From: an uncultured Thermoleophilaceae bacterium
Lineage (GTDB): Bacteria; Actinomycetota; Thermoleophilia; Solirubrobacterales; Thermoleophilaceae
DNA length: 39,200 nt
Reading direction: 5' to 3'
NCBI GenBank assembly: GCA_963757815.1
Contig: CAVWSN010000002.1
Location: 1-39,200, forward strand
Shown here: positions 1 to 39,200 of the stretch, piece after piece
Layout of the letters: each line of letters begins with the position of its first letter
How positions within the stretch are numbered: position 1 is the first letter of the stretch
The notes under the pieces: generated by a model
Databases searched by the model: none
The model's input: only the letters and a program-made list of their open reading frames with translations
What the model was told of the DNA's origin: nothing
Made by a program: the position numbers and the translations under genes

Positions 1-10
1 CTCCTGGCGG

Positions 11-645
11 TCAAAGCCAGGACGCGTCCTCCAGATCGACTACCAAGGCCGAGCGGTCGCTCAAACCGCGGCGGCGCCAGTCGTGCGCGTAGGGCGCTTG
101 CGACAGGGCGCAGTCCTTCCACGAGCACGTGGTCGAGGCGCCACCCGCCGCGGTCGCCGGGAAACGTCCAGCTCACCTCGCGCTCGCCGTAGCCGTGTAG
201 TGCGCGGAAGGCGTCCACCCAGCCGGCTTGGCGCAGCCAGTGGACGAGCGCCTTCTCCGCGTGTACCAGCGCTCGCCGCGGGCCGGCCGCAAGCGGCCGG
301 CGCTGTTGCGCGCGAAGGTGAGCCCCCCGCCGTCGGGCGGCTCACGGCTGGACGTGTTCAGGTCTCCGCAGAGGAGACAGGCGGATCGCCGCCGACGAGA
401 TAGGCGGCCAGCACGCCGCGGTCAGCACGTCGAGCGGCCGGTCCCCCGGCGGGACGGTAGCGCGTCGTCGAGCGCCGTCTCTCATCCCGCGAATCCCATC
501 TCGCCGAGCGCCGCTCGCCACAGCGGCGCGCTCCGCCTGGTCACCTCCTGCAGAGCGATCAGTAAGTCCCGCCGCCAGGCCCTCGGCCTGCTCCCGCTGG
601 CGCGTGACCGCCCGGCCAGGTCCAGGTCACGAGACGCAACGCACC
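11..645 (-). pseudogene. Endonuclease/exonuclease/phosphatase (exodeoxyribonuclease III-like) gene, apparently disrupted by several frameshifts
   Basis: Minus-strand translation shows EEP hallmarks spread across different frames. N-terminal RLVTW, then DLLIALQEV (QETK-like motif), then WVDAFRALHG..WTFPGDRGGWRLDHVLV, then a C-terminal SDRSALVVDLE tail. Stop falls near 11-13. No single open frame spans it. Confidence 0.35.
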
Positions 646-1144
646 GTCACGTGTGGCGACGACCCCAATATTTGTGGTCGATCCTCCTTTCGTGACACGG
701 ACGCGGGTATCCGTTCTTACCGACGATCGGGCGATCCAGCAACGCGGCTCGAGTCGCCCTACCGTTACGCCCCCGCGGCGTCAGGTCGCGGGCCGGATTT
801 TCGCCTCGGATTGGGAGCCAGTAAAGGCGTTGAACGCGATGATCACGGCCATGCCAAGCACGGGCAGCAAGGCGCCCAGAAATGCGCCGACCGCGAGCCA
901 CCCCAGGGCGAGCTGAAAGCGTCTGCTGATGGCTGTCGCGCCGGCAGAGTCGAGGGCCTCGCTGAGCAGCCGTGACGGCAGGCGTACTTCACAAGCTTTG
1001 CCGGATGTCAACCAAAAGTGCGGCGGTTCAATGGCTTCTAGCGAATCGACGCGTTGCTGAAGCACGAGCTGATCGTCGAAGCCGGCGTCAACGATTCACG
1101 GCGGGCGCCCGCCCACGTCGCTGACCTTCAACGACGGCTCGGGT

Positions 1145-2098
1145 GTGGTTCTGTCCGCCGACCTCGGCGCCACGCATTCGCGCTTGGCGGTCAGCGACCT
1201 CGGCGGCGGACAGCTGGCGGAGATCGGGATCGACCTCGACATCGCGGAGGGACCGGACGCCGTCCTCGGCATCGTTCACGAGAAGTTCGGCCGCCTGCTC
1301 CAGGACGTCGGCCGCGGGGTCGACGAGGTACGTGGCGTCGGCCTGGGCGTCCCGGGGCCCGTGGCCTTCGACCGGGGCGAGCCGACCAGTCCGCCGATCA
1401 TGCCGGGCTGGGACGGCTTCTCCATCCCGGACTGGTTTGCCGCGCGCTACGGCGTGCCCGTGCTGGTGGACAACGACGTGAACATCATGGCTCAGGGCGA
1501 GCACTGGACGCACTGGCGCGAGTGCGGCCATCTCCTCTTCATCAAGGTGGGAACGGGCATCGGCTGCGGCATCGTGGCCGAGGGGCACATCCATCGTGGT
1601 GCCAAGGGCGCGGCGGGCGACATCGGCCACATTCGCCTCGCCGGGCACGATGTGGTGTGCCGCTGCGGCAACGTCGGCTGCCTCGAGGCGGTGTCGGGCG
1701 GTGCGGCGCTCGCGCGCCGGCTCTCCGAGCAGGGGATCGAGGCGCATACCAGCCGCGACGTGGTGCGCCTGGTCAAGGCCGGCGACGGGACCGCCACCCA
1801 ACTCGTCCGCGAGGCCGGCCGCAACCTCGGCGACGTCCTCGCGGGATGCGTGAACTTCTTCAACCCCGAGGTAATCGTTATCGGCGGCGACGTCAGCCAG
1901 GCGTCGCACCAGCTGCTCGCGGGCGTGCGCGAGGTGATCTTTCAGCGCTCGCTGCCACTGGCCACCGAGGAGCTGCGCGTCGTGCCGAGCCAGCTCGAGG
2001 ACCGCGCGGGAGTGATAGGAGCGGCGATCATGATGATCGAGCACGTGCTCTCACCGGCGGCGATCGACCGCGCGATCCGGCGCGGCGTCGCGGCCTAG
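1145..2098 (+). CDS. ROK-family protein (sugar kinase / NagC-type regulator)
   Basis: 317-aa intact ORF. N-terminal DLGATHSRLAV ATP-binding motif and central GIGCGIV..GAAGDIGH. ROK Cys/His zinc motif CRCGNVGCLE. GTG start. Confidence 0.8.
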   Translation: MVLSADLGATHSRLAVSDLGGGQLAEIGIDLDIAEGPDAVLGIVHEKFGRLLQDVGRGVDEVRGVGLGVPGPVAFDRGEPTSPPIMPGWDGFSIPDWFAARYGVPVLVDNDVNIMAQGEHWTHWRECGHLLFIKVGTGIGCGIVAEGHIHRGAKGAAGDIGHIRLAGHDVVCRCGNVGCLEAVSGGAALARRLSEQGIEAHTSRDVVRLVKAGDGTATQLVREAGRNLGDVLAGCVNFFNPEVIVIGGDVSQASHQLLAGVREVIFQRSLPLATEELRVVPSQLEDRAGVIGAAIMMIEHVLSPAAIDRAIRRGVAA

Positions 2099-2193
2099 TC
2101 AGGGCCCTCCTCTGGGTGTGTTGGCGCCGGGTCGGTCTCGCGTATTGGCTGGGGAAGAGGGTGTTGTTCGTCGGCCGCGGCTGGCCGGAAGCG

Positions 2194-2213
2194 ATCGAAG
2201 ATCGTTCGGCCGC
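2194..2213. repeat. Direct repeat copy 1 (atcgaagatcgttcggccgc); partner at 2342-2361
   Basis: About 17/20 nt identity to gtcgaagattgttcgccgcc at 2342-2361. The two copies flank a strong hairpin in the ROK-LAL intergenic region. Confidence 0.3.
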
Positions 2214-2238
2214 TGTGCTCGGGGAAGCGCGAGCTTTC

Positions 2239-2271
2239 CTGACTTTGCCCGCCAGGAGCGGGCAAAGTCAG
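2239..2271. terminator. Perfect 14-bp stem / 5-nt loop hairpin, candidate bidirectional intrinsic terminator
   Basis: ctgactttgcccgc-cagga-gcgggcaaagtcag. Sits between the convergent ROK (+) and LAL regulator (-) 3' ends. No U-tract, which is common in high-GC actinobacteria. Confidence 0.4.
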
Positions 2272-2470
2272 CATCGTGGCGCCGGGTCCCGGGTTGGGGC
2301 TGCCCCAGTGCCGATGCAGATTCGACAACATCCAGCAATCAGTCGAAGATTGTTCGCCGCCGAGGACCGCAGCGGCCGCTGTCCCACACACCCTTCCCCA
2401 GCCCTACCCGGTCGGCGGAGACCAACCCGCGGTGCCAAGTCCCGACCGGGAAGCGAGGGGAGGGGGCGGC

Positions 2471-5456
2471 TCAGTCGCGAGCTAAGGGACCTGGTCTAGG
2501 ACTCGTTAACCCGTCAGCCAGCCCGAGGCGGTGCGCGACTGCCGCCGCCTCCGTGCGCGAGCGGACGTCGAGCTTGGCCAGGATTCGCGACACGTGGACA
2601 CTCGCGGTCTTCTCCGCCATGAAGAGCTCGCGGCCGATCTCGCGGTTGGTGGCCCCGCGTGCCACGAGCGCCAGGACCTGACGCTCGCGCGCCGTCAGGC
2701 CGAAGGGGTCGTCCGGTTCCGCGGCCCGGGTGTGCGGCTCGGCGGGGACGTCCAGCCCCAAGCGGGCGCGACTCGCCAGGCCCTCGACCTCGTGGGTCAG
2801 CCATCCGGCGCCCAGCCGGCGCGCCGCCTCGAGCGCCGCGCGGGCGGCCTCCGCCGCCGCGTCACGATCGTCGCGAGCCAGGTGCGCCTCGGCCTCCCGC
2901 CAACGGGCCAGTGCCGCCGGGTAAGGCCGCTCGAGCGCTTCCCATGCCGCCGTCGCGGCCGCCCAAAGCGCGGGATCGTTTGCACCGGATGCGCGGGCCG
3001 CATCGGCCTCGGCTGTGGCGAGGTGCGCGCGCTGGATCGGCCCGCCGTTCTCGGCGGCTGCCCGAAGCTGCTCCAGGAACACGCGGAGCCGCTCGAGCGC
3101 CCGGGCAGCCTCCGGATCGTCGCCGACATCCCGCGCCCGCTGCGCGGCGTCGGCCTCCACCGCCACGCCGGCAGTGGCCAGGTTGCTGCCGAAACGGGCG
3201 AGGTCGTCGGTGCCGTGCTCGAGCCGGGCGAGCAGCCGTCTCGACGGTCTCGCGGGCATCGTCGAGATCGCCCTTACGGCGCAGCAGCTCGGCCTGTAGC
3301 CCGCCGATCGGTGCCAGGAACTGCGGCTCGGTCGAGTCCTCGAGCGTAGGGCGCATGCGCTCCAGCCACTCGGCGGCCTCGGCGTGTTCGCCTCTGCCGA
3401 TCGCCAGCTGGAGGCGGCCCAGCTCGATGACCAGCATCGTGCGGTCGTCGAAGCGGCGGCCCGGCTCCGGCAGCGCTCGGGCCGCCTCCTCCCAGTCGCC
3501 GAGGTCGAATGCGATTTCGCCCATCATGAAGTTGAGCCACTGGTGGGTATTCGGGCTGGTCGCGAGCTCTTCGGCACCCCAGCGCGCCGCCTCGATCGCG
3601 TCGCGGCTCCGGCCTGCGGCGTGCAGCGCATCGGCCAGGTTGACCGCCGCCGCGTCGATCTCCAGCGGGTCGCCGCGCTCGACAGCGATCTCGCCCGCCC
3701 GCCTGAGTGCGGCCGTCCCCTCTTCGATCTCGCCCAGCGGAATCAGCGCCGTCCCGAGCACGTTGAGCGCAACGCCGAGCGAGGCGGCGTCGCCGCATGC
3801 CTCCGCCACGCCCTGTGCCTCGCGCGCCTGCTCGACGGCCTCGCGCAGGCGCCCCTGGAACATCTGGCCTCGCGCCCACATGCCCAGGAGAGCGGCGCGC
3901 TCGGGCGAGTCCTCACCGGGAGGCAGCAGCCGGAGGCCGGCGCGCAGGGTGTCGAGCGCCTCGTCGGCGCGGTTGAGGTGCCACTGGAAGCGAGCCAGGC
4001 GCGCCATCATCCTCGCCGCCTTTCGCGGCTCGGCCGTCTCGTCGACGTCCTCGAGCGCGGCGCGCAGGAGCGCCTCCGCCCGGCTGCGCCGGCCCCCGAG
4101 GTTGTGGACCTCGGCCGCACGCCACATCAGGTCGCCGCGCTCGAGCCCGGCCACGGCCTCGGCGTTCGGAACCTGGTCCCACAGCTCGAGGGCCCGCTCG
4201 AGCAGCGCAGCCGCCTCGCTCGGGGCGCGTACCGCCTCTGCCGCGTCCGCCGCATGCATGCTCGCCGCGAGCGCAGCGGTGTGGTCGCCGGCCGCGAGGC
4301 GGTGGGAGGCGATCGCGGTGCTGATCGCGACGCTCGTGTCGCCGGCCGCCGACCGCCGCTCGAGGGCCTCGGCCAGCGCGCGGTGGAGCTCGATCCTCTC
4401 GCCCGGCAGCAGGTCGTCCTGCACCACTTCCCGCAGGAGCGCGTGACGGAACGCCAGCCTGCCGTCGGCGTCCACGACCGCGAGATGATTGGCGACCGCA
4501 GTGCGCAGGCACTCCTGGAGCTCGCGCGCGTCCAGCCCCGCGACCTCGGCCAGCAGGTCGTGGTCGAGCCGGCCACCGACCGCGAGCACGCGCAGGAGCC
4601 CCTGCGCGCGGTCAGGAAGCCGCTCGATCCGGAGCATCAGCGCGTCGCGCAGCGTCCGGGGGAGGGCGCCGCGGCCGTCGAGGCCCGCAGCCAAGAGCTC
4701 CTCCATGAACAGCGGGTTGCCCTCCGAGCGCGCGTAGAGGCGTTCCACCAGCTCGGCTGCCGGCGGGGCGCCGAGAATGTCGCCCAGCGCGCCGGCCAGC
4801 TCGTCACGCGTCAGCGGCGCGAGCTCGACGCGGCGCACGCGCGTATCGCGCTCAAGCTCGGCAAGCAGGGGGCGGAGCGGATGGCGGCGGTGCAACTCGT
4901 CGAGCCGGTACGAGGCCACGACCAGCACGCGTTCGTCGAAGAGGCTCCGCGCCAGGTAGGCGAGGAACGCCCGGGTCGAGCTGTCGGCCCAGTGGATGTC
5001 CTCCAGCACGAGCAGGACGGGGGCGCGCTCGCCCAGGTCGTGCAGCAGCGCGAGGACGGCCTCGAACAGTCGACCCTGGGCGCCTGTGTCGCGGCTGGGG
5101 GCGGGCCCCTCGCCCAACGCCGGCATGAGGGGAGTGAGCTCGGCGCGCGTGGCGGTGGGGAGGGCCTCGAGCGCTGCGTCACCGTCCCGCGCCAGCGGCC
5201 GAAGCGCCGTCAGGAGCGGAGCGTAGGGAAGCTCGCCGTCGCCGAGGTCGACGCACTCGCCGGAGAGCGTGTGGCCACCGCTTTCAGCGGCGCGCGCGAC
5301 AAGCTCGGCCACCAGCCGGGTCTTGCCCACCCCGGAGTCGCCTGCCACGAGCGCGAGGGAGGGGGCGCCCGATTCGGCGTCCGCGAACGCCGCCTCGAGC
5401 TCGGCCAACTCTGCCTCGCGACCGACCAAGCGGGAACTCGTGACCCGAGTGGCCAT
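2471..5456 (-). CDS. Large ATP-binding LuxR-family (LAL/MalT-like STAND) transcriptional regulator; one frame disruption near 3235
   Basis: N-terminal Walker A (AGDSGVGKT), DIHWAD Walker B-like motif, long TPR-like helical middle, C-terminal GerE/LuxR HTH ([43 protein letters not shown]). The 864-aa and 262-aa ORFs join across a 1-nt shift: ...ARETVETAA|RLLARLEHG... Confidence 0.75.
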
Positions 5457-5512
5457 GCCCCGCAGTATGGCGGCGGGCTACTTCCCAAAGAGCTCGCGGC
5501 CAGGGGGGACGC

Positions 5513-8500
5513 TCACGGCCCGGCCTCGACAAGGCTCGTCGGCACCTCCAGCACGCGGTCGATGGTCGCGCCCTGGTAGTCGGCCGGCAGGCGCTCATCC
5601 CGTCGCGCTCCGGCCCGTCACGCGGAGCACGGTGAGCTTGGCGGGCGTGATGTCCCCGTTGCCGTCGAAGCGGAAGGTGCCCAGGATGCCGTCTTTCACC
5701 GCGACTCGCCCGCAGCTCCCGGAGCACCGCGGCCCGCGTCCCGTCGGAGCGGGCGATCGCCGTCAGGACCACCTCCGCGGCCTGCGCGGCATGGAGCACA
5801 TAACGCTCATCGGCAGCCGATCCGAGGTCGGCCGCGATGCGCCTGGCGGCAGGTGTGAGCCCGGGCCCGCCGGCCAGCAGATCCGGCGTCATCGCGTACA
5901 GGCCGCGGGCGGCGCGGCCGGCTCTCTCGAGCACGTCGGGGATCGGGGAGAGCCCGCTGGTCGCCATGATCGGCACGCGCGGGCCGAGGCGGGCGCGCAG
6001 GGCCTTCAGCACGCGGTCGCCGCCGCCGTCGTCCACGAAGGCGCCGAGCATGACGCCCTGCGCGTCCGACCGCGCGACCTCGTTCGCGAGCGCCTCGAAG
6101 CTCTTCGCCCCCGGGTCGAAAGCCTTCGCGCCGGCGATCGTCAGGCCGACCCGTTCGGCCGTCCGGGGGACGGAGTCGGTCAACAGCGTATCCCACAAGA
6201 CCCCGTCGTGGATCAGATAGACGCTCTTGAGGCCGAGCTGCGTTGCGAGCATGGCCAGCGCCGCACCCTCGAGGTCGTCGGTGGGTGACAGCCTGGCGTA
6301 GTTGCGCTCGCCGGTCGGGTAGAAGATCTCCGGCGCGTCCGGCGCGAAGCCTTGCTTCGTCAGATGGGGATGCGAGTTCGAGGGACTGACCATCGCCAAT
6401 GGGCCACCCGGCGCCCGGTTGAGAGTCGGGATCTCGACCTCCGCGCAACCCGAGCTGTACGGGCCGATCACCGCCACGAGCTTCTCCGCGCGCGCGTAGG
6501 CGTTCGCGTTGGCGGCGCACCTGCGGAGCTCGAAGCTGCCGCTCTGTGACGTGGAGTCGTCACACGACGCGTAGCCGACCGAGTGTTTGCCTGCCCTGAA
6601 GCCGTGCCGCTCGATCACCGACCGGATCGCGTCGGCCATCGCGCGCGGCCGCCGTACTGTCGGGGCCCTGGAGCGGGAGGTCGGAGGCCACCAGCAGGTC
6701 CGGGCTGCCGCCGCCCGCGAGCGACCTCGCCGCAGGCGAAGGCGGGAAGGGCGCCCGCCTCCGCCGCCCCCGCGACGCTCACCCACGCGGATCCCTCGCC
6801 TGCCGCGAGCGCCCTGGGAGTTCCGACCGCCATCCTCGCCGTGACAGCGTTCGTGCGCGGATCGATCCGCGAGACCGTGCCGTCGATGTAGTTGGCAGCC
6901 CAGACCGCCCCTTCTCCGAACGCGATGTAGCCAACGCCCACCCCGACCTCGATCGGCTTGGGTATGGGTCGCGGCCCCGGCTCGATCCGCCAAACGAGGC
7001 CCTCGTCCTCCGCCGTTGCCCAGACGGAACCGGCGCCGACCGCGATCGCGGGCAGTGCGTTGGCGCCGATCGGGATCGTCTGGGCGACGCGGTTCGTGCG
7101 CGGGTCGATGCGCTTGATCGCAGGCCGCTCCCAGGGTACGAACCACACGCCCTCCTCGCCCGCGGCCACGGTGGCGGCGGAGACGTCGATAGTCGCGACG
7201 AGCTCGCCCGGTCTCGGGATCGATGCGGGAGATGCTGGCGTCCGGGTTGCGCGCCCAGACGGCGCCGGCTCCGACGGCGATCTGCGGGTACCCCGTGTTC
7301 GGAGCGCCGGTGATGCCGCCGCCGCTCGTGTCGGGCAGCTTCAGGGTTCGCGTCACTTTCTCAGTACCCGGGTCGACCCGGGAGATGCTGACCGTGGTGG
7401 TGAAGTAGCGGCCGCCGCCGTTCCCGACCCAGAGCGCTCCCGCACCGACGGCCAGCTGGCTGGGCGTCCCGGGCGTCTTGACGCTTCCGGTGATCTCCTT
7501 CGTCTGCGGGTCGATGCGCGAGATCGCGTCCTCCCCGTCCTGCAGGGCCCAGACGGCGCCCTCCCCCGCGGCCACGTTCCCCGGCAGCGCCTCGGACTCT
7601 GTGAGCGACGCGACCTTGCCCGTCGCGGGATCGATCGCGGCGACCCCCGTCCCGAGCGGCTCAGTCCGAGCATCCTCAGCAGTCGTGAGCGCCACGATGG
7701 CCGCGGCGATCGCCGCCCCGAGCATCAGCAGGCCGGCTGCGAGGACGGCGCGGCCACGCCGGCGAAGCCCGCGGCGGCCCGAGCTGCCGGCGCGGCGGCC
7801 CGGGGAGGCGCGAGTCCAAGCGCCTCGGCCGCCGCGTCGATGAGCTCGCCGCAGCTTCGTAGCGGTCCTCGCGGTCTTTGGCGAGCGCCTTGCGCAGCAC
7901 CGGATCGAGCCGCGGGTAGCCCGCGCAGCGGGGCCGGCTGCTCCTGCATGTGCGCCCACAGTGATCTCGGCCTCGGTCGTGCGCCGGAACGGCGGCGCGC
8001 CGGCCAGGCACTCGTAGAGCACGCAGCCCAGCGCGTAGACGTCGGTGCGGCCGTCGACCGGGTCGCCGCGGATCTGCTCGGGCGCCAGGTAGTCGAGCGT
8101 GCCGACGACCCGGCCGGTGTCGGTCGAGTCGCCGCCGACCTGCTTGGTGATGCCGAAGTCCGTCAGGTAGGCGTGGCCGTCCTCGTCGAGCAGCACGTTG
8201 GCGGGCTTCACGTCGCGATGCACGAGCGCGCGCCGGTGCGCGGCGTCGAGCGCGCCCGGCGACCTGGGCCAGCACCGCCAGCGTCCGCTGCGGCGCAGCT
8301 TCCCCTCGCGCTCGAGGATCGCTCTGCAGGTCGCTGCCCTCGACGAACCGCATCGCCAGGTAGAGCTGGCCGTCGTGCTCGCCCGCCTCGTAGATCGGGA
8401 TCACGTTCGGGTGGTCAAGCGACGCCGCCAGGCGCGGCTCGCGCAGGAAGCGGGCCCGGAAGCGCTCGTCCTCGGCCAGCTCCGGCGCGACCAGCTTCAG

Positions 8501-8612
8501 CGCCACCGGCCGCTCCAGCGACAGGTCCGTCGCGCGGTAGACGACACCCATCCCGCCGCGGCCGACCAGCGACTCCACCCGATAGCCGGCAAAGATCGTG
8601 CCCGGTCTTCAT
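5513..8612 (-). pseudogene. Receptor Ser/Thr protein kinase copy A (STPK, TM helix, beta-propeller repeats, LivK-type PBP1 domain); at least 6 frame disruptions
   Basis: Kinase motifs [37 protein letters not shown] helix [21 protein letters not shown]. Repeated G.GAVWV.N...SRIDP.T blades. Leu/Ile/Val-binding-protein-like domain ([17 protein letters not shown]...IMATSGL). Pieces lie in at least 5 different ORF frames. ATG at 8612 overlaps the stop of copy B (TGACCATG). Confidence 0.7.
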
Positions 8613-8614
8613 GG

Positions 8615-11600
8615 TCAGCCCGACAGGCTCTTCGGCACGGTCATGACGCGGTCGACGACGGATCCGCGGAACCACTCGAACACACGAGCATCGGGCGGCG
8701 CGTGGCCACTCACGCGGAAGATCGCGATCTGGGCGGGAGTGATGTCCCCGTGGCGGTCGAGCCGGAAGTCGCCCAGGACGCCGTCCTCCACCTCGACGGT
8801 GCGAAGCTCCTGGAGCACCGATGCTCGCGTCCCGTCGGAGCGTGCGATCGCGTCCAGCACGACCTCGGTCGCCTGCGCCGCCGTCAGAACACCCTGGACC
8901 GGGTCGTCAAACGTCCCGAAGTCGCGCGCAAAGCTCCGCCCCGCGGGGCTCCCCTCGCGGGCGCTGGGTGGGACGTCCAGGGAGCTCATGTAGAGACCGT
9001 GCGCGGCCGGCCCGGCCAGCGTCGAGCAGGTCGGGCACGTCGCCGAGCGGCTCGGTGGCCATGATCACCGCACTCTGGCCCAGGCGGGCGCGCAGCGCCT
9101 TCACCAGCCGAGCCGCCACCTCCGCGCCGGCAAAGCCACCCATGAAGACGCCCTGCGCGCCGGAGCGAGCGACCCTCTGCGCGAGCGCGTCGTAGCTCTT
9201 CGCCTCGGGATCGAAGGCCTCGGAGCCGGCGACTCCGACACCCAGGCGACCGGCGGCCCTGCTGAACGGGTCCGTGTAAGTGATCCTCGGGCTCCCTCCG
9301 ATCCCATCCTGCTCGTGGAGCAGGAAGACGCGCCTCAGCCCGAGCTCCTTGGCGAGCATGGCCTGCGCCACGCCCTGGAGGTCCTCGCGAGGGACGACCC
9401 GGGCGAAGTTGCGCACGCCCGTCGGGTAGTAGATGCCTGGCTCTCTTATGCCGGGGCCCCCGACCTCGTCGAGCCGGCCGCCGCGGGTGAGCCCCGAGTG
9501 GGTCGCGATCGGGCTGACGATCGCCAGTGGGCCGCCAGGGGCCCGGTTCAGAATCGGGATCTGAACCGAGCCGCAGTACGAGGAATAGGGCCCGATCACG
9601 GCCACGAGCTGCTCCGCGCGGGCGAAGGCGGACGCGTTTGCCGCGCACTTGCGAAACTCGAAGCCGCCGGTCTGCGGGGTGGAGGGGTCGCAGGACTGGT
9701 AGCCGACCGTGTAGTCGCCGGCCCTGAATCCGCGCCGCTCGAGGGCGAAGCGGATCGCGCCCTCGATCGCTCGTGCGTCGCCGCTGACGGGACCCTGCAG
9801 CGGGAAGTCCGAGGCGATCAGGACGTCCGGGGTCCCACCGCCCGGAGGCGACCTCGCCGCAGCCCGCTGCGGTCAGGGCTCCCTCGGTCGTCCCGCCCGC
9901 CACGCTTACCCAGGCCGCGCCGGCGCCGGCGGCCAGAGCCTGTGGGGTTCCGATCGACGTCCTCGAGCTCACGTTGTTCGTGCGCGGATCGATCCGGGAG
10001 ACCGCGCCGTCGACGTAGTTGCCCGTCCAGGCCGCCCCCTCGCCGAAGGCGACGAGGCTCACGCCCTTCCCGACGTCGATCGACCTCGTGATCGGCCGCG
10101 GCCCGGGCTCGATCCGCCAGACGAGGCCCTCGCCCTCCGCGGCCGCCCACACCGAGCCGGCCCCGACTGCCACCCCCAGCAGGCCGGTCGCGGCGATCGG
10201 AATCGTCTCCGCCACACGATTCGTGCGCGGGTCGATCCGTCGGACCGCCGGCGGATCTCGTCAAGCGCGAGGAACCAGACTCCCTCCTCGGCCGGCGGCG
10301 ATCGTCCACGCGCCGAACTGGGATCTCGATCGTCGCGACGAGCCGTCCGCTCTCGGGATCGATGCGCGACACGCTCCCGTCGGGGTTGGCCGCCCAGACC
10401 GCACCGGCGCCCACGGCGATCCGGGGCGCGCCCGCCACCGGGTACACGCCCTCGTCGCCTCGGAGCCGCACGGTTCGCGTGACCCGGCCCGAGTCGGGAT
10501 CGAGCCGGGAGACGCTGACCGTGGCGTTGCTGAAATCTCCGCCGCCCGCGTTCCCGATCCATAGCGCACCCTCGCCGGCCGCGAGCTCACTCGGCACGCC
10601 GGGGGTGTCGAACGTCTCCGTGACCTCCTTCGTCTCCGGGTCGATGCGAGAGACGGTCCGCTCCTCGTTGTTCAGCGCCCAGACCGCGCCCTCGCCCACC
10701 GCGACGTTGCCCGGCGGCGTTCGCGACTCGGTGAAGGACGTAACGTCACCGTCCGCGGGGTCGATCGCGGCAACTCCGTTACCGATCGGCTCGGTTGGGC
10801 TGTCGTCACCGCCGGTGAGGGCGACGACCGCCAGCCGCGATGACTGCGGCCAGCAGGAACAGGCCGGCGGCCAGCAGGCGCGCGGCCTCGGCGCCGTAGT
10901 CTGGCTGGTGCGAGCGGGCGCCGGGGTGCCTGTAGTCCGAGCGCCGGCGCGGCGGCGTCGATCAGCTCGGCGCAGGTCTTGAAGCGGTCTTCGCGGTCTT
11001 TGGCGAGCGCCTTGCGGAGCACCGGGTCGAGCCGCGGGTAGCCGCGCAGCGGGGCCGGTTGCTCCTGCATGTGCGCCCACAGGATCTCGGCCTCGGTCGT
11101 GCGCCGGAACGGCGGCGCGCCGGCCAGGCACTCGTAGAGAACGCAGCCCAGCGCGTAGACGTCGGTGCGGCCGTCGACGGGGTCGCCGCGGATCTGCTCG
11201 GGCGCCAGGTAGTCGAGCGTGCCGACGACACGGCCGGTGTCGGTCGAGTCGCCACCGACCTGCTTGGTGATGCCGAAGTCGGTCAGGTAGGCGTGGCCGT
11301 CCTCGTCGAGCAGCACGTTGGCGGGCTTCACGTCGCGATGCACGAGCGCGCGCCGGTGCGCGGCGTCGAGCGCCCCGGCGACCTGGGCCAGCACCGCCAG
11401 CGCCCGCTGCGGCGGCAGCTTCCCCTCGCGCTCCAGGATCGTTCGCAGGTCGCTGCCCTCGACGAACCGCATCGCCAGGTAGAGCTGGCCGTCGTGCTCG
11501 CCCGCCTCGTAGATCGGGATCACGTTGCGGGTGGTCGAGCGACGCCGCCAGCCGCGGCTCGCGCAGGAAGCGGTCCCGGAAGCGCTCGTCCTCGGCCAGC

Positions 11601-11743
11601 TCCGGGGCGACCAGCTTGAGCGCCACCGGCCGCTCCAGCGACAGGTCCGTCGCGCGGTAGACGACACCCATCCCGCCGCGCCCGACCAGCTCCTCGACGC
11701 GATAGCCGGCAAAGATCATGCCGCGGCTCAAAGCTGCCTTCAT
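8615..11743 (-). pseudogene. Receptor Ser/Thr protein kinase copy B (same architecture as copy A); about 7 frame disruptions
   Basis: N-terminal [29 protein letters not shown]. Full kinase domain in the 346-aa [20 protein letters not shown]. Propeller blades in the 641- and 409-aa ORFs. PBP1 domain in the 232- and 124-aa ORFs, ending ...VMTVPKSLSG*. Example indel: ccgcaacgtg here versus ccgaacgtg in copy A. Confidence 0.7.
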
Positions 11744-11846
11744 GCTGCGCTCCCCAAGGGGGCCGAGTCCATGACCGACCGTACCACGGGAGGGGCGGCG
11801 CCACCGGGCGCCGCCCCTCGTGGGCAGACGGGGTCGCGTGGGTGGC

Positions 11847-12417
11847 TCAGTGAGCCGCCACCCCAGCGCTCCGGCCGCGCCTGCGCCCGGTCAGCATCAG
11901 GGCCGATCCGGCCGCGATGCTCAGCAGCGCCAGCATGCCGGCCGCGCCGATGCCTGCGTCGGCCCAGTCGAAGCCGCCGGACGGCCCGCGGACCTCGACG
12001 ACCGGGGAAGCCGCCGTGATCTCGCCGATGATGCGGTTCACCATCTGCTGCACCTCGGGCGACTCGACAAACCTGCGCTCCGAGTCCGTGTAAATGCCCG
12101 GCGCGCGAATGCGTGACCGGCGGCAGGTCCCGGGCGGCGTCGGCCGCATCGGGCGAGCCGTAGCCCCGGTTCAGCGCATACGGACTCCGGTCGGCCTCGT
12201 GCAGGCCGCGCTGCTCGGCCGCATCGACGGTGTCGGGCGAGCGCAGGTCCTGGTACTCGTCGGCGGCCGAGGCCGCAATCGAGGACGGGGGCGGAGCAAC
12301 GTCGCTGTTGGCGGCGGCCCCACCGGAGCGCAGGTCCTCGTACGGGGCGGCGGACGCCGGCACGGCGCACACAGCCAGGAGGGCCGCGGTGGTGAGGATG
12401 TGGCTACGTCGAAGCAT
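11847..12417 (-). CDS. Secreted repeat-containing hypothetical protein with C-terminal TM anchor (one apparent frameshift near 12130)
   Basis: Signal peptide [25 protein letters not shown]. Acidic repeats YEDLRS../EYQDLRS../..DAADAARDL. The C-terminal part (other frame) ends with hydrophobic helix [18 protein letters not shown] followed by RRRGR. Confidence 0.4.
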
Positions 12418-12529
12418 GTCTCCTCCTTCAGGGCCGGCCGCCCCATGCGACCGGATTCGCGGACCAGCTTCCGCCCGGCCGGTTGCAGCGCGGGTAGGTC
12501 CCGGGTAGACGCCGGTAAACGGCGCGCGG

Positions 12530-14128
12530 CTAGCGCGCGTGTCCGGTCAGCGACCAGCTGAAGGGCGTGCGGGTGTCGGCCGGCGCAAGGCCGTCCGGTC
12601 GCGTCCCACGCCTCACTAATACCGTCGGCGCCGGCGGGGACTTCGCTAGCTCCCCCCGCACCCGGCCGAGCCCCTCCTCGCGCCAGCGCTCCGACAGCCC
12701 CACCACGAGCAGGGCGGCTCCCTCGGCGAGTGCGGCCACGCCCTCCCGGCCCGGGCTCGCGAGCAGCGGCTCGGCGACGATGCCTGCCGTGCGCTGGACG
12801 ATCAGTGAGGCGTCGGCGAGCAGCCGGCTCGCGTCGCGTGCCTCCGCGCCGCGGTCGGCGGCGGAGCCGATGAGCCGCAGCGGGGCGTCCGTGGCGCGGG
12901 CAACCCAAGCGCCGAGCCTGAGCGCCGCCCAGTCGTGCGCCCCTGCGCCGAAGGGCACCACCACAGGCCCCTCACCCAGCGAGCCGCCGGCCTCTGCAAG
13001 CAGGGCCACGTCGCAGGGTGCCTGTTCGAGGACCACGCGCGCGTCGCCGTCCAGCGGCGACGGGCCGGCATCCATGAGGAGCAGATCGACGTTCTCCTGG
13101 CCGGTGAGCCGGACGATGTCCTCGCCGCGCCGAGGCGAGGAGAACGCCGCGGTCCTGGCTACGAGTCCGGCGGCCAGCAACCGGTCGCGGCGTTCGGCAA
13201 GAGCCGCAGTGGCGGCAGCAAGCTCCGCCGGCGGGACGACGCCAGCGACGATCAGCTCGTGGGGGGACTCCGAGGCCGCCAGCGGCTCGGCGAGCCGAAG
13301 GAGCGGGTCGAGCCCGGGCAGCGCCCGCGGCACGATCAAGAGCGCGCGTTCCGCCACCGCTGCCTCGGGCGCCGCCGGCTCCCGCGGCGCGCCGTCCGCA
13401 AGGTCGAGCGTCGGGTCCTGACGCAGGATCGCCTGCTCGAGCCGCTTCAGCTCCTCGCTGGGCTCGAGGCCGAGCTCTTCCGAGAGCTCGCGCCGAGCCA
13501 CCTGGTAGGCGTCGAGGGCCTCGGCCTGGCGAGCCGAGCGGTAGAGCGCGAGCATGAGCTGGAAGCGCAGCCGCTCCCGCAGCGGGTTCCGGACGATCAG
13601 CGCCTCGAGCTCGCCGACCAGCTCGGCGTGGCGCCCGACGGCCAGGTCGGCATCGATCCGCTGCTCGAGCACGGCTATCCTGAGCTCCTCGAGCCTGGCG
13701 ATCTCGGGCTGGGCGAACGGCTCGTACGCCAGGTCCGCGAGCGGCGACCCGCGCCAGAGTGCAAGCGCGTCGCGAAGCTTGCGCGCGGCCCGTTGTGGAT
13801 CGGTCCGCCGCGCCTCGTCCGCCAGCTGCTCGAAGCGGGCCAGGTCGAGCTCGGACGGCTCGACATGGAGCATGTAGCCGGGCGCGTGCGTGGCGAGCCG
13901 GCTGGTGCCGATCTGCTTGCGCAGCCGTGAGACGTAGACCTGAATGCTCTTGGCGCACGTTGCCGGCGGCGTGGCCCCCCACAGCTGGTCGATCAGGCGG
14001 TCGGTCGAGACGAGCTCGTTCGACTGGAGCAGAAGGATCGCCAGGAGCGAACGCTGCTTGACCCCGCCGAGAGCAAGAGGCCGATCACGCTCGACCACCT
14101 CCAGTGGGCCAAGGAGCCGAAAGTCCAT
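12530..14128 (-). CDS. SARP (AfsR/DnrI-type) transcriptional regulator with C-terminal tandem Usp-like domains
   Basis: ATG at 14128. N-terminal OmpR-type winged helix MDFRLLGPLEV..LLAILLL. BTAD (LDLARFEQLADEAR...LMLALYRSARQAEAL). C-terminal half shows two Usp-like alpha/beta units (ALLIVPRALPG...; GPVVVPFGAGAHDWAALRLGAWVARATDAPLRLIG). Confidence 0.75.
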   Translation of the reverse strand: MDFRLLGPLEVVERDRPLALGGVKQRSLLAILLLQSNELVSTDRLIDQLWGATPPATCAKSIQVYVSRLRKQIGTSRLATHAPGYMLHVEPSELDLARFEQLADEARRTDPQRAARKLRDALALWRGSPLADLAYEPFAQPEIARLEELRIAVLEQRIDADLAVGRHAELVGELEALIVRNPLRERLRFQLMLALYRSARQAEALDAYQVARRELSEELGLEPSEELKRLEQAILRQDPTLDLADGAPREPAAPEAAVAERALLIVPRALPGLDPLLRLAEPLAASESPHELIVAGVVPPAELAAATAALAERRDRLLAAGLVARTAAFSSPRRGEDIVRLTGQENVDLLLMDAGPSPLDGDARVVLEQAPCDVALLAEAGGSLGEGPVVVPFGAGAHDWAALRLGAWVARATDAPLRLIGSAADRGAEARDASRLLADASLIVQRTAGIVAEPLLASPGREGVAALAEGAALLVVGLSERWREEGLGRVRGELAKSPPAPTVLVRRGTRPDGLAPADTRTPFSWSLTGHAR

Positions 14129-14230
14129 ACCCGAGTCGTTGCGACCGTAGCACGGGTCCCCGATTAACCCGGCAGCCCCGCTCGGTCCTAAGAGGAGAGC
14201 CCACAAGCCGGCGGAGGAAGAGGAGAAACG

Positions 14231-14614
14231 ATGAGCTTGAGCGGATACGAGGTCAGGACATCGATTGCGGTCTCCGACATCGCCCGGGCGGCCGAGTTCT
14301 ACGAAGGGAAGCTCGGCCTCGCCGCGGCGGAGAGTCAGCCCGACGAGAGCCGGATCTACGCGTGCGGGGGCGACACCTCGCTGCACGTCTACGCCTCTCC
14401 CGCCCACGCCGGGAAGGCGACCGCGACCCTGGCCACCTGGTACGTGGCCGACCTCGAGGAGGTGGTCGACGAGCTCCGCTCGCGCGGCGTGACGTTCGAG
14501 CGCTACGACGACCCCTCGCTGGGGGCCGACGAGAAGGGGATCCACGAGCTCGACAACGGTCGGGTCGCCTGGTTCAAGGATCCCGACGGCAACACCTTCG
14601 CGCTAGAACAGTAG
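14231..14614 (+). CDS. VOC/glyoxalase-bleomycin resistance family protein
   Basis: 127-aa ORF with typical VOC fold sequence (SIAVSDIARAAEFYEGKLG...WFKDPDGNTFAL). Confidence 0.8.
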   Translation: MSLSGYEVRTSIAVSDIARAAEFYEGKLGLAAAESQPDESRIYACGGDTSLHVYASPAHAGKATATLATWYVADLEEVVDELRSRGVTFERYDDPSLGADEKGIHELDNGRVAWFKDPDGNTFALEQ

Positions 14615-14631
14615 GGCCGCCCAAGCGAACC

Positions 14632-15348
14632 ATGCCGAGATCGATCGCGCACCGGGAGGACGAGACGCTCGTCGCGGCGCTCTGCCGCGGCGATGCGGAT
14701 GCTTTCGCGATTCTCGTCGACCGCCACAGCCCCGCGATGATTCGCGTTGCGATGGCCTACGTGCCGACCCGGGCGGCCGCCGAGGAGGCCGTGCAGGAGA
14801 CCTGGATCGGCGTGATGCGCGGGATCGACGGATTCGAGGGCCGCGCCTCGCTCAAGACGTGGATCTTTCGCATCCTCACCAACGTGGCTATGCGAAGCGG
14901 CGCCCGCGAGCGGCGAAGCATGCCCTTCTCGGCGCTGGCCGAAGCGGAGAACACCGGCGAGCCGTCGGTCGACCCCGATCGCTTCCTCCCGGCCGACCAC
15001 GAGCTCTTCCCCGGTCACTGGGCGATCATGCCCGTGCGCTGGCCCACGCCAGAGGAGGGGCTGCTGGCCGGCGAGACGCGCGAGGTGATCACCGCCGCGA
15101 TCGCCGAACTGCCGCCGGCGCAGCGGACCGTGATCGCGCTGCGGGACGTCGAGGGTTGGAGCTCTGAGGAGGTCTGCGAGGCACTCGAGATCTCGGCCGG
15201 GAACCAGCGGATCCTGCTCCACCGCGCGCGCAGCCGGGTCCGGAACGCGATCGAGAGCTACTACGGCGCGGTCGAGGAGATCGACTACGACGCCGTAACG
15301 GCGGAGCTGATGGGCGACACTGCGAAGAAGAGATCGGATTCCGAGTGA
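14632..15348 (+). CDS. ECF-type RNA polymerase sigma-70 family factor
   Basis: Region 2 (FAILVDRHSPAMIRVAMAY..QETWIGVMRGIDGFEG) and region 4 (LPPAQRTVIALRDVEGWSSEEVCEALEIS). Starts 17 nt after the VOC gene. Confidence 0.85.
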   Translation: MPRSIAHREDETLVAALCRGDADAFAILVDRHSPAMIRVAMAYVPTRAAAEEAVQETWIGVMRGIDGFEGRASLKTWIFRILTNVAMRSGARERRSMPFSALAEAENTGEPSVDPDRFLPADHELFPGHWAIMPVRWPTPEEGLLAGETREVITAAIAELPPAQRTVIALRDVEGWSSEEVCEALEISAGNQRILLHRARSRVRNAIESYYGAVEEIDYDAVTAELMGDTAKKRSDSE

Positions 15349-15611
15349 TGGCCGACCACGTCCATAACGAGTCTGAGGAGCTCGCCTGCGTCCACGTAGT
15401 CGAGCTCGTGACCGACTACCTCGAGGGCGCGCTGCCCGAAGCCGACGCGCGGCGACTGGAGCGTCACCTCGGCACGTGCCCGGGCTGCGGCGAATACCTC
15501 GAGCAGCTGCGCGCGGTCTCCGGCTCGCTCAGGGGCCTCACCGAAGAGTCGTTCCCGGCCGAGATCCGCGACGGCCTGATCGCCGACTTCCGCGGCTTCC
15601 GCCACCGCTGA
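15348..15611 (+). CDS. Zinc-binding anti-sigma factor (ZAS family)
   Basis: HxxxCxxC motif (HLGTCPGCGEY) plus upstream Cys. Start ATG overlaps the sigma-factor stop (TGATG). Confidence 0.75.
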   Translation: MADHVHNESEELACVHVVELVTDYLEGALPEADARRLERHLGTCPGCGEYLEQLRAVSGSLRGLTEESFPAEIRDGLIADFRGFRHR

Positions 15612-15654
15612 GCCGCTCCGTAACGCCCGCCGCTCCCGCTGTAACTGAGAGGGC

Positions 15655-17229
15655 ATGACGCGGAGAAACGCTCACGCCACCCGACGGGAATGGATCGGCC
15701 TCGCGGTGATCGCGCTGCCGTGCATGGTCTACGCGATGGACCTCACGGTCCTGACGCTCGCGGTGCCCTCGCTAAGCGCCGACTTGAGCCCGAGCAGCAC
15801 CGAGCTGCTCTGGATCGTCGACATCTACGGCTTCCTCGTCGCCGGCTTCCTGATCACGATGGGCACGCTCGGCGACCGGATCGGCCGCCGCAGGCTCCTC
15901 CTGATCGGCGCCGCCGCGTTTGCCGTCGCCTCGGTGGTCGCGGCGTTCTCGTCGAGCCCCACGATGCTGATCGCCTCGCGCGCGCTGCTCGGAATCGCGG
16001 GGGCGACGGTGGCGCCTTCCACGCTGTCGCTGATCCGCAACATGTTCGAGGACCCGCGCGAGCGCACCACGGCTATCGGGATCTGGATCACCAGCTTCTC
16101 GACCGGCGCGGCAATCGGCCCGCTGGTCGGCGGCGTGCTCCTCGAGAGCTTTCACTGGGGGTCGGTCTTTCTCTTGGCGGTGCCGGTCATGGTGATGCTG
16201 CTGGCGATCGGCCGCAGGTTCCTCCCTGAGTACAAGGACCCGAACCCGGGCCGGCTCGATCTGGTGAGCGCGGCGCTCTCGCTCGTGGCCGTCCTGGCCG
16301 TGATCTATGGCGTCAAGGCCATAGCCAAGGACGGAATAGGACTGGCGAGCGTGGCGCCGGTCCTGGCCGGGCTCGCGGTCGGCTCCGCGTTCGTCGAGCG
16401 CCAGCGCCGGCTGGCCGAGCCGATGATCGACCTGGGGCTGTTCCGCCGGCGGGCCTTCAGCCTGGCGCTGAGCGCCAACACCCTCGGGTTTGCGGTCCTG
16501 TTCGGACTCGAGGTCTTCGTCGCCCAGTACTTCCAGCTCGTGCTCGGCTACTCGCCGCTCGAGGCGGGGCTGTTGAGCCTGCCCGGGGCGGCCGCGTTCG
16601 TGGTCGGCTCGCAGCTCACGCCGCCGCTCGCGGCACGTGCCCGGCCCGCGGTCGTGATGCTCGGCGGGCTCCTCGTCGCAACAGTCGGCGTATCGCTGCT
16701 CACGCAGGTTGGGGTGGCCGATGGCCCGGGTCTCATCGTGGCCGCCGTAGTGATCCTCTCGCTCGGCCTCGCGCCCCTGTTCACGCTGGCCGCCGACATC
16801 GCGGTCGGAAGCGCTCCCCCCGAGCGAGCCGGCGCCGCCTCGGGCATCTCAGAGACGAGCTCCGAGCTGGGCGGCGCGCTCGGGCTTGCGATTCTCGGCA
16901 CGGTCGGCACGGCGGTGTACCGCGGCCACACCGCCGACGCCTTCCCGGCCGCGGTGCCGGCCGACGCGGCATCGACGGCGAGCGACACGCTGGGTGGCGC
17001 GGTCGAGGTCGCCGACCGGCTGCCGCAGCTGCTCGCCGCTGACGTGCTCGAGCCCGCCCGCGACGCGTTCACACAAGGGCTTCAGGTTGCGGCCACCGTG
17101 AGCGGTGTCCTCGTGGTCGCGGCCGCCCTCATGGTCGCGAGGCTCCTGCGGAGCGGCGACAAGCCGCAAGAGTCAGAAGAGCGAGCGGCTCCGTCGGTCG
17201 CGCTCGCGACCTCGCAGCCATGCGCATAG
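15655..17229 (+). CDS. MFS transporter, DHA2 (EmrB/QacA) drug:H+ antiporter family, 14 TMS
   Basis: 524-aa hydrophobic ORF. MFS motif GTLGDRIGRRRLL. About 14 predicted helices. Confidence 0.85.
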   Translation: MTRRNAHATRREWIGLAVIALPCMVYAMDLTVLTLAVPSLSADLSPSSTELLWIVDIYGFLVAGFLITMGTLGDRIGRRRLLLIGAAAFAVASVVAAFSSSPTMLIASRALLGIAGATVAPSTLSLIRNMFEDPRERTTAIGIWITSFSTGAAIGPLVGGVLLESFHWGSVFLLAVPVMVMLLAIGRRFLPEYKDPNPGRLDLVSAALSLVAVLAVIYGVKAIAKDGIGLASVAPVLAGLAVGSAFVERQRRLAEPMIDLGLFRRRAFSLALSANTLGFAVLFGLEVFVAQYFQLVLGYSPLEAGLLSLPGAAAFVVGSQLTPPLAARARPAVVMLGGLLVATVGVSLLTQVGVADGPGLIVAAVVILSLGLAPLFTLAADIAVGSAPPERAGAASGISETSSELGGALGLAILGTVGTAVYRGHTADAFPAAVPADAASTASDTLGGAVEVADRLPQLLAADVLEPARDAFTQGLQVAATVSGVLVVAAALMVARLLRSGDKPQESEERAAPSVALATSQPCA

Positions 17230-17239
17230 AGGCCGCACG

Positions 17240-17638
17240 TCACTCGCGGCGAGCGATCTGCGGGCCCACGCGGACGACTTCGGGGGTCTCCTGCTGAGCC
17301 CAGTCAGGGGGATCGACGCCCTCGCTCTTGGCGGCCATGCGGGCGAAGTAGCGCTCGAAGCCGGCAGGGGTGCACACGATCAGCGCCCGAGCAGGGGCGC
17401 CGCTGTGGTTGGCGTAGGTGTGCGGGACGTCGCGCGGCGCGAAGGCGAGCTCGCCCGCCTTGCGCGTGAACACCTCGTCCCCGAGCTGGAACGTCAGCTC
17501 CCCTTCGATCACGTAGAACGCCTCATCGAAGCCGTGGTGGTGAAGCGGTGGGCCGTCGAACCCCGGGCCCGAGCTGACCTCGATCGCCGAGACCACGGCG
17601 TCGCTCTCCTCGCTACGCAGTAGGACCTTGGGTGGCAT
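17240..17638 (-). CDS. Cupin-domain protein
   Basis: 132 aa. Cupin motifs (PLHHHGFDEAFYVIEGEL...; two-His motif). ATG at 17638. Confidence 0.7.
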   Translation of the reverse strand: MPPKVLLRSEESDAVVSAIEVSSGPGFDGPPLHHHGFDEAFYVIEGELTFQLGDEVFTRKAGELAFAPRDVPHTYANHSGAPARALIVCTPAGFERYFARMAAKSEGVDPPDWAQQETPEVVRVGPQIARRE

Positions 17639-17658
17639 GGAACGTGCTCCTTTCGCGG

Positions 17659-18099
17659 TTAGGCCTGTACGGCTTGGACGACGGCGGCCAGCTGCTCGGT
17701 CAGGACCCGCATGACCTCCTCGCGGGGCAGGCCGCGCTCGCGCATCGCGTCGAGTAGCGACTCGGCGAAGGCCACGTAGGCCTCGAGCGTCGCGCGGGCC
17801 AGCGGCGAGGGGTCGCGCGTGCCCAGGTTGTTCTCGGCCACCATGTCGACCACGAGCCGGGTGTAGCGCTCTGACGTGGCGCGCGCCTTGGCGTCGCCGG
17901 AGCTCGCCGCCGCGCGGCGGGCGGCCCATGCGGCCGTCGGTCGCGCCGCGTGGTCGACGAGCCGCGCGAAGTTCGCCGCCACGCGCTGGTCGAGCGGAAC
18001 GTCCGGGTCGACCGACCAGTCCTCGGTCAGCTCAACAGCTACGCGCAGGCGTCTTCGCCGCTCCCCGGGCTGCGCAGCGCCGACGTGCGCACGCAGCAT
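17659..18099 (-). CDS. Hypothetical protein
   Basis: 146-aa ORF, 21 nt upstream of the cupin gene on the same strand. No confident family. True start uncertain, and it overlaps the alternative extension of the plus-strand 18202 gene. Confidence 0.3.
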   Translation of the reverse strand: MLRAHVGAAQPGERRRRLRVAVELTEDWSVDPDVPLDQRVAANFARLVDHAARPTAAWAARRAAASSGDAKARATSERYTRLVVDMVAENNLGTRDPSPLARATLEAYVAFAESLLDAMRERGLPREEVMRVLTEQLAAVVQAVQA

Positions 18100-18201
18100 C
18101 TCGACCTCCCGGGGACGCCGATCCAGACTCAGTTCTCAAGTCGCTACCGCGACGGTGGCAGGGCGGCCTGGGGCTCGCTGGTCGACTTTCAGGATCGCCA
18201 C

Positions 18202-19551
18202 ATGCTCTTCAAGGCCGACGCAAGCACGGGCAAACTGATCGACCTCTACATCCCGGCCGAGCGCGAGAAGAGCCCGCCGGCGACCGGCGGCGGCGGCATC
18301 AGCGGCGCCTACAACATCCTCGATCGCTCGGGCCACTTCATCGTGCCGCGGCAGCGCAGCATCGAGGTCTTCGGCGACAGCCGCGCGGGTGTGCGCTCGT
18401 CGCGGATCCGGCTGATCAAGCGCTACGAGCTCCCGGCGCGGGCGTTCTGCCGCGACGGCGACCGGATCGCGGGCGCCACGATGACCTTCGACGGGTCGGT
18501 CGCGTTTGCCACCGAGCAGGGCGTCGTCGGAACGCTGCCGCGCCTGCCGCGCCAGATGAGGAACGCCAACCTGCGCGTCCTGAGCGTCAATGGCGCGAAG
18601 TGCGCGGACGCAAGTGTGCCCGAGGATCGGCTCGAGGAGGTCTCGAACTCGATCGCGGCCGACGAGGACGGCGGGATCTACGTCGTCACGTCACAGCGCA
18701 TGCGGCGCATCGACCACGACGCCGCTCGCAACCGGCTGACCTCGGCATGGTCGGCCCCGTACGAGGCCGGTAGCAGCCAGTCCGCGATCCGGCTCGGCGT
18801 CGGCTCCGGCTCGACGCCGACCGTGATGGGCACCGGGCGCCAGGACAAGTTCGTCGCGATCACCGACGGGCGCGACCTGATGCACATGAACCTGTTCTGG
18901 CGCGACCGCGTCCCGGCCGACTGGAAGGGCCTCGGCGGCGGCCGCTCGCGCCGCATGGCGTGCGACTACCCGGTGCGCTTCGGCGACCGCAACGCGACCG
19001 TCTCGCTGTCCGAGCAGTCCATCGCCGTTCGCGGCAACGCGACGTTCCACGTCAACAACCTCCTCGACTACGACTTCAGTGGTATCGCGGAGGGGCCGTT
19101 CCGCAGTGCGCTCGCGGCGCTCCGCGGTGGCGACCCGAAGGCCGCGCCGCACGGCGCGGAGCGGATCGACTGGAACCCGCGCACGCGGAAGTGCCACAGC
19201 GTCTGGGCCAACCGCAAGGTGTCGATCCCGAACGCGATCCCGTCGATGAGCTCCGAAACCGGGCTCGCCTACGGGGCGGGGCAGCGGAACGGCGCCTGGG
19301 GCGTCGAGGCGCTTGACTGGCGGACGGGCCGTTCGCGGTTCTTCGCCCGCGCGCGCCCGCACCGCTGCTCGGACACCGTGATGGGATACCTCGACCAGAG
19401 CGTGCCCCGCTCGGTTTCCGGCCCGCTCCTGGCCGAGCTGCCGAACAGCTGCGAGAACTCGTTCTACGCGGCGACCGAGGTCGGCCCGGGCGGGTCGATC
19501 TGGACCGGCACCTTCAACGGGCTCACGATCTACCGACCAAACCGGGGGTGA
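18202..19551 (+). CDS. Hypothetical protein, about 449 aa, unknown function
   Basis: Long open frame with mixed composition (not Arg-rich junk). Start set at MLFKADAS. The ORF track extends it to 17950, but that part overlaps a minus-strand ORF. Confidence 0.45.
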   Translation: MLFKADASTGKLIDLYIPAEREKSPPATGGGGISGAYNILDRSGHFIVPRQRSIEVFGDSRAGVRSSRIRLIKRYELPARAFCRDGDRIAGATMTFDGSVAFATEQGVVGTLPRLPRQMRNANLRVLSVNGAKCADASVPEDRLEEVSNSIAADEDGGIYVVTSQRMRRIDHDAARNRLTSAWSAPYEAGSSQSAIRLGVGSGSTPTVMGTGRQDKFVAITDGRDLMHMNLFWRDRVPADWKGLGGGRSRRMACDYPVRFGDRNATVSLSEQSIAVRGNATFHVNNLLDYDFSGIAEGPFRSALAALRGGDPKAAPHGAERIDWNPRTRKCHSVWANRKVSIPNAIPSMSSETGLAYGAGQRNGAWGVEALDWRTGRSRFFARARPHRCSDTVMGYLDQSVPRSVSGPLLAELPNSCENSFYAATEVGPGGSIWTGTFNGLTIYRPNRG

Positions 19552-19563
19552 GAGCGCGGAACG

Positions 19564-19605
19564 CCCCGATCACCGCACCGCCCAGGACGTGTGCGGTGGT
19601 CGGGG
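19564..19605. terminator. Imperfect 15-bp stem hairpin between convergent genes
   Basis: ccccgatcaccgcac ... gtgcggtggtcgggg (one mismatch) with 12-nt loop. Lies between the 3' ends of the 18202 gene (+) and RidA (-). Confidence 0.35.
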
Positions 19606-19622
19606 TGGCCGCGATCGCTCAG

Positions 19623-20081
19623 CTACTCCACGGCCACGATCGCGTCCACGATGATCGGGACGTTGAGCGGCGATGGACCCTGTCCGGGTGCTGAGCGCGC
19701 GTGCCGCCCCGCTTCGCCCCAGAGCTCGACGATCAGGTCGCTGAAGCCGTTCACGACCTTCGCGTTCTGAGCGAAGCCCGGCTCGCAGTGCACGTATCCG
19801 ACGACCCGGATCCATTCGGCGACCCGGTCCAGGTCGTCGAGCTCGCGCTTGAGCGAGGCGAGCACCGCCAGCGCCGTCAGCCGGGCGGCGTCGTAGGCCT
19901 CGTCGAGCGAGAGGTCACGCCCCACGAGGCCCTGAACGAGCGGCGTGCTCCCGTCGATGGGTCCGTGCCCGGCGACGTACGCCAGGCCGCCATGGACCTT
20001 GACCAGCTCGAAGGTGCCCGGCGGCACCATTGGCGCGGGCAGGGTGAGCCCCAACTCCGCGAGCTTCTCCTCGATCCGCAC
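19623..20081 (-). CDS. RidA/YjgF/L-PSP family deaminase
   Basis: 152 aa. Rid family signature (…VKVHGGLAYVAGHGP...SAPGQGPSPLNVPIIVDAIVAV). Confidence 0.8.
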   Translation of the reverse strand: MRIEEKLAELGLTLPAPMVPPGTFELVKVHGGLAYVAGHGPIDGSTPLVQGLVGRDLSLDEAYDAARLTALAVLASLKRELDDLDRVAEWIRVVGYVHCEPGFAQNAKVVNGFSDLIVELWGEAGRHARSAPGQGPSPLNVPIIVDAIVAVE

Positions 20082-20114
20082 AGTCCGCTCTCCTAGCGGA
20101 GGTGCTCGAGCTCG

Positions 20115-20889
20115 TCAAGCACCGGGCTTGCGCGCTCGCACGATGGCCGACGTAGCGTGCTCATGGACACGGTGAGTCTCTCGCACCTCGATGTCGGTGA
20201 GGCCGGCGTCGGTGAGCTGTTGCTCGAACTCCTCGCGGGTGAGCGCGCCGGCAACGCAGCCGGTCCACTGCTTCATGTCGGCACGAGTTGCCTCGTCCAT
20301 GTCGGGGTCGGCGATCACGTCGGTGACCGCGAATCGCCCGCCGGGCCGCAGCACGCGCGCCGCCTCGCCGAGCACCTTGCGCTTGTCGGCGGCGAGGTTG
20401 ATCACGCAGTTGGAGATGACGACGTCGACCGTTTCGTCCGCGAGCGGGATGTCCTCGATGTAGCCCTTGACGAACTCCGCGTTGTCGACGCCTGCCTCGG
20501 CGGCGTTGGTGCGCGCGAGCTCCAGCATCTCGTCCGTCATGTCGAGGCCGATCGCCTTGCCGCTCGCGCCCACGCGGCGCGCCGAGATCAGCACGTCGGC
20601 GCCGGCGCCCGAACCGAGATCGAGGACCGTTTCGCCCTCGTGCAGGTCGGCCACCGCTGTGGGAACGCCGCAGCCGAGCGATGCCTCGACCGCGGCCTTG
20701 GGCGCGGCGTCGCCCTCCTCGTCGTAGAGACCGCCGCCGAACACCTCGGTGCCGGCCGGGCCGCAGCCCGACTTCGCCTGTGGCGCTCCCGCAACAACCG
20801 GACGAGGTGTTGTTCGCCACCGCGGTGGCGGCGGCGGCGTAGCGCTCGCGCACCTGCTCGCGCAGGTCGGTGTCGGTCAGCTCAGCCAT
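20115..20889 (-). CDS. arsM: Arsenite S-adenosylmethionine methyltransferase ArsM (1-nt frame disruption near 20795)
   Basis: N-terminal [28 protein letters not shown] (conserved Cys pair). Then in +1 frame ...[38 protein letters not shown]. Strong match to the ArsM/Cyt19 family. Confidence 0.8.
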
Positions 20890-21230
20890 GCAGACAGCTC
20901 CTCGAGAGCGTCGGGGTTGACGTAGTAGTAGGCCCACAGGCCGCGCCGCTCGGAGTCGACGATCCCGGCCTCGCGCAGCTTCTTGAGATGGTGCGAGAGC
21001 GTCGGCTGGGAGATGTCGAACAGCGGGACCAGCTCGCAGACGCAGACCTTGCCTGCGTGCTTGCGCAGCACGTCGACGAGCTGCAGCCGGACCGGGTCGC
21101 CGATCGCCTTGGCCACTTCGGCCATGCGGAGCGCCTGCGCGCGCTCGACGTCGGGGTAGACGACGGGCTCGCAGCAGGGCTCGCCGGCGGGCCGCTTCTG
21201 CTTGGGGGCCAGCTCCAGATCGACAGCCAT
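20877..21230 (-). CDS. arsR: ArsR/SmtB-family metalloregulator
   Basis: 117 aa. HTH (LRMAEVAKAIGDPVRLQLVDVL) and CVC metal-binding motif (KVCVCELV). Its 3' end overlaps the arsM start (ATGGCTGAGCTGA). Confidence 0.8.
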   Translation of the reverse strand: MAVDLELAPKQKRPAGEPCCEPVVYPDVERAQALRMAEVAKAIGDPVRLQLVDVLRKHAGKVCVCELVPLFDISQPTLSHHLKKLREAGIVDSERRGLWAYYYVNPDALEELSAWLS

Positions 21231-21346
21231 CGATGCACATATATCGATTGAAGTGATAACTGTCAATGGATAGTCTCCGCGCACCAGCGGGACTACCGAG
21301 CGAAGACGCCGAGAAGCGGGTGCTCGCGCGTGAGAGGGAGGACGAG
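21231..21346. promoter_or_regulatory. AT-rich divergent arsR-arsM / arsC promoter region with candidate ArsR operator
   Basis: atcgatgcacatatatcgattgaagtgataactgtcaatgg. Locally about 35% GC in a 70% GC genome. Imperfect inverted repeat ATTGA-n11-TCAAT and repeated ATCGAT. Confidence 0.4.
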
Positions 21347-21961
21347 ATGAAGTACGTGTTGTTCGTTTGCACCCAGAACGCCGGGCGTTCCCAGATCGCC
21401 GAGGCGCTCTTCGCGAAGCACGCGCCCGACGACCTGCGCGCCGAGTCGGCCGGCGCGGAGCCCGCCGACGCATGCCACCCGGTCGTGGTCGAAGCCATGC
21501 GCGAGCTCGGCATCGACCTGAGCACCAGGCGGCCCAAGAGGCTGACGCTCGAGATGCAGCTGCACGCGGACTGGGCAATCACCCTCGCCTGCGGTGCCAA
21601 GTGCCCGTACGTGCCGTCGGTGGTCGAGGACTGGGACGTCTCCGATCCGGCCGGCAGGCCGATCGAGGAGGTACGGCTGATCCGAGACGAGATCGAGTTG
21701 CGCGTCAAGGACCTTCTCGAGAACCGGATCGACGAGATCCGCGAGGACCGCCGCCAGCACATGATGCGGATGGGCCGCCTCGTGCCGGGATTGGTCGACG
21801 AGTTCGGCGGCGAGCTCACCGACGAGGAGATCCGCCAGATCGCCGACGAGATCCTCGACACCTACGACGAGGTCCCGGTCCGCTCCTTCGTGATGACGCT
21901 CGCCAACCGCAAAGCGCGCGCGATGCTCAAGGAGCGCACCGGCGTGGCGGCTCCCAGCTAG
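21347..21961 (+). CDS. arsC: Arsenate reductase, LMW-PTP (thioredoxin-coupled) type, with ~70-aa C-terminal extension
   Basis: CX5R P-loop (VCTQNAGRSQ) and resolving Cys residues (ACGAKCP). The protein continues about 70 aa beyond a normal ~135-aa ArsC (…DEFGGELTDEEIRQIADEILDTYDE…). Confidence 0.75.
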   Translation: MKYVLFVCTQNAGRSQIAEALFAKHAPDDLRAESAGAEPADACHPVVVEAMRELGIDLSTRRPKRLTLEMQLHADWAITLACGAKCPYVPSVVEDWDVSDPAGRPIEEVRLIRDEIELRVKDLLENRIDEIREDRRQHMMRMGRLVPGLVDEFGGELTDEEIRQIADEILDTYDEVPVRSFVMTLANRKARAMLKERTGVAAPS

Positions 21962-22093
21962 CTCCGCGCGCTCCGATGTCGATGGCCGCCCCACCGGCGC
22001 CGCGCCCGCGCGCCGCCCCGATCCTCGGCGCCGGCGCCGGTGCGTTCGCCTACCAAGCCGTCCGCGGCCATCAGCAATCTGGCCGGTAGAGAT

Positions 22094-22468
22094 CTACTGC
22101 GCGGCGGCGAGCTGAGCCTTCATCGCGTCTGCCAGGGCATGCGCCCCGGTTAGCGGCCGGACCATTACCACGAGCTCGTCGATCGAGCCGTTCTCATCGA
22201 GATGCAGGAAGTCGCATCCCTCGATCTGCCGCTCGCCGACGCGCGCCTGGAACACGAGTGCATGGTCGGTGGCGTCGGGGGCGCCGATCTCGCGGACGTA
22301 GCGGAAGTCCTCGAGGACCCGCGAGACGGCGTGGAGGATCGCCGCGACGGCGTCACGGCCGTGGTATGGCTTGAACACGATCGGGCTTCGGAAGACGACG
22401 TCTTCTGAGAGCAGCGCGACTGCTGCGTTCACGTCCCGTGCTTCGAGGGCAGCGCCAAACGGGTGCAT
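22094..22468 (-). CDS. SnoaL/NTF2-like domain protein
   Basis: 124 aa from ATG 22468. NTF2-like pattern (…FRSPIVFKPYHGRDAV…ENGSIDELVVMVRPL). Confidence 0.6.
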   Translation of the reverse strand: MHPFGAALEARDVNAAVALLSEDVVFRSPIVFKPYHGRDAVAAILHAVSRVLEDFRYVREIGAPDATDHALVFQARVGERQIEGCDFLHLDENGSIDELVVMVRPLTGAHALADAMKAQLAAAQ

Positions 22469-22486
22469 GGCCTCGCACTGTAACAT

Positions 22487-22504
22487 ACATACATGCATGT
22501 ACGT
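22487..22504. promoter_or_regulatory. 18-bp near-perfect palindrome (core 12-bp perfect TACATGCATGTA), candidate TetR operator
   Basis: acatacatgcatgtacgt spans the tetR start codon inside a 24-bp divergent intergenic region. Confidence 0.45.
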
Positions 22505-23104
22505 CAGTCGGACCGAAGCGCGCGCACGCGCGGCGCCTTGCTCGAGTCCGCCGCGCGGGGGCTCTCGCGCTACGGCTACGGCAACCTCGTTCTCGAGAAG
22601 GTGGCCAGTGACGCCGGCTACACCCGCGGAGCGCTCTATCACCAGTTCAAGGACAAGGAGGACCTCGCCCTGGCGGTGATCGATTGGGTCGACGAGACCT
22701 GGAGACAGGAGGTCGGCACGCTCGTGGAGCAAGAGAGCGATCCGGCCGCCGCACTGATAACCCTGGCGCGCGGTCACGCCGTCTTTTGCCGGCGGGACGT
22801 CGCCCGGGTGGCGATGGCGCTCAGGCTCGAGTTCAGCGGTCAGGATCACTCTGTCGGGCGTCACCTCGAGCGGATCACCCAGGGATTGGTCAAGCGCTGC
22901 ACCCGACTGATCAGCGCTGGGCGCAGGATGGGGACGATCCCAGCCGGCCCGCCCGCCAGAGTCGTCGCGCTCGCCTTCGTCGGCGCCATGGAGGGCGCCG
23001 TCATCGAACTCGCCGGCCAGGCGCCGCACGATGAGGTGCTGGCGGCGCGCGCGGCCGCGGGCGTGCTCGGCCTTGACCCCGGCGCGATCCCCAGTCCACG
23101 ATGA
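22493..23104 (+). CDS. TetR/AcrR-family transcriptional regulator
   Basis: N-terminal HTH (RTRGALLESAARGLSRYGYGNLVLEKVASDAGYTRGALYHQFKDKEDL). Confidence 0.85.
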   Translation: MHVRQSDRSARTRGALLESAARGLSRYGYGNLVLEKVASDAGYTRGALYHQFKDKEDLALAVIDWVDETWRQEVGTLVEQESDPAAALITLARGHAVFCRRDVARVAMALRLEFSGQDHSVGRHLERITQGLVKRCTRLISAGRRMGTIPAGPPARVVALAFVGAMEGAVIELAGQAPHDEVLAARAAAGVLGLDPGAIPSPR

Positions 23105-23727
23105 GGCTCCCGAACGCCGCGCACACCTCCCGGCGTTGGCGAATCCACGAGATCACACCGGACTTTCGTCTCGAGGACGTGTGGGTGCTGCCGGGCACCG
23201 GCGGCCCAGAGGACTTCCCTCGGTTGGTGCACGGCCTTGCCGCGGCCGACCCCTCGAAGAGCCCCTCCGGCGCCATCCGCTTGCTCTTCGCGATTCGGTG
23301 GAAGGTCGGGGAGCTGCTCGGTTGGGACGACGCAGACGCCGGCCTCGGCTCGAGGGTGCCGACACTCCGCGACCGGCTGCCGGTCGACCTGCTCGACGGC
23401 CCGTCCGGCCCGGACTTCGAATCGCTCCCCTTCACCTCGCTGTACCTGACCGACGACGAGTTTGCGGCGGAGATCGCCAACCGGACCATGCACGGGGTCC
23501 TGCACATCGGCCGGGTTCCGGAGCCGATCGGCGACTTCCGCACCCAGATGGCGGTCCTGGTCAAGCCAAACGGACTGCTCGGAACCGGCTACATGGCCGC
23601 GATCAGGCCGTTCCGACACCTGATCGTGTACCCCGCGATGATGCGCGGGATTGAGCGGGAGCTCGAGTCGGTACGGTCCGCCCGTGGCTCGCGACGACGC
23701 GGAGGTCCTCGAGCTCGCCGGGCGTGA
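23101..23727 (+). CDS. Hypothetical protein (possibly DUF2867-like)
   Basis: Start ATG overlaps the tetR stop (ATGA). No confident family assignment. C-terminus may be mis-extended. Confidence 0.5.
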   Translation: MRLPNAAHTSRRWRIHEITPDFRLEDVWVLPGTGGPEDFPRLVHGLAAADPSKSPSGAIRLLFAIRWKVGELLGWDDADAGLGSRVPTLRDRLPVDLLDGPSGPDFESLPFTSLYLTDDEFAAEIANRTMHGVLHIGRVPEPIGDFRTQMAVLVKPNGLLGTGYMAAIRPFRHLIVYPAMMRGIERELESVRSARGSRRRGGPRARRA

Positions 23728-24703
23728 GGTCCGGCTCTCCAGTCCCGGCAAGGTGCTCTTCGCCGAGCGCGGCGAGACCAAGCGCGACCTCGTCGACTAC
23801 TACCTGCGCGTCGGCGAGCCGCTGCTGCGGACGATGGGCGGTCGCCCGGTGCTCATGCAGCGCTTTCCCAGGGGCGCGGGAGGACCGTCCTTCTTTCAGA
23901 AGCGCGTCCCGGAGAACGCGCCCGAGTGGCTGGAGACGACCACGGTGACGACGGTCAACGGCACGCAGTCGCGCGCGCTCGTGATCGCCGACCTCGCGCA
24001 CGTGGTCTGGGCGGTCAACCTCGGTTGCCTGGGCTTTCACGTCTGGCCGTACCGCGCCGCGGACCCCGAGCATTGCGACGAGCTGCGCCTCGATCTCGAC
24101 CCGCAGCCGGGCACGGACTTCACGGATGTCCGCCGAGCCGCCGCGGAGCTCAAGGCGCTGCTGGACGAGCTCGACCTCGTCGGCTATCCGAAGACCACCG
24201 GCAACCGAGGGCTGCACGTCTACGTCCGCCTCCTGCCGCGCTGGGACTCCTACGCGGTGCGCGCCGCCGCGGTGGCGGTCGCCCGGGAGCTCGAGCGCCG
24301 GCGCCCCGACGTCATCACCGCGGCCTGGTGGAAGGAGGAGCGCGGCGAGCGGATCTTCGTGGACTACAACCAGAACGCGCCGCACAAGACCGTCTTCGGC
24401 GCATGGGCGGTGCGTGCCCGTGAGGGCGGTCAGGTCTCCACCCCGCTGCGCTGGGAGGAGGTGGCCGAGCTGCACCCGGACGAGCTGACGCTGGCCACGG
24501 TCCCCGACCGCCTCGACCGGCTCGGCGACCCGTGGGAGGAAATCGACGAGGCCCCGCAGTCACTCGAACCGCTGCTCGCGATGCACGAGCGCGACCGCGC
24601 CAACGGTCTGCTCGACGCCCCGTGGCCCCCGGTCTACCCCAAGATGCCCGACGAACCTCCGCGCGTCGCGCCAAGCCGCGCGAGGAAAGGCCCTCCGGCC
24701 TAG
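23684..24703 (+). CDS. Stand-alone LigD-type NHEJ polymerase/primase domain protein (PolDom, AEP superfamily)
   Basis: Motifs RLSSPGKVLF, GYPKTTGNRGLHVYVRL, RGERIFVDYNQNAPHKTVFGAWAVR. GTG start inferred. Confidence 0.8.
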   Translation: MARDDAEVLELAGREVRLSSPGKVLFAERGETKRDLVDYYLRVGEPLLRTMGGRPVLMQRFPRGAGGPSFFQKRVPENAPEWLETTTVTTVNGTQSRALVIADLAHVVWAVNLGCLGFHVWPYRAADPEHCDELRLDLDPQPGTDFTDVRRAAAELKALLDELDLVGYPKTTGNRGLHVYVRLLPRWDSYAVRAAAVAVARELERRRPDVITAAWWKEERGERIFVDYNQNAPHKTVFGAWAVRAREGGQVSTPLRWEEVAELHPDELTLATVPDRLDRLGDPWEEIDEAPQSLEPLLAMHERDRANGLLDAPWPPVYPKMPDEPPRVAPSRARKGPPA

Positions 24704-24729
24704 CGCGCTGCCGGCGCTACCTTGAGACT

Positions 24730-24957
24730 GTGGCTGCTCGGGCGCGGATCCTGGCGTTCGGCGCGGCGGGCCTGGTCGTGATCGCCGGCGTGCTGTGCGC
24801 GGGCCTGGTGGGCGGATTGACCGGTCAGGTGCTCGCGATTGTGCTGATCTCGGCCGGGCTCGGCGGCGCTCTGCTGCTCATGTTCCTCGACGTGGGCCTG
24901 TCCGAAGACCGGGAGCGGGCTCGGGATGAAGAGCGACGGCGCCGGCGCCGCTCGTGA
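24730..24957 (+). CDS. Small 2-TM membrane protein with Arg/Glu-rich tail (hypothetical)
   Basis: ILAFGAAGLVVIAGVLCAGLVGG..VLAIVLISAGLGGALLLMFL followed by EDRERARDEERRRRRRS. Confidence 0.25.
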   Translation: MAARARILAFGAAGLVVIAGVLCAGLVGGLTGQVLAIVLISAGLGGALLLMFLDVGLSEDRERARDEERRRRRRS

Positions 24958-25047
24958 CGAACTCGGTGACCCGTCGCCAAGCCCAATGGCCCTCTCAGGC
25001 CTGCCTGGTCAACTAGAGGGGCGGGATGACCTCGGAGCGGAGACACG

Positions 25048-26545
25048 TCAGTCAAGCGGCGGCGGCCGCATGGGATGCGGCGTGCTGTAAGGCCGCGTTC
25101 GGGGTGGGGCTGCGTCGTTCAGCTTGGCGTCGGTCTCGTTCAACCTGGGGTCAGCCCATACGAGCCCGTCGACCGCGAGTGCGAGGTCAAGGCGGCTGCC
25201 GTCCCAGTGGCGGCTTGTCGTATCGGACGTGAGGTCCAACCGGTGCCGGCGGTTGTCGGCGTATAGCCGCGCTGGGCTGCTCGCGGTGGTGGTCGGAGCT
25301 GCGGGTAGCGGGCGGCCGTCGGGATGCCTGAAGATCAGCGCTTGGTCGCGGTCTCGGGTGAGGCCGTAGCCCCCTTCGTGGATCAGCCGGTGGTGATAGG
25401 CGCAGAGCTGCACGAGGTTGGCGAGCGCGGTTTGTCCACCGCGGGCCCAGTGCTCGATGAGGTGGGCGTGGAGGAAGCGGGTCTGCCCGCAACCGGGGAA
25501 GCGGCAGCCGTGGTCGCGGTTTGACAGCGCGCGCCTGAGTGCGGGCGGCACGCGGCGCGTCTTTCGCCCCGCCGACAGTGGGCGTCCGCCACGCTCGAGG
25601 ATCGAGACGACACCCGCGTCGCAGGCCAGCCTGCGGGCGGTCTCAGGGTCGAGCGGCGCACCGTGCTCGAGCCCGCAGGCCTGGCTCGCGCTCGGCGTCG
25701 TCGGCGCCGGACAGCGCCCCTATGTCGACGTGCACGACGACCTGGTAGCGCTCGCCTCCGGTCCGTTCTGCGGCACCGGACGCGATCAGGGTGTCGGCCA
25801 TCAAGAGCAGCGCGTCGGGGTTGGACGGCGCGGGCGACCTCGCGGGTTCGGCCTCCGTGGGCATCTCCCCTGACGGGCTCGCTCCCGAGATCGAGCCATC
25901 AGAGTCGGGTCGCGCCGCCGAGCCGAGCGACGCCTCGGCGCGCTTGCCATCAGAGGCCTCGCTGCGCAGCTGGTCGCGCCCCGCTTGGAGCGCGGCTATC
26001 AGCAGCGCGCCTTCGTCCGCCGGCAGCCGGCCGCGGATCACCAGCGCCCCGTCGTCGTCGTGTTGGCAGGTCAGGTAGCGCTCACCGTGCGCGCTCTCTT
26101 CGGCGGAGAGCTCGCGGGCCAGCACTCCCCGATAGGCGCGCAGCACGCGCTCGAGCTGTGCGGCGGTGGAGTGCCGCGCGAGCTCAAGCAGCCGGCCCTC
26201 GAGCTCGGGTGTTGCAATACGCGACAGCGCCCTGACCTGCGAATAGCTCAGCTCACCCCGCTCGAAGACCGCCCCGATCTTGGGCAGCTCCTCAAGCCGC
26301 CTCGCCACGCGCACGTGCTCGCGCGCCGCGCCCGAGCCCAGCGCGCACGTGTACGCGAGCCAATGCGCACACGACTTGCAGCCCCAGCTCGCCCAGCCCT
26401 CACGACGATCGAACTCGGCCACCAGCGCGAGCCAGCGACAGGTCGCCGCGTGAATGTGCGCCGCCAACTCGGTGATCTCGCGCTCGAGCAGCTCAAGCGG
26501 TCGTTCCCGCGAGTCCAACCGCTCGCCATAAGCCGTTGCTTCCAT
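25048..26545 (-). CDS. DUF222 + HNH endonuclease (REP13E12-like); one frame disruption near 25670
   Basis: DUF222 region (…ELAAHIHAATCRWLALVAEFDRREGWASWGCKSCAHWL…). After a 1-nt shift the HNH region follows (LDPETARRLACDAGV…RDHGCRFPGCGQTRFLHAHLIEHWARGGQTALANLVQLCAYHHRLIHEGG). Confidence 0.7.
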
Positions 26546-26853
26546 CCCGTCTCCCGATCCAATGTACGAACACATGTTCCCATAGCGCTCGGACGGAACG
26601 GTGCCGGCTGGATCGGGACGCCGACGCTTCCGCGGAAACACCTCGAGCACAGCTCGAGGGTTCCGCCGTCCGCTTCGTGCCCTCCCGGCGGCCGGCGCTC
26701 AGGGCGTGTTCGGCTGCCGAGCGAAATCGTCGGCGTTGATCAGGTTGAGCTCGAGCGCCGGCGCGAAGGTCTGCACGTCGCTCTCGGCGCCGTCAATGAC
26801 ACGCTGTGTGTGGAGGGGCGTAGCATGGACGCGAGGCGAGGGAAGGAGCGCAC

Positions 26854-27333
26854 GTGGGCGTTCAGACGGGATTCCAGGCGGTGACGGGGTACCTCGAGCG
26901 GGAGGGCGTGACCTTCGAGGTTGTCGAGCATGCGCGCACCGAGAGCGCGACGGCCGAAGCCCGGGCAGTGGGTCTGCCGCCCACAGATGTGGCGAAGACC
27001 GTGGTGCTGCGGGACGGTGTCGGCCTGCGGCTGGCGGTGATCCCCGCATCCCACCGGCTCGACCTCCACAAAGTGCGCGACTTGCTTGGCGCCTCACTCC
27101 GCCTTCGTCTGGTCAGCGAGACGGAGATGGCCGCCGAGTTCGACCAGTTCGAGGTGGGGGCGCTCCCGCCACTCGCGCCACTCCTGGACGCGGTCGAATT
27201 GATTGATGAGCGGCTGCTCGATCACGATCGCATCCTCTTCGCGGGCGGCGACCACGAGCATGGGGTGCTTGTGGACCCGCGCGACCTGGTCCAGGCCGCG
27301 CGGGCCCGTGTCGCGGACCTCTGCGAGGACTGA
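26854..27333 (+). CDS. YbaK/ProX-like aminoacyl-tRNA deacylase domain protein
   Basis: 159 aa. YbaK-like pattern (…VEHARTESATAEARAVGLPPTDVAKTVVL…FAGGDHEHGVLVDP). Confidence 0.65.
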   Translation: MGVQTGFQAVTGYLEREGVTFEVVEHARTESATAEARAVGLPPTDVAKTVVLRDGVGLRLAVIPASHRLDLHKVRDLLGASLRLRLVSETEMAAEFDQFEVGALPPLAPLLDAVELIDERLLDHDRILFAGGDHEHGVLVDPRDLVQAARARVADLCED

Positions 27334-27395
27334 CTGCCCCCGCCGCGGGCGGGGAGAGGGGACCGTTGCGGCCCCCTTCGTCGTCTAGAACAGGC

Positions 27396-28196
27396 TTACG
27401 GCGTTAGCGCGACCGCCGCCTCCGGCGTGGCCACGTGGAAGCTGAAGCTCTCCTCGAGATAGAGCCGCACCGCTTCGCCGTCGTGTGACTCATACCCGAT
27501 CGACACGTCCTGGCCCGAGTCGAAGATGAAGTCGCCGCCTCGCTGGCTCAGCAAGAGGGCTCCGGTCACGCCCGGCGCCCATACGATCGGCCCTTCGACG
27601 ATCCTGCGCAGGTGCTCCAGCAGCGGGTAGCCACCGTGTTCGGCCGTTTCGATCACCAGGCGATATTGCTCGCTCCCGAGCGCCAGCCCGTATGGCCCGG
27701 CGATACCGCTCTGCAGCAGGCGCTCGACCGCGCCCGCCACTGCCCGCGGATAGCCGTCGGCGGCCTTCCCGAGCGGCATCGGTTCATGGGGCGAGCTGTC
27801 GCCGATGCCGCTCGTCGCGCCCTGCCAGCCGTGGAACACGGCGACGTTCTCGGCCGTCGCGATCTGATGCGCGGCCTTGTCGAGCGCCTCGAGGTCGGTG
27901 TCATCGGCGCCACGATCGGCGTCACGCAGCTCCGCCCTGGACAGCTCGAAGTCCGCGCGCAGCTCGACCAGCGGCAGTACGCGCCGCTGAAGTCCGGACA
28001 CCCCTTCGGCGGGGGCGGACGCGAGCGGATCCGTGCGCCCCAGATTGGTCGCCGAGTGCTCCCAGCCACGCGGGCCGGCGAAGTCGACCAGCTTGCGGGC
28101 GGCGAGCGCCGGCGCCAAGCGGTCGCGCGCCTCGCCGTCGAGCAGCTGCCAGCCCGACTCGGTGATGGGGGCGTGCTCGCGCAGCAGGTGGTTCAT
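27396..28196 (-). CDS. Family 1 encapsulin shell protein (linocin M18-like)
   Basis: 266 aa from MNHLLREHAPITESGWQLLD… to …SFSFHVATPEAAVALTP. Co-linear with mycobacterial/Brevibacterium encapsulin (…RRVLPLVELRADFELSRAEL…GPYGLALG…IGYESHDGEAVRLYLEESF). Confidence 0.85.
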   Translation of the reverse strand: MNHLLREHAPITESGWQLLDGEARDRLAPALAARKLVDFAGPRGWEHSATNLGRTDPLASAPAEGVSGLQRRVLPLVELRADFELSRAELRDADRGADDTDLEALDKAAHQIATAENVAVFHGWQGATSGIGDSSPHEPMPLGKAADGYPRAVAGAVERLLQSGIAGPYGLALGSEQYRLVIETAEHGGYPLLEHLRRIVEGPIVWAPGVTGALLLSQRGGDFIFDSGQDVSIGYESHDGEAVRLYLEESFSFHVATPEAAVALTP

Positions 28197-29207
28197 CGCG
28201 ATGCCCCCTTCAAGCTTCCGATCGCGAGCGAGCCGTCTCCCGGACGTAGCCTCGGCCGTGGACGATGGAGCGGGGCCTGGCGTCGGCGGGTCGTCGAGGA
28301 AGCCGACGGTGGGCACGAAGAACAGGTTGCCCGTGACCGCCGTGGAGAAATCGAGGATCCGGTCGTAGTTGCCCGGCGGCTTGCCGATGAACATGTTCGT
28401 GAGCATCTGCTCAATCACCTCTGGGTTGCGGGCGTAGCCGAGGAAGTAGGTGCCGAATTCTCCGGCCCCGACGCGGCCGAACGGCATGTTGAAGCGCGTG
28501 ATCTGGAGTTGGTCGCCGTTCTCGTCGACGATTGTGTTCAGCGCCACGTGCGAGTTGGCCGGTTTCACCTCGTCGGGGAGTTCGATGTCGTTGAGCTTGG
28601 TCCGGCCGATCGCGCGCTCCTGTTCCTCGACCGGCAGCGCATCCCAGGCCTCCAGGTCGTGGACGTACTTTTGAACGACGACGTAGCTCCCGCCCGCGAA
28701 CTCCGGGTCCTCGTCACCGATCAGGACTGCGGCAGGCGCCGCTGCTCCCTCTGGGTTCTCGGTGCCGTCGACGAAGCCGAGCAGGTCGCGTTCGTCGAAA
28801 GACCTGAATCCGTGGACCTCATCGACCACGCGCGCGTAAGCGGTGAGCCGCCCGGTCAGCCGTTGCGCGAGCTCGAAGCACAAGTCGAGCCGATGGGCCC
28901 GGATGTGGAACAACAGATCGCCGGGCGTCGTGGGCGCGCTGTGCCTCGGGCCGGCAAACTCGGGAAACGGATGCAGCCCATCAGGACGCGGTGCGCCGAA
29001 CAGCCGATCCCACACCCCAGCGCCGACACCGACGACGCAGGTCAGCTCTCCCTCGGGAATCCGGAAACCCACGGACCGCTTGAGTCCGCTGAGATCCGAT
29101 AGCACATCGCGGACCCCGTCCTCGGCCCCCGAATCCACGGACAGCGTCAGGAAGATCGCCGCCTCGGTGATCGGGGTCAGAATGGCTTGCGGCTCACTCG
29201 CCTGCAT
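28193..29207 (-). CDS. Dye-decolorizing (DyP-type) peroxidase cargo with C-terminal encapsulin-targeting peptide (1-nt frame disruption near 28255)
   Basis: DyP core (…AAIFLTLSV…GFVDGTENP…HVALN…FGTYFLGYA…GNLFFVP). The -1 frame carries the terminal …PGDGSLAIGSLKGASR*, a canonical SLxIGSLKG targeting peptide. Its TGA overlaps the encapsulin ATG (ATGA). SD GGAGG lies before the ATG at 29207. Confidence 0.8.
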
Positions 29208-29495
29208 CACGCCTCCATAGCTCGCGCGCTCGCCAGCCTACCCGGGTTCGCAGCCGGCGACCCGGGCCGACGGCGAGCGTGGCGGGTTCGGGCTGGAGCG
29301 GCGATCAGGCCGAGGCGCTGCCGACGAGAAGGAGGCGGGGGCTACGTGTGCGACGTACCGTGTTGGGCGAATTAGCGGTGGCCGCCACGCGGGCGACGCG
29401 CCAAGGTAGGGCTGGCCTGAATCGCGGTTTGGTGCTGGCCCCGAAGACAGCGTGAGTCGCAGGGGGGATCGTTCTGTGCATGACACGGACCCGCC

Positions 29496-30605
29496 GTGCA
29501 CGTTGGCCGCGCCTCCCGCGCTTTTCCCGCGTGCGCGACCACGACTGGTCCGCCACCCGAGCGCGCCGTCGTCATCGCCGCTCTTACGATCGCGGCGGGC
29601 TCGCTGTTCCTGACGACCTACACCCTGGCGCTCGGCGATCCCGTGCCGCACCGCATCGACGCGGCGCTCGTGGGTGACGGGACGCACCACGAGCGCACGC
29701 TCGAGGCGGTCGAGCAGGTCGCGGGGGGGAGCCTCACCTTCCGGCGGTACAGATCGGTGACGGCCGCGCGCCACGCCATCGATGTCCAGCGGGTCTACGC
29801 CGCGCTCGACCTGACGTCGGAGAGGCCGACGCTCTACGTCGCGAGCGCCGCAGGCGCGTCCGTGGCGCGTCTGCTCGAGCGCGTCCCCGCCAGCGCTCCG
29901 GGGGTGCGGGTCGTCGACACCCACCCGCTGTCCTCGAGCGACCGAACGGTCTCGACATCTTCTATCTCATGCTCGTCGCGACGATCATCGGCTTCCTCAC
30001 GGTGTTCCAGGTCCGCACGAACGCGGGCGGCCTCGGACTTAACCCGTGGACGACGTGGGTCGTGGGCTTCGCGCTCGCGGCGGCGCTCGCCCTCACGCTC
30101 GTGGTCGGACCGGTTCTGGACAGGTTCCACGTGCCGGTGGTGGAGACCTGGGGCATCCTCGCGCTCCACATCTTGGCCGTCGCATCGTTCGCGTCGGTCA
30201 TGACGGTGCTGGTGGGCCGGTGGGCGATCCTCCCGGTCTGGCTCTTCTTCGTCGTGCTGGGCAACAGCGCTTGCGGCGGGGCCGTCTCGCCGCCCCTGCT
30301 GCCCGGGCCCGTTCGCGTTCATCTCGCAGTGGCTGCCATCAGGCGCGACGGTCACCTCGCTTCGCGACGCGATCTATTTCCCCGGCTTCCAGCACGCACG
30401 CCCGATCCTGGTCCTCGCGGCGTGGGCGGCGACGCTCTTCGCCGCGATGCAGCTCGCGTCGCAGCGCCGCCGGACGAGCCCGGGCGGTGTGATCGAGCCG
30501 AACGGGCTCGCTGGGGGTTATCCGGAACCGCAAACGGCGGCTGGCCGCGATGACCACGAGGTGCTCGGGCGGCTCGCAGAGCGAGCAAACGCCGAGACCG
30601 TCTAA
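29496..30605 (+). CDS. DUF3533 / YhgE-Pip-like integral membrane protein (two apparent frameshifts near 29945 and 30310)
   Basis: N-terminal TM (VVIAALTIAAGSLFLTTYTL), extracytoplasmic segment, then 5 TMs (…IFYLMLVATIIGFLTVFQV… / …FAFISQWLPSGATVTSLRDAIYFPGF…). Reconstructed from 3 ORF frames. Confidence 0.45.
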
Positions 30606-30787
30606 CAAACCCATCGTGGGCCTGCGCGCCGATTGCGTGAGGGCCCGCGATCGAGGACGATAGGTAGGTGACCGCAATCAACCGGGAGCAGCGGAGGCTC
30701 GGCGCGATACCGGGCGAGCCGGCGCTGGGCCGCGGTCGGTCCCGCGAGCGTCGTAGTCGAGGTGACGCCGTCGCGAATGGGGGAGAC

Positions 30788-31807
30788 TCAGGGTTCGCGG
30801 GGGAGCGAGCCCGCGACGTCTCCGGGAGAGCGGTGAGCCGCGTCCGCGGTGTCGGCTTGGACGGGAGAGCCGCTCACCACGAGGCGCCAAATCAGGATCA
30901 CTCCCACCACAGGCGTGCCGATCCCCAGTAGCCAGAAGGCCAATTGCGTGTCTATCTCGGCGACCATCCATTCGAAGTTCATCCCGAAGAACCCGGTGAT
31001 GAAGGTGAGCGGCAGGAAGATGGTCGCCACGACCGTCAGCCAGTACGACGTCTCGTTCAGCCGTAGGTCGATCAGCGTTGCCATCGCCTCCGCGGCGGCG
31101 TCGATCGCTTCCACCAAGCGATTGATCTGTCCGCCTATGTGGTCGAAGTAGCGTTCGTCGTCGGCCTCGAGACCCTGCAGCCGCCCGATCTCCACACCGA
31201 TCCGCTCAAAGAGGCCGCGCTGGAGCCCTACCCGGCGCCTCATTCTCGAAAGCTGCGAGCTGATCGCCCTCAGCGTCGCCATCCGCAACCGACCGGCACG
31301 CAGGTCGGTCGACATCACCGCCAGGTCGTCCAGCGTGAGCTCGACCTCGTTCAGCGCGTCGAAAGCGGTGGCGACCATGGCCTCGAGGACCGCGTAGACG
31401 ACGTATTGCTCGCTGCGCCCCGCGGGGAGAGTCGGGGCGAGCAGCTCCGGCAGCTTCACCCGTTCCTGGTGAAGCGTCAGCAGGTAGTCGCTAGTGACCA
31501 GGACGTGGACTTCGATCGGGTGCAGCCGGTAGAGGCTCCCATCCGCAGAATCGGGCCGCTCCAGATAGCAGCTAAAGGCGAAGACGACCTGCTGTCCGTC
31601 GGCGTGGAACTTGCGCGAGGAGTATTGGGCGTGCCCGAAACCGAGTAGAGCCTGAAGCGCGCCCTCGGAAATGCCCAACGCCTCGCCCAGATCGTGTGGG
31701 CTCGTCTCGCTCAGCGGGACGTCGATCCAGAAGAAGCGCCCACTCTTGCGCAGCGCGTCGATCCGGTCTCGCTCAGCGTCGCGGAGCCCGTTGACGATCT
31801 CGGTCAC
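30788..31807 (-). CDS. corA: CorA-family Mg2+/Co2+ transporter
   Basis: 339 aa. Two C-terminal TMs carrying the GMN motif (FFGMNFEW). Confidence 0.8.
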   Translation of the reverse strand: MTEIVNGLRDAERDRIDALRKSGRFFWIDVPLSETSPHDLGEALGISEGALQALLGFGHAQYSSRKFHADGQQVVFAFSCYLERPDSADGSLYRLHPIEVHVLVTSDYLLTLHQERVKLPELLAPTLPAGRSEQYVVYAVLEAMVATAFDALNEVELTLDDLAVMSTDLRAGRLRMATLRAISSQLSRMRRRVGLQRGLFERIGVEIGRLQGLEADDERYFDHIGGQINRLVEAIDAAAEAMATLIDLRLNETSYWLTVVATIFLPLTFITGFFGMNFEWMVAEIDTQLAFWLLGIGTPVVGVILIWRLVVSGSPVQADTADAAHRSPGDVAGSLPREP

Positions 31808-31856
31808 GCCGCCCGAGACTACGGTCGAGCGAAGACGGCTTCATCTCGCTGCCCGG

Positions 31857-33506
31857 TCACCCCAGCGGACCCCCGCCCCGCTCGGGCTCGGCTACGGAGA
31901 GCGTCACAGATGACGGCCGTGCTTCGTCGTGGAAGATCTCCTGGTCGGCGGCGAGCAGGCGCGTCGCCCGGAGAGGATCCTCACCTGTGCCGGGGTTGCG
32001 CGCGTAGCGCGGGTGTGCGCCGCTCGACACCTGAACGCGGATGCGATGGCCGGCGGCGAAGCGGTGGGCGCTCGGCCAGAGCTCGAACCGGACCGCGGCG
32101 ACGCCGTCGCCGTCGCGCGGGGGTTGGCCGGGAGTCAGCCGTATCAGCGCGTCGCAAACGTTCAGCGAGGCACCGTCCGGCTGGACGTCGCAAACGCGCA
32201 CGAACACGTCGGTGTCGTCGCGGCTGGAGCGCAGCCTGATGTCGGCGCGGACGGGTCCCAGCGCGTCGAGGTCCGTGTCGAGCGGCGCGCGAGTGAAGGT
32301 GAGCACGTCGGGGCGTGCCTCGAGCGGGCGGTTGTCGCGGACCGGCTCGCGCTCGAGCAGCGTGGCGCCGCCGAGTGCAGGCGTGGGGTCGGCGGGGTCG
32401 TAGCGGTAGCGGCTCGGGTGCGCCGCCACTGCCGGCGGCGACTCGGACAGCCCGCCGCCCGGCTGCAGGTAGAACGTCCGCTCGCGCACGCCGGGCGGGG
32501 GCCAGTCGGGCAGCTGGCGCCAGCGCCGCTCGCCGGTCACGTAGACGCGCACTGGGGCGTCGCGCACCATCCGAGCGTCGCCGAGCAGGTGCGCGCGCAT
32601 CCAGGCGATGCCCTCGCGAAGACCGACGCCGAGCAGGGCCGGCGACGTGTGCGTCCAGGGGCCGATGATCAACTGCGGGTCACGGCCCGCCGCACGCAGG
32701 GCGCGGAAGTCCTCGACCATCCACGGCAGGAAGATGTCGTACCAGCCGCCGACGAGCTGCACCGGCGCATCGACGTCGCCGACCGAGGACGAGAAGTCGC
32801 GCTCCGCCCAGTACGGGCTGTCGGGAGACATCGCCTCCATCCACTCCCGGAAGTAGGGGATCTCGGTGCCGAACGCGCGCCGGTCGAGCTCCTCGATCGG
32901 CACCTGCTCCTCGTACAGTCTCGGCAGCGTCCGGCGCAGCCCGTGCGCGAGCAGCAGTGGAGCCAGGCGCCGCTCTTGGACCTGCAGCACGAGCGTCCAC
33001 GACAGCGCCGTGTCGAGCGAGATGCTGCCGCTGCCGAGCGCCATTCCGCGGAACTGCGACGCGGTCGCCTGCGGCGCGAGCGCATCCAGCTCGTCCGCGA
33101 TCGCCCACTGCACCAGCCCCATGTAGCTCGGGCCGATTCCGCCGACGGGACCGGCGTGCCACGGCTGCTCGCGCAGCCAGCGGAGCGTGGCGAGCCCGTC
33201 GGCGCGCTCATTGAAAGGGTCGAACCGCCCACCGGAGCCGAACGTCCCGCGCGTGCTCTGGACCACGACCTGAAGACCGCGCTCGGCGATCAGCCGCCCG
33301 AACAGGAAGCCGAATGCGCCGCGCCCGTACGGCGAGCGCACCAGCACCGTGGCTGCCGGCCCACCGCCGGGCGGGGCGTAGCGGTCGGCGAGCAGAACGA
33401 CGCCGTCGTCCATCCTGACGGGAAGGTCGCGGTCGACCACGAGCTCCCGCGTAGCCGGCGCGGGCAGCCGGAGAAGCCGGCCGGCAATCTCGCTGAGCAG
33501 CGCCAC
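31857..33506 (-). CDS. CocE/NonD-family alpha/beta hydrolase (Xaa-Pro dipeptidyl-peptidase S15-like)
   Basis: …VRMDDGVVLLADRYAPPG…SPYGRG…GPSYMGLVQW (nucleophile elbow) plus C-terminal beta-sandwich domain. Start codon approximate. Confidence 0.7.
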   Translation of the reverse strand: MALLSEIAGRLLRLPAPATRELVVDRDLPVRMDDGVVLLADRYAPPGGGPAATVLVRSPYGRGAFGFLFGRLIAERGLQVVVQSTRGTFGSGGRFDPFNERADGLATLRWLREQPWHAGPVGGIGPSYMGLVQWAIADELDALAPQATASQFRGMALGSGSISLDTALSWTLVLQVQERRLAPLLLAHGLRRTLPRLYEEQVPIEELDRRAFGTEIPYFREWMEAMSPDSPYWAERDFSSSVGDVDAPVQLVGGWYDIFLPWMVEDFRALRAAGRDPQLIIGPWTHTSPALLGVGLREGIAWMRAHLLGDARMVRDAPVRVYVTGERRWRQLPDWPPPGVRERTFYLQPGGGLSESPPAVAAHPSRYRYDPADPTPALGGATLLEREPVRDNRPLEARPDVLTFTRAPLDTDLDALGPVRADIRLRSSRDDTDVFVRVCDVQPDGASLNVCDALIRLTPGQPPRDGDGVAAVRFELWPSAHRFAAGHRIRVQVSSGAHPRYARNPGTGEDPLRATRLLAADQEIFHDEARPSSVTLSVAEPERGGGPLG

Positions 33507-33647
33507 CGTCGAAGCATGACGGGCGCGAGAACGGCCGCCGTGGATGCGGCCGCTACCTCCCCCGTAGTAAGCGAAGGAGTCAACCCCGGGGCGACGACAA
33601 GGACGCGCGCGTGAGAAAGACTTGATCCCTCTGGGAGCTAGCCACGG

Positions 33648-33986
33648 GTGGAGACAATGGATGACCACAGCGAACAAACCCGCTACGTGCCACACCAGGA
33701 TCTGCACGTCTGCGTCGAGTGCTCGTCACGCCTGGTCTACCCGGTCCAGTGGGAGGAGTCGGGCCCGGAAGACTGGTACGTGCTGCTGCATTGCCCGAAC
33801 TGCGACGTCTACCGCCAGGGCATCCACAGCCAGCACACGGTCGATGCGTTCGAGGAGGAGCTCAGCCGCGGCGCCGGGGCCCTCGCCCGTGACTACGCGT
33901 GCGTGGTGCGCGCGAACATGGCCGGGGAGATCGAGCGGTTCGTGCGTGCGTTGAACGCAGACGTGATCCTCCCCGAAGACTTCTAA
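33648..33986 (+). CDS. Small zinc-ribbon (CxxC…CxxC) hypothetical protein
   Basis: 112 aa, ATG start. CVEC…CPNC. Confidence 0.5.
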   Translation: METMDDHSEQTRYVPHQDLHVCVECSSRLVYPVQWEESGPEDWYVLLHCPNCDVYRQGIHSQHTVDAFEEELSRGAGALARDYACVVRANMAGEIERFVRALNADVILPEDF

Positions 33987-34112
33987 ATCTGCGGCATCTC
34001 CGTGGAGAGCGGATGCCCCTACTTCCCGGGGTAGCCGACGTAGTTCGAGTGGACGCAGAACGTAGGCTCCCTGGACGATCGTTCTCGTAATCGCAACTCC
34101 GGCAAGTCGGGC

Positions 34113-36175
34113 ATGACGGGTCGCGGGTTCGCCTTGGCGCGCCACACTGCGCAAGCGGGCCTGATCACGGGTGCCGTTGCGATCGCGGTCGTAAGCGTCC
34201 TGATCGCCGCGCTCAAGCGGATTGCCGATCCGCTTGGTCTCACCGGCTTGTACCTCTTCGCGATCCTTCCGGTCGCGATCGGTTGGGGCTTTGTGGTCGC
34301 CGGGGTCGTCGCGATCGCATCTTTCCTGACGTTTGCGTTCTTCTTCACCCCTCCGTTGCACAGCTTCCACATCGCTGAGGCGGACACCGCGGCGGCCCTC
34401 GTGATCGCGCTTGTTACCGCGTACGTCGTCAGCGAGCTCGCGCGGCGAGCGAACGAGCGTGCCCGCGAGGCGCGGTTGCGCGCCCACGAGGCTGAGCAGG
34501 CACAGAAGGAGCTCGGCGGGCTCGCCGACGAGCAGGCGGCGCTGCGGCGCGTCGCGACGCTGGTGGCGCAGGCGGTGCCGACCACCGACGTGTTGGAGGC
34601 CGTCACCCGCGAGGTGGGGCTGCGATGCGGCGCCGACCTTGCTCGCATGGAGCGCTTCGAACCGGATCGCACGGTCACTGCGATCGCCGCGTGGAGCCGG
34701 AGTGGCGAGGCTGAACTGGCCGTCGGCACGCGGCTCGCTCTGGAGGGGGCGAGCATCGCCGCGCAGGTGCACGAGACCGGCCGGCCGACCCGCGTGGACA
34801 GCTTCGCGGGCGCGTCGGGGCCGATCGCACGTGAGGCTCAGGCGCTGGGCATCCGCTCATCGGTTGGCTGTCCGATCGTGGTCGGCGGGCGGACTTGGGG
34901 AGTGATCGCCGCGTCCACGATGCACGACGAGCCGTTTCCCCCGGACACGGAGTCGCGGATCGCGGAGTTCACCGAGCTCGCGGCCACCGCGATCGCGAAC
35001 GCGGAGGCGCGCGATGAGCTGCGCCGGGTGGCCGACGAGCAGGCCGCCCTGCGGCGCGTGGCGACGCTCGTCGCGCGCGCCGCGCCGCCGCCGGCGGTGT
35101 TCGCGGCGGTCGCCGAGGAGGTCGGCCGGCTGCTGTCCGCAGACATCGCCGCCTTAACTCGTTACGACGCGGAGGACACCGTTACGGTCGCCGCCGCGTG
35201 GAGCGCGACCGGCGATGCCGTGCCGGTCGGACTCCGGAGTCGCGTCGATGAAGGCCCCTCCGTCACCAAGCGCGTGCGCGAGACCGGCCGTGCGGCACGG
35301 ATAGACCAGTACACCGACGCCTCCGGCGACGTCCGCGCGACTACGACCATTTTCGGGATCCGCTCCACCGTTGGCGCGCCGATCACCGTCGAGGGACGGC
35401 CGTGGGGGGTGATCGTCGTCGCGTCGACCGGCGACGAGCCTCCGCCGCCGGGAACGGAGGCGCGCCTGGGCGGATTTGCGGAGCTCGTCGCCACCGCGAT
35501 CGCCAACGCCGAGAGCCAGGCCGAGTTGAGGGCGTCGCGAGCGCGCATCGTCGCCACCGCCGACGAGACGAGGCGCCGGATCGAGCGCGACCTGCACGAC
35601 GGAGCCCAGCAACGGCTCGTCGCGCTCGGGCTCCAGCTGCGGGGGGCTCAGGCGGATGTACCACCGGAGCTCGGCGAGCTCGGGACGGAGCTCGAGGACA
35701 TCGCCGCCGGGATCACGGACGTGCTTGACGAGGTGCGCGAGATGGCGCGCGGGATCCACCCGGCGATTCTGGCAAGGGGCGGGCTCGGTCCGGCGCTGAA
35801 GACGCTGGCACGCCGCTCCGCTGTCCCAGTCGCGTTGGACGTCCGTACGGAGAGGCGGCTGCCCGAGGAGATCGAGGTCGGCGCGTACTACGTCGTCTCG
35901 GAGGCGCTGACGAACGCGGCGAAGCATGCGCGCGCCTTGTCCGTCGCCGTCGAGGTCGAGGCCGTGAACGGCGTCCTTCGCGTCTCCGTCCAGGACGACG
36001 GCGTCGGCGGCGCCGACTTCGCGCGCGGGTCGGGCCTCGTCGGCCTCAAGGATCGCGTAGAGGCTCTCGGCGGCCGGATCGCCGTCGAGAGCGCGCCCGA
36101 CACTGGCACGGCGGTTCACGTCGAACTTCCGCTCTCCGGCGAGCCGGAGTCTCCAGCTGATCCGATCGGTCCGCT
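34113..36175 (+). CDS. Sensor histidine kinase: KdpD-like DUF4118 membrane domain, 2x GAF, HisKA_3, HATPase_c (orphan; 3' end uncertain)
   Basis: TM block (…LYLFAILPVAIGWGFVVAGVVAIASFLTFAFFFTPP). Two GAF-like repeats, each preceded by ADEQAALRRVATLVA. H-box ERDLHDGAQQRLVAL. N/G boxes (…VVSEALTNAAKHA…GLVGLKDRVEALGGR). The open frame runs to 36383 as an Arg-rich tail antisense to the convergent gene, so the true stop is probably near 36160-36180. Confidence 0.75.
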
Positions 36176-36180
36176 AGGAC

Positions 36181-37887
36181 CTACGCCTGCAGCACCTGGT
36201 GTGCAAACCGCACAGCCAGCGAGCCGTCGCCGACGGCGCCCGCGACGCGCTTCGTCGCCGCGGCGCGGACGTCGCCCGCGGCGAAGACGCCCGGCCAGAC
36301 CGTCTCGAGCAGATGGGGCTGCCGGTCCCCGAGCGGCCAACGGTACGGCCCCTCACACGCCGCGGCGGCCTGGCCGCACTTGATGTAGCCGGCCTCGTCG
36401 AGGTCGAGCATCAGCTGCACCGCCTCGGTGCACGGCTCGGCGCCGATCATCACGAACACGGCCGAGGTTTCGACGCGGTCAACGCTCCCGTCGTCGCGGT
36501 TGCGCAGGTCGGCGTACTCGAGACGGCCGTTGCCGTCCACGGCGCTGACCTCCGTGCGGGTCATGACCTCGATGTTGGGGCGGGACTCGATGCGCTCGAG
36601 CAGGTAGCGGGACATCGTCGATGCCAGGCCGTCGTCACGGATGACGACGCGGATGCTCCGCGCAGTGCGCGAGAGGTGCGCCGCCGCCTGCCCGGCGGAG
36701 TTGCCGCCCCCGACCACGATCACGTCCTCGTCGCGGCATCGCTCGGCGTCGGACGCCATGACCGCGTAGTACACGCCCGCGCCAGAGAAGCGCTCGACGT
36801 TGGCGGCCGAGAGCGTGCGCCAGCGTGCGCCGGTCGCGACGATGACCGTGCGGGCGAGCGCGTGCTGGCCGTCGTCGAGATCGATGCGGACGAGGCCCTC
36901 CGTGCCGCGCGCGAGCTCGACTGCACGGTGGAAGCTCGAGAGGACGGCATCGAAGCGGCGCGCCTGCAGCGTGGCCTTGCGCGTCAGCTCGCTGCCGGAG
37001 ATCCCGGTGGGGAAGCCGATGTAGTTCTCGATCCGAGTGCTGGTGCCGGCCTGTCCGCCCGGCGCCCATGCCTCGGCCACGAGCGTGCGCAGGCCCTCGG
37101 ACCCGCCGTAGACCGCCGCGGCGAGCCCGGCGGGCCCGCCGCCGAGCACGACCACGTCGAACCGCTCGCCGTCGACCTCCGCGCGCAGGCCGAGCTCGCG
37201 GGCGACCTGGGCGGCCGAGGGGTTGCGCAGCACGGCGGTGTTGCGCACGAGAACCGGCGTCTCCTCGCGAGGGATCTGAAGCCAGTCGAGCATCGGCGCG
37301 CTCTCGGGGTCGGTGTCGACGTCGTACCAGCGCACTGGGATGAGATTCCGCTCGAGCAGGTCGCGCACCTCGAACGCGCGCCGCGAGCCGCGCGGCGCGA
37401 TCAGCCGCAGCACGCCGTACCCGTGCTCCGCGTGCCACTCCCTGCGCGCCATCATCGTGCGCAGGACGAGCTCGGCCATCTCGGGCCAGGCCGCGAGCAT
37501 CGCGCGCAGCTCCGAGCGGTCGAAGGAGATCACGTCGGTCTGCTCGTCCGCGACGCATTCGGCGATCGCCGGCTCGCCGGTGAAGGTCGCGATGTCGCCG
37601 AGAAACGTGCCCGCATCGGCCTCGGCGATCCAGACGTCCTTGCCCGGCTTGCGGTCGAGCACCCGCACCCTGCCGCGCTCGATGACGAGGAACGGAGCAT
37701 CGCGCTGGCCCTGCACGTACAGGGCTTCGCCCGGGGCGAACGTCCGGCGCGTGCCCAGCCTCGCAAACTTCTCGATCTTCGCCTCGGACAGGCGCGGATA
37801 CATCACCTCGTCGTCGAGGTCCGGGAAGTGCTCCGCGCGAATCTGCCTGGGTGTCGCCGTCTGTTCGGTCGCCACGCTGTCCGTCAA
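36181..37887 (-). CDS. Cyclic-nucleotide-binding domain fused to thioredoxin-reductase-like FAD/NAD(P) oxidoreductase (no CxxC active site)
   Basis: N-terminal cNMP-binding fold (…FAPGEALYVQGQRDAPFLVIERGRVRV…). Two Rossmann dinucleotide motifs (VVVLGGGPAGLAAAVY; VIVVGGGNSAGQAAAHL) and GVFAAGDV. Where TrxR has CATCDG this protein has …AVMASDAERC…. Confidence 0.8.
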   Translation of the reverse strand: MTDSVATEQTATPRQIRAEHFPDLDDEVMYPRLSEAKIEKFARLGTRRTFAPGEALYVQGQRDAPFLVIERGRVRVLDRKPGKDVWIAEADAGTFLGDIATFTGEPAIAECVADEQTDVISFDRSELRAMLAAWPEMAELVLRTMMARREWHAEHGYGVLRLIAPRGSRRAFEVRDLLERNLIPVRWYDVDTDPESAPMLDWLQIPREETPVLVRNTAVLRNPSAAQVARELGLRAEVDGERFDVVVLGGGPAGLAAAVYGGSEGLRTLVAEAWAPGGQAGTSTRIENYIGFPTGISGSELTRKATLQARRFDAVLSSFHRAVELARGTEGLVRIDLDDGQHALARTVIVATGARWRTLSAANVERFSGAGVYYAVMASDAERCRDEDVIVVGGGNSAGQAAAHLSRTARSIRVVIRDDGLASTMSRYLLERIESRPNIEVMTRTEVSAVDGNGRLEYADLRNRDDGSVDRVETSAVFVMIGAEPCTEAVQLMLDLDEAGYIKCGQAAAACEGPYRWPLGDRQPHLLETVWPGVFAAGDVRAAATKRVAGAVGDGSLAVRFAHQVLQA

Positions 37888-38838
37888 GGGTTAGCAGACG
37901 CGGCCAGCGACCGGTACGCCGTATCGAGGACCGCCGCGGAGCGCTCGAGCAGCCGCTGCTCGTCCTCCGACAACGTCAACGGGAGCTGGCGCTCGACGCC
38001 CCCCCGTCCGATGACGCACGGCAGGCTGAGCACCACGTCCCCGATGCCGTACTCCTCCAGGGCCGGCACAGAGATCATGAATATCCGCTTCTCGTCTCGC
38101 ACAACGGCCCGCACGATGCGAGCGACGGCGGCCGCGACACCGTAGCTCGTGAACCCCTTTCGATCGTGGATGCCCAGCCCGCGCCGGCGGGTCGACGTGG
38201 TCAGGTCGTCCTCGAGCTGTGACAACGGGCTGCTCTCGGGCAGCGGGTAGTTCTCGAGTTTGATCGCACCCACCGTCGCGCTCGACCAGACCGGAAACGA
38301 GCTATCCCCGTGCTCGCCGACGACGTAGACGTGGACATCCTCCTTCTCGACCCCGAGCCGCTCGCCGAGCCGGTGGCGTAGACGCGCGCCGTCGAGAACA
38401 GTCCCGGAGCCCATGAGCAGGTGAGCCGGCCGGGCGGAGGTCTCGATCGCGATCCGGGTCAGCACGTCCACGGGGTTGCTCACGAAGATCACGACCGCGT
38501 CCGGACTGACCCGATCGAGCTCACGAACAACGCCGGCGACGACGCCGGCGTTGAGCGCCAAGATGTCGAGGCGGCTCTGACCGGGGCCCCTCGTCGCCCC
38601 CACGGTGACCACCACGGCATCCGAGCCGCCGAGATCGGCGTAGTCGGCCGAGGGCACGATCTCCATCTCGGCCGAGCAGCGGGATCGCGTCGGCGATGTC
38701 CCAGGCCTCCCCCTCCGCACGGGCCGAGTCGCGGTCGAACAGCACCACCCGGTCACACCCGCGAAGCAGCACGAGCGCGTTGGCCACCGCCGAGCCCACG
38801 TGGCCGGCCCCGACTACCGAGACCTGCGAACCCGCCAT
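37884..38838 (-). CDS. L-lactate/malate dehydrogenase-family 2-hydroxyacid dehydrogenase (1-nt frame disruption near 38680)
   Basis: N-terminal Rossmann VSVVGAGHVGSAVANAL…VLFDRDSARAEGEAWDI. Then in the other frame …DAVVVTVGATRGPGQSRLDILALNAGVV…VIFVSNPVDVLT… Its stop overlaps the start of the 36181-37887 gene (TTGA). Confidence 0.75.
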
Positions 38839-38868
38839 CGAGCCGGTGACGTTACCGCGCCCGTGGGC

Positions 38869-39200
38869 TCAGCGCGCCTCGGCGACCGCCGGCCGCAAGC
38901 CCCGGTTGGGCTTGGCGGGGAGCAGCTTGAACGCGGAGGCGACAATCCCGATCGCGACCGCGACCCCGAAACCGAGGAGCGTCACGCGTGGGCTGACGCC
39001 CGCGGCGAGCGCGACGCCGGCGCCGATGATCGGCAGCGATAGGCCGACGAAGGCCGCCAGGTAGGTTCCGGCGAGCGCTTCCTCGTCACGATTATCTGTG
39101 AATCGGGAGGGACCCGGGTCATTGCCTCCACGCGCGGGATGCTGCAAAGTGACGGGTACGCGCCAACGCGCGACACTGGTCCCCGCGTCGAGGAGGTCCT
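38869..39200 (-). CDS. Partial membrane protein (C-terminal end; gene continues beyond the window)
   Basis: Hydrophobic helices AGTYLAAFVGLSLPIIGAGVALAAG…LLGFGVAVAIGIVASAF. The open frame has no convincing start inside the window. Confidence 0.3.
   Translation of the reverse strand, partial: DLLDAGTSVARWRVPVTLQHPARGGNDPGPSRFTDNRDEEALAGTYLAAFVGLSLPIIGAGVALAAGVSPRVTLLGFGVAVAIGIVASAFKLLPAKPNRGLRPAVAEAR

Follow-up and report, generated by a model that had tools for sequence, protein, structure and literature searches.

Receptor Ser/Thr kinases of bacteria have been described with a variety of sensor domains and regulatory partners. In Mycobacterium tuberculosis PknD, a Hanks kinase, a single transmembrane (TM) helix and an extracytoplasmic beta-propeller are joined in one protein, with the propeller being of the six-bladed NHL type and nothing following it. 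GlnH/GlnX/PknG was described as the only characterised Ser/Thr protein kinase (STPK) system to be stimulated by a solute-binding protein (SBP) (PMC8050422), and there a separate SBP signals via the membrane protein GlnX to a soluble kinase. A 2005 bioinformatic study (PMC1262709) listed, for Nostoc and S. coelicolor, STPKs in which the kinase is joined to an ANF_receptor/LivK-type or SBP domain. With regard to output, the genes of Streptomyces AfsK and M. tuberculosis PknH adjoin those of the SARP regulators AfsR and EmbR, and AfsR is a substrate of AfsK (PMC10936776).

The locus examined here lies in a 39,200-nucleotide stretch of DNA (the window) from an uncultured Thermoleophilaceae bacterium. 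It is a cassette on one strand that encodes a SARP–tandem-USP (universal-stress-protein) regulator, a small exported protein with a membrane anchor, and two receptor kinases, which are paralogues with a single TM pass each. The kinases share the kinase–TM–propeller order of PknD, and their kinase fold is closest to the M. tuberculosis Pkn kinases, but the propeller is predicted to be seven-bladed and of YVTN/YncE type, and is followed by a type-I periplasmic binding-protein (PBP1) domain. As in GlnH/GlnX/PknG, an extracytoplasmic solute-binding-protein fold would feed Ser/Thr phosphorylation; the difference is that the binding protein is of another class and is fused to the kinase. The Nostoc and S. 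coelicolor fusions, which are likewise uncharacterised, also combine a kinase with a periplasmic-binding-protein ectodomain, but in them no propeller separates the binding domain from the TM helix, and they belong to other lineages. Adjacency of kinase and SARP genes is shared with AfsK/AfsR and PknH/EmbR. However, AfsR has NOD and TPR regions and EmbR an FHA domain, whereas the SARP regulator here has a tandem USP module, with neither an FHA nor a NOD domain found by domain search and fold comparison. The sensors differ as well, being PQQ repeats in AfsK, a fold of its own in PknH, and a propeller–PBP1 ectodomain in the present kinases.

None of the two kinase genes and the LAL-type regulator gene downstream is a single uninterrupted ORF, and their frames were corrected by homologue-guided frameshift-aware alignment. 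(A GC3-based Viterbi frame corrector was dropped; it recovered the shifts, plus false ones such as two in the LAL gene and several in the intact DyP-encapsulin ORF.) After repair, the minus strand reads kinase B (11743..8615, ~1040 aa after 8 single-base corrections), kinase A (8612..5513, ~1028 aa after 14) and the LAL regulator (5456..2471, ~990 aa), an arrangement already given by the sequence-only reading, which had anticipated the need for repair. Kinase B runs from its ATG at 11743 to a TGA at 8617-8615, and two bases, CC, separate it from the ATG of kinase A at 8612 (junction TGACCATG, 8610..8617, minus strand). Kinase A ends in a TGA at 5515-5513, and the LAL ATG at 5456 follows after a 56-nt gap, with the stop at 2471. 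Both spacings had been claimed and both are read in the sequence; by gene calls, the tandem kinases of two related loci (L001 and L002) are likewise 2 nt apart. A promoter scan returned no promoters, and a terminator scan gave one terminator-like site, on the wrong strand, so neither was informative.

The kinase domains span approximately 11743-10906 in B and 8612-7812 in A, and in each protein a basic stretch and then one TM helix follow (approximately 10885-10815 and 7753-7687). Pfam matched the frame-corrected proteins to Pkinase (PF00069) at 6e-51 and 4e-46 (173.7 and 158.1 bits, cutoff 31.7), and Foldseek matched the kinase fold to M. tuberculosis PknB/E/A/F/I. Across 50 homologues there is no variation in the catalytic Lys (K39), the HRD motif (H131-R132-D133), the catalytic Asn (N138), DFG (D151-F152-G153) or APE (A176-P177-E178), and both window kinases carry STDTG, with the activation-loop Ser/Thr, and YLAPEQ. 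The PknB-like domain, on the cytoplasmic side in both kinases, is catalytically complete. The proposal of a Hanks-type kinase with a single TM helix in both genes is thus borne out by Pfam, the AF2 model and Foldseek.

The ectodomain consists of a propeller (approximately 10790-9880 in B; seven-bladed, 7648-6773, in A) and a PBP1 domain (approximately 9830-8618 and 6697-5545). An AF2 model of the receptor kinase (pLDDT 83) places a TM helix at residues 286-308, 27 strands at 321-612, consistent with seven blades, and an alpha/beta domain at 637-1019. Pfam detected a DUF6923 propeller repeat in both frame-corrected kinases (2e-13 and 2e-14) and no NHL repeat; the closest propeller matches were YncE and the YVTN propeller 1L0Q, and the NCBIfam beta_rpt_yvtn repeat was also matched. 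The propeller is therefore modelled as a seven-bladed YVTN/YncE type. A PknD-like propeller had been proposed for these proteins; a propeller is indeed present, though not the six-bladed NHL type, and since both blade number and repeat family differ, the resemblance to PknD is functional only. Peripla_BP_6 was found in both kinases (5e-17 and 1e-17; 63 and 65 bits, cutoff 31.7), and the two-lobed fold matched LivK 3TD9, 3HUT, LivJ 4GNR and LIVBP 1Z15 (TMt 0.70-0.81, Foldseek), which supports a type-I binding protein of predicted LivJ/LivK fold, as had been suggested. Domain searches and structure prediction of the ectodomain, two of the checks that had been proposed, agree on both modules. Four ectodomain Cys are invariant in the 50 homologues, the PBP1 domain having invariant cysteines.

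The conserved partner of these kinases, from its recurrence in related loci, is the SARP–tandem-USP regulator encoded upstream, which the sequence-only reading had not included, and not the LAL regulator downstream. The SARP gene (12530..14128, minus strand, 532 aa) is an uninterrupted ORF whose product has an OmpR-type winged helix and a BTAD, followed by the C-terminal tandem USP module. Of 31 related loci, 24 have it just upstream of the kinases and on their strand, and the window is one of these. The SARP fold matches AfsR, with 46% identity between the two SARP domains, and EmbR, on which it superposes; the tandem USP is an addition. Often between the SARP gene and the kinase, and present in many loci by tblastn, is the gene for the small exported protein (11847..12417, minus strand, ~190 aa, frame broken near 12100), which has a signal peptide, a conserved PGPYTDSER...GGFDWGDAGIGA motif, a C-terminal TM helix and an Arg-rich tail, and no significant Pfam match. 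In L001, L002 and the short-read orthologue L003, one unbroken ORF encodes it.

The kinases are members of a family from soil Thermoleophilia that is large and unstudied. Databases contain at least 8000 full-length relatives with the same three modules, often in tandem arrays of two or three; the PBP piece forms 434 clusters at 50% identity (E<=1e-30), and the SARP family is similarly expanded (at least 7688 proteins). Our literature search found nothing specific on the propeller plus PBP1 kinase architecture or on Thermoleophilia kinases. The view that this sensor combination is uncharacterised stands, although the combination is not rare. Standalone lipoprotein SBPs of the same PBP subfamily exist. 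Matches represented by ~700-aa sequences, which would have been kinase-less propeller–PBP proteins, were rejected as fragments because their sequences start within the propeller and have neither an initial Met nor a signal peptide. Within the window, kinases B and A are 93% identical in their kinase domains and 56-66% in their ectodomains, with synonymous divergence of 0.15 and 0.7-0.8, respectively. On these values A and B are not recent duplicates, and the pattern suggests concerted evolution of the tandem kinase domains. The closest relative in the genome collection, L040, has ~90% nucleotide identity, and no identical locus was found there.

We lean towards a model in which intact genes, their frame breaks being artefact, encode ligand-gated receptor kinases that act on the SARP regulator. 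Beyond the domain architecture, we infer each mechanistic step. A small ligand would close the cleft of the binding protein, and the propeller may provide a second binding or docking surface. Ligand binding would change the pairing of the ectodomains, upon which the kinase domains would autophosphorylate on the conserved S-T-D-T activation loop. The activated kinases would then phosphorylate cytoplasmic targets, the likeliest being the co-conserved SARP–USP regulator, by comparison with AfsK/AfsR and PknH/EmbR. Kinases A and B probably sense different ligands with one common output. The pairing of kinases and SARP regulator as enzyme and substrate is put forward with caution, as adjacency alone is no proof and the SARP protein has neither an FHA domain nor a recognised phospho-acceptor site. 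More tentatively, Thermoleophilia may hold thousands of such one-to-one cassettes, each with a SARP–USP regulator, a small protein and one to three propeller–PBP1 kinases and each behaving like a two-component system, in which gene conversion would homogenise the kinase domain while the sensors diversify to soil metabolites and report to one dedicated transcription factor.

The nature of the signal admits a reading that we consider a serious, if less favoured, possibility, namely that the ectodomain is not an amino-acid sensor. The PBP1 domain would then recognise other ligands, such as organic or aromatic acids, amides or cell-wall fragments, or sensing or docking would be led by the propeller. 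All of the best PBP fold matches are Leu/Ile/Val-type binding proteins, which speaks for amino acids; yet identity to LivJ/LivK is only 14-23%, and at the sequence level the PDB holds no counterpart of the domain. Peripla_BP_6 ligands are diverse, GABA and aromatic acids being among the further compounds that members bind (PMC8050422), so the family does not fix the ligand class of the PBP1 domain. YncE, which matches the propeller best, does not sense small molecules, and the small exported protein is co-conserved. In the propeller-led version, the docking partner could be, for instance, a polymer or the small anchored protein of the same locus.

The frame breaks bear on whether the genes function at all. 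Alignment to homologues gave seven +1 shifts and one -1 shift in kinase B, twelve +1 and two -1 in kinase A, and one +1 in the LAL gene at ~3237. It is improbable, in our estimation, that the kinases, the small protein and the LAL regulator are true decaying pseudogenes of a signalling locus being lost in the lineage. Gene decay in bacteria is naturally deletion-biased, with indels of varied size, whereas the frame-breaking indels here are all of 1 nt, and the kinases have 19 insertions among their 22. Once the frames are repaired no in-frame stops remain, and kinase B aligns with its uninterrupted L003 orthologue at 910 of 1041 identical residues, also with 0 stops. The dN/dS of the kinases (0.23-0.28; 0.23 for B) is no higher than that of an intact control pair (0.34), and among related loci shifted copies occur in 0 of 9 from short-read but 11 of 21 from long-read MAG assemblies. 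Decay would better account for the distribution of the breaks, whose density is ~27 times higher in the kinases (22 in 6.2 kb) than elsewhere (~4 in ~30 kb), many neighbouring genes being intact, and for the state of the nearest relative, L040, where one kinase is shattered by 17 shifts and the second is lost, with an IS481-like transposase in its place. In L040, too, the excess is specific to the kinase, as its SARP and LAL genes are intact; against inherited decay, perhaps only about one shift site is common to L040 and the window. The LDH, DUF222-HNH, small-protein and LAL genes of the window carry scattered shifts as well, and no common sequence motif was found at the break sites. Because stops are absent, dN/dS is no higher than in the intact pair, and the breaks follow the sequencing type, consensus error is the likelier cause. 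The 23 single-base breaks are most probably long-read consensus errors, and the genes are therefore probably intact in the organism. Their concentration in the kinases is unexplained by a uniform error process; a mixture of strains or paralogues is one candidate idea.

The downstream gene resembles MalT-like LAL regulators in having an AAA_16 domain with a Walker A motif (GDSGVGKT, read in the sequence), a TPR-like region and a C-terminal LuxR/GerE HTH (Pfam: AAA_16 7.5e-33, TPR_12, GerE 7.9e-18), and its identification as an AAA/TPR/LuxR protein holds. It is 89.8% identical in nucleotides to the uninterrupted gene of its 987-aa L040 orthologue (dN/dS 0.19). M. tuberculosis PknK is a kinase fused to a MalT-like region. 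That the kinases and LAL form one operon, with LAL as the dedicated phospho-substrate, is very doubtful: the shared strand, the 56-nt gap without a predicted terminator, the neighbourhood kept in L040, the STPK-to-STAND precedent of AfsK, which phosphorylates the NOD/TPR part of AfsR, the similarity of the LAL ATPase region to the AAA portion of TIGR03903 (1.3e-45), a family of kinase/cyclase fusions, and the PknK fusion are all consistent with it, but the search of related loci placed an orthologous LAL after the kinases in only 1 of 31, L040, and there beyond a 5-kb insert with the IS481-like transposase, while the closest intact kinase A orthologues (71-85% identity) have unrelated genes next to them, namely those for an AP endonuclease, a gltX-like product and an HDOD-HD-GerE protein. 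The kinase-LAL operon of the sequence-only reading accordingly lacks support. LAL lacks conserved linkage to the propeller–PBP1 kinase family and is a lineage-specific, probably recent neighbour that would be at most an additional target.

To our knowledge, the activating signals of bacterial receptor Ser/Thr kinases are mostly unknown. In the present family the kinase and a Venus-flytrap binding domain are directly joined in one protein, so that the sensor's ligand can be screened for and the activation question becomes experimentally tractable. As the window probably shows, long-read MAG consensus can break up exactly such multi-copy genes, which annotation pipelines would then overlook or list as pseudogenes. 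With the conserved SARP–USP neighbour comes a kinase-to-transcription-factor pairing that can be tested, in a class of soil bacteria that is abundant and little studied, and the near-identical kinase domains and divergent sensors of the tandem copies suggest how new inputs are brought to one output.

The window has a G+C content of ~72%, and an ORF search of it returned no single long ORF across any of the three genes that the sequence-only reading had described as PknD-like receptor kinases and a large ATP-binding LuxR-family (LAL) regulator, probably in one signalling operon. The third-position GC frame plot showed a minus-strand coding frame that shifts repeatedly within 11743..2471. Frame repair gave three minus-strand proteins: kinase B (ATG 11743 to TGA 8617-8615), kinase A (ATG 8612 to TGA 5515-5513), which starts two bases after the kinase B stop, and the LAL regulator (ATG 5456 to 2471), 56 nt past the end of kinase A. 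Both spacings had been read from the sequence beforehand and are exact. In Pfam searches, repaired kinases B and A matched Pkinase (6e-51 and 4e-46), the DUF6923 propeller repeat (2e-13 and 2e-14) and Peripla_BP_6 (5e-17 and 1e-17), all above curated cutoffs, as were the LAL matches to AAA_16 (7.5e-33) and GerE (7.9e-18); the LAL TPR match (TPR_12, 1.5e-06) fell under its cutoff.

Elsewhere in the window, an intact 604-aa ORF (27396..29210, minus) encodes, as one polypeptide for cargo and shell rather than two genes, a complete DyP-type peroxidase (Dyp_perox_N plus Dyp_perox_C) fused to an encapsulin shell (complete Linocin_M18 domain, 2e-77). A DUF4118–GAF–HisKA_3 histidine kinase (34113..36383, plus) is convergent with a cNMP-binding domain fused to a pyridine nucleotide-disulfide oxidoreductase (36181..37887, minus), their 3' ends overlapping by ~200 bp as listed. 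Two putative genes without a Pfam match, 17950..19551 (plus, 533 aa) and 20161..21861 (minus, 566 aa), are overlapped by alternative ORFs and may be real genes or high-G+C frame artefacts.

An AlphaFold model (mean pLDDT 83) was built with a 50-sequence alignment on P0002, an intact homologue 88% identical to kinase A. It comprises a kinase domain (residues 1-265), a disordered basic linker, a TM helix (286-308), 27 beta-strands (321-612), consistent with seven four-stranded blades, and an alpha/beta two-lobe domain (637-1019). In Foldseek, the kinase fold matched M. tuberculosis PknB, PknE, PknA, PknF and PknI, and the C-terminal domain matched LivK (3TD9), 3HUT, LivJ (4GNR) and E. coli LIVBP (1Z15) with target TM-scores of 0.70-0.81. 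Pfam, model and Foldseek thus support the proposed order of kinase, TM helix, propeller and LivK-type periplasmic-binding-protein (PBP) domain. The noted resemblance to PknD does not extend to propeller type: PknD has a six-bladed NHL propeller, and that of kinases A and B is of the YVTN/YncE kind, with about seven blades in the model and 1L0Q as the sole sequence-level PDB match of the ectodomain. Across 50 homologues, the catalytic motifs, the S-T-D-T activation loop and four ectodomain cysteines are invariant or nearly so, and an extracytoplasmic ectodomain fits the conserved cysteines.

Searching with kinase A gave at least 8000 full-length relatives (~1030 aa) that share its domain set, with a top identity of 85% among the matches listed. 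In genomes, whole-protein matches were confined to Thermoleophilaceae, Solirubrobacteraceae and unclassified Actinomycetota MAGs, while in other phyla the match was confined to the kinase domain. Scanned without a profile, the PBP piece of kinase A gave 434 clusters at 50% identity (E<=1e-30), many of them of 1000-1060 aa. Free lipoprotein solute-binding proteins (SBPs) occur in the same PBP subfamily, which suggests a transport-SBP origin for the sensor domain. Relatives with two modules, in which a kinase is joined either to an NHL propeller or to an ANF_receptor or SBP domain, have been on record since 2005 (PMC1262709), and a 2021 review names GlnH/GlnX/PknG as the sole characterised SBP-stimulated Ser/Thr kinase (PMC8050422). 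The propeller–PBP1 combination had been put forward as uncharacterised; a literature search indeed found no description of the fusion, nor of its pairing with the SARP–USP regulators considered below, and NCBIfam holds no dedicated model for the fusion, but with at least 8000 proteins it is not rare.

Tandem arrays of two or three such kinases with 2-nt junctions are common, and A and B are most similar in nucleotide sequence to the second and third genes of these arrays. Their kinase domains (8612..7812 and 11743..10906, minus) share 93% amino acid and 94% DNA identity (dS 0.15), as against 66% amino acid identity in the propeller (dS 0.77) and 56% in the PBP domain (dS 0.71). The kinase domains thus appear to be homogenised while the sensors diverge, and the low kinase-domain dS against an ectodomain dS of 0.7-0.8 makes gene conversion limited to the kinase-domain part the probable process.

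The gene neighbourhood was examined by tblastn of 63 loci with window proteins as probes. An orthologous LAL gene follows the kinases only in L040, the closest relative (syntenic, ~90% nt identity to the window), which retains one kinase only and carries, at the position of kinase A, a 5-kb insert between kinase and LAL (13133..18074) that includes an ORF (13910..14953, starting MKLHGNAALTPKQR) resembling an IS481-family transposase. The nearest intact kinase A orthologues are flanked by an AP endonuclease, a gltX-like gene and an HDOD-HD-GerE gene instead of LAL, and a conserved kinase–LAL linkage is not borne out. The gene that does recur encodes a 532-aa regulator. Of the 31 family loci with sufficient flank, 24 have it on the kinase strand, no more than 3.5 kb upstream, and two more have it directly downstream. 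In the window it is an intact ORF (14128..12530, minus) with Trans_reg_C and BTAD domains and, in its C-terminal half (12530..13340), a tandem universal-stress-protein (USP) module where characterised SARPs have FHA or NOD-TPR modules. This layout occurs in at least 7688 database proteins, and the SARP–USP family is as expanded as the kinases. Between SARP gene and kinase there is frequently a small, C-terminally anchored exported protein, which recurs beside these kinases and matched no Pfam family (window 11847..12417, minus; ~553..1150 in the short-read assembly L003). It carries a signal peptide, a conserved GGFDWGDAGIGA motif and, after the motif, a hydrophobic helix with an RRRR tail, an arrangement reminiscent of C-terminal signals for sorting or anchoring.

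Domain order, implied topology, catalytic completeness, a conserved SARP–USP pairing and nearly identical kinase domains that bear divergent sensors are established here, and a signalling route can be proposed. Ligand binding would close the PBP cleft and change ectodomain association, a response to which the propeller may contribute, and the kinase domains would then autophosphorylate and become active. Activation by autophosphorylation is established for PknB and PknD-type kinases. On the precedent of AfsK/AfsR (PMC10936776) and PknH/EmbR, the signal would reach the SARP–USP regulator, whose USP module has a nucleotide-binding fold and could plausibly serve in regulation or as the acceptor. 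The LAL regulator, once proposed as a plausible phospho-substrate, may be an extra target in the window's lineage: AfsR offers a precedent for STPK phosphorylation of a STAND module, but conservation lends a dedicated kinase–LAL pair no support. Since Peripla_BP_6 ligands include GABA and aromatic acids as well as amino acids, among others (PMC8050422), the domain family does not fix the ligand of either kinase.

Frame breaks were mapped by frameshift-aware dynamic programming of intact close homologues against window DNA. Kinase A (907/1025 identical to P0002) required 12 '+1' and 2 '-1' corrections, and kinase B (910/1041 identical to the L003 short-read orthologue) 7 '+1' and 1 '-1', with no in-frame stops in either; LAL, at 89.8% nt identity to the intact 987-aa L040 orthologue, has a single surplus base near 3237. 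In the DNA alignments, all differences that break the frame were of one base, mostly an additional G or C. The frame is also broken in the small gene upstream of kinase B (near 12100), in an LDH/MDH gene (37884..~38860, minus; near 38680) and in a DUF222/HNH gene (minus; near 25600, between DUF222 at 25643..26650 and the HNH piece at 25048..25551). The remaining genes are mostly unbroken, and their domain matches are full-length (ROK, SARP, sigma factor, MFS, DyP-encapsulin, CorA, S15 peptidase, GAF histidine kinase, LigD primase-polymerase, TetR and others). The window thus has a low background of 1-nt indels (~4 in ~30 kb), over which the two kinases, with 22 in 6.2 kb, form a hot spot of ~27-fold higher density.

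This striking clustering, which recurs in L040, where the kinase needs 17 corrections and SARP, MFS and LAL are clean, would fit genuine pseudogenisation of the kinase locus. Such decay is nevertheless unlikely, and a technical origin is favoured, because the kinase indels are all 1 nt, 19 of the 22 are insertions and none is accompanied by a nonsense codon; because dN/dS against intact orthologues (0.275 for A, 0.231 for B) is not above that of an intact orthologue pair (0.338); because, among related loci, 0 of 9 short-read kinases needed correction, whereas long-read 'MFD' MAG contigs had 11 such kinases among 21; and because like lesions occur in other window genes. The shifts in the 'MFD' kinases are again chiefly '+1', with multiple such corrections in L011, L027, L028, L031, L036, L038, L039 and L041, and these long-read assemblies may have a systematic consensus problem for this kinase family. 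We infer that multi-copy, strain-variable kinase genes may have given mixed read pile-ups that consensus polishing resolved badly, a difficulty to which the 94% identical kinase-domain repeat of the tandem pair would add. The window copy is one among thousands of family members and is damaged in the assembly, and the propeller–PBP1 kinase is a form of bacterial receptor Ser/Thr kinase that is abundant in databases and unstudied.

Follow-up and report, generated by a model that had tools for sequence, protein, structure and literature searches.

Two adjacent receptor kinase genes of an uncultured Thermoleophilaceae bacterium raise the question of how two proteins can share an almost identical kinase while their sensors have clearly diverged. 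The genes lie in a stretch of 39,200 nucleotides, here called the window. Recombination between the genes, selection, the import of a sensor, gene decay and faulty assembly are all candidate explanations.

Two tandem receptor kinases and their mosaic identity

The two genes, copies A and B, are arranged head to tail on the minus strand (A, 8612..5513; B, 11743..8615). Copy B (8615..11743), the upstream gene, encodes a receptor Ser/Thr kinase of about 1040 amino acids after frame correction. Copy A (5513..8612), the downstream gene, encodes a protein of about 1030 amino acids after the same correction. The order of parts is the same in both: Pkinase, a transmembrane (TM) segment, a DUF6923/YVTN-like beta-propeller, and Peripla_BP_6. 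Since the ATG of copy A lies 2 nt past the TGA of copy B, the genes are probably co-transcribed. They are old tandem paralogues in a large family of receptor Ser/Thr kinases in the Thermoleophilaceae, a family of soil Actinomycetota. Thermoleophilaceae MAGs contain several copies of the receptor kinase family, often in tandem.

The Pkinase domain (PF00069) scores 158 bits in A and 167.8 bits in B, and the C-terminal Peripla_BP_6 domain (PF13458) scores 67.3 and 63.1 bits (Pfam gathering cut-off of 31.7 for both). DUF6923 (PF21959; 56.2 bits in A, 53 bits in B, gathering cut-off 27) is located between the TM helix and the periplasmic binding protein (PBP) part, and the internal repeats of the propeller show up as off-diagonal blastn matches. 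The juxtamembrane linker and the predicted TM helix occupy 7681..7889 in copy A (helix at about 7740-7681) and 10810..11011 in copy B, both on the minus strand. Past this single predicted helix, the Peripla_BP_6 domains of A and B are predicted to lie outside the membrane. The sensor of copy A (5513..7680, minus strand) consists of the propeller at about 7650-6700 and the PBP at about 6700-5513. In copy B (8615..10809, minus strand), the corresponding parts are at about 10790-9830 and 9830-8615. Neither copy has an uninterrupted reading frame as assembled, a point that the preliminary description had not raised; copy B is split into ORF fragments in three frames. After frame correction, the Gly-rich loop, the VALK lysine, and the HRD, DFG and APE motifs are readable in both kinases. 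Copy B is 85-86% identical to intact metagenome proteins of 1033-1036 amino acids, and the sensor of copy A has 95% DNA identity to an intact gene for 1029 amino acids (L003:12394-15483).

Regulatory genes flank the pair. Upstream, a SARP/AfsR-type regulator (12530..14545, minus strand; Pfam Trans_reg_C and BTAD) is 89-96% conserved with the relative L082 and marks the syntenic locus. Downstream, a regulator of the LuxR type with AAA_16 and TPR (2862..5456, minus strand) is 93-99% identical to L082 across 5438-3439. Its ortholog in L082 has 985 amino acids, including a GerE domain; in the window, the C-terminal part of this gene runs out of frame near 3239. The gene order of L082 is that of the window: SARP regulator, small ORF, kinase 1, kinase 2, and LuxR-type regulator.

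The preliminary description of this locus reported near-identical catalytic domains joined to diverged sensors, and the alignments agree. In a global DNA alignment of the minus strand, identity per 100 nt is 93-98% between A 8603/B 11723 and approximately A 7900/B 11020. It then falls sharply, and the remaining ~2.3 kb are only 55-79% identical. Linker DNA directly past the end of the kinase domain (KDREDRY) is 62-66% identical. Identity along the two units is thus non-uniform, with a sharp drop at the kinase end, as had been proposed. The kinase DNA (A 8560-7890, B 11680-11012; ~670 nt) is ~97.6% identical. This homogenised tract covers kinase subdomains I-XI in copy A (7890..8560, minus strand), with 16 substitutions relative to B. 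The tract of copy B (11012..11680, minus strand), which would be the main donor, has one extra base at 11527. After frame correction, 240 of 245 kinase residues are identical (98%), and protein identity is 64% in the propeller, 55% in the PBP, and 59% over the whole sensor. Of 24 differing kinase codons, 17 are synonymous and 7 non-synonymous. Two details of the earlier account were also confirmed. Stretches 7981-8100 and 11101-11220, said to differ by about 1 nt per 60, have 2 differences in 120 nt (A 8059 and 8020), and the peptides quoted for sensors A and B are both found in the ORF translations.

Homogenisation of the kinase tract in one lineage

Stronger purifying selection on the kinase than on the sensor since an old duplication could in principle produce such a mosaic without recombination. 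The kinase is indeed more conserved than the sensor in every paralogue comparison in the family. Among the 85 family genes extracted, 618 gene pairs have a sensor DNA identity of 0.65-0.70, and their kinase identity has a mean of 0.793 (99th percentile 0.883). However, the window pair, at 0.955, is the maximum and the top outlier of these 618 pairs. Nine other tandem pairs have kinase identities of 0.77-0.89, so that strong homogenisation is limited to a single lineage among the 10 tandem pairs. At third codon positions, the kinases of the window pair are 0.917 identical, against 0.565-0.769 in 8 other tandem pairs. Such homogenised synonymous sites exclude selection alone, and an origin without recombination is hardly credible.

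The relative L082 dates the event. Its flanks are 92-99% identical to those of the window and each of its kinase modules is ~91-92% identical to its counterpart, but its own two modules are just ~85% alike. Homogenisation is therefore specific to the window lineage and later than the split from L082. Site patterns also place the paralogues together by genome. Among wA, wB, L3A and L3B, 18 sites in alignment columns 100-700 group by genome and 0 by ortholog, whereas past column 800, 2 group by genome and 534 by ortholog. The switch coincides with the end of the kinase domain. Paralogues are thus closer than orthologues within the tract and the reverse holds outside it (18:0 vs 2:534), which is the signature of interlocus gene conversion. 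Likewise, the kinase identity of A and B (0.955) exceeds that to sensor orthologues (0.86-0.88) and that to positional orthologues (~0.91-0.92).

The polarity of the exchange appears to be mostly from B to A. The states in the shared kinase sequence are mostly those of position-1 genes (L082 gene 1, L004, L005, L006, L012), and for the kinase of copy B, the closest genes are those in position 1 in syntenic relatives (90-96% per 150-nt window to L082 gene 1; 92% to L004 and L044). About 8 sites run against this polarity; L082 is the sole position-2 kinase outgroup, and homoplasy at G/C third positions is likely. A site-by-site assignment of the shared kinase to B/K1-type or A-type ancestry was set aside, because the states interleave almost randomly, probably owing to homoplasy and earlier recombination in the reference genes; only the coarse 3:1 bias was used. 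The interleaving of B-like and A-like states occurs at very short range (e.g., 8303/8302) and implies numerous events unless homoplasy at G/C third positions or an artefact is responsible.

Homogenisation is patchy. At the ~22 residual differences in the tract, copy A has the state of L082 gene 2 at 16 sites against 3, and copy B has the state of L082 gene 1 at 15 sites against 5. The residual differences are thus ancestral paralogue-specific states, and converted and unconverted blocks alternate. The sites are clustered in blocks, with 15 runs against ~22 expected in a runs test done by hand on site order. Site patterns compared with L082 and other relatives place converted blocks in copy A at about 8546-8491, 8330-8143 and 8107-8005, and less converted islands at about 8486-8407 and 7963-7895. 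One clean conversion with new mutations after it is rejected, since 15-16 of the ~22 residual differences are ancestral. The preliminary description had proposed that gene conversion or concerted evolution acted on the kinase module alone, or that the 5' module was recently swapped. Synonymous sites, the phylogenetic switch, the outlier status of the pair, and L082 all favour the former part of this proposal; the residual differences do not allow one clean, recent swap.

A variant of the swap is that B was recently duplicated as a whole and the sensor of the new copy was then replaced by an imported A-type cassette. The window sensors are 95% identical to those of the non-syntenic L003, and only 66-86% identical to those of L082 despite flanks of 92-99% identity, as import would predict. 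In DNA, the sensor of copy A is 94-95% identical to A-type genes of L003, L016 and L078, and 66-84% to L082 gene 2. That of copy B is 91-95% identical to B-type genes of L003, L009, L001 and L002, and 74-86% to L082 gene 1. However, the order of a B-like sensor first and an A-like sensor second already exists in L082, L003, L009, L016 and L078. The kinase of copy A also retains the position-2-specific states that it has in common with L082 gene 2 (16 vs 3), which indicates partial descent from the old second gene and not from a fresh copy of B. Duplication with import is accordingly quite improbable.

Patchy intrachromosomal gene conversion, mostly from B to A, in a family whose kinase and sensor modules have separate histories, is the reading we prefer, with a probability of roughly 0.6. 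Under gene conversion, non-allelic homologous recombination would have taken place in the window lineage between the directly repeated kinase segments, which are 3.1 kb apart. Most of the kinase module of copy A would have been overwritten by copy B sequence, and a few sites were apparently transferred from A to B. Several short or patchy tracts may have been involved, ending at the end of the kinase domain where homology stops. The outcome would be a receptor pair whose sensors look unrelated, at 59% identity, and whose catalytic modules are 98% identical.

Frame shifts and the quality of the consensus

By codon-usage Viterbi tracing and alignment to intact orthologues, copy A contains at least 9 frame shifts and copy B at least 7. 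Nearly all of the breaks, about 15-20 across both genes, are insertions of 1 nt. About 15 frame shifts in the 6.1 kb of the pair compare with 0 in seven long genes elsewhere in the window. The consensus is thus abnormally poor over 6 kb, and fine-scale site patterns may be partly unreliable.

One explanation is that the frame shifts are real and that both genes are decaying pseudogenes, in which case the similarity of the kinases would have no functional meaning. The total of at least 16 frame breaks next to clean flanking genes fits decay, and the syntenic gene of L044 is heavily frameshifted as well. However, the decay of bacterial genes is deletion-biased, and the breaks here are almost all 1-nt insertions, accompanied by neither nonsense substitutions nor larger out-of-frame deletions. 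The kinase differences are predominantly synonymous, as given above, and all catalytic motifs are intact. Furthermore, the family is intact in essentially all short-read contigs, and L082, an assembly of the same species with 97% identity, has none of the insertions of L044. Decay of both genes is therefore improbable.

Instead, the frame-breaking insertions probably arose as errors in a Nanopore metagenome consensus, at a locus that is polymorphic among strains. Close relatives were assembled with metaFlye from Nanopore reads only and polished by a single round of Medaka (methods in PMC12313526). Family genes have 117 frame shifts per 177 kb in long-read loci and 5 per 83 kb in short-read contigs. 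For non-family genes of all loci, the frame-shift density obtained by codon-usage Viterbi tracing reflects mainly false calls where genes begin or end (0.66 per kb in short-read contigs as well), and the argument draws instead on the window and on L044 against L082. L044 and L082 belong to the same species, with 97.4% identity. Inside the kinase gene, substitutions between them amount to 5-6.6%, and small gaps of 1-3 nt number 23, of which 19 are single-base and most are extra bases in L044, whereas their flanks differ by 0.2-2.7% with few gaps. This peak of divergence in the kinase gene points to a locus that is strain-polymorphic and hard to polish. Single-base insertions at such loci in a Nanopore-only consensus lead automatic annotation to call pseudogenes or fragments, and the family genes of L003, L044 and L082 are annotated in this way.

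The same observations bear on the possibility that the similarity itself was produced by assembly, through merging or cross-polishing of ~85-92% identical kinase segments or strain alleles. The preliminary description had raised partial collapse of the duplicates. The Nanopore-only relatives, the far denser frame shifts in long-read loci, the confinement of frame shifts in the window to the A/B pair, and the contrast of kinase gene and flanks between L044 and L082 all point in this direction. Moreover, the sites that still differ have true paralogue states and are hardly ever swapped, which is what incomplete repair by polishing would yield. On the other side, the assembler separated two full units with distinct sensors, and a repeat of 670 nt poses little difficulty to reads anchored in unique sensor DNA. 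Polishing should recover nearly all of the ~80 expected differences, not ~20%. The tract of copy A differs from B by five 1-nt indels (at 8325, 8296, 8254, 7962 and 7922; four extra bases and one missing). All indels in the kinase tract are copy-specific, none being common to A and B, which argues for a consensus built from separate reads for each copy. The shared sequence leans ~3:1 towards B-type states and not 1:1, and converted and unconverted sites are clustered. Finally, discordance between the histories of kinase and sensor is also present in short-read contigs such as L004. The 17:7 ratio of synonymous to non-synonymous differences was dropped as an argument against collapse, since restored true paralogue differences give an equal ratio. 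Collapse is thus weakened by the copy-specific indels and the two sensor contexts; it draws strength from the poor consensus over 6 kb and from the similar patchwork that partial polishing gives. We regard an artefact as unlikely, but as the most serious of the objections to gene conversion.

In protein look-ups and in scans of genome contigs and metagenomes, no second independent assembly of the exact window lineage was found. The best matches to the window are L003 (92%, A/B pair only) and L082/L044 (syntenic, 85-99%). A metagenome scan with the A-type sensor gave 4 loci, of which L078 is useful but has no upstream kinase module.

Module exchange, shared output and known systems

Separate histories of the two modules are found across the family. 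Where sensor orthologues are 95% identical, the kinase modules are just 85-88% identical, and third-position identity is 0.73-0.74 in the kinase against 0.90-0.94 in the sensor. Modules of a single kinase type, with pairwise kinase identities of 86-96%, are combined with four or more sensor types, and the short-read contig L004 is among the cases. Judged by these comparisons of sequences, the family is generally recombinogenic. In this abundant, uncultured soil family, whole-protein trees and orthology calls are therefore misleading, as kinase and sensor have separate histories.

A broader, tentative interpretation is that the locus is a hypervariable receptor cassette system at the population level. 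The conserved kinase modules and flanking regulators would serve as homology arms, old and strongly diverged sensor alleles would be swapped between Thermoleophilaceae genomes, and ectopic conversion would keep the output uniform. The sensors do stand out as islands, just 66-86% identical where the flanks of the same genomes reach 92-99%, and sensor alleles of 95% identity occur in non-syntenic contexts. The sensor alleles are old, as the sensors of window B and L044 are only 66% identical at third positions. These observations fit the cassette interpretation, as do the four or more sensor types found with one kinase type.

The preliminary description also suggested a common, identical kinase output for two receptors that differ in their ligands. 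Kinase proteins of 98% identity with all catalytic motifs make such a pair plausible, and A and B would be expected to phosphorylate the same substrates. This depends on all frameshifts being sequencing errors; real frameshifts would make both genes pseudogenes and deprive the functional reading of its basis. If the homogenisation is real, the locus would illustrate clearly how, in bacteria, concerted evolution can be restricted to one domain of a signalling receptor, with two sensors held to a shared kinase output. The type of event is already known, and the case is a modest one.

Among solved structures, PknE (2h34, E 6e-68) and PknB (E 1e-60) match the kinase module best. Like mycobacterial PknE, PknB and PknD, copies A and B have an N-terminal kinase, one TM helix, and an extracytoplasmic sensor. 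The sensor of mycobacterial PknD is a beta-propeller. A and B differ from these kinases in having a DUF6923/YVTN-like propeller that is followed by Peripla_BP_6. A shallow literature search found nothing specific on the kinase, propeller and PBP architecture in Thermoleophilia, and no description of gene conversion in Hanks-type kinases.

In plants, receptor-like kinase clusters form tandem arrays in which ectodomains diversify and kinases stay similar, with recombination and conversion among members. These proteins are eukaryotic, have LRR ectodomains, and are unrelated by descent to A and B beyond the kinase fold; the parallel is one of resemblance only.

Gene conversion and concerted evolution in bacteria include tufA/tufB, rRNA operons, the PE_PGRS/PPE pairs of M. 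tuberculosis, and babA/babB of Helicobacter. Intragenomic cases in bacteria are also the subject of PMC6053082, PMC1762029 and PMC12046097. The A/B pair resembles the bacterial cases in paralogues that are closer than orthologues, in mosaic tracts, and in a probable RecA-type non-reciprocal exchange within one chromosome. However, most bacterial cases concern the homogenisation of entire genes (tuf, rrn) or antigenic variation, whereas the A/B tract is confined to one domain of a multidomain receptor.

A similar arrangement is seen in the mammalian tandem genes TLR1/TLR6. According to Kruithof et al. 2007 (PMC2077338), the region of the signalling domain is converted and the ligand-binding part diverges. 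In these genes, conversion affects a C-terminal part (LRR16-19, TM and TIR) and took place repeatedly and independently, in nine species. Both systems consist of tandem receptor paralogues with a delimited signalling region in which paralogues are closer than orthologues, and both combine a shared output with diversified inputs. A and B differ in being bacterial and in that the converted part is the N-terminal kinase.

Architecture of the tandem receptor kinases

Two receptor Ser/Thr kinase genes, copy B (11743..8615) and copy A (8612..5513), lie head-to-tail on the minus strand, with 2 nt between the TGA of B and the ATG of A. Once the frame is corrected, each encodes about 1030-1040 amino acids, in the order of a Pkinase domain, one hydrophobic helix, a DUF6923/YVTN-like beta-propeller, and a Peripla_BP_6 domain, and the three domain matches of both copies exceed the Pfam cut-offs. 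The nearest solved structures to the kinase module are M. tuberculosis PknE and PknB. By Pfam, the pair is flanked by a SARP/BTAD regulator at 12530..14545 and, at 2862..5456 on the minus strand, by a LuxR-type AAA_16-TPR regulator.

The AAA_16-TPR ORF has an Arg/Pro-rich low-complexity end and no GerE (LuxR) DNA-binding domain, unlike the 985-aa ortholog in L082 (ENA ERZ25039469 contig_31033), the positional ortholog of the window locus. The window ORF probably goes out of frame near 3239, and identity to L082 also decreases there, to 82-88%. Between the SARP regulator and copy B, the window and L082 differ in length by about 100 nt, either within the small ORF located there or next to it; positions 12158-12357 align with L082 at 42% identity, with 102 gap columns in this 200-nt span. 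Further away, a single 604-aa ORF (27396-29210, minus strand) has a complete DyP-type peroxidase at residues 8-302 (Dyp_perox_N and Dyp_perox_C) and a Linocin_M18 encapsulin shell domain at residues 339-589. This is a fusion of cargo and shell or else two genes merged by stop-codon loss.

In a global DNA alignment of A and B scored per 100 nt, identity is 93-98% from A 8603/B 11723 to about A 7900/B 11020 and drops abruptly to 55-79% beyond. The core tract (A 8560-7890/B 11680-11012) contains 16 substitutions and six single-base indels over about 670 nt, and some 40 nt just past the start codons are only about 86% identical. At the protein level, identity is 98% in the kinase, 64% in the propeller, 55% in the PBP domain, and 59% in the whole sensor. 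The preliminary description had reported this mosaic of kinase and sensor; its figures and quoted peptides are correct, and windowed identity shows a sharp drop instead of a uniform level along the unit.

Origin of the kinase near-identity

Kinase and sensor modules of 85 genes, from the window and 77 retrieved loci, were compared in separate DNA identity matrices. Among the 618 gene pairs with a sensor identity of 0.65-0.70, kinase identity has a mean of 0.793 and a 99th percentile of 0.883, and the A/B value of 0.955 is the maximum. Nine other tandem pairs reach 0.77-0.89. At third codon positions of the kinase, the window pair is 0.917 identical versus 0.565-0.769 in eight other tandem pairs. 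Since synonymous sites are homogenised, selection alone is excluded as the source of the high kinase identity. When A and B are compared with their sensor orthologues from L003, a non-syntenic contig, informative sites in columns 100-700 group the window copies together 18 times and the orthologues 0 times; after column 800, the orthologue grouping prevails by 534 to 2. The switch coincides with the end of the kinase domain.

L082 has the same gene order as the window: SARP regulator, small ORF, kinase 1, kinase 2, and LuxR-type regulator. Its flanks are 92-99% identical to those of the window and each kinase module 91-92%, but the sensors only 66-86%. Because its two kinase modules are only about 85% identical to each other, the homogenisation arose in the lineage of the window, after the split from L082.

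Site polarity was examined with syntenic position-1 (upstream, B-like) genes from four loci (L004, L005, L006, and L012) as outgroups. The kinase sequence shared by A and B carries mostly position-1 states, with position-2 (downstream, A-like) states at about eight sites. At the residual differences, A agrees with L082 gene 2 at 16 sites versus 3, and B with L082 gene 1 at 15 versus 5; they are not new mutations. By hand count, these sites are clustered in blocks, unconverted in A at about 8598-8561, 8486-8407, and 7963-7895, and converted at about 8546-8491, 8330-8143, and 8107-8005. The pattern is that of patchy conversion, probably mostly from B to A, and not of one clean replacement of A's kinase module. 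The position-2 states kept in A speak against a recent duplication of B in which the sensor was then replaced. Gene conversion, as proposed in the preliminary description, is the best explanation, with a probability of roughly 0.6, although as a patchy process rather than a single clean event.

A collapsed or cross-polished consensus would likewise yield a near-identical pair with true paralogue states at the residual sites. Such an assembly artefact is nevertheless the less likely reading in view of the indels specific to each copy, the 3:1 bias of the shared kinase sequence to B-type states, and the block-wise arrangement of converted and unconverted sites. Reads anchored in unique sensor DNA would also easily span the kinase repeat, and similar kinase/sensor discordance is found in short-read contigs.

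Frame breaks and consensus quality

Neither gene is readable as one ORF. Codon-usage Viterbi and three-frame tracing require at least nine shifts in A and at least seven in B, and zero in seven other long genes of the window. Relative to intact orthologues, nearly all breaks are 1-nt insertions in the window, located outside homopolymers; about two thirds of them add a C when read on the coding strand. These frame-breaking insertions, about 15 in 6.1 kb, are concentrated in the kinase genes (5513-11743). The LuxR-type gene, at about 3239, and the small ORF upstream of B, at about 12114, may each have one shift as well. The window/L082 alignment is gap-free in the SARP gene and in the LuxR-type gene at 5438-3439.

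In the family as a whole, frame shifts number 117 in 177 kb of long-read loci versus 5 in 83 kb of short-read contigs. The Microflora Danica MAGs are Nanopore-only, with metaFlye and one Medaka round (PMC12313526). L044 and L082, independent assemblies of the same species, are 97.4% identical overall. Their flanks (10 kb) differ by 0.2-2.7% with few gaps. In the kinase gene (10001-12600 in both), substitutions amount to 5-6.6% and small gaps number 23, of which 19 are single-base; most are extra bases found in L044 only. The kinase locus in these two assemblies is a hot spot of strain-level polymorphism and consensus indels. Downstream of kinase gene 1 (L044:12600-18100, L082:12600-16260), collinearity is lost: L082 has the LuxR-type gene directly after the second kinase gene, and L044 carries other coding sequence over about 5 kb (about 14060-14953, plus; about 15009-18001, minus) and a LuxR-type gene only 90% identical to that of L082.

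Given the frame-shift density by read type, the Nanopore-only assembly of the Microflora Danica MAGs, and the L044/L082 comparison, errors of the consensus, at a locus polymorphic between strains, are the most probable source of the insertions in A and B. Real pseudogenisation of both copies is disfavoured by the L044/L082 comparison, by the insertion-only spectrum of the breaks, and by a synonymous to non-synonymous ratio of 17:7 among the A/B kinase differences, with motifs intact.

Separate module histories and known parallels

Soil metagenomes contain many members of the family: of 8000 candidates scored, 7971 have E <= 1e-20, and the best matches are intact proteins of 1033-1036 aa with 85-86% identity. 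Named genome matches are Thermoleophilaceae and Solirubrobacterales MAGs, many of them from the Microflora Danica long-read set. Family genes are often found in clusters, L008 being one example: three stand in tandem in L009 and three in L016, L003 (1-22391) holds at least five genes or fragments within 22 kb, and several MAGs, such as MFD09267.bin.2.216 and MFD08497.bin.1.25, have at least 4-6 copies on separate contigs.

Judged from sequence comparison, the kinase module does not share its history with the sensor module. The sensor orthologue pairs A/L003_12403 and B/L003_9280 share 94-95% identity (third positions 0.90-0.94), but their kinase modules only 86-88% (0.73-0.74). Kinases of the window's type form a group with a within-group identity of 86-96%, and members of this group carry at least four different types of sensor. 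Identity of B to L044 and to L004 is patchy even inside the sensor. These patterns support frequent homologous exchange in the receptor-kinase family, which, together with the separate histories, would be the basis for regarding the sensors as cassettes.

The sensor islands (5513-7680 and 8615-10809) are diverged from L082 despite the conserved flanks, and the sensors of the window are 95% identical to those of the tandem pair on L003, with no flank in common. Such alignments suggest that sensors may be replaced as alleles or cassettes. Among A-type sensor orthologues (window 5513-7680, L003:13294-15483, and L016:14077-16163), codon positions 1 and 2 differ by 3.7-4.9% and third positions by 6-9%; divergence this close to the third-position level hints at relaxed or diversifying selection.

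Ectopic gene conversion is well known in bacteria. The A/B case would be a clean-looking, domain-restricted example of this known kind of event in a bacterial receptor kinase, of moderate interest, and it would gain interest if the sensor-cassette model is true. The closest described parallel is the tandem TLR1/TLR6 pair, in which the signalling part undergoes gene conversion (PMC2077338).

Follow-up and report, generated by a model that had tools for sequence, protein, structure and literature searches.

A DyP peroxidase-encapsulin operon read as one fused open reading frame, probably through a single extra base, in an uncultured Thermoleophilaceae bacterium

The window, i.e., the whole stretch of 39,200 nucleotides analysed here, carries on its minus strand a gene for a DyP-type peroxidase and, directly downstream of it on the same strand, a gene for an encapsulin shell protein (Table 1). 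As assembled, both are traversed by a single open reading frame (27396..29210, minus strand) of 604 aa, the translation of which reads as a "fusion" of DyP and a family-1 encapsulin, as the earlier note on this DNA had recognised. Its Pfam matches are Dyp_perox_N (residues 8-136), Dyp_perox_C (residues 139-302) and a full-length Linocin_M18 (residues 339-589), and the NCBIfam models matched are Dyp_perox_fam and the encap_f1 equivalog NF041155. The two parts are joined by the linker stretch ...SSTAEATSGRRLARDRKLEGGIAMNHLL..., and a second frame of the minus strand contains an open reading frame (28193..28414) with the C-terminus ...RPGDGSLAIGSLKGASR directly before its stop codon. The junction reads, on the minus strand, ACG TCC GGG A GAC GGC TCG CTC GCG ATC GGA AGC TTG AAG GGG GCA TCG CGA TGA AC.

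Table 1. Features of the DyP-encapsulin locus and of its flank, with positions in the window.
Feature	Position	Strand	Remarks
DyP-type peroxidase gene, part preceding the frame break	28239..29207	-	ATG at 29207; catalytic domains; Pro/Ala/Ser-rich linker ending ...SSTAEATSG
Extra base A	28238	-	In TCCGGG[A]GACGG; sole gap relative to L081-L084 and L086 over 1860 nt; absent in L170
Cargo-loading (targeting) peptide DGSLAIGSLKGASR and TGA stop	28193..28237	-	One base out of the DyP frame as assembled
Putative Shine-Dalgarno-like AAGGGGG	28204..28210	-	7 nt upstream of the encapsulin ATG, within the targeting-peptide codons
ATGA overlap of DyP stop and encapsulin start	28193..28196	-	TGA 28195-28193, ATG 28196-28194; minus strand cgATGAac
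Family-1 encapsulin shell, 266 aa	27396..28196	-	Own ATG at 28196; matches to profiles and structure homologues
YbaK-like gene	26854..27333		PF04073
DUF222 and HNH gene, broken	25048..26650		DUF222 = PF02720

Concerning the peroxidase, the DyP part is matched by PF04261 and PF20628 in Pfam and by TIGR01413 (285 bits) in NCBIfam. In the alignment to the DyP of M. smegmatis (7BOK), the GFVDGTENP motif, the histidine of SHV and the arginine of R-x-NMPFG are conserved; in DypB, these residues have catalytic roles. The DNA coding for the targeting peptide is intact, including its stop codon, and comes into frame once base 28238 is removed: deletion of this base in silico yields a DyP of 337 aa ending in ATSGDGSLAIGSLKGASR, followed by the stop, and leaves the encapsulin of 266 aa unchanged, the two lengths being those of the genes of the closest relatives. 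The cargo-loading peptide at the end of DyP, the overlap of the DyP TGA with the encapsulin ATG and the one-base shift in the linker are thus as the earlier note had described them, and the joint that it proposed (SSTAEATSG followed directly by DGSLAIG) is exactly the one produced by the removal. Two of its details are to be corrected: the extra base is situated at 28238 and not at 28250-28260, and the peptide frame, which is entered by skipping one base, is +1 relative to the DyP frame as assembled and not -1.

Residues 1-335 of the repaired DyP can be aligned with 7BOK (E = 3e-138), and the alignment with the DyP of M. tuberculosis (9BKX) extends to the last residue of the latter, GSLSIGSLKGSPR included; the peptide of the window is thereby aligned with the C-termini of both the M. 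smegmatis (DGSLGIGSLKG) and the M. tuberculosis protein. The peptide is no chance match but homologous DNA, its motif being kept in 79 of 80 related loci (see below). At the position of the Shine-Dalgarno-like sequence, the closest relatives exhibit AGGGAGG. A scan for promoter and terminator consensus sequences around the operon revealed nothing above chance, and intergenic hairpins downstream of the encapsulin gene were not clearly better than those of shuffled sequences (z = -1.8).

The shell gene is of the classical size (about 265 aa) and carries no fused domain once it is read from its own ATG, and genes of the same length were called separately in the six relatives described below and in the near-identical contig L170. 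Its assignment to family 1, made already in the earlier note, is confirmed by NF041155 encap_f1 (276-279 bits at a cut-off of 100, model positions 1-261 of 261), with PF04454 Linocin_M18 giving 263 bits over positions 1-252 of 253. It aligns over its full length to solved type-1 shells (9RY4, E = 3.5e-72; M. smegmatis 7BOJ, 1.6e-59; Cfp29 of M. tuberculosis, ~5e-57), such that both members of the mycobacterial pair named in that note can be aligned to those of the window.

On the side of the encapsulin 3' end, the operon is followed by the YbaK-like gene and by the broken DUF222-HNH gene, both of which had been named from the sequence and were found again by Pfam. The label DUF3533, given to a membrane protein gene on the other side, is unsupported, as Pfam and NCBIfam searches returned no match to it; the membrane protein, after its reading frames had been joined, matched no Pfam family (E up to 10) and no NCBIfam family, except for ABC2_membrane_3 at E = 3. 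None of the accessory genes listed in the encapsulin survey (DUF1345, cupins, short-chain oxidoreductases; PMC8346489) was seen beside the operon. Compared to the relatives L081 and L082, the window contains three insertions, namely the DUF222-HNH element (24951-26819), a segment of 1.5 kb with the gene for the multi-pass membrane protein (29254-30787) and a segment with a GAF histidine kinase (33527-36179), and it lacks their CHRD gene.

The closest database protein (P0001, 337 aa) is 94% identical to the DyP of the window and ends with ...EPASGDSSLAIGSLREASR. Its gene occurs on seven contigs from JGI metagenomes, and the DNA of six of these (L081-L086), from six samples, was compared. All six were called as DyP (337 aa) and then encapsulin (266 aa) with an overlap of 4 nt, in the gene order S15 peptidase - CorA - DyP - Enc - CHRD - tRNA_edit. 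Their identity to window positions 29253..27394 amounts to 93.4-94.2%, and the extra A is absent from each of them. Across the 1860 columns of the alignment with the five full-length contigs (L081-L084 and L086), the only gap is the one at 28238, where these relatives read TCCGGG-GACAG.

A census of related loci on genome and metagenome contigs comprised 166 loci, 80 of which possess a DyP gene directly followed by an encapsulin gene. None of the 80 is fused, the commonest junction between the two genes is the ATGA overlap, and a peptide of the GSLxIGSLK type lies in the DyP frame in all but one; in the exception (L001), the peptide is found in another frame, as in the window. When the metagenome_contigs set was scanned for the exact junction pattern, in the form carrying the extra base as well as in the form lacking it, there were no hits, and a protein-guided scan of the same set found no contig above 84% identity and thus no evidence from the same population there. 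Likewise, no exact match on record exists for the fusion proteins of 604 aa and 603 aa.

The encapsulin of 266 aa has one exact match on record elsewhere, on contig_113622 of ENA ERZ25039541 (L170, 6088 nt), which is called as DyP (262 aa), encapsulin (266 aa, overlap of 4 nt), tRNA_edit and a DUF222 protein and can be aligned to window positions 30743..24682. Between 29207 and 27396, the two sequences differ at four sites only, by two substitutions (29203 and 28268) and two single-base indels. One of the indels is the A at 28238, which L170 does not possess (TCCGGG-GACGGCTCG), such that its peptide is in frame; the other, an additional G that L170 itself carries at window position 28954, interrupts the DyP of L170 and accounts for its short DyP call. 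Indels are therefore as numerous as substitutions in 1.8 kb, and each of them is private to one assembly and disrupts a frame, which fits technical error and not divergence. The same is repeated in the DUF222-HNH gene, where an additional base is found at about 25688-25689 in the window and at window position 25584 in L170, so that different parts of the protein are garbled. Taken together, the differences are of the kind seen between two consensus sequences that are both error-prone and derive from nearly the same DNA. Since the membrane-gene flank of L170 is only about 85% identical to the window, the two do not stem from the same genome throughout; the existence of the unshifted allele is thus shown by L170, but not its presence in the population of the window.

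For the remainder of the window, the 80 loci of the genome_contigs set offered only scattered short matches outside the DyP-encapsulin pair and hence no usable synteny, and indels were therefore surveyed by a codon-usage Viterbi segmentation together with Pfam coordinates (the noise of the GC3 frame plot precluded calling breaks from it alone). About 15 same-strand switches of frame in coding potential, far from stop codons, were found in the 39 kb. Two Pkinase domains are split, the first into profile positions 5-106 (ORF 7676..8578) and 120-204 (ORF 5284..8223), the second into positions 1-58 (ORF 9818..11743) and 55-212 (ORF 10672..11712). Kinases of three unrelated loci (L031, L036 and L040) match both sites as adjacent segments in frames -2 and -3, and these homologues place extra bases at 11527 (CACCCG[C]AACGTG), 8323 (CTGCAG[A]GCGATC) and 8254 (GCCGGG[C]GCGCTC) and the loss of one base near 8295. 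Furthermore, the NAD-binding domain of a lactate/malate dehydrogenase (Ldh_1_N) is divided near 38670 (positions 2-53 and 57-139), and in a LuxR-type regulator the GerE domain lies, near 3236, in a frame different from that of the AAA_16 and TPR domains. Almost all breaks that could be resolved to the base consist of one extra base in the window, none of them within a long homopolymer, and the break at 28238 is of the same kind.

The locus is thus very probably a DyP-encapsulin operon of the known type, and the fusion ORF an artefact of one extra base, as the earlier note had proposed; the contig L170, the six relatives and the lack of any fusion among the 80 loci all point this way. The long ORF arises because the A at 28238 moves the DyP domain into the frame of the encapsulin and thereby bypasses the peptide and its stop. 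The extra A itself is most likely an error of the consensus, introduced by sequencing or assembly, and would be one of many single-base indels in the window. Such a technical error is by far the likelier cause, given how many further breaks of frame the window contains and that L170 has private indels of its own at other sites. It counts against an artefact that the insertion lies outside a long homopolymer, the commonest context of long-read errors, and that no gene but DyP is broken in its body within the 5 kb of synteny with L081.

As a family-1 encapsulin operon of two genes on the minus strand, the locus would encode a DyP-type haem peroxidase of 337 aa and then a shell protein of 266 aa. 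The flexible linker of the peroxidase would end in the targeting peptide GDGSLAIGSLKGASR. By analogy with homologues, the ATGA overlap may couple the translation of the two genes, and the shell protein, following the solved structures of related shells, would assemble by itself into a T=1 particle of 60 subunits and ~24 nm. The C-terminal peptide of DyP is expected, again from homologues, to dock to the inner, luminal surface as the shell assembles, by which DyP oligomers would be enclosed, and the system would presumably act in peroxide or oxidative-stress chemistry, as its homologues suggest.

An alternative to the consensus error is that the A represents a real and recent mutation of the strain, by which a DyP-encapsulin fusion without targeting peptide would be formed, with the predicted junction peptide ...ATSGRRLARDRKLEGGIAMNHLLR and a mass of ~64 kDa; the two competing forms of the site, which differ by the A, are TCCGGGAGACGG and TCCGGGGACGG. 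Free encapsulin would in this case probably also be made from the internal Shine-Dalgarno-like sequence and ATG, and the outcome would be either a system defective in loading or DyP covalently tethered inside mixed shells. The sequence as given does encode the fusion, the internal AAGGGGG and the ATG are intact, and other encapsulins of family 1 tolerate a cargo fused to their N-terminus, as in the Flp and cytochrome fusions (PMC8346489). Against this stand the privacy of the A to the assembly of the window, its absence from the near-identical L170, the peptide and ATGA overlap, which show no decay although out of frame, and the many other breaks in conserved domains, which point to technical error. 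Moreover, sixty fused DyP domains of 34 kDa would take up about 60% of the T=1 lumen by a rough estimate, and DyP works as an oligomer. A real mutation is accordingly regarded as improbable. That a real A would mark a nascent natural DyP-fusion encapsulin, forming mixed shells of tethered peroxidase and free encapsulin, or a variant in which a +1 slip at GGG-AGA-C gives both DyP with its peptide and the DyP-encapsulin fusion from one mRNA, is more improbable still.

Programmed +1 frameshifting at GGG-AGA-C would require that the P-site tRNA-Gly move from GGG onto GGA with the rare AGA codon still unread in the A site, such that one mRNA gave rise to DyP with the targeting peptide (shifted) and to the DyP-encapsulin fusion (unshifted). 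The fusion frame indeed opens with an AGA codon, which is rare (6 of 468 Arg codons in the confident genes of the window), and the heptamer is similar to +1 sites of the hungry-codon type, e.g., CUU-AGG-C of Ty1. The motif GGG-AGA-C is, however, found only in the window, whereas the closest relatives and L170 have GGGGAC and one continuous frame; not one of the 80 related loci needs a shift, the other fusions in the databases would require a shift of opposite sign, and the motif arises trivially by random insertion of an A. We therefore consider a programmed shift to be exceedingly improbable.

Hardly any credence can be given to a DyP-fusion encapsulin that has evolved under selection and would form a new class comparable to the Flp-fusion encapsulins: DyP and Linocin_M18 domains do occur together in six database proteins with lengths of 539-638 aa (P0002, P0003, P0004, P0008, P0011 and P0031), but all are singletons from ENA assemblies, the encapsulin survey reports no DyP fusion (PMC8346489), fused genes are lacking in the census, and the window still possesses an intact peptide, TGA, Shine-Dalgarno-like site and ATG at the junction (28193-28237). 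Three of the six (P0004, P0008 and P0011, corresponding to L167-L169) were traced to ENA metagenome contigs with names of long-read style (contig_N, _np1212), and each of these contigs carries an intact (E/K/T)GSL(G/R)IGSLKG... peptide, closed by a stop, in a different frame. In the pair L167/L168, as we read the sequences, it is the peptide frame in which synonymous changes fall, rather than the fusion frame, and parts of P0031 and P0003 are plainly garbled by wrong frames.

A single indel in the linker suffices to fuse the two ORFs, because the genes usually overlap by ATGA and off-frame stops are few in DNA of high GC content. False DyP-encapsulin "fusions" are already present in public protein catalogues and could pass for a new fusion class in mining studies, and caution is thus warranted where indels of long reads may create them. 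For inference at the level of genes, the assembly of the window should be treated as indel-rich.

The organization of the locus is most similar to that of the mycobacterial pairs, i.e., Rv0799c (DyP) and Rv0798c (Cfp29) of M. tuberculosis and the corresponding genes of M. smegmatis (7BOJ/7BOK, 9BKX), which have the same order of cargo and then shell. The shell of the window corresponds to Cfp29 over its full length, and the repaired DyP shares the GSLxIGSLKG C-terminus, whereas the linker differs in sequence, the peptide is shifted by one base in the assembly, and the host, an actinobacterium, is uncultured, with the nearest MAGs labelled Solirubrobacterales/Thermoleophilia. DypB of Rhodococcus jostii RHA1 (3QNR and others) matches the DyP of the window at residues 5-336 (E ~1e-120), and shells of the Brevibacterium linens type (Linocin-M18 entries) match its shell (E ~1e-54 to 1e-57); the mycobacterial pair is closer in sequence than either of these systems.

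Encapsulins fused to Flp (Pyrococcus furiosus, Saccharolobus) or, in anammox bacteria, to a cytochrome superficially resemble the ORF of 604 aa in having the cargo at the N-terminus of the shell protein, and they are the only fusions reported for family 1, from Archaea and anammox bacteria, respectively (PMC8346489). These fusions are conserved within their lineages and have no separate targeting peptide, whereas that of the window is private and retains peptide, stop and start at its junction. From the classical family-1 DyP systems (PMC8346489), the window differs in nothing of substance. DyP is the most common cargo of this family, with 1,505 systems, mostly from Actinobacteria, in which loading proceeds via a C-terminal peptide (PMC8346489, Andreas & Giessen 2021). 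DyP-loaded family-1 encapsulins are an already known type, the most common and best characterised one, and the biological import of the locus is accordingly small.

Concerning the integrity of the reading frames, many frame breaks are found in otherwise conserved genes of the window, in the regions 2471-12417, 25048-26650, 29496-30602 and 37884-39087. Nearly all of the breaks listed in the table below consist of a single extra base in the window, and they have to be reckoned with in every gene-level reading of this DNA. In the first region, positions 5284-12417 hold two paralogous genes in tandem (Ser/Thr kinase, DUF6923 repeats and a periplasmic-binding-protein domain, Peripla_BP_6), both of which are badly frame-broken in the assembly. 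At the extreme end of the S15 peptidase gene, two more single extra bases (31847 and 31864) are present relative to the syntenic metagenome contigs L081-L084, the former leading to an in-frame TGA about 14 codons sooner than in these contigs.

Approximate positions of frame breaks in the window, and approximate identity of window segments to contig L170
Feature	Frame break(s)	Identity to L170
LuxR-type AAA_16-TPR-GerE regulator	3236	
Two Ser/Thr kinase domains	8254, 8295, 8323, 11527	
DUF222-HNH	25688	96-97%
tRNA_edit		98-99%
DyP-Enc		99.9%
Membrane protein (membrane-gene segment)	29946, 30306	only 85%
Ldh/Mdh NAD-binding domain	38670	

DyP-encapsulin 'fusion' proteins of 539-638 aa also exist in public protein catalogues (P0002, P0003, P0004, P0008, P0011 and P0031), and all six derive from ENA assemblies. 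In each of the three that were traced to their DNA (P0004, P0008 and P0011; L167:5099, L168:5090 and L169:5039), the targeting peptide is intact but lies in another frame, and the stop codon TAA of DyP overlaps codons 2-3 of Enc (ATGAATAA). L167 and L168 are related, and in both the frame shifts within one common short stretch of the linker; this may point to a context in which the error arises systematically. In a further locus, the metagenome-assembled genome L001 (10900-11012), the DyP frame terminates with ...PPADGGRR and a stop codon, without a targeting peptide, while DDGSLGIGSLKGGPR followed by a stop is found in a different frame; the window's DyP frame fails in the same manner.

The surroundings of DyP-Enc differ from those in its relatives. 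The CHRD-domain gene that these possess downstream of Enc is absent from the window, where Enc and tRNA_edit converge on a gap of 62 nt (27334-27395). On folding, this gap forms two GC-rich hairpins (-35.4 kcal/mol) that are not clearly above chance (z = -1.8 against shuffles) and have no T-tract; they may constitute a bidirectional terminator. On the other side, a segment of 1.5 kb (29254-30787) is situated between CorA and DyP that is missing in L081-L086, in which the spacing between these two genes is 48 nt. It codes for a multi-pass membrane protein with two frame switches and without a family match in Pfam or NCBIfam; a related stretch occurs in another locus, L022, close to its DyP copies. 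L022 possesses two such copies (6209-7135 and 10001-10924), separated by around 3.8 kb. Both have a stretch resembling the window's membrane gene after them, and neither is adjoined by an encapsulin at this locus; the arrangement is the product either of duplication in tandem or of misassembly.

Compared with L170, an ENA contig encoding the identical Enc protein, identity across 24682-30743 is a mosaic, which suggests that either the DyP-Enc segment was recently exchanged or its flank is hypervariable. The DUF222-HNH gene constitutes an insertion of 1.9 kb (24951-26819) relative to the closest syntenic contigs L081 and L082, in which 24950 is joined straight to 26820, whereas L170 (4213-5607) carries the gene at the same site as the window. 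This distribution fits a mobile element of the HNH/13E12 type.
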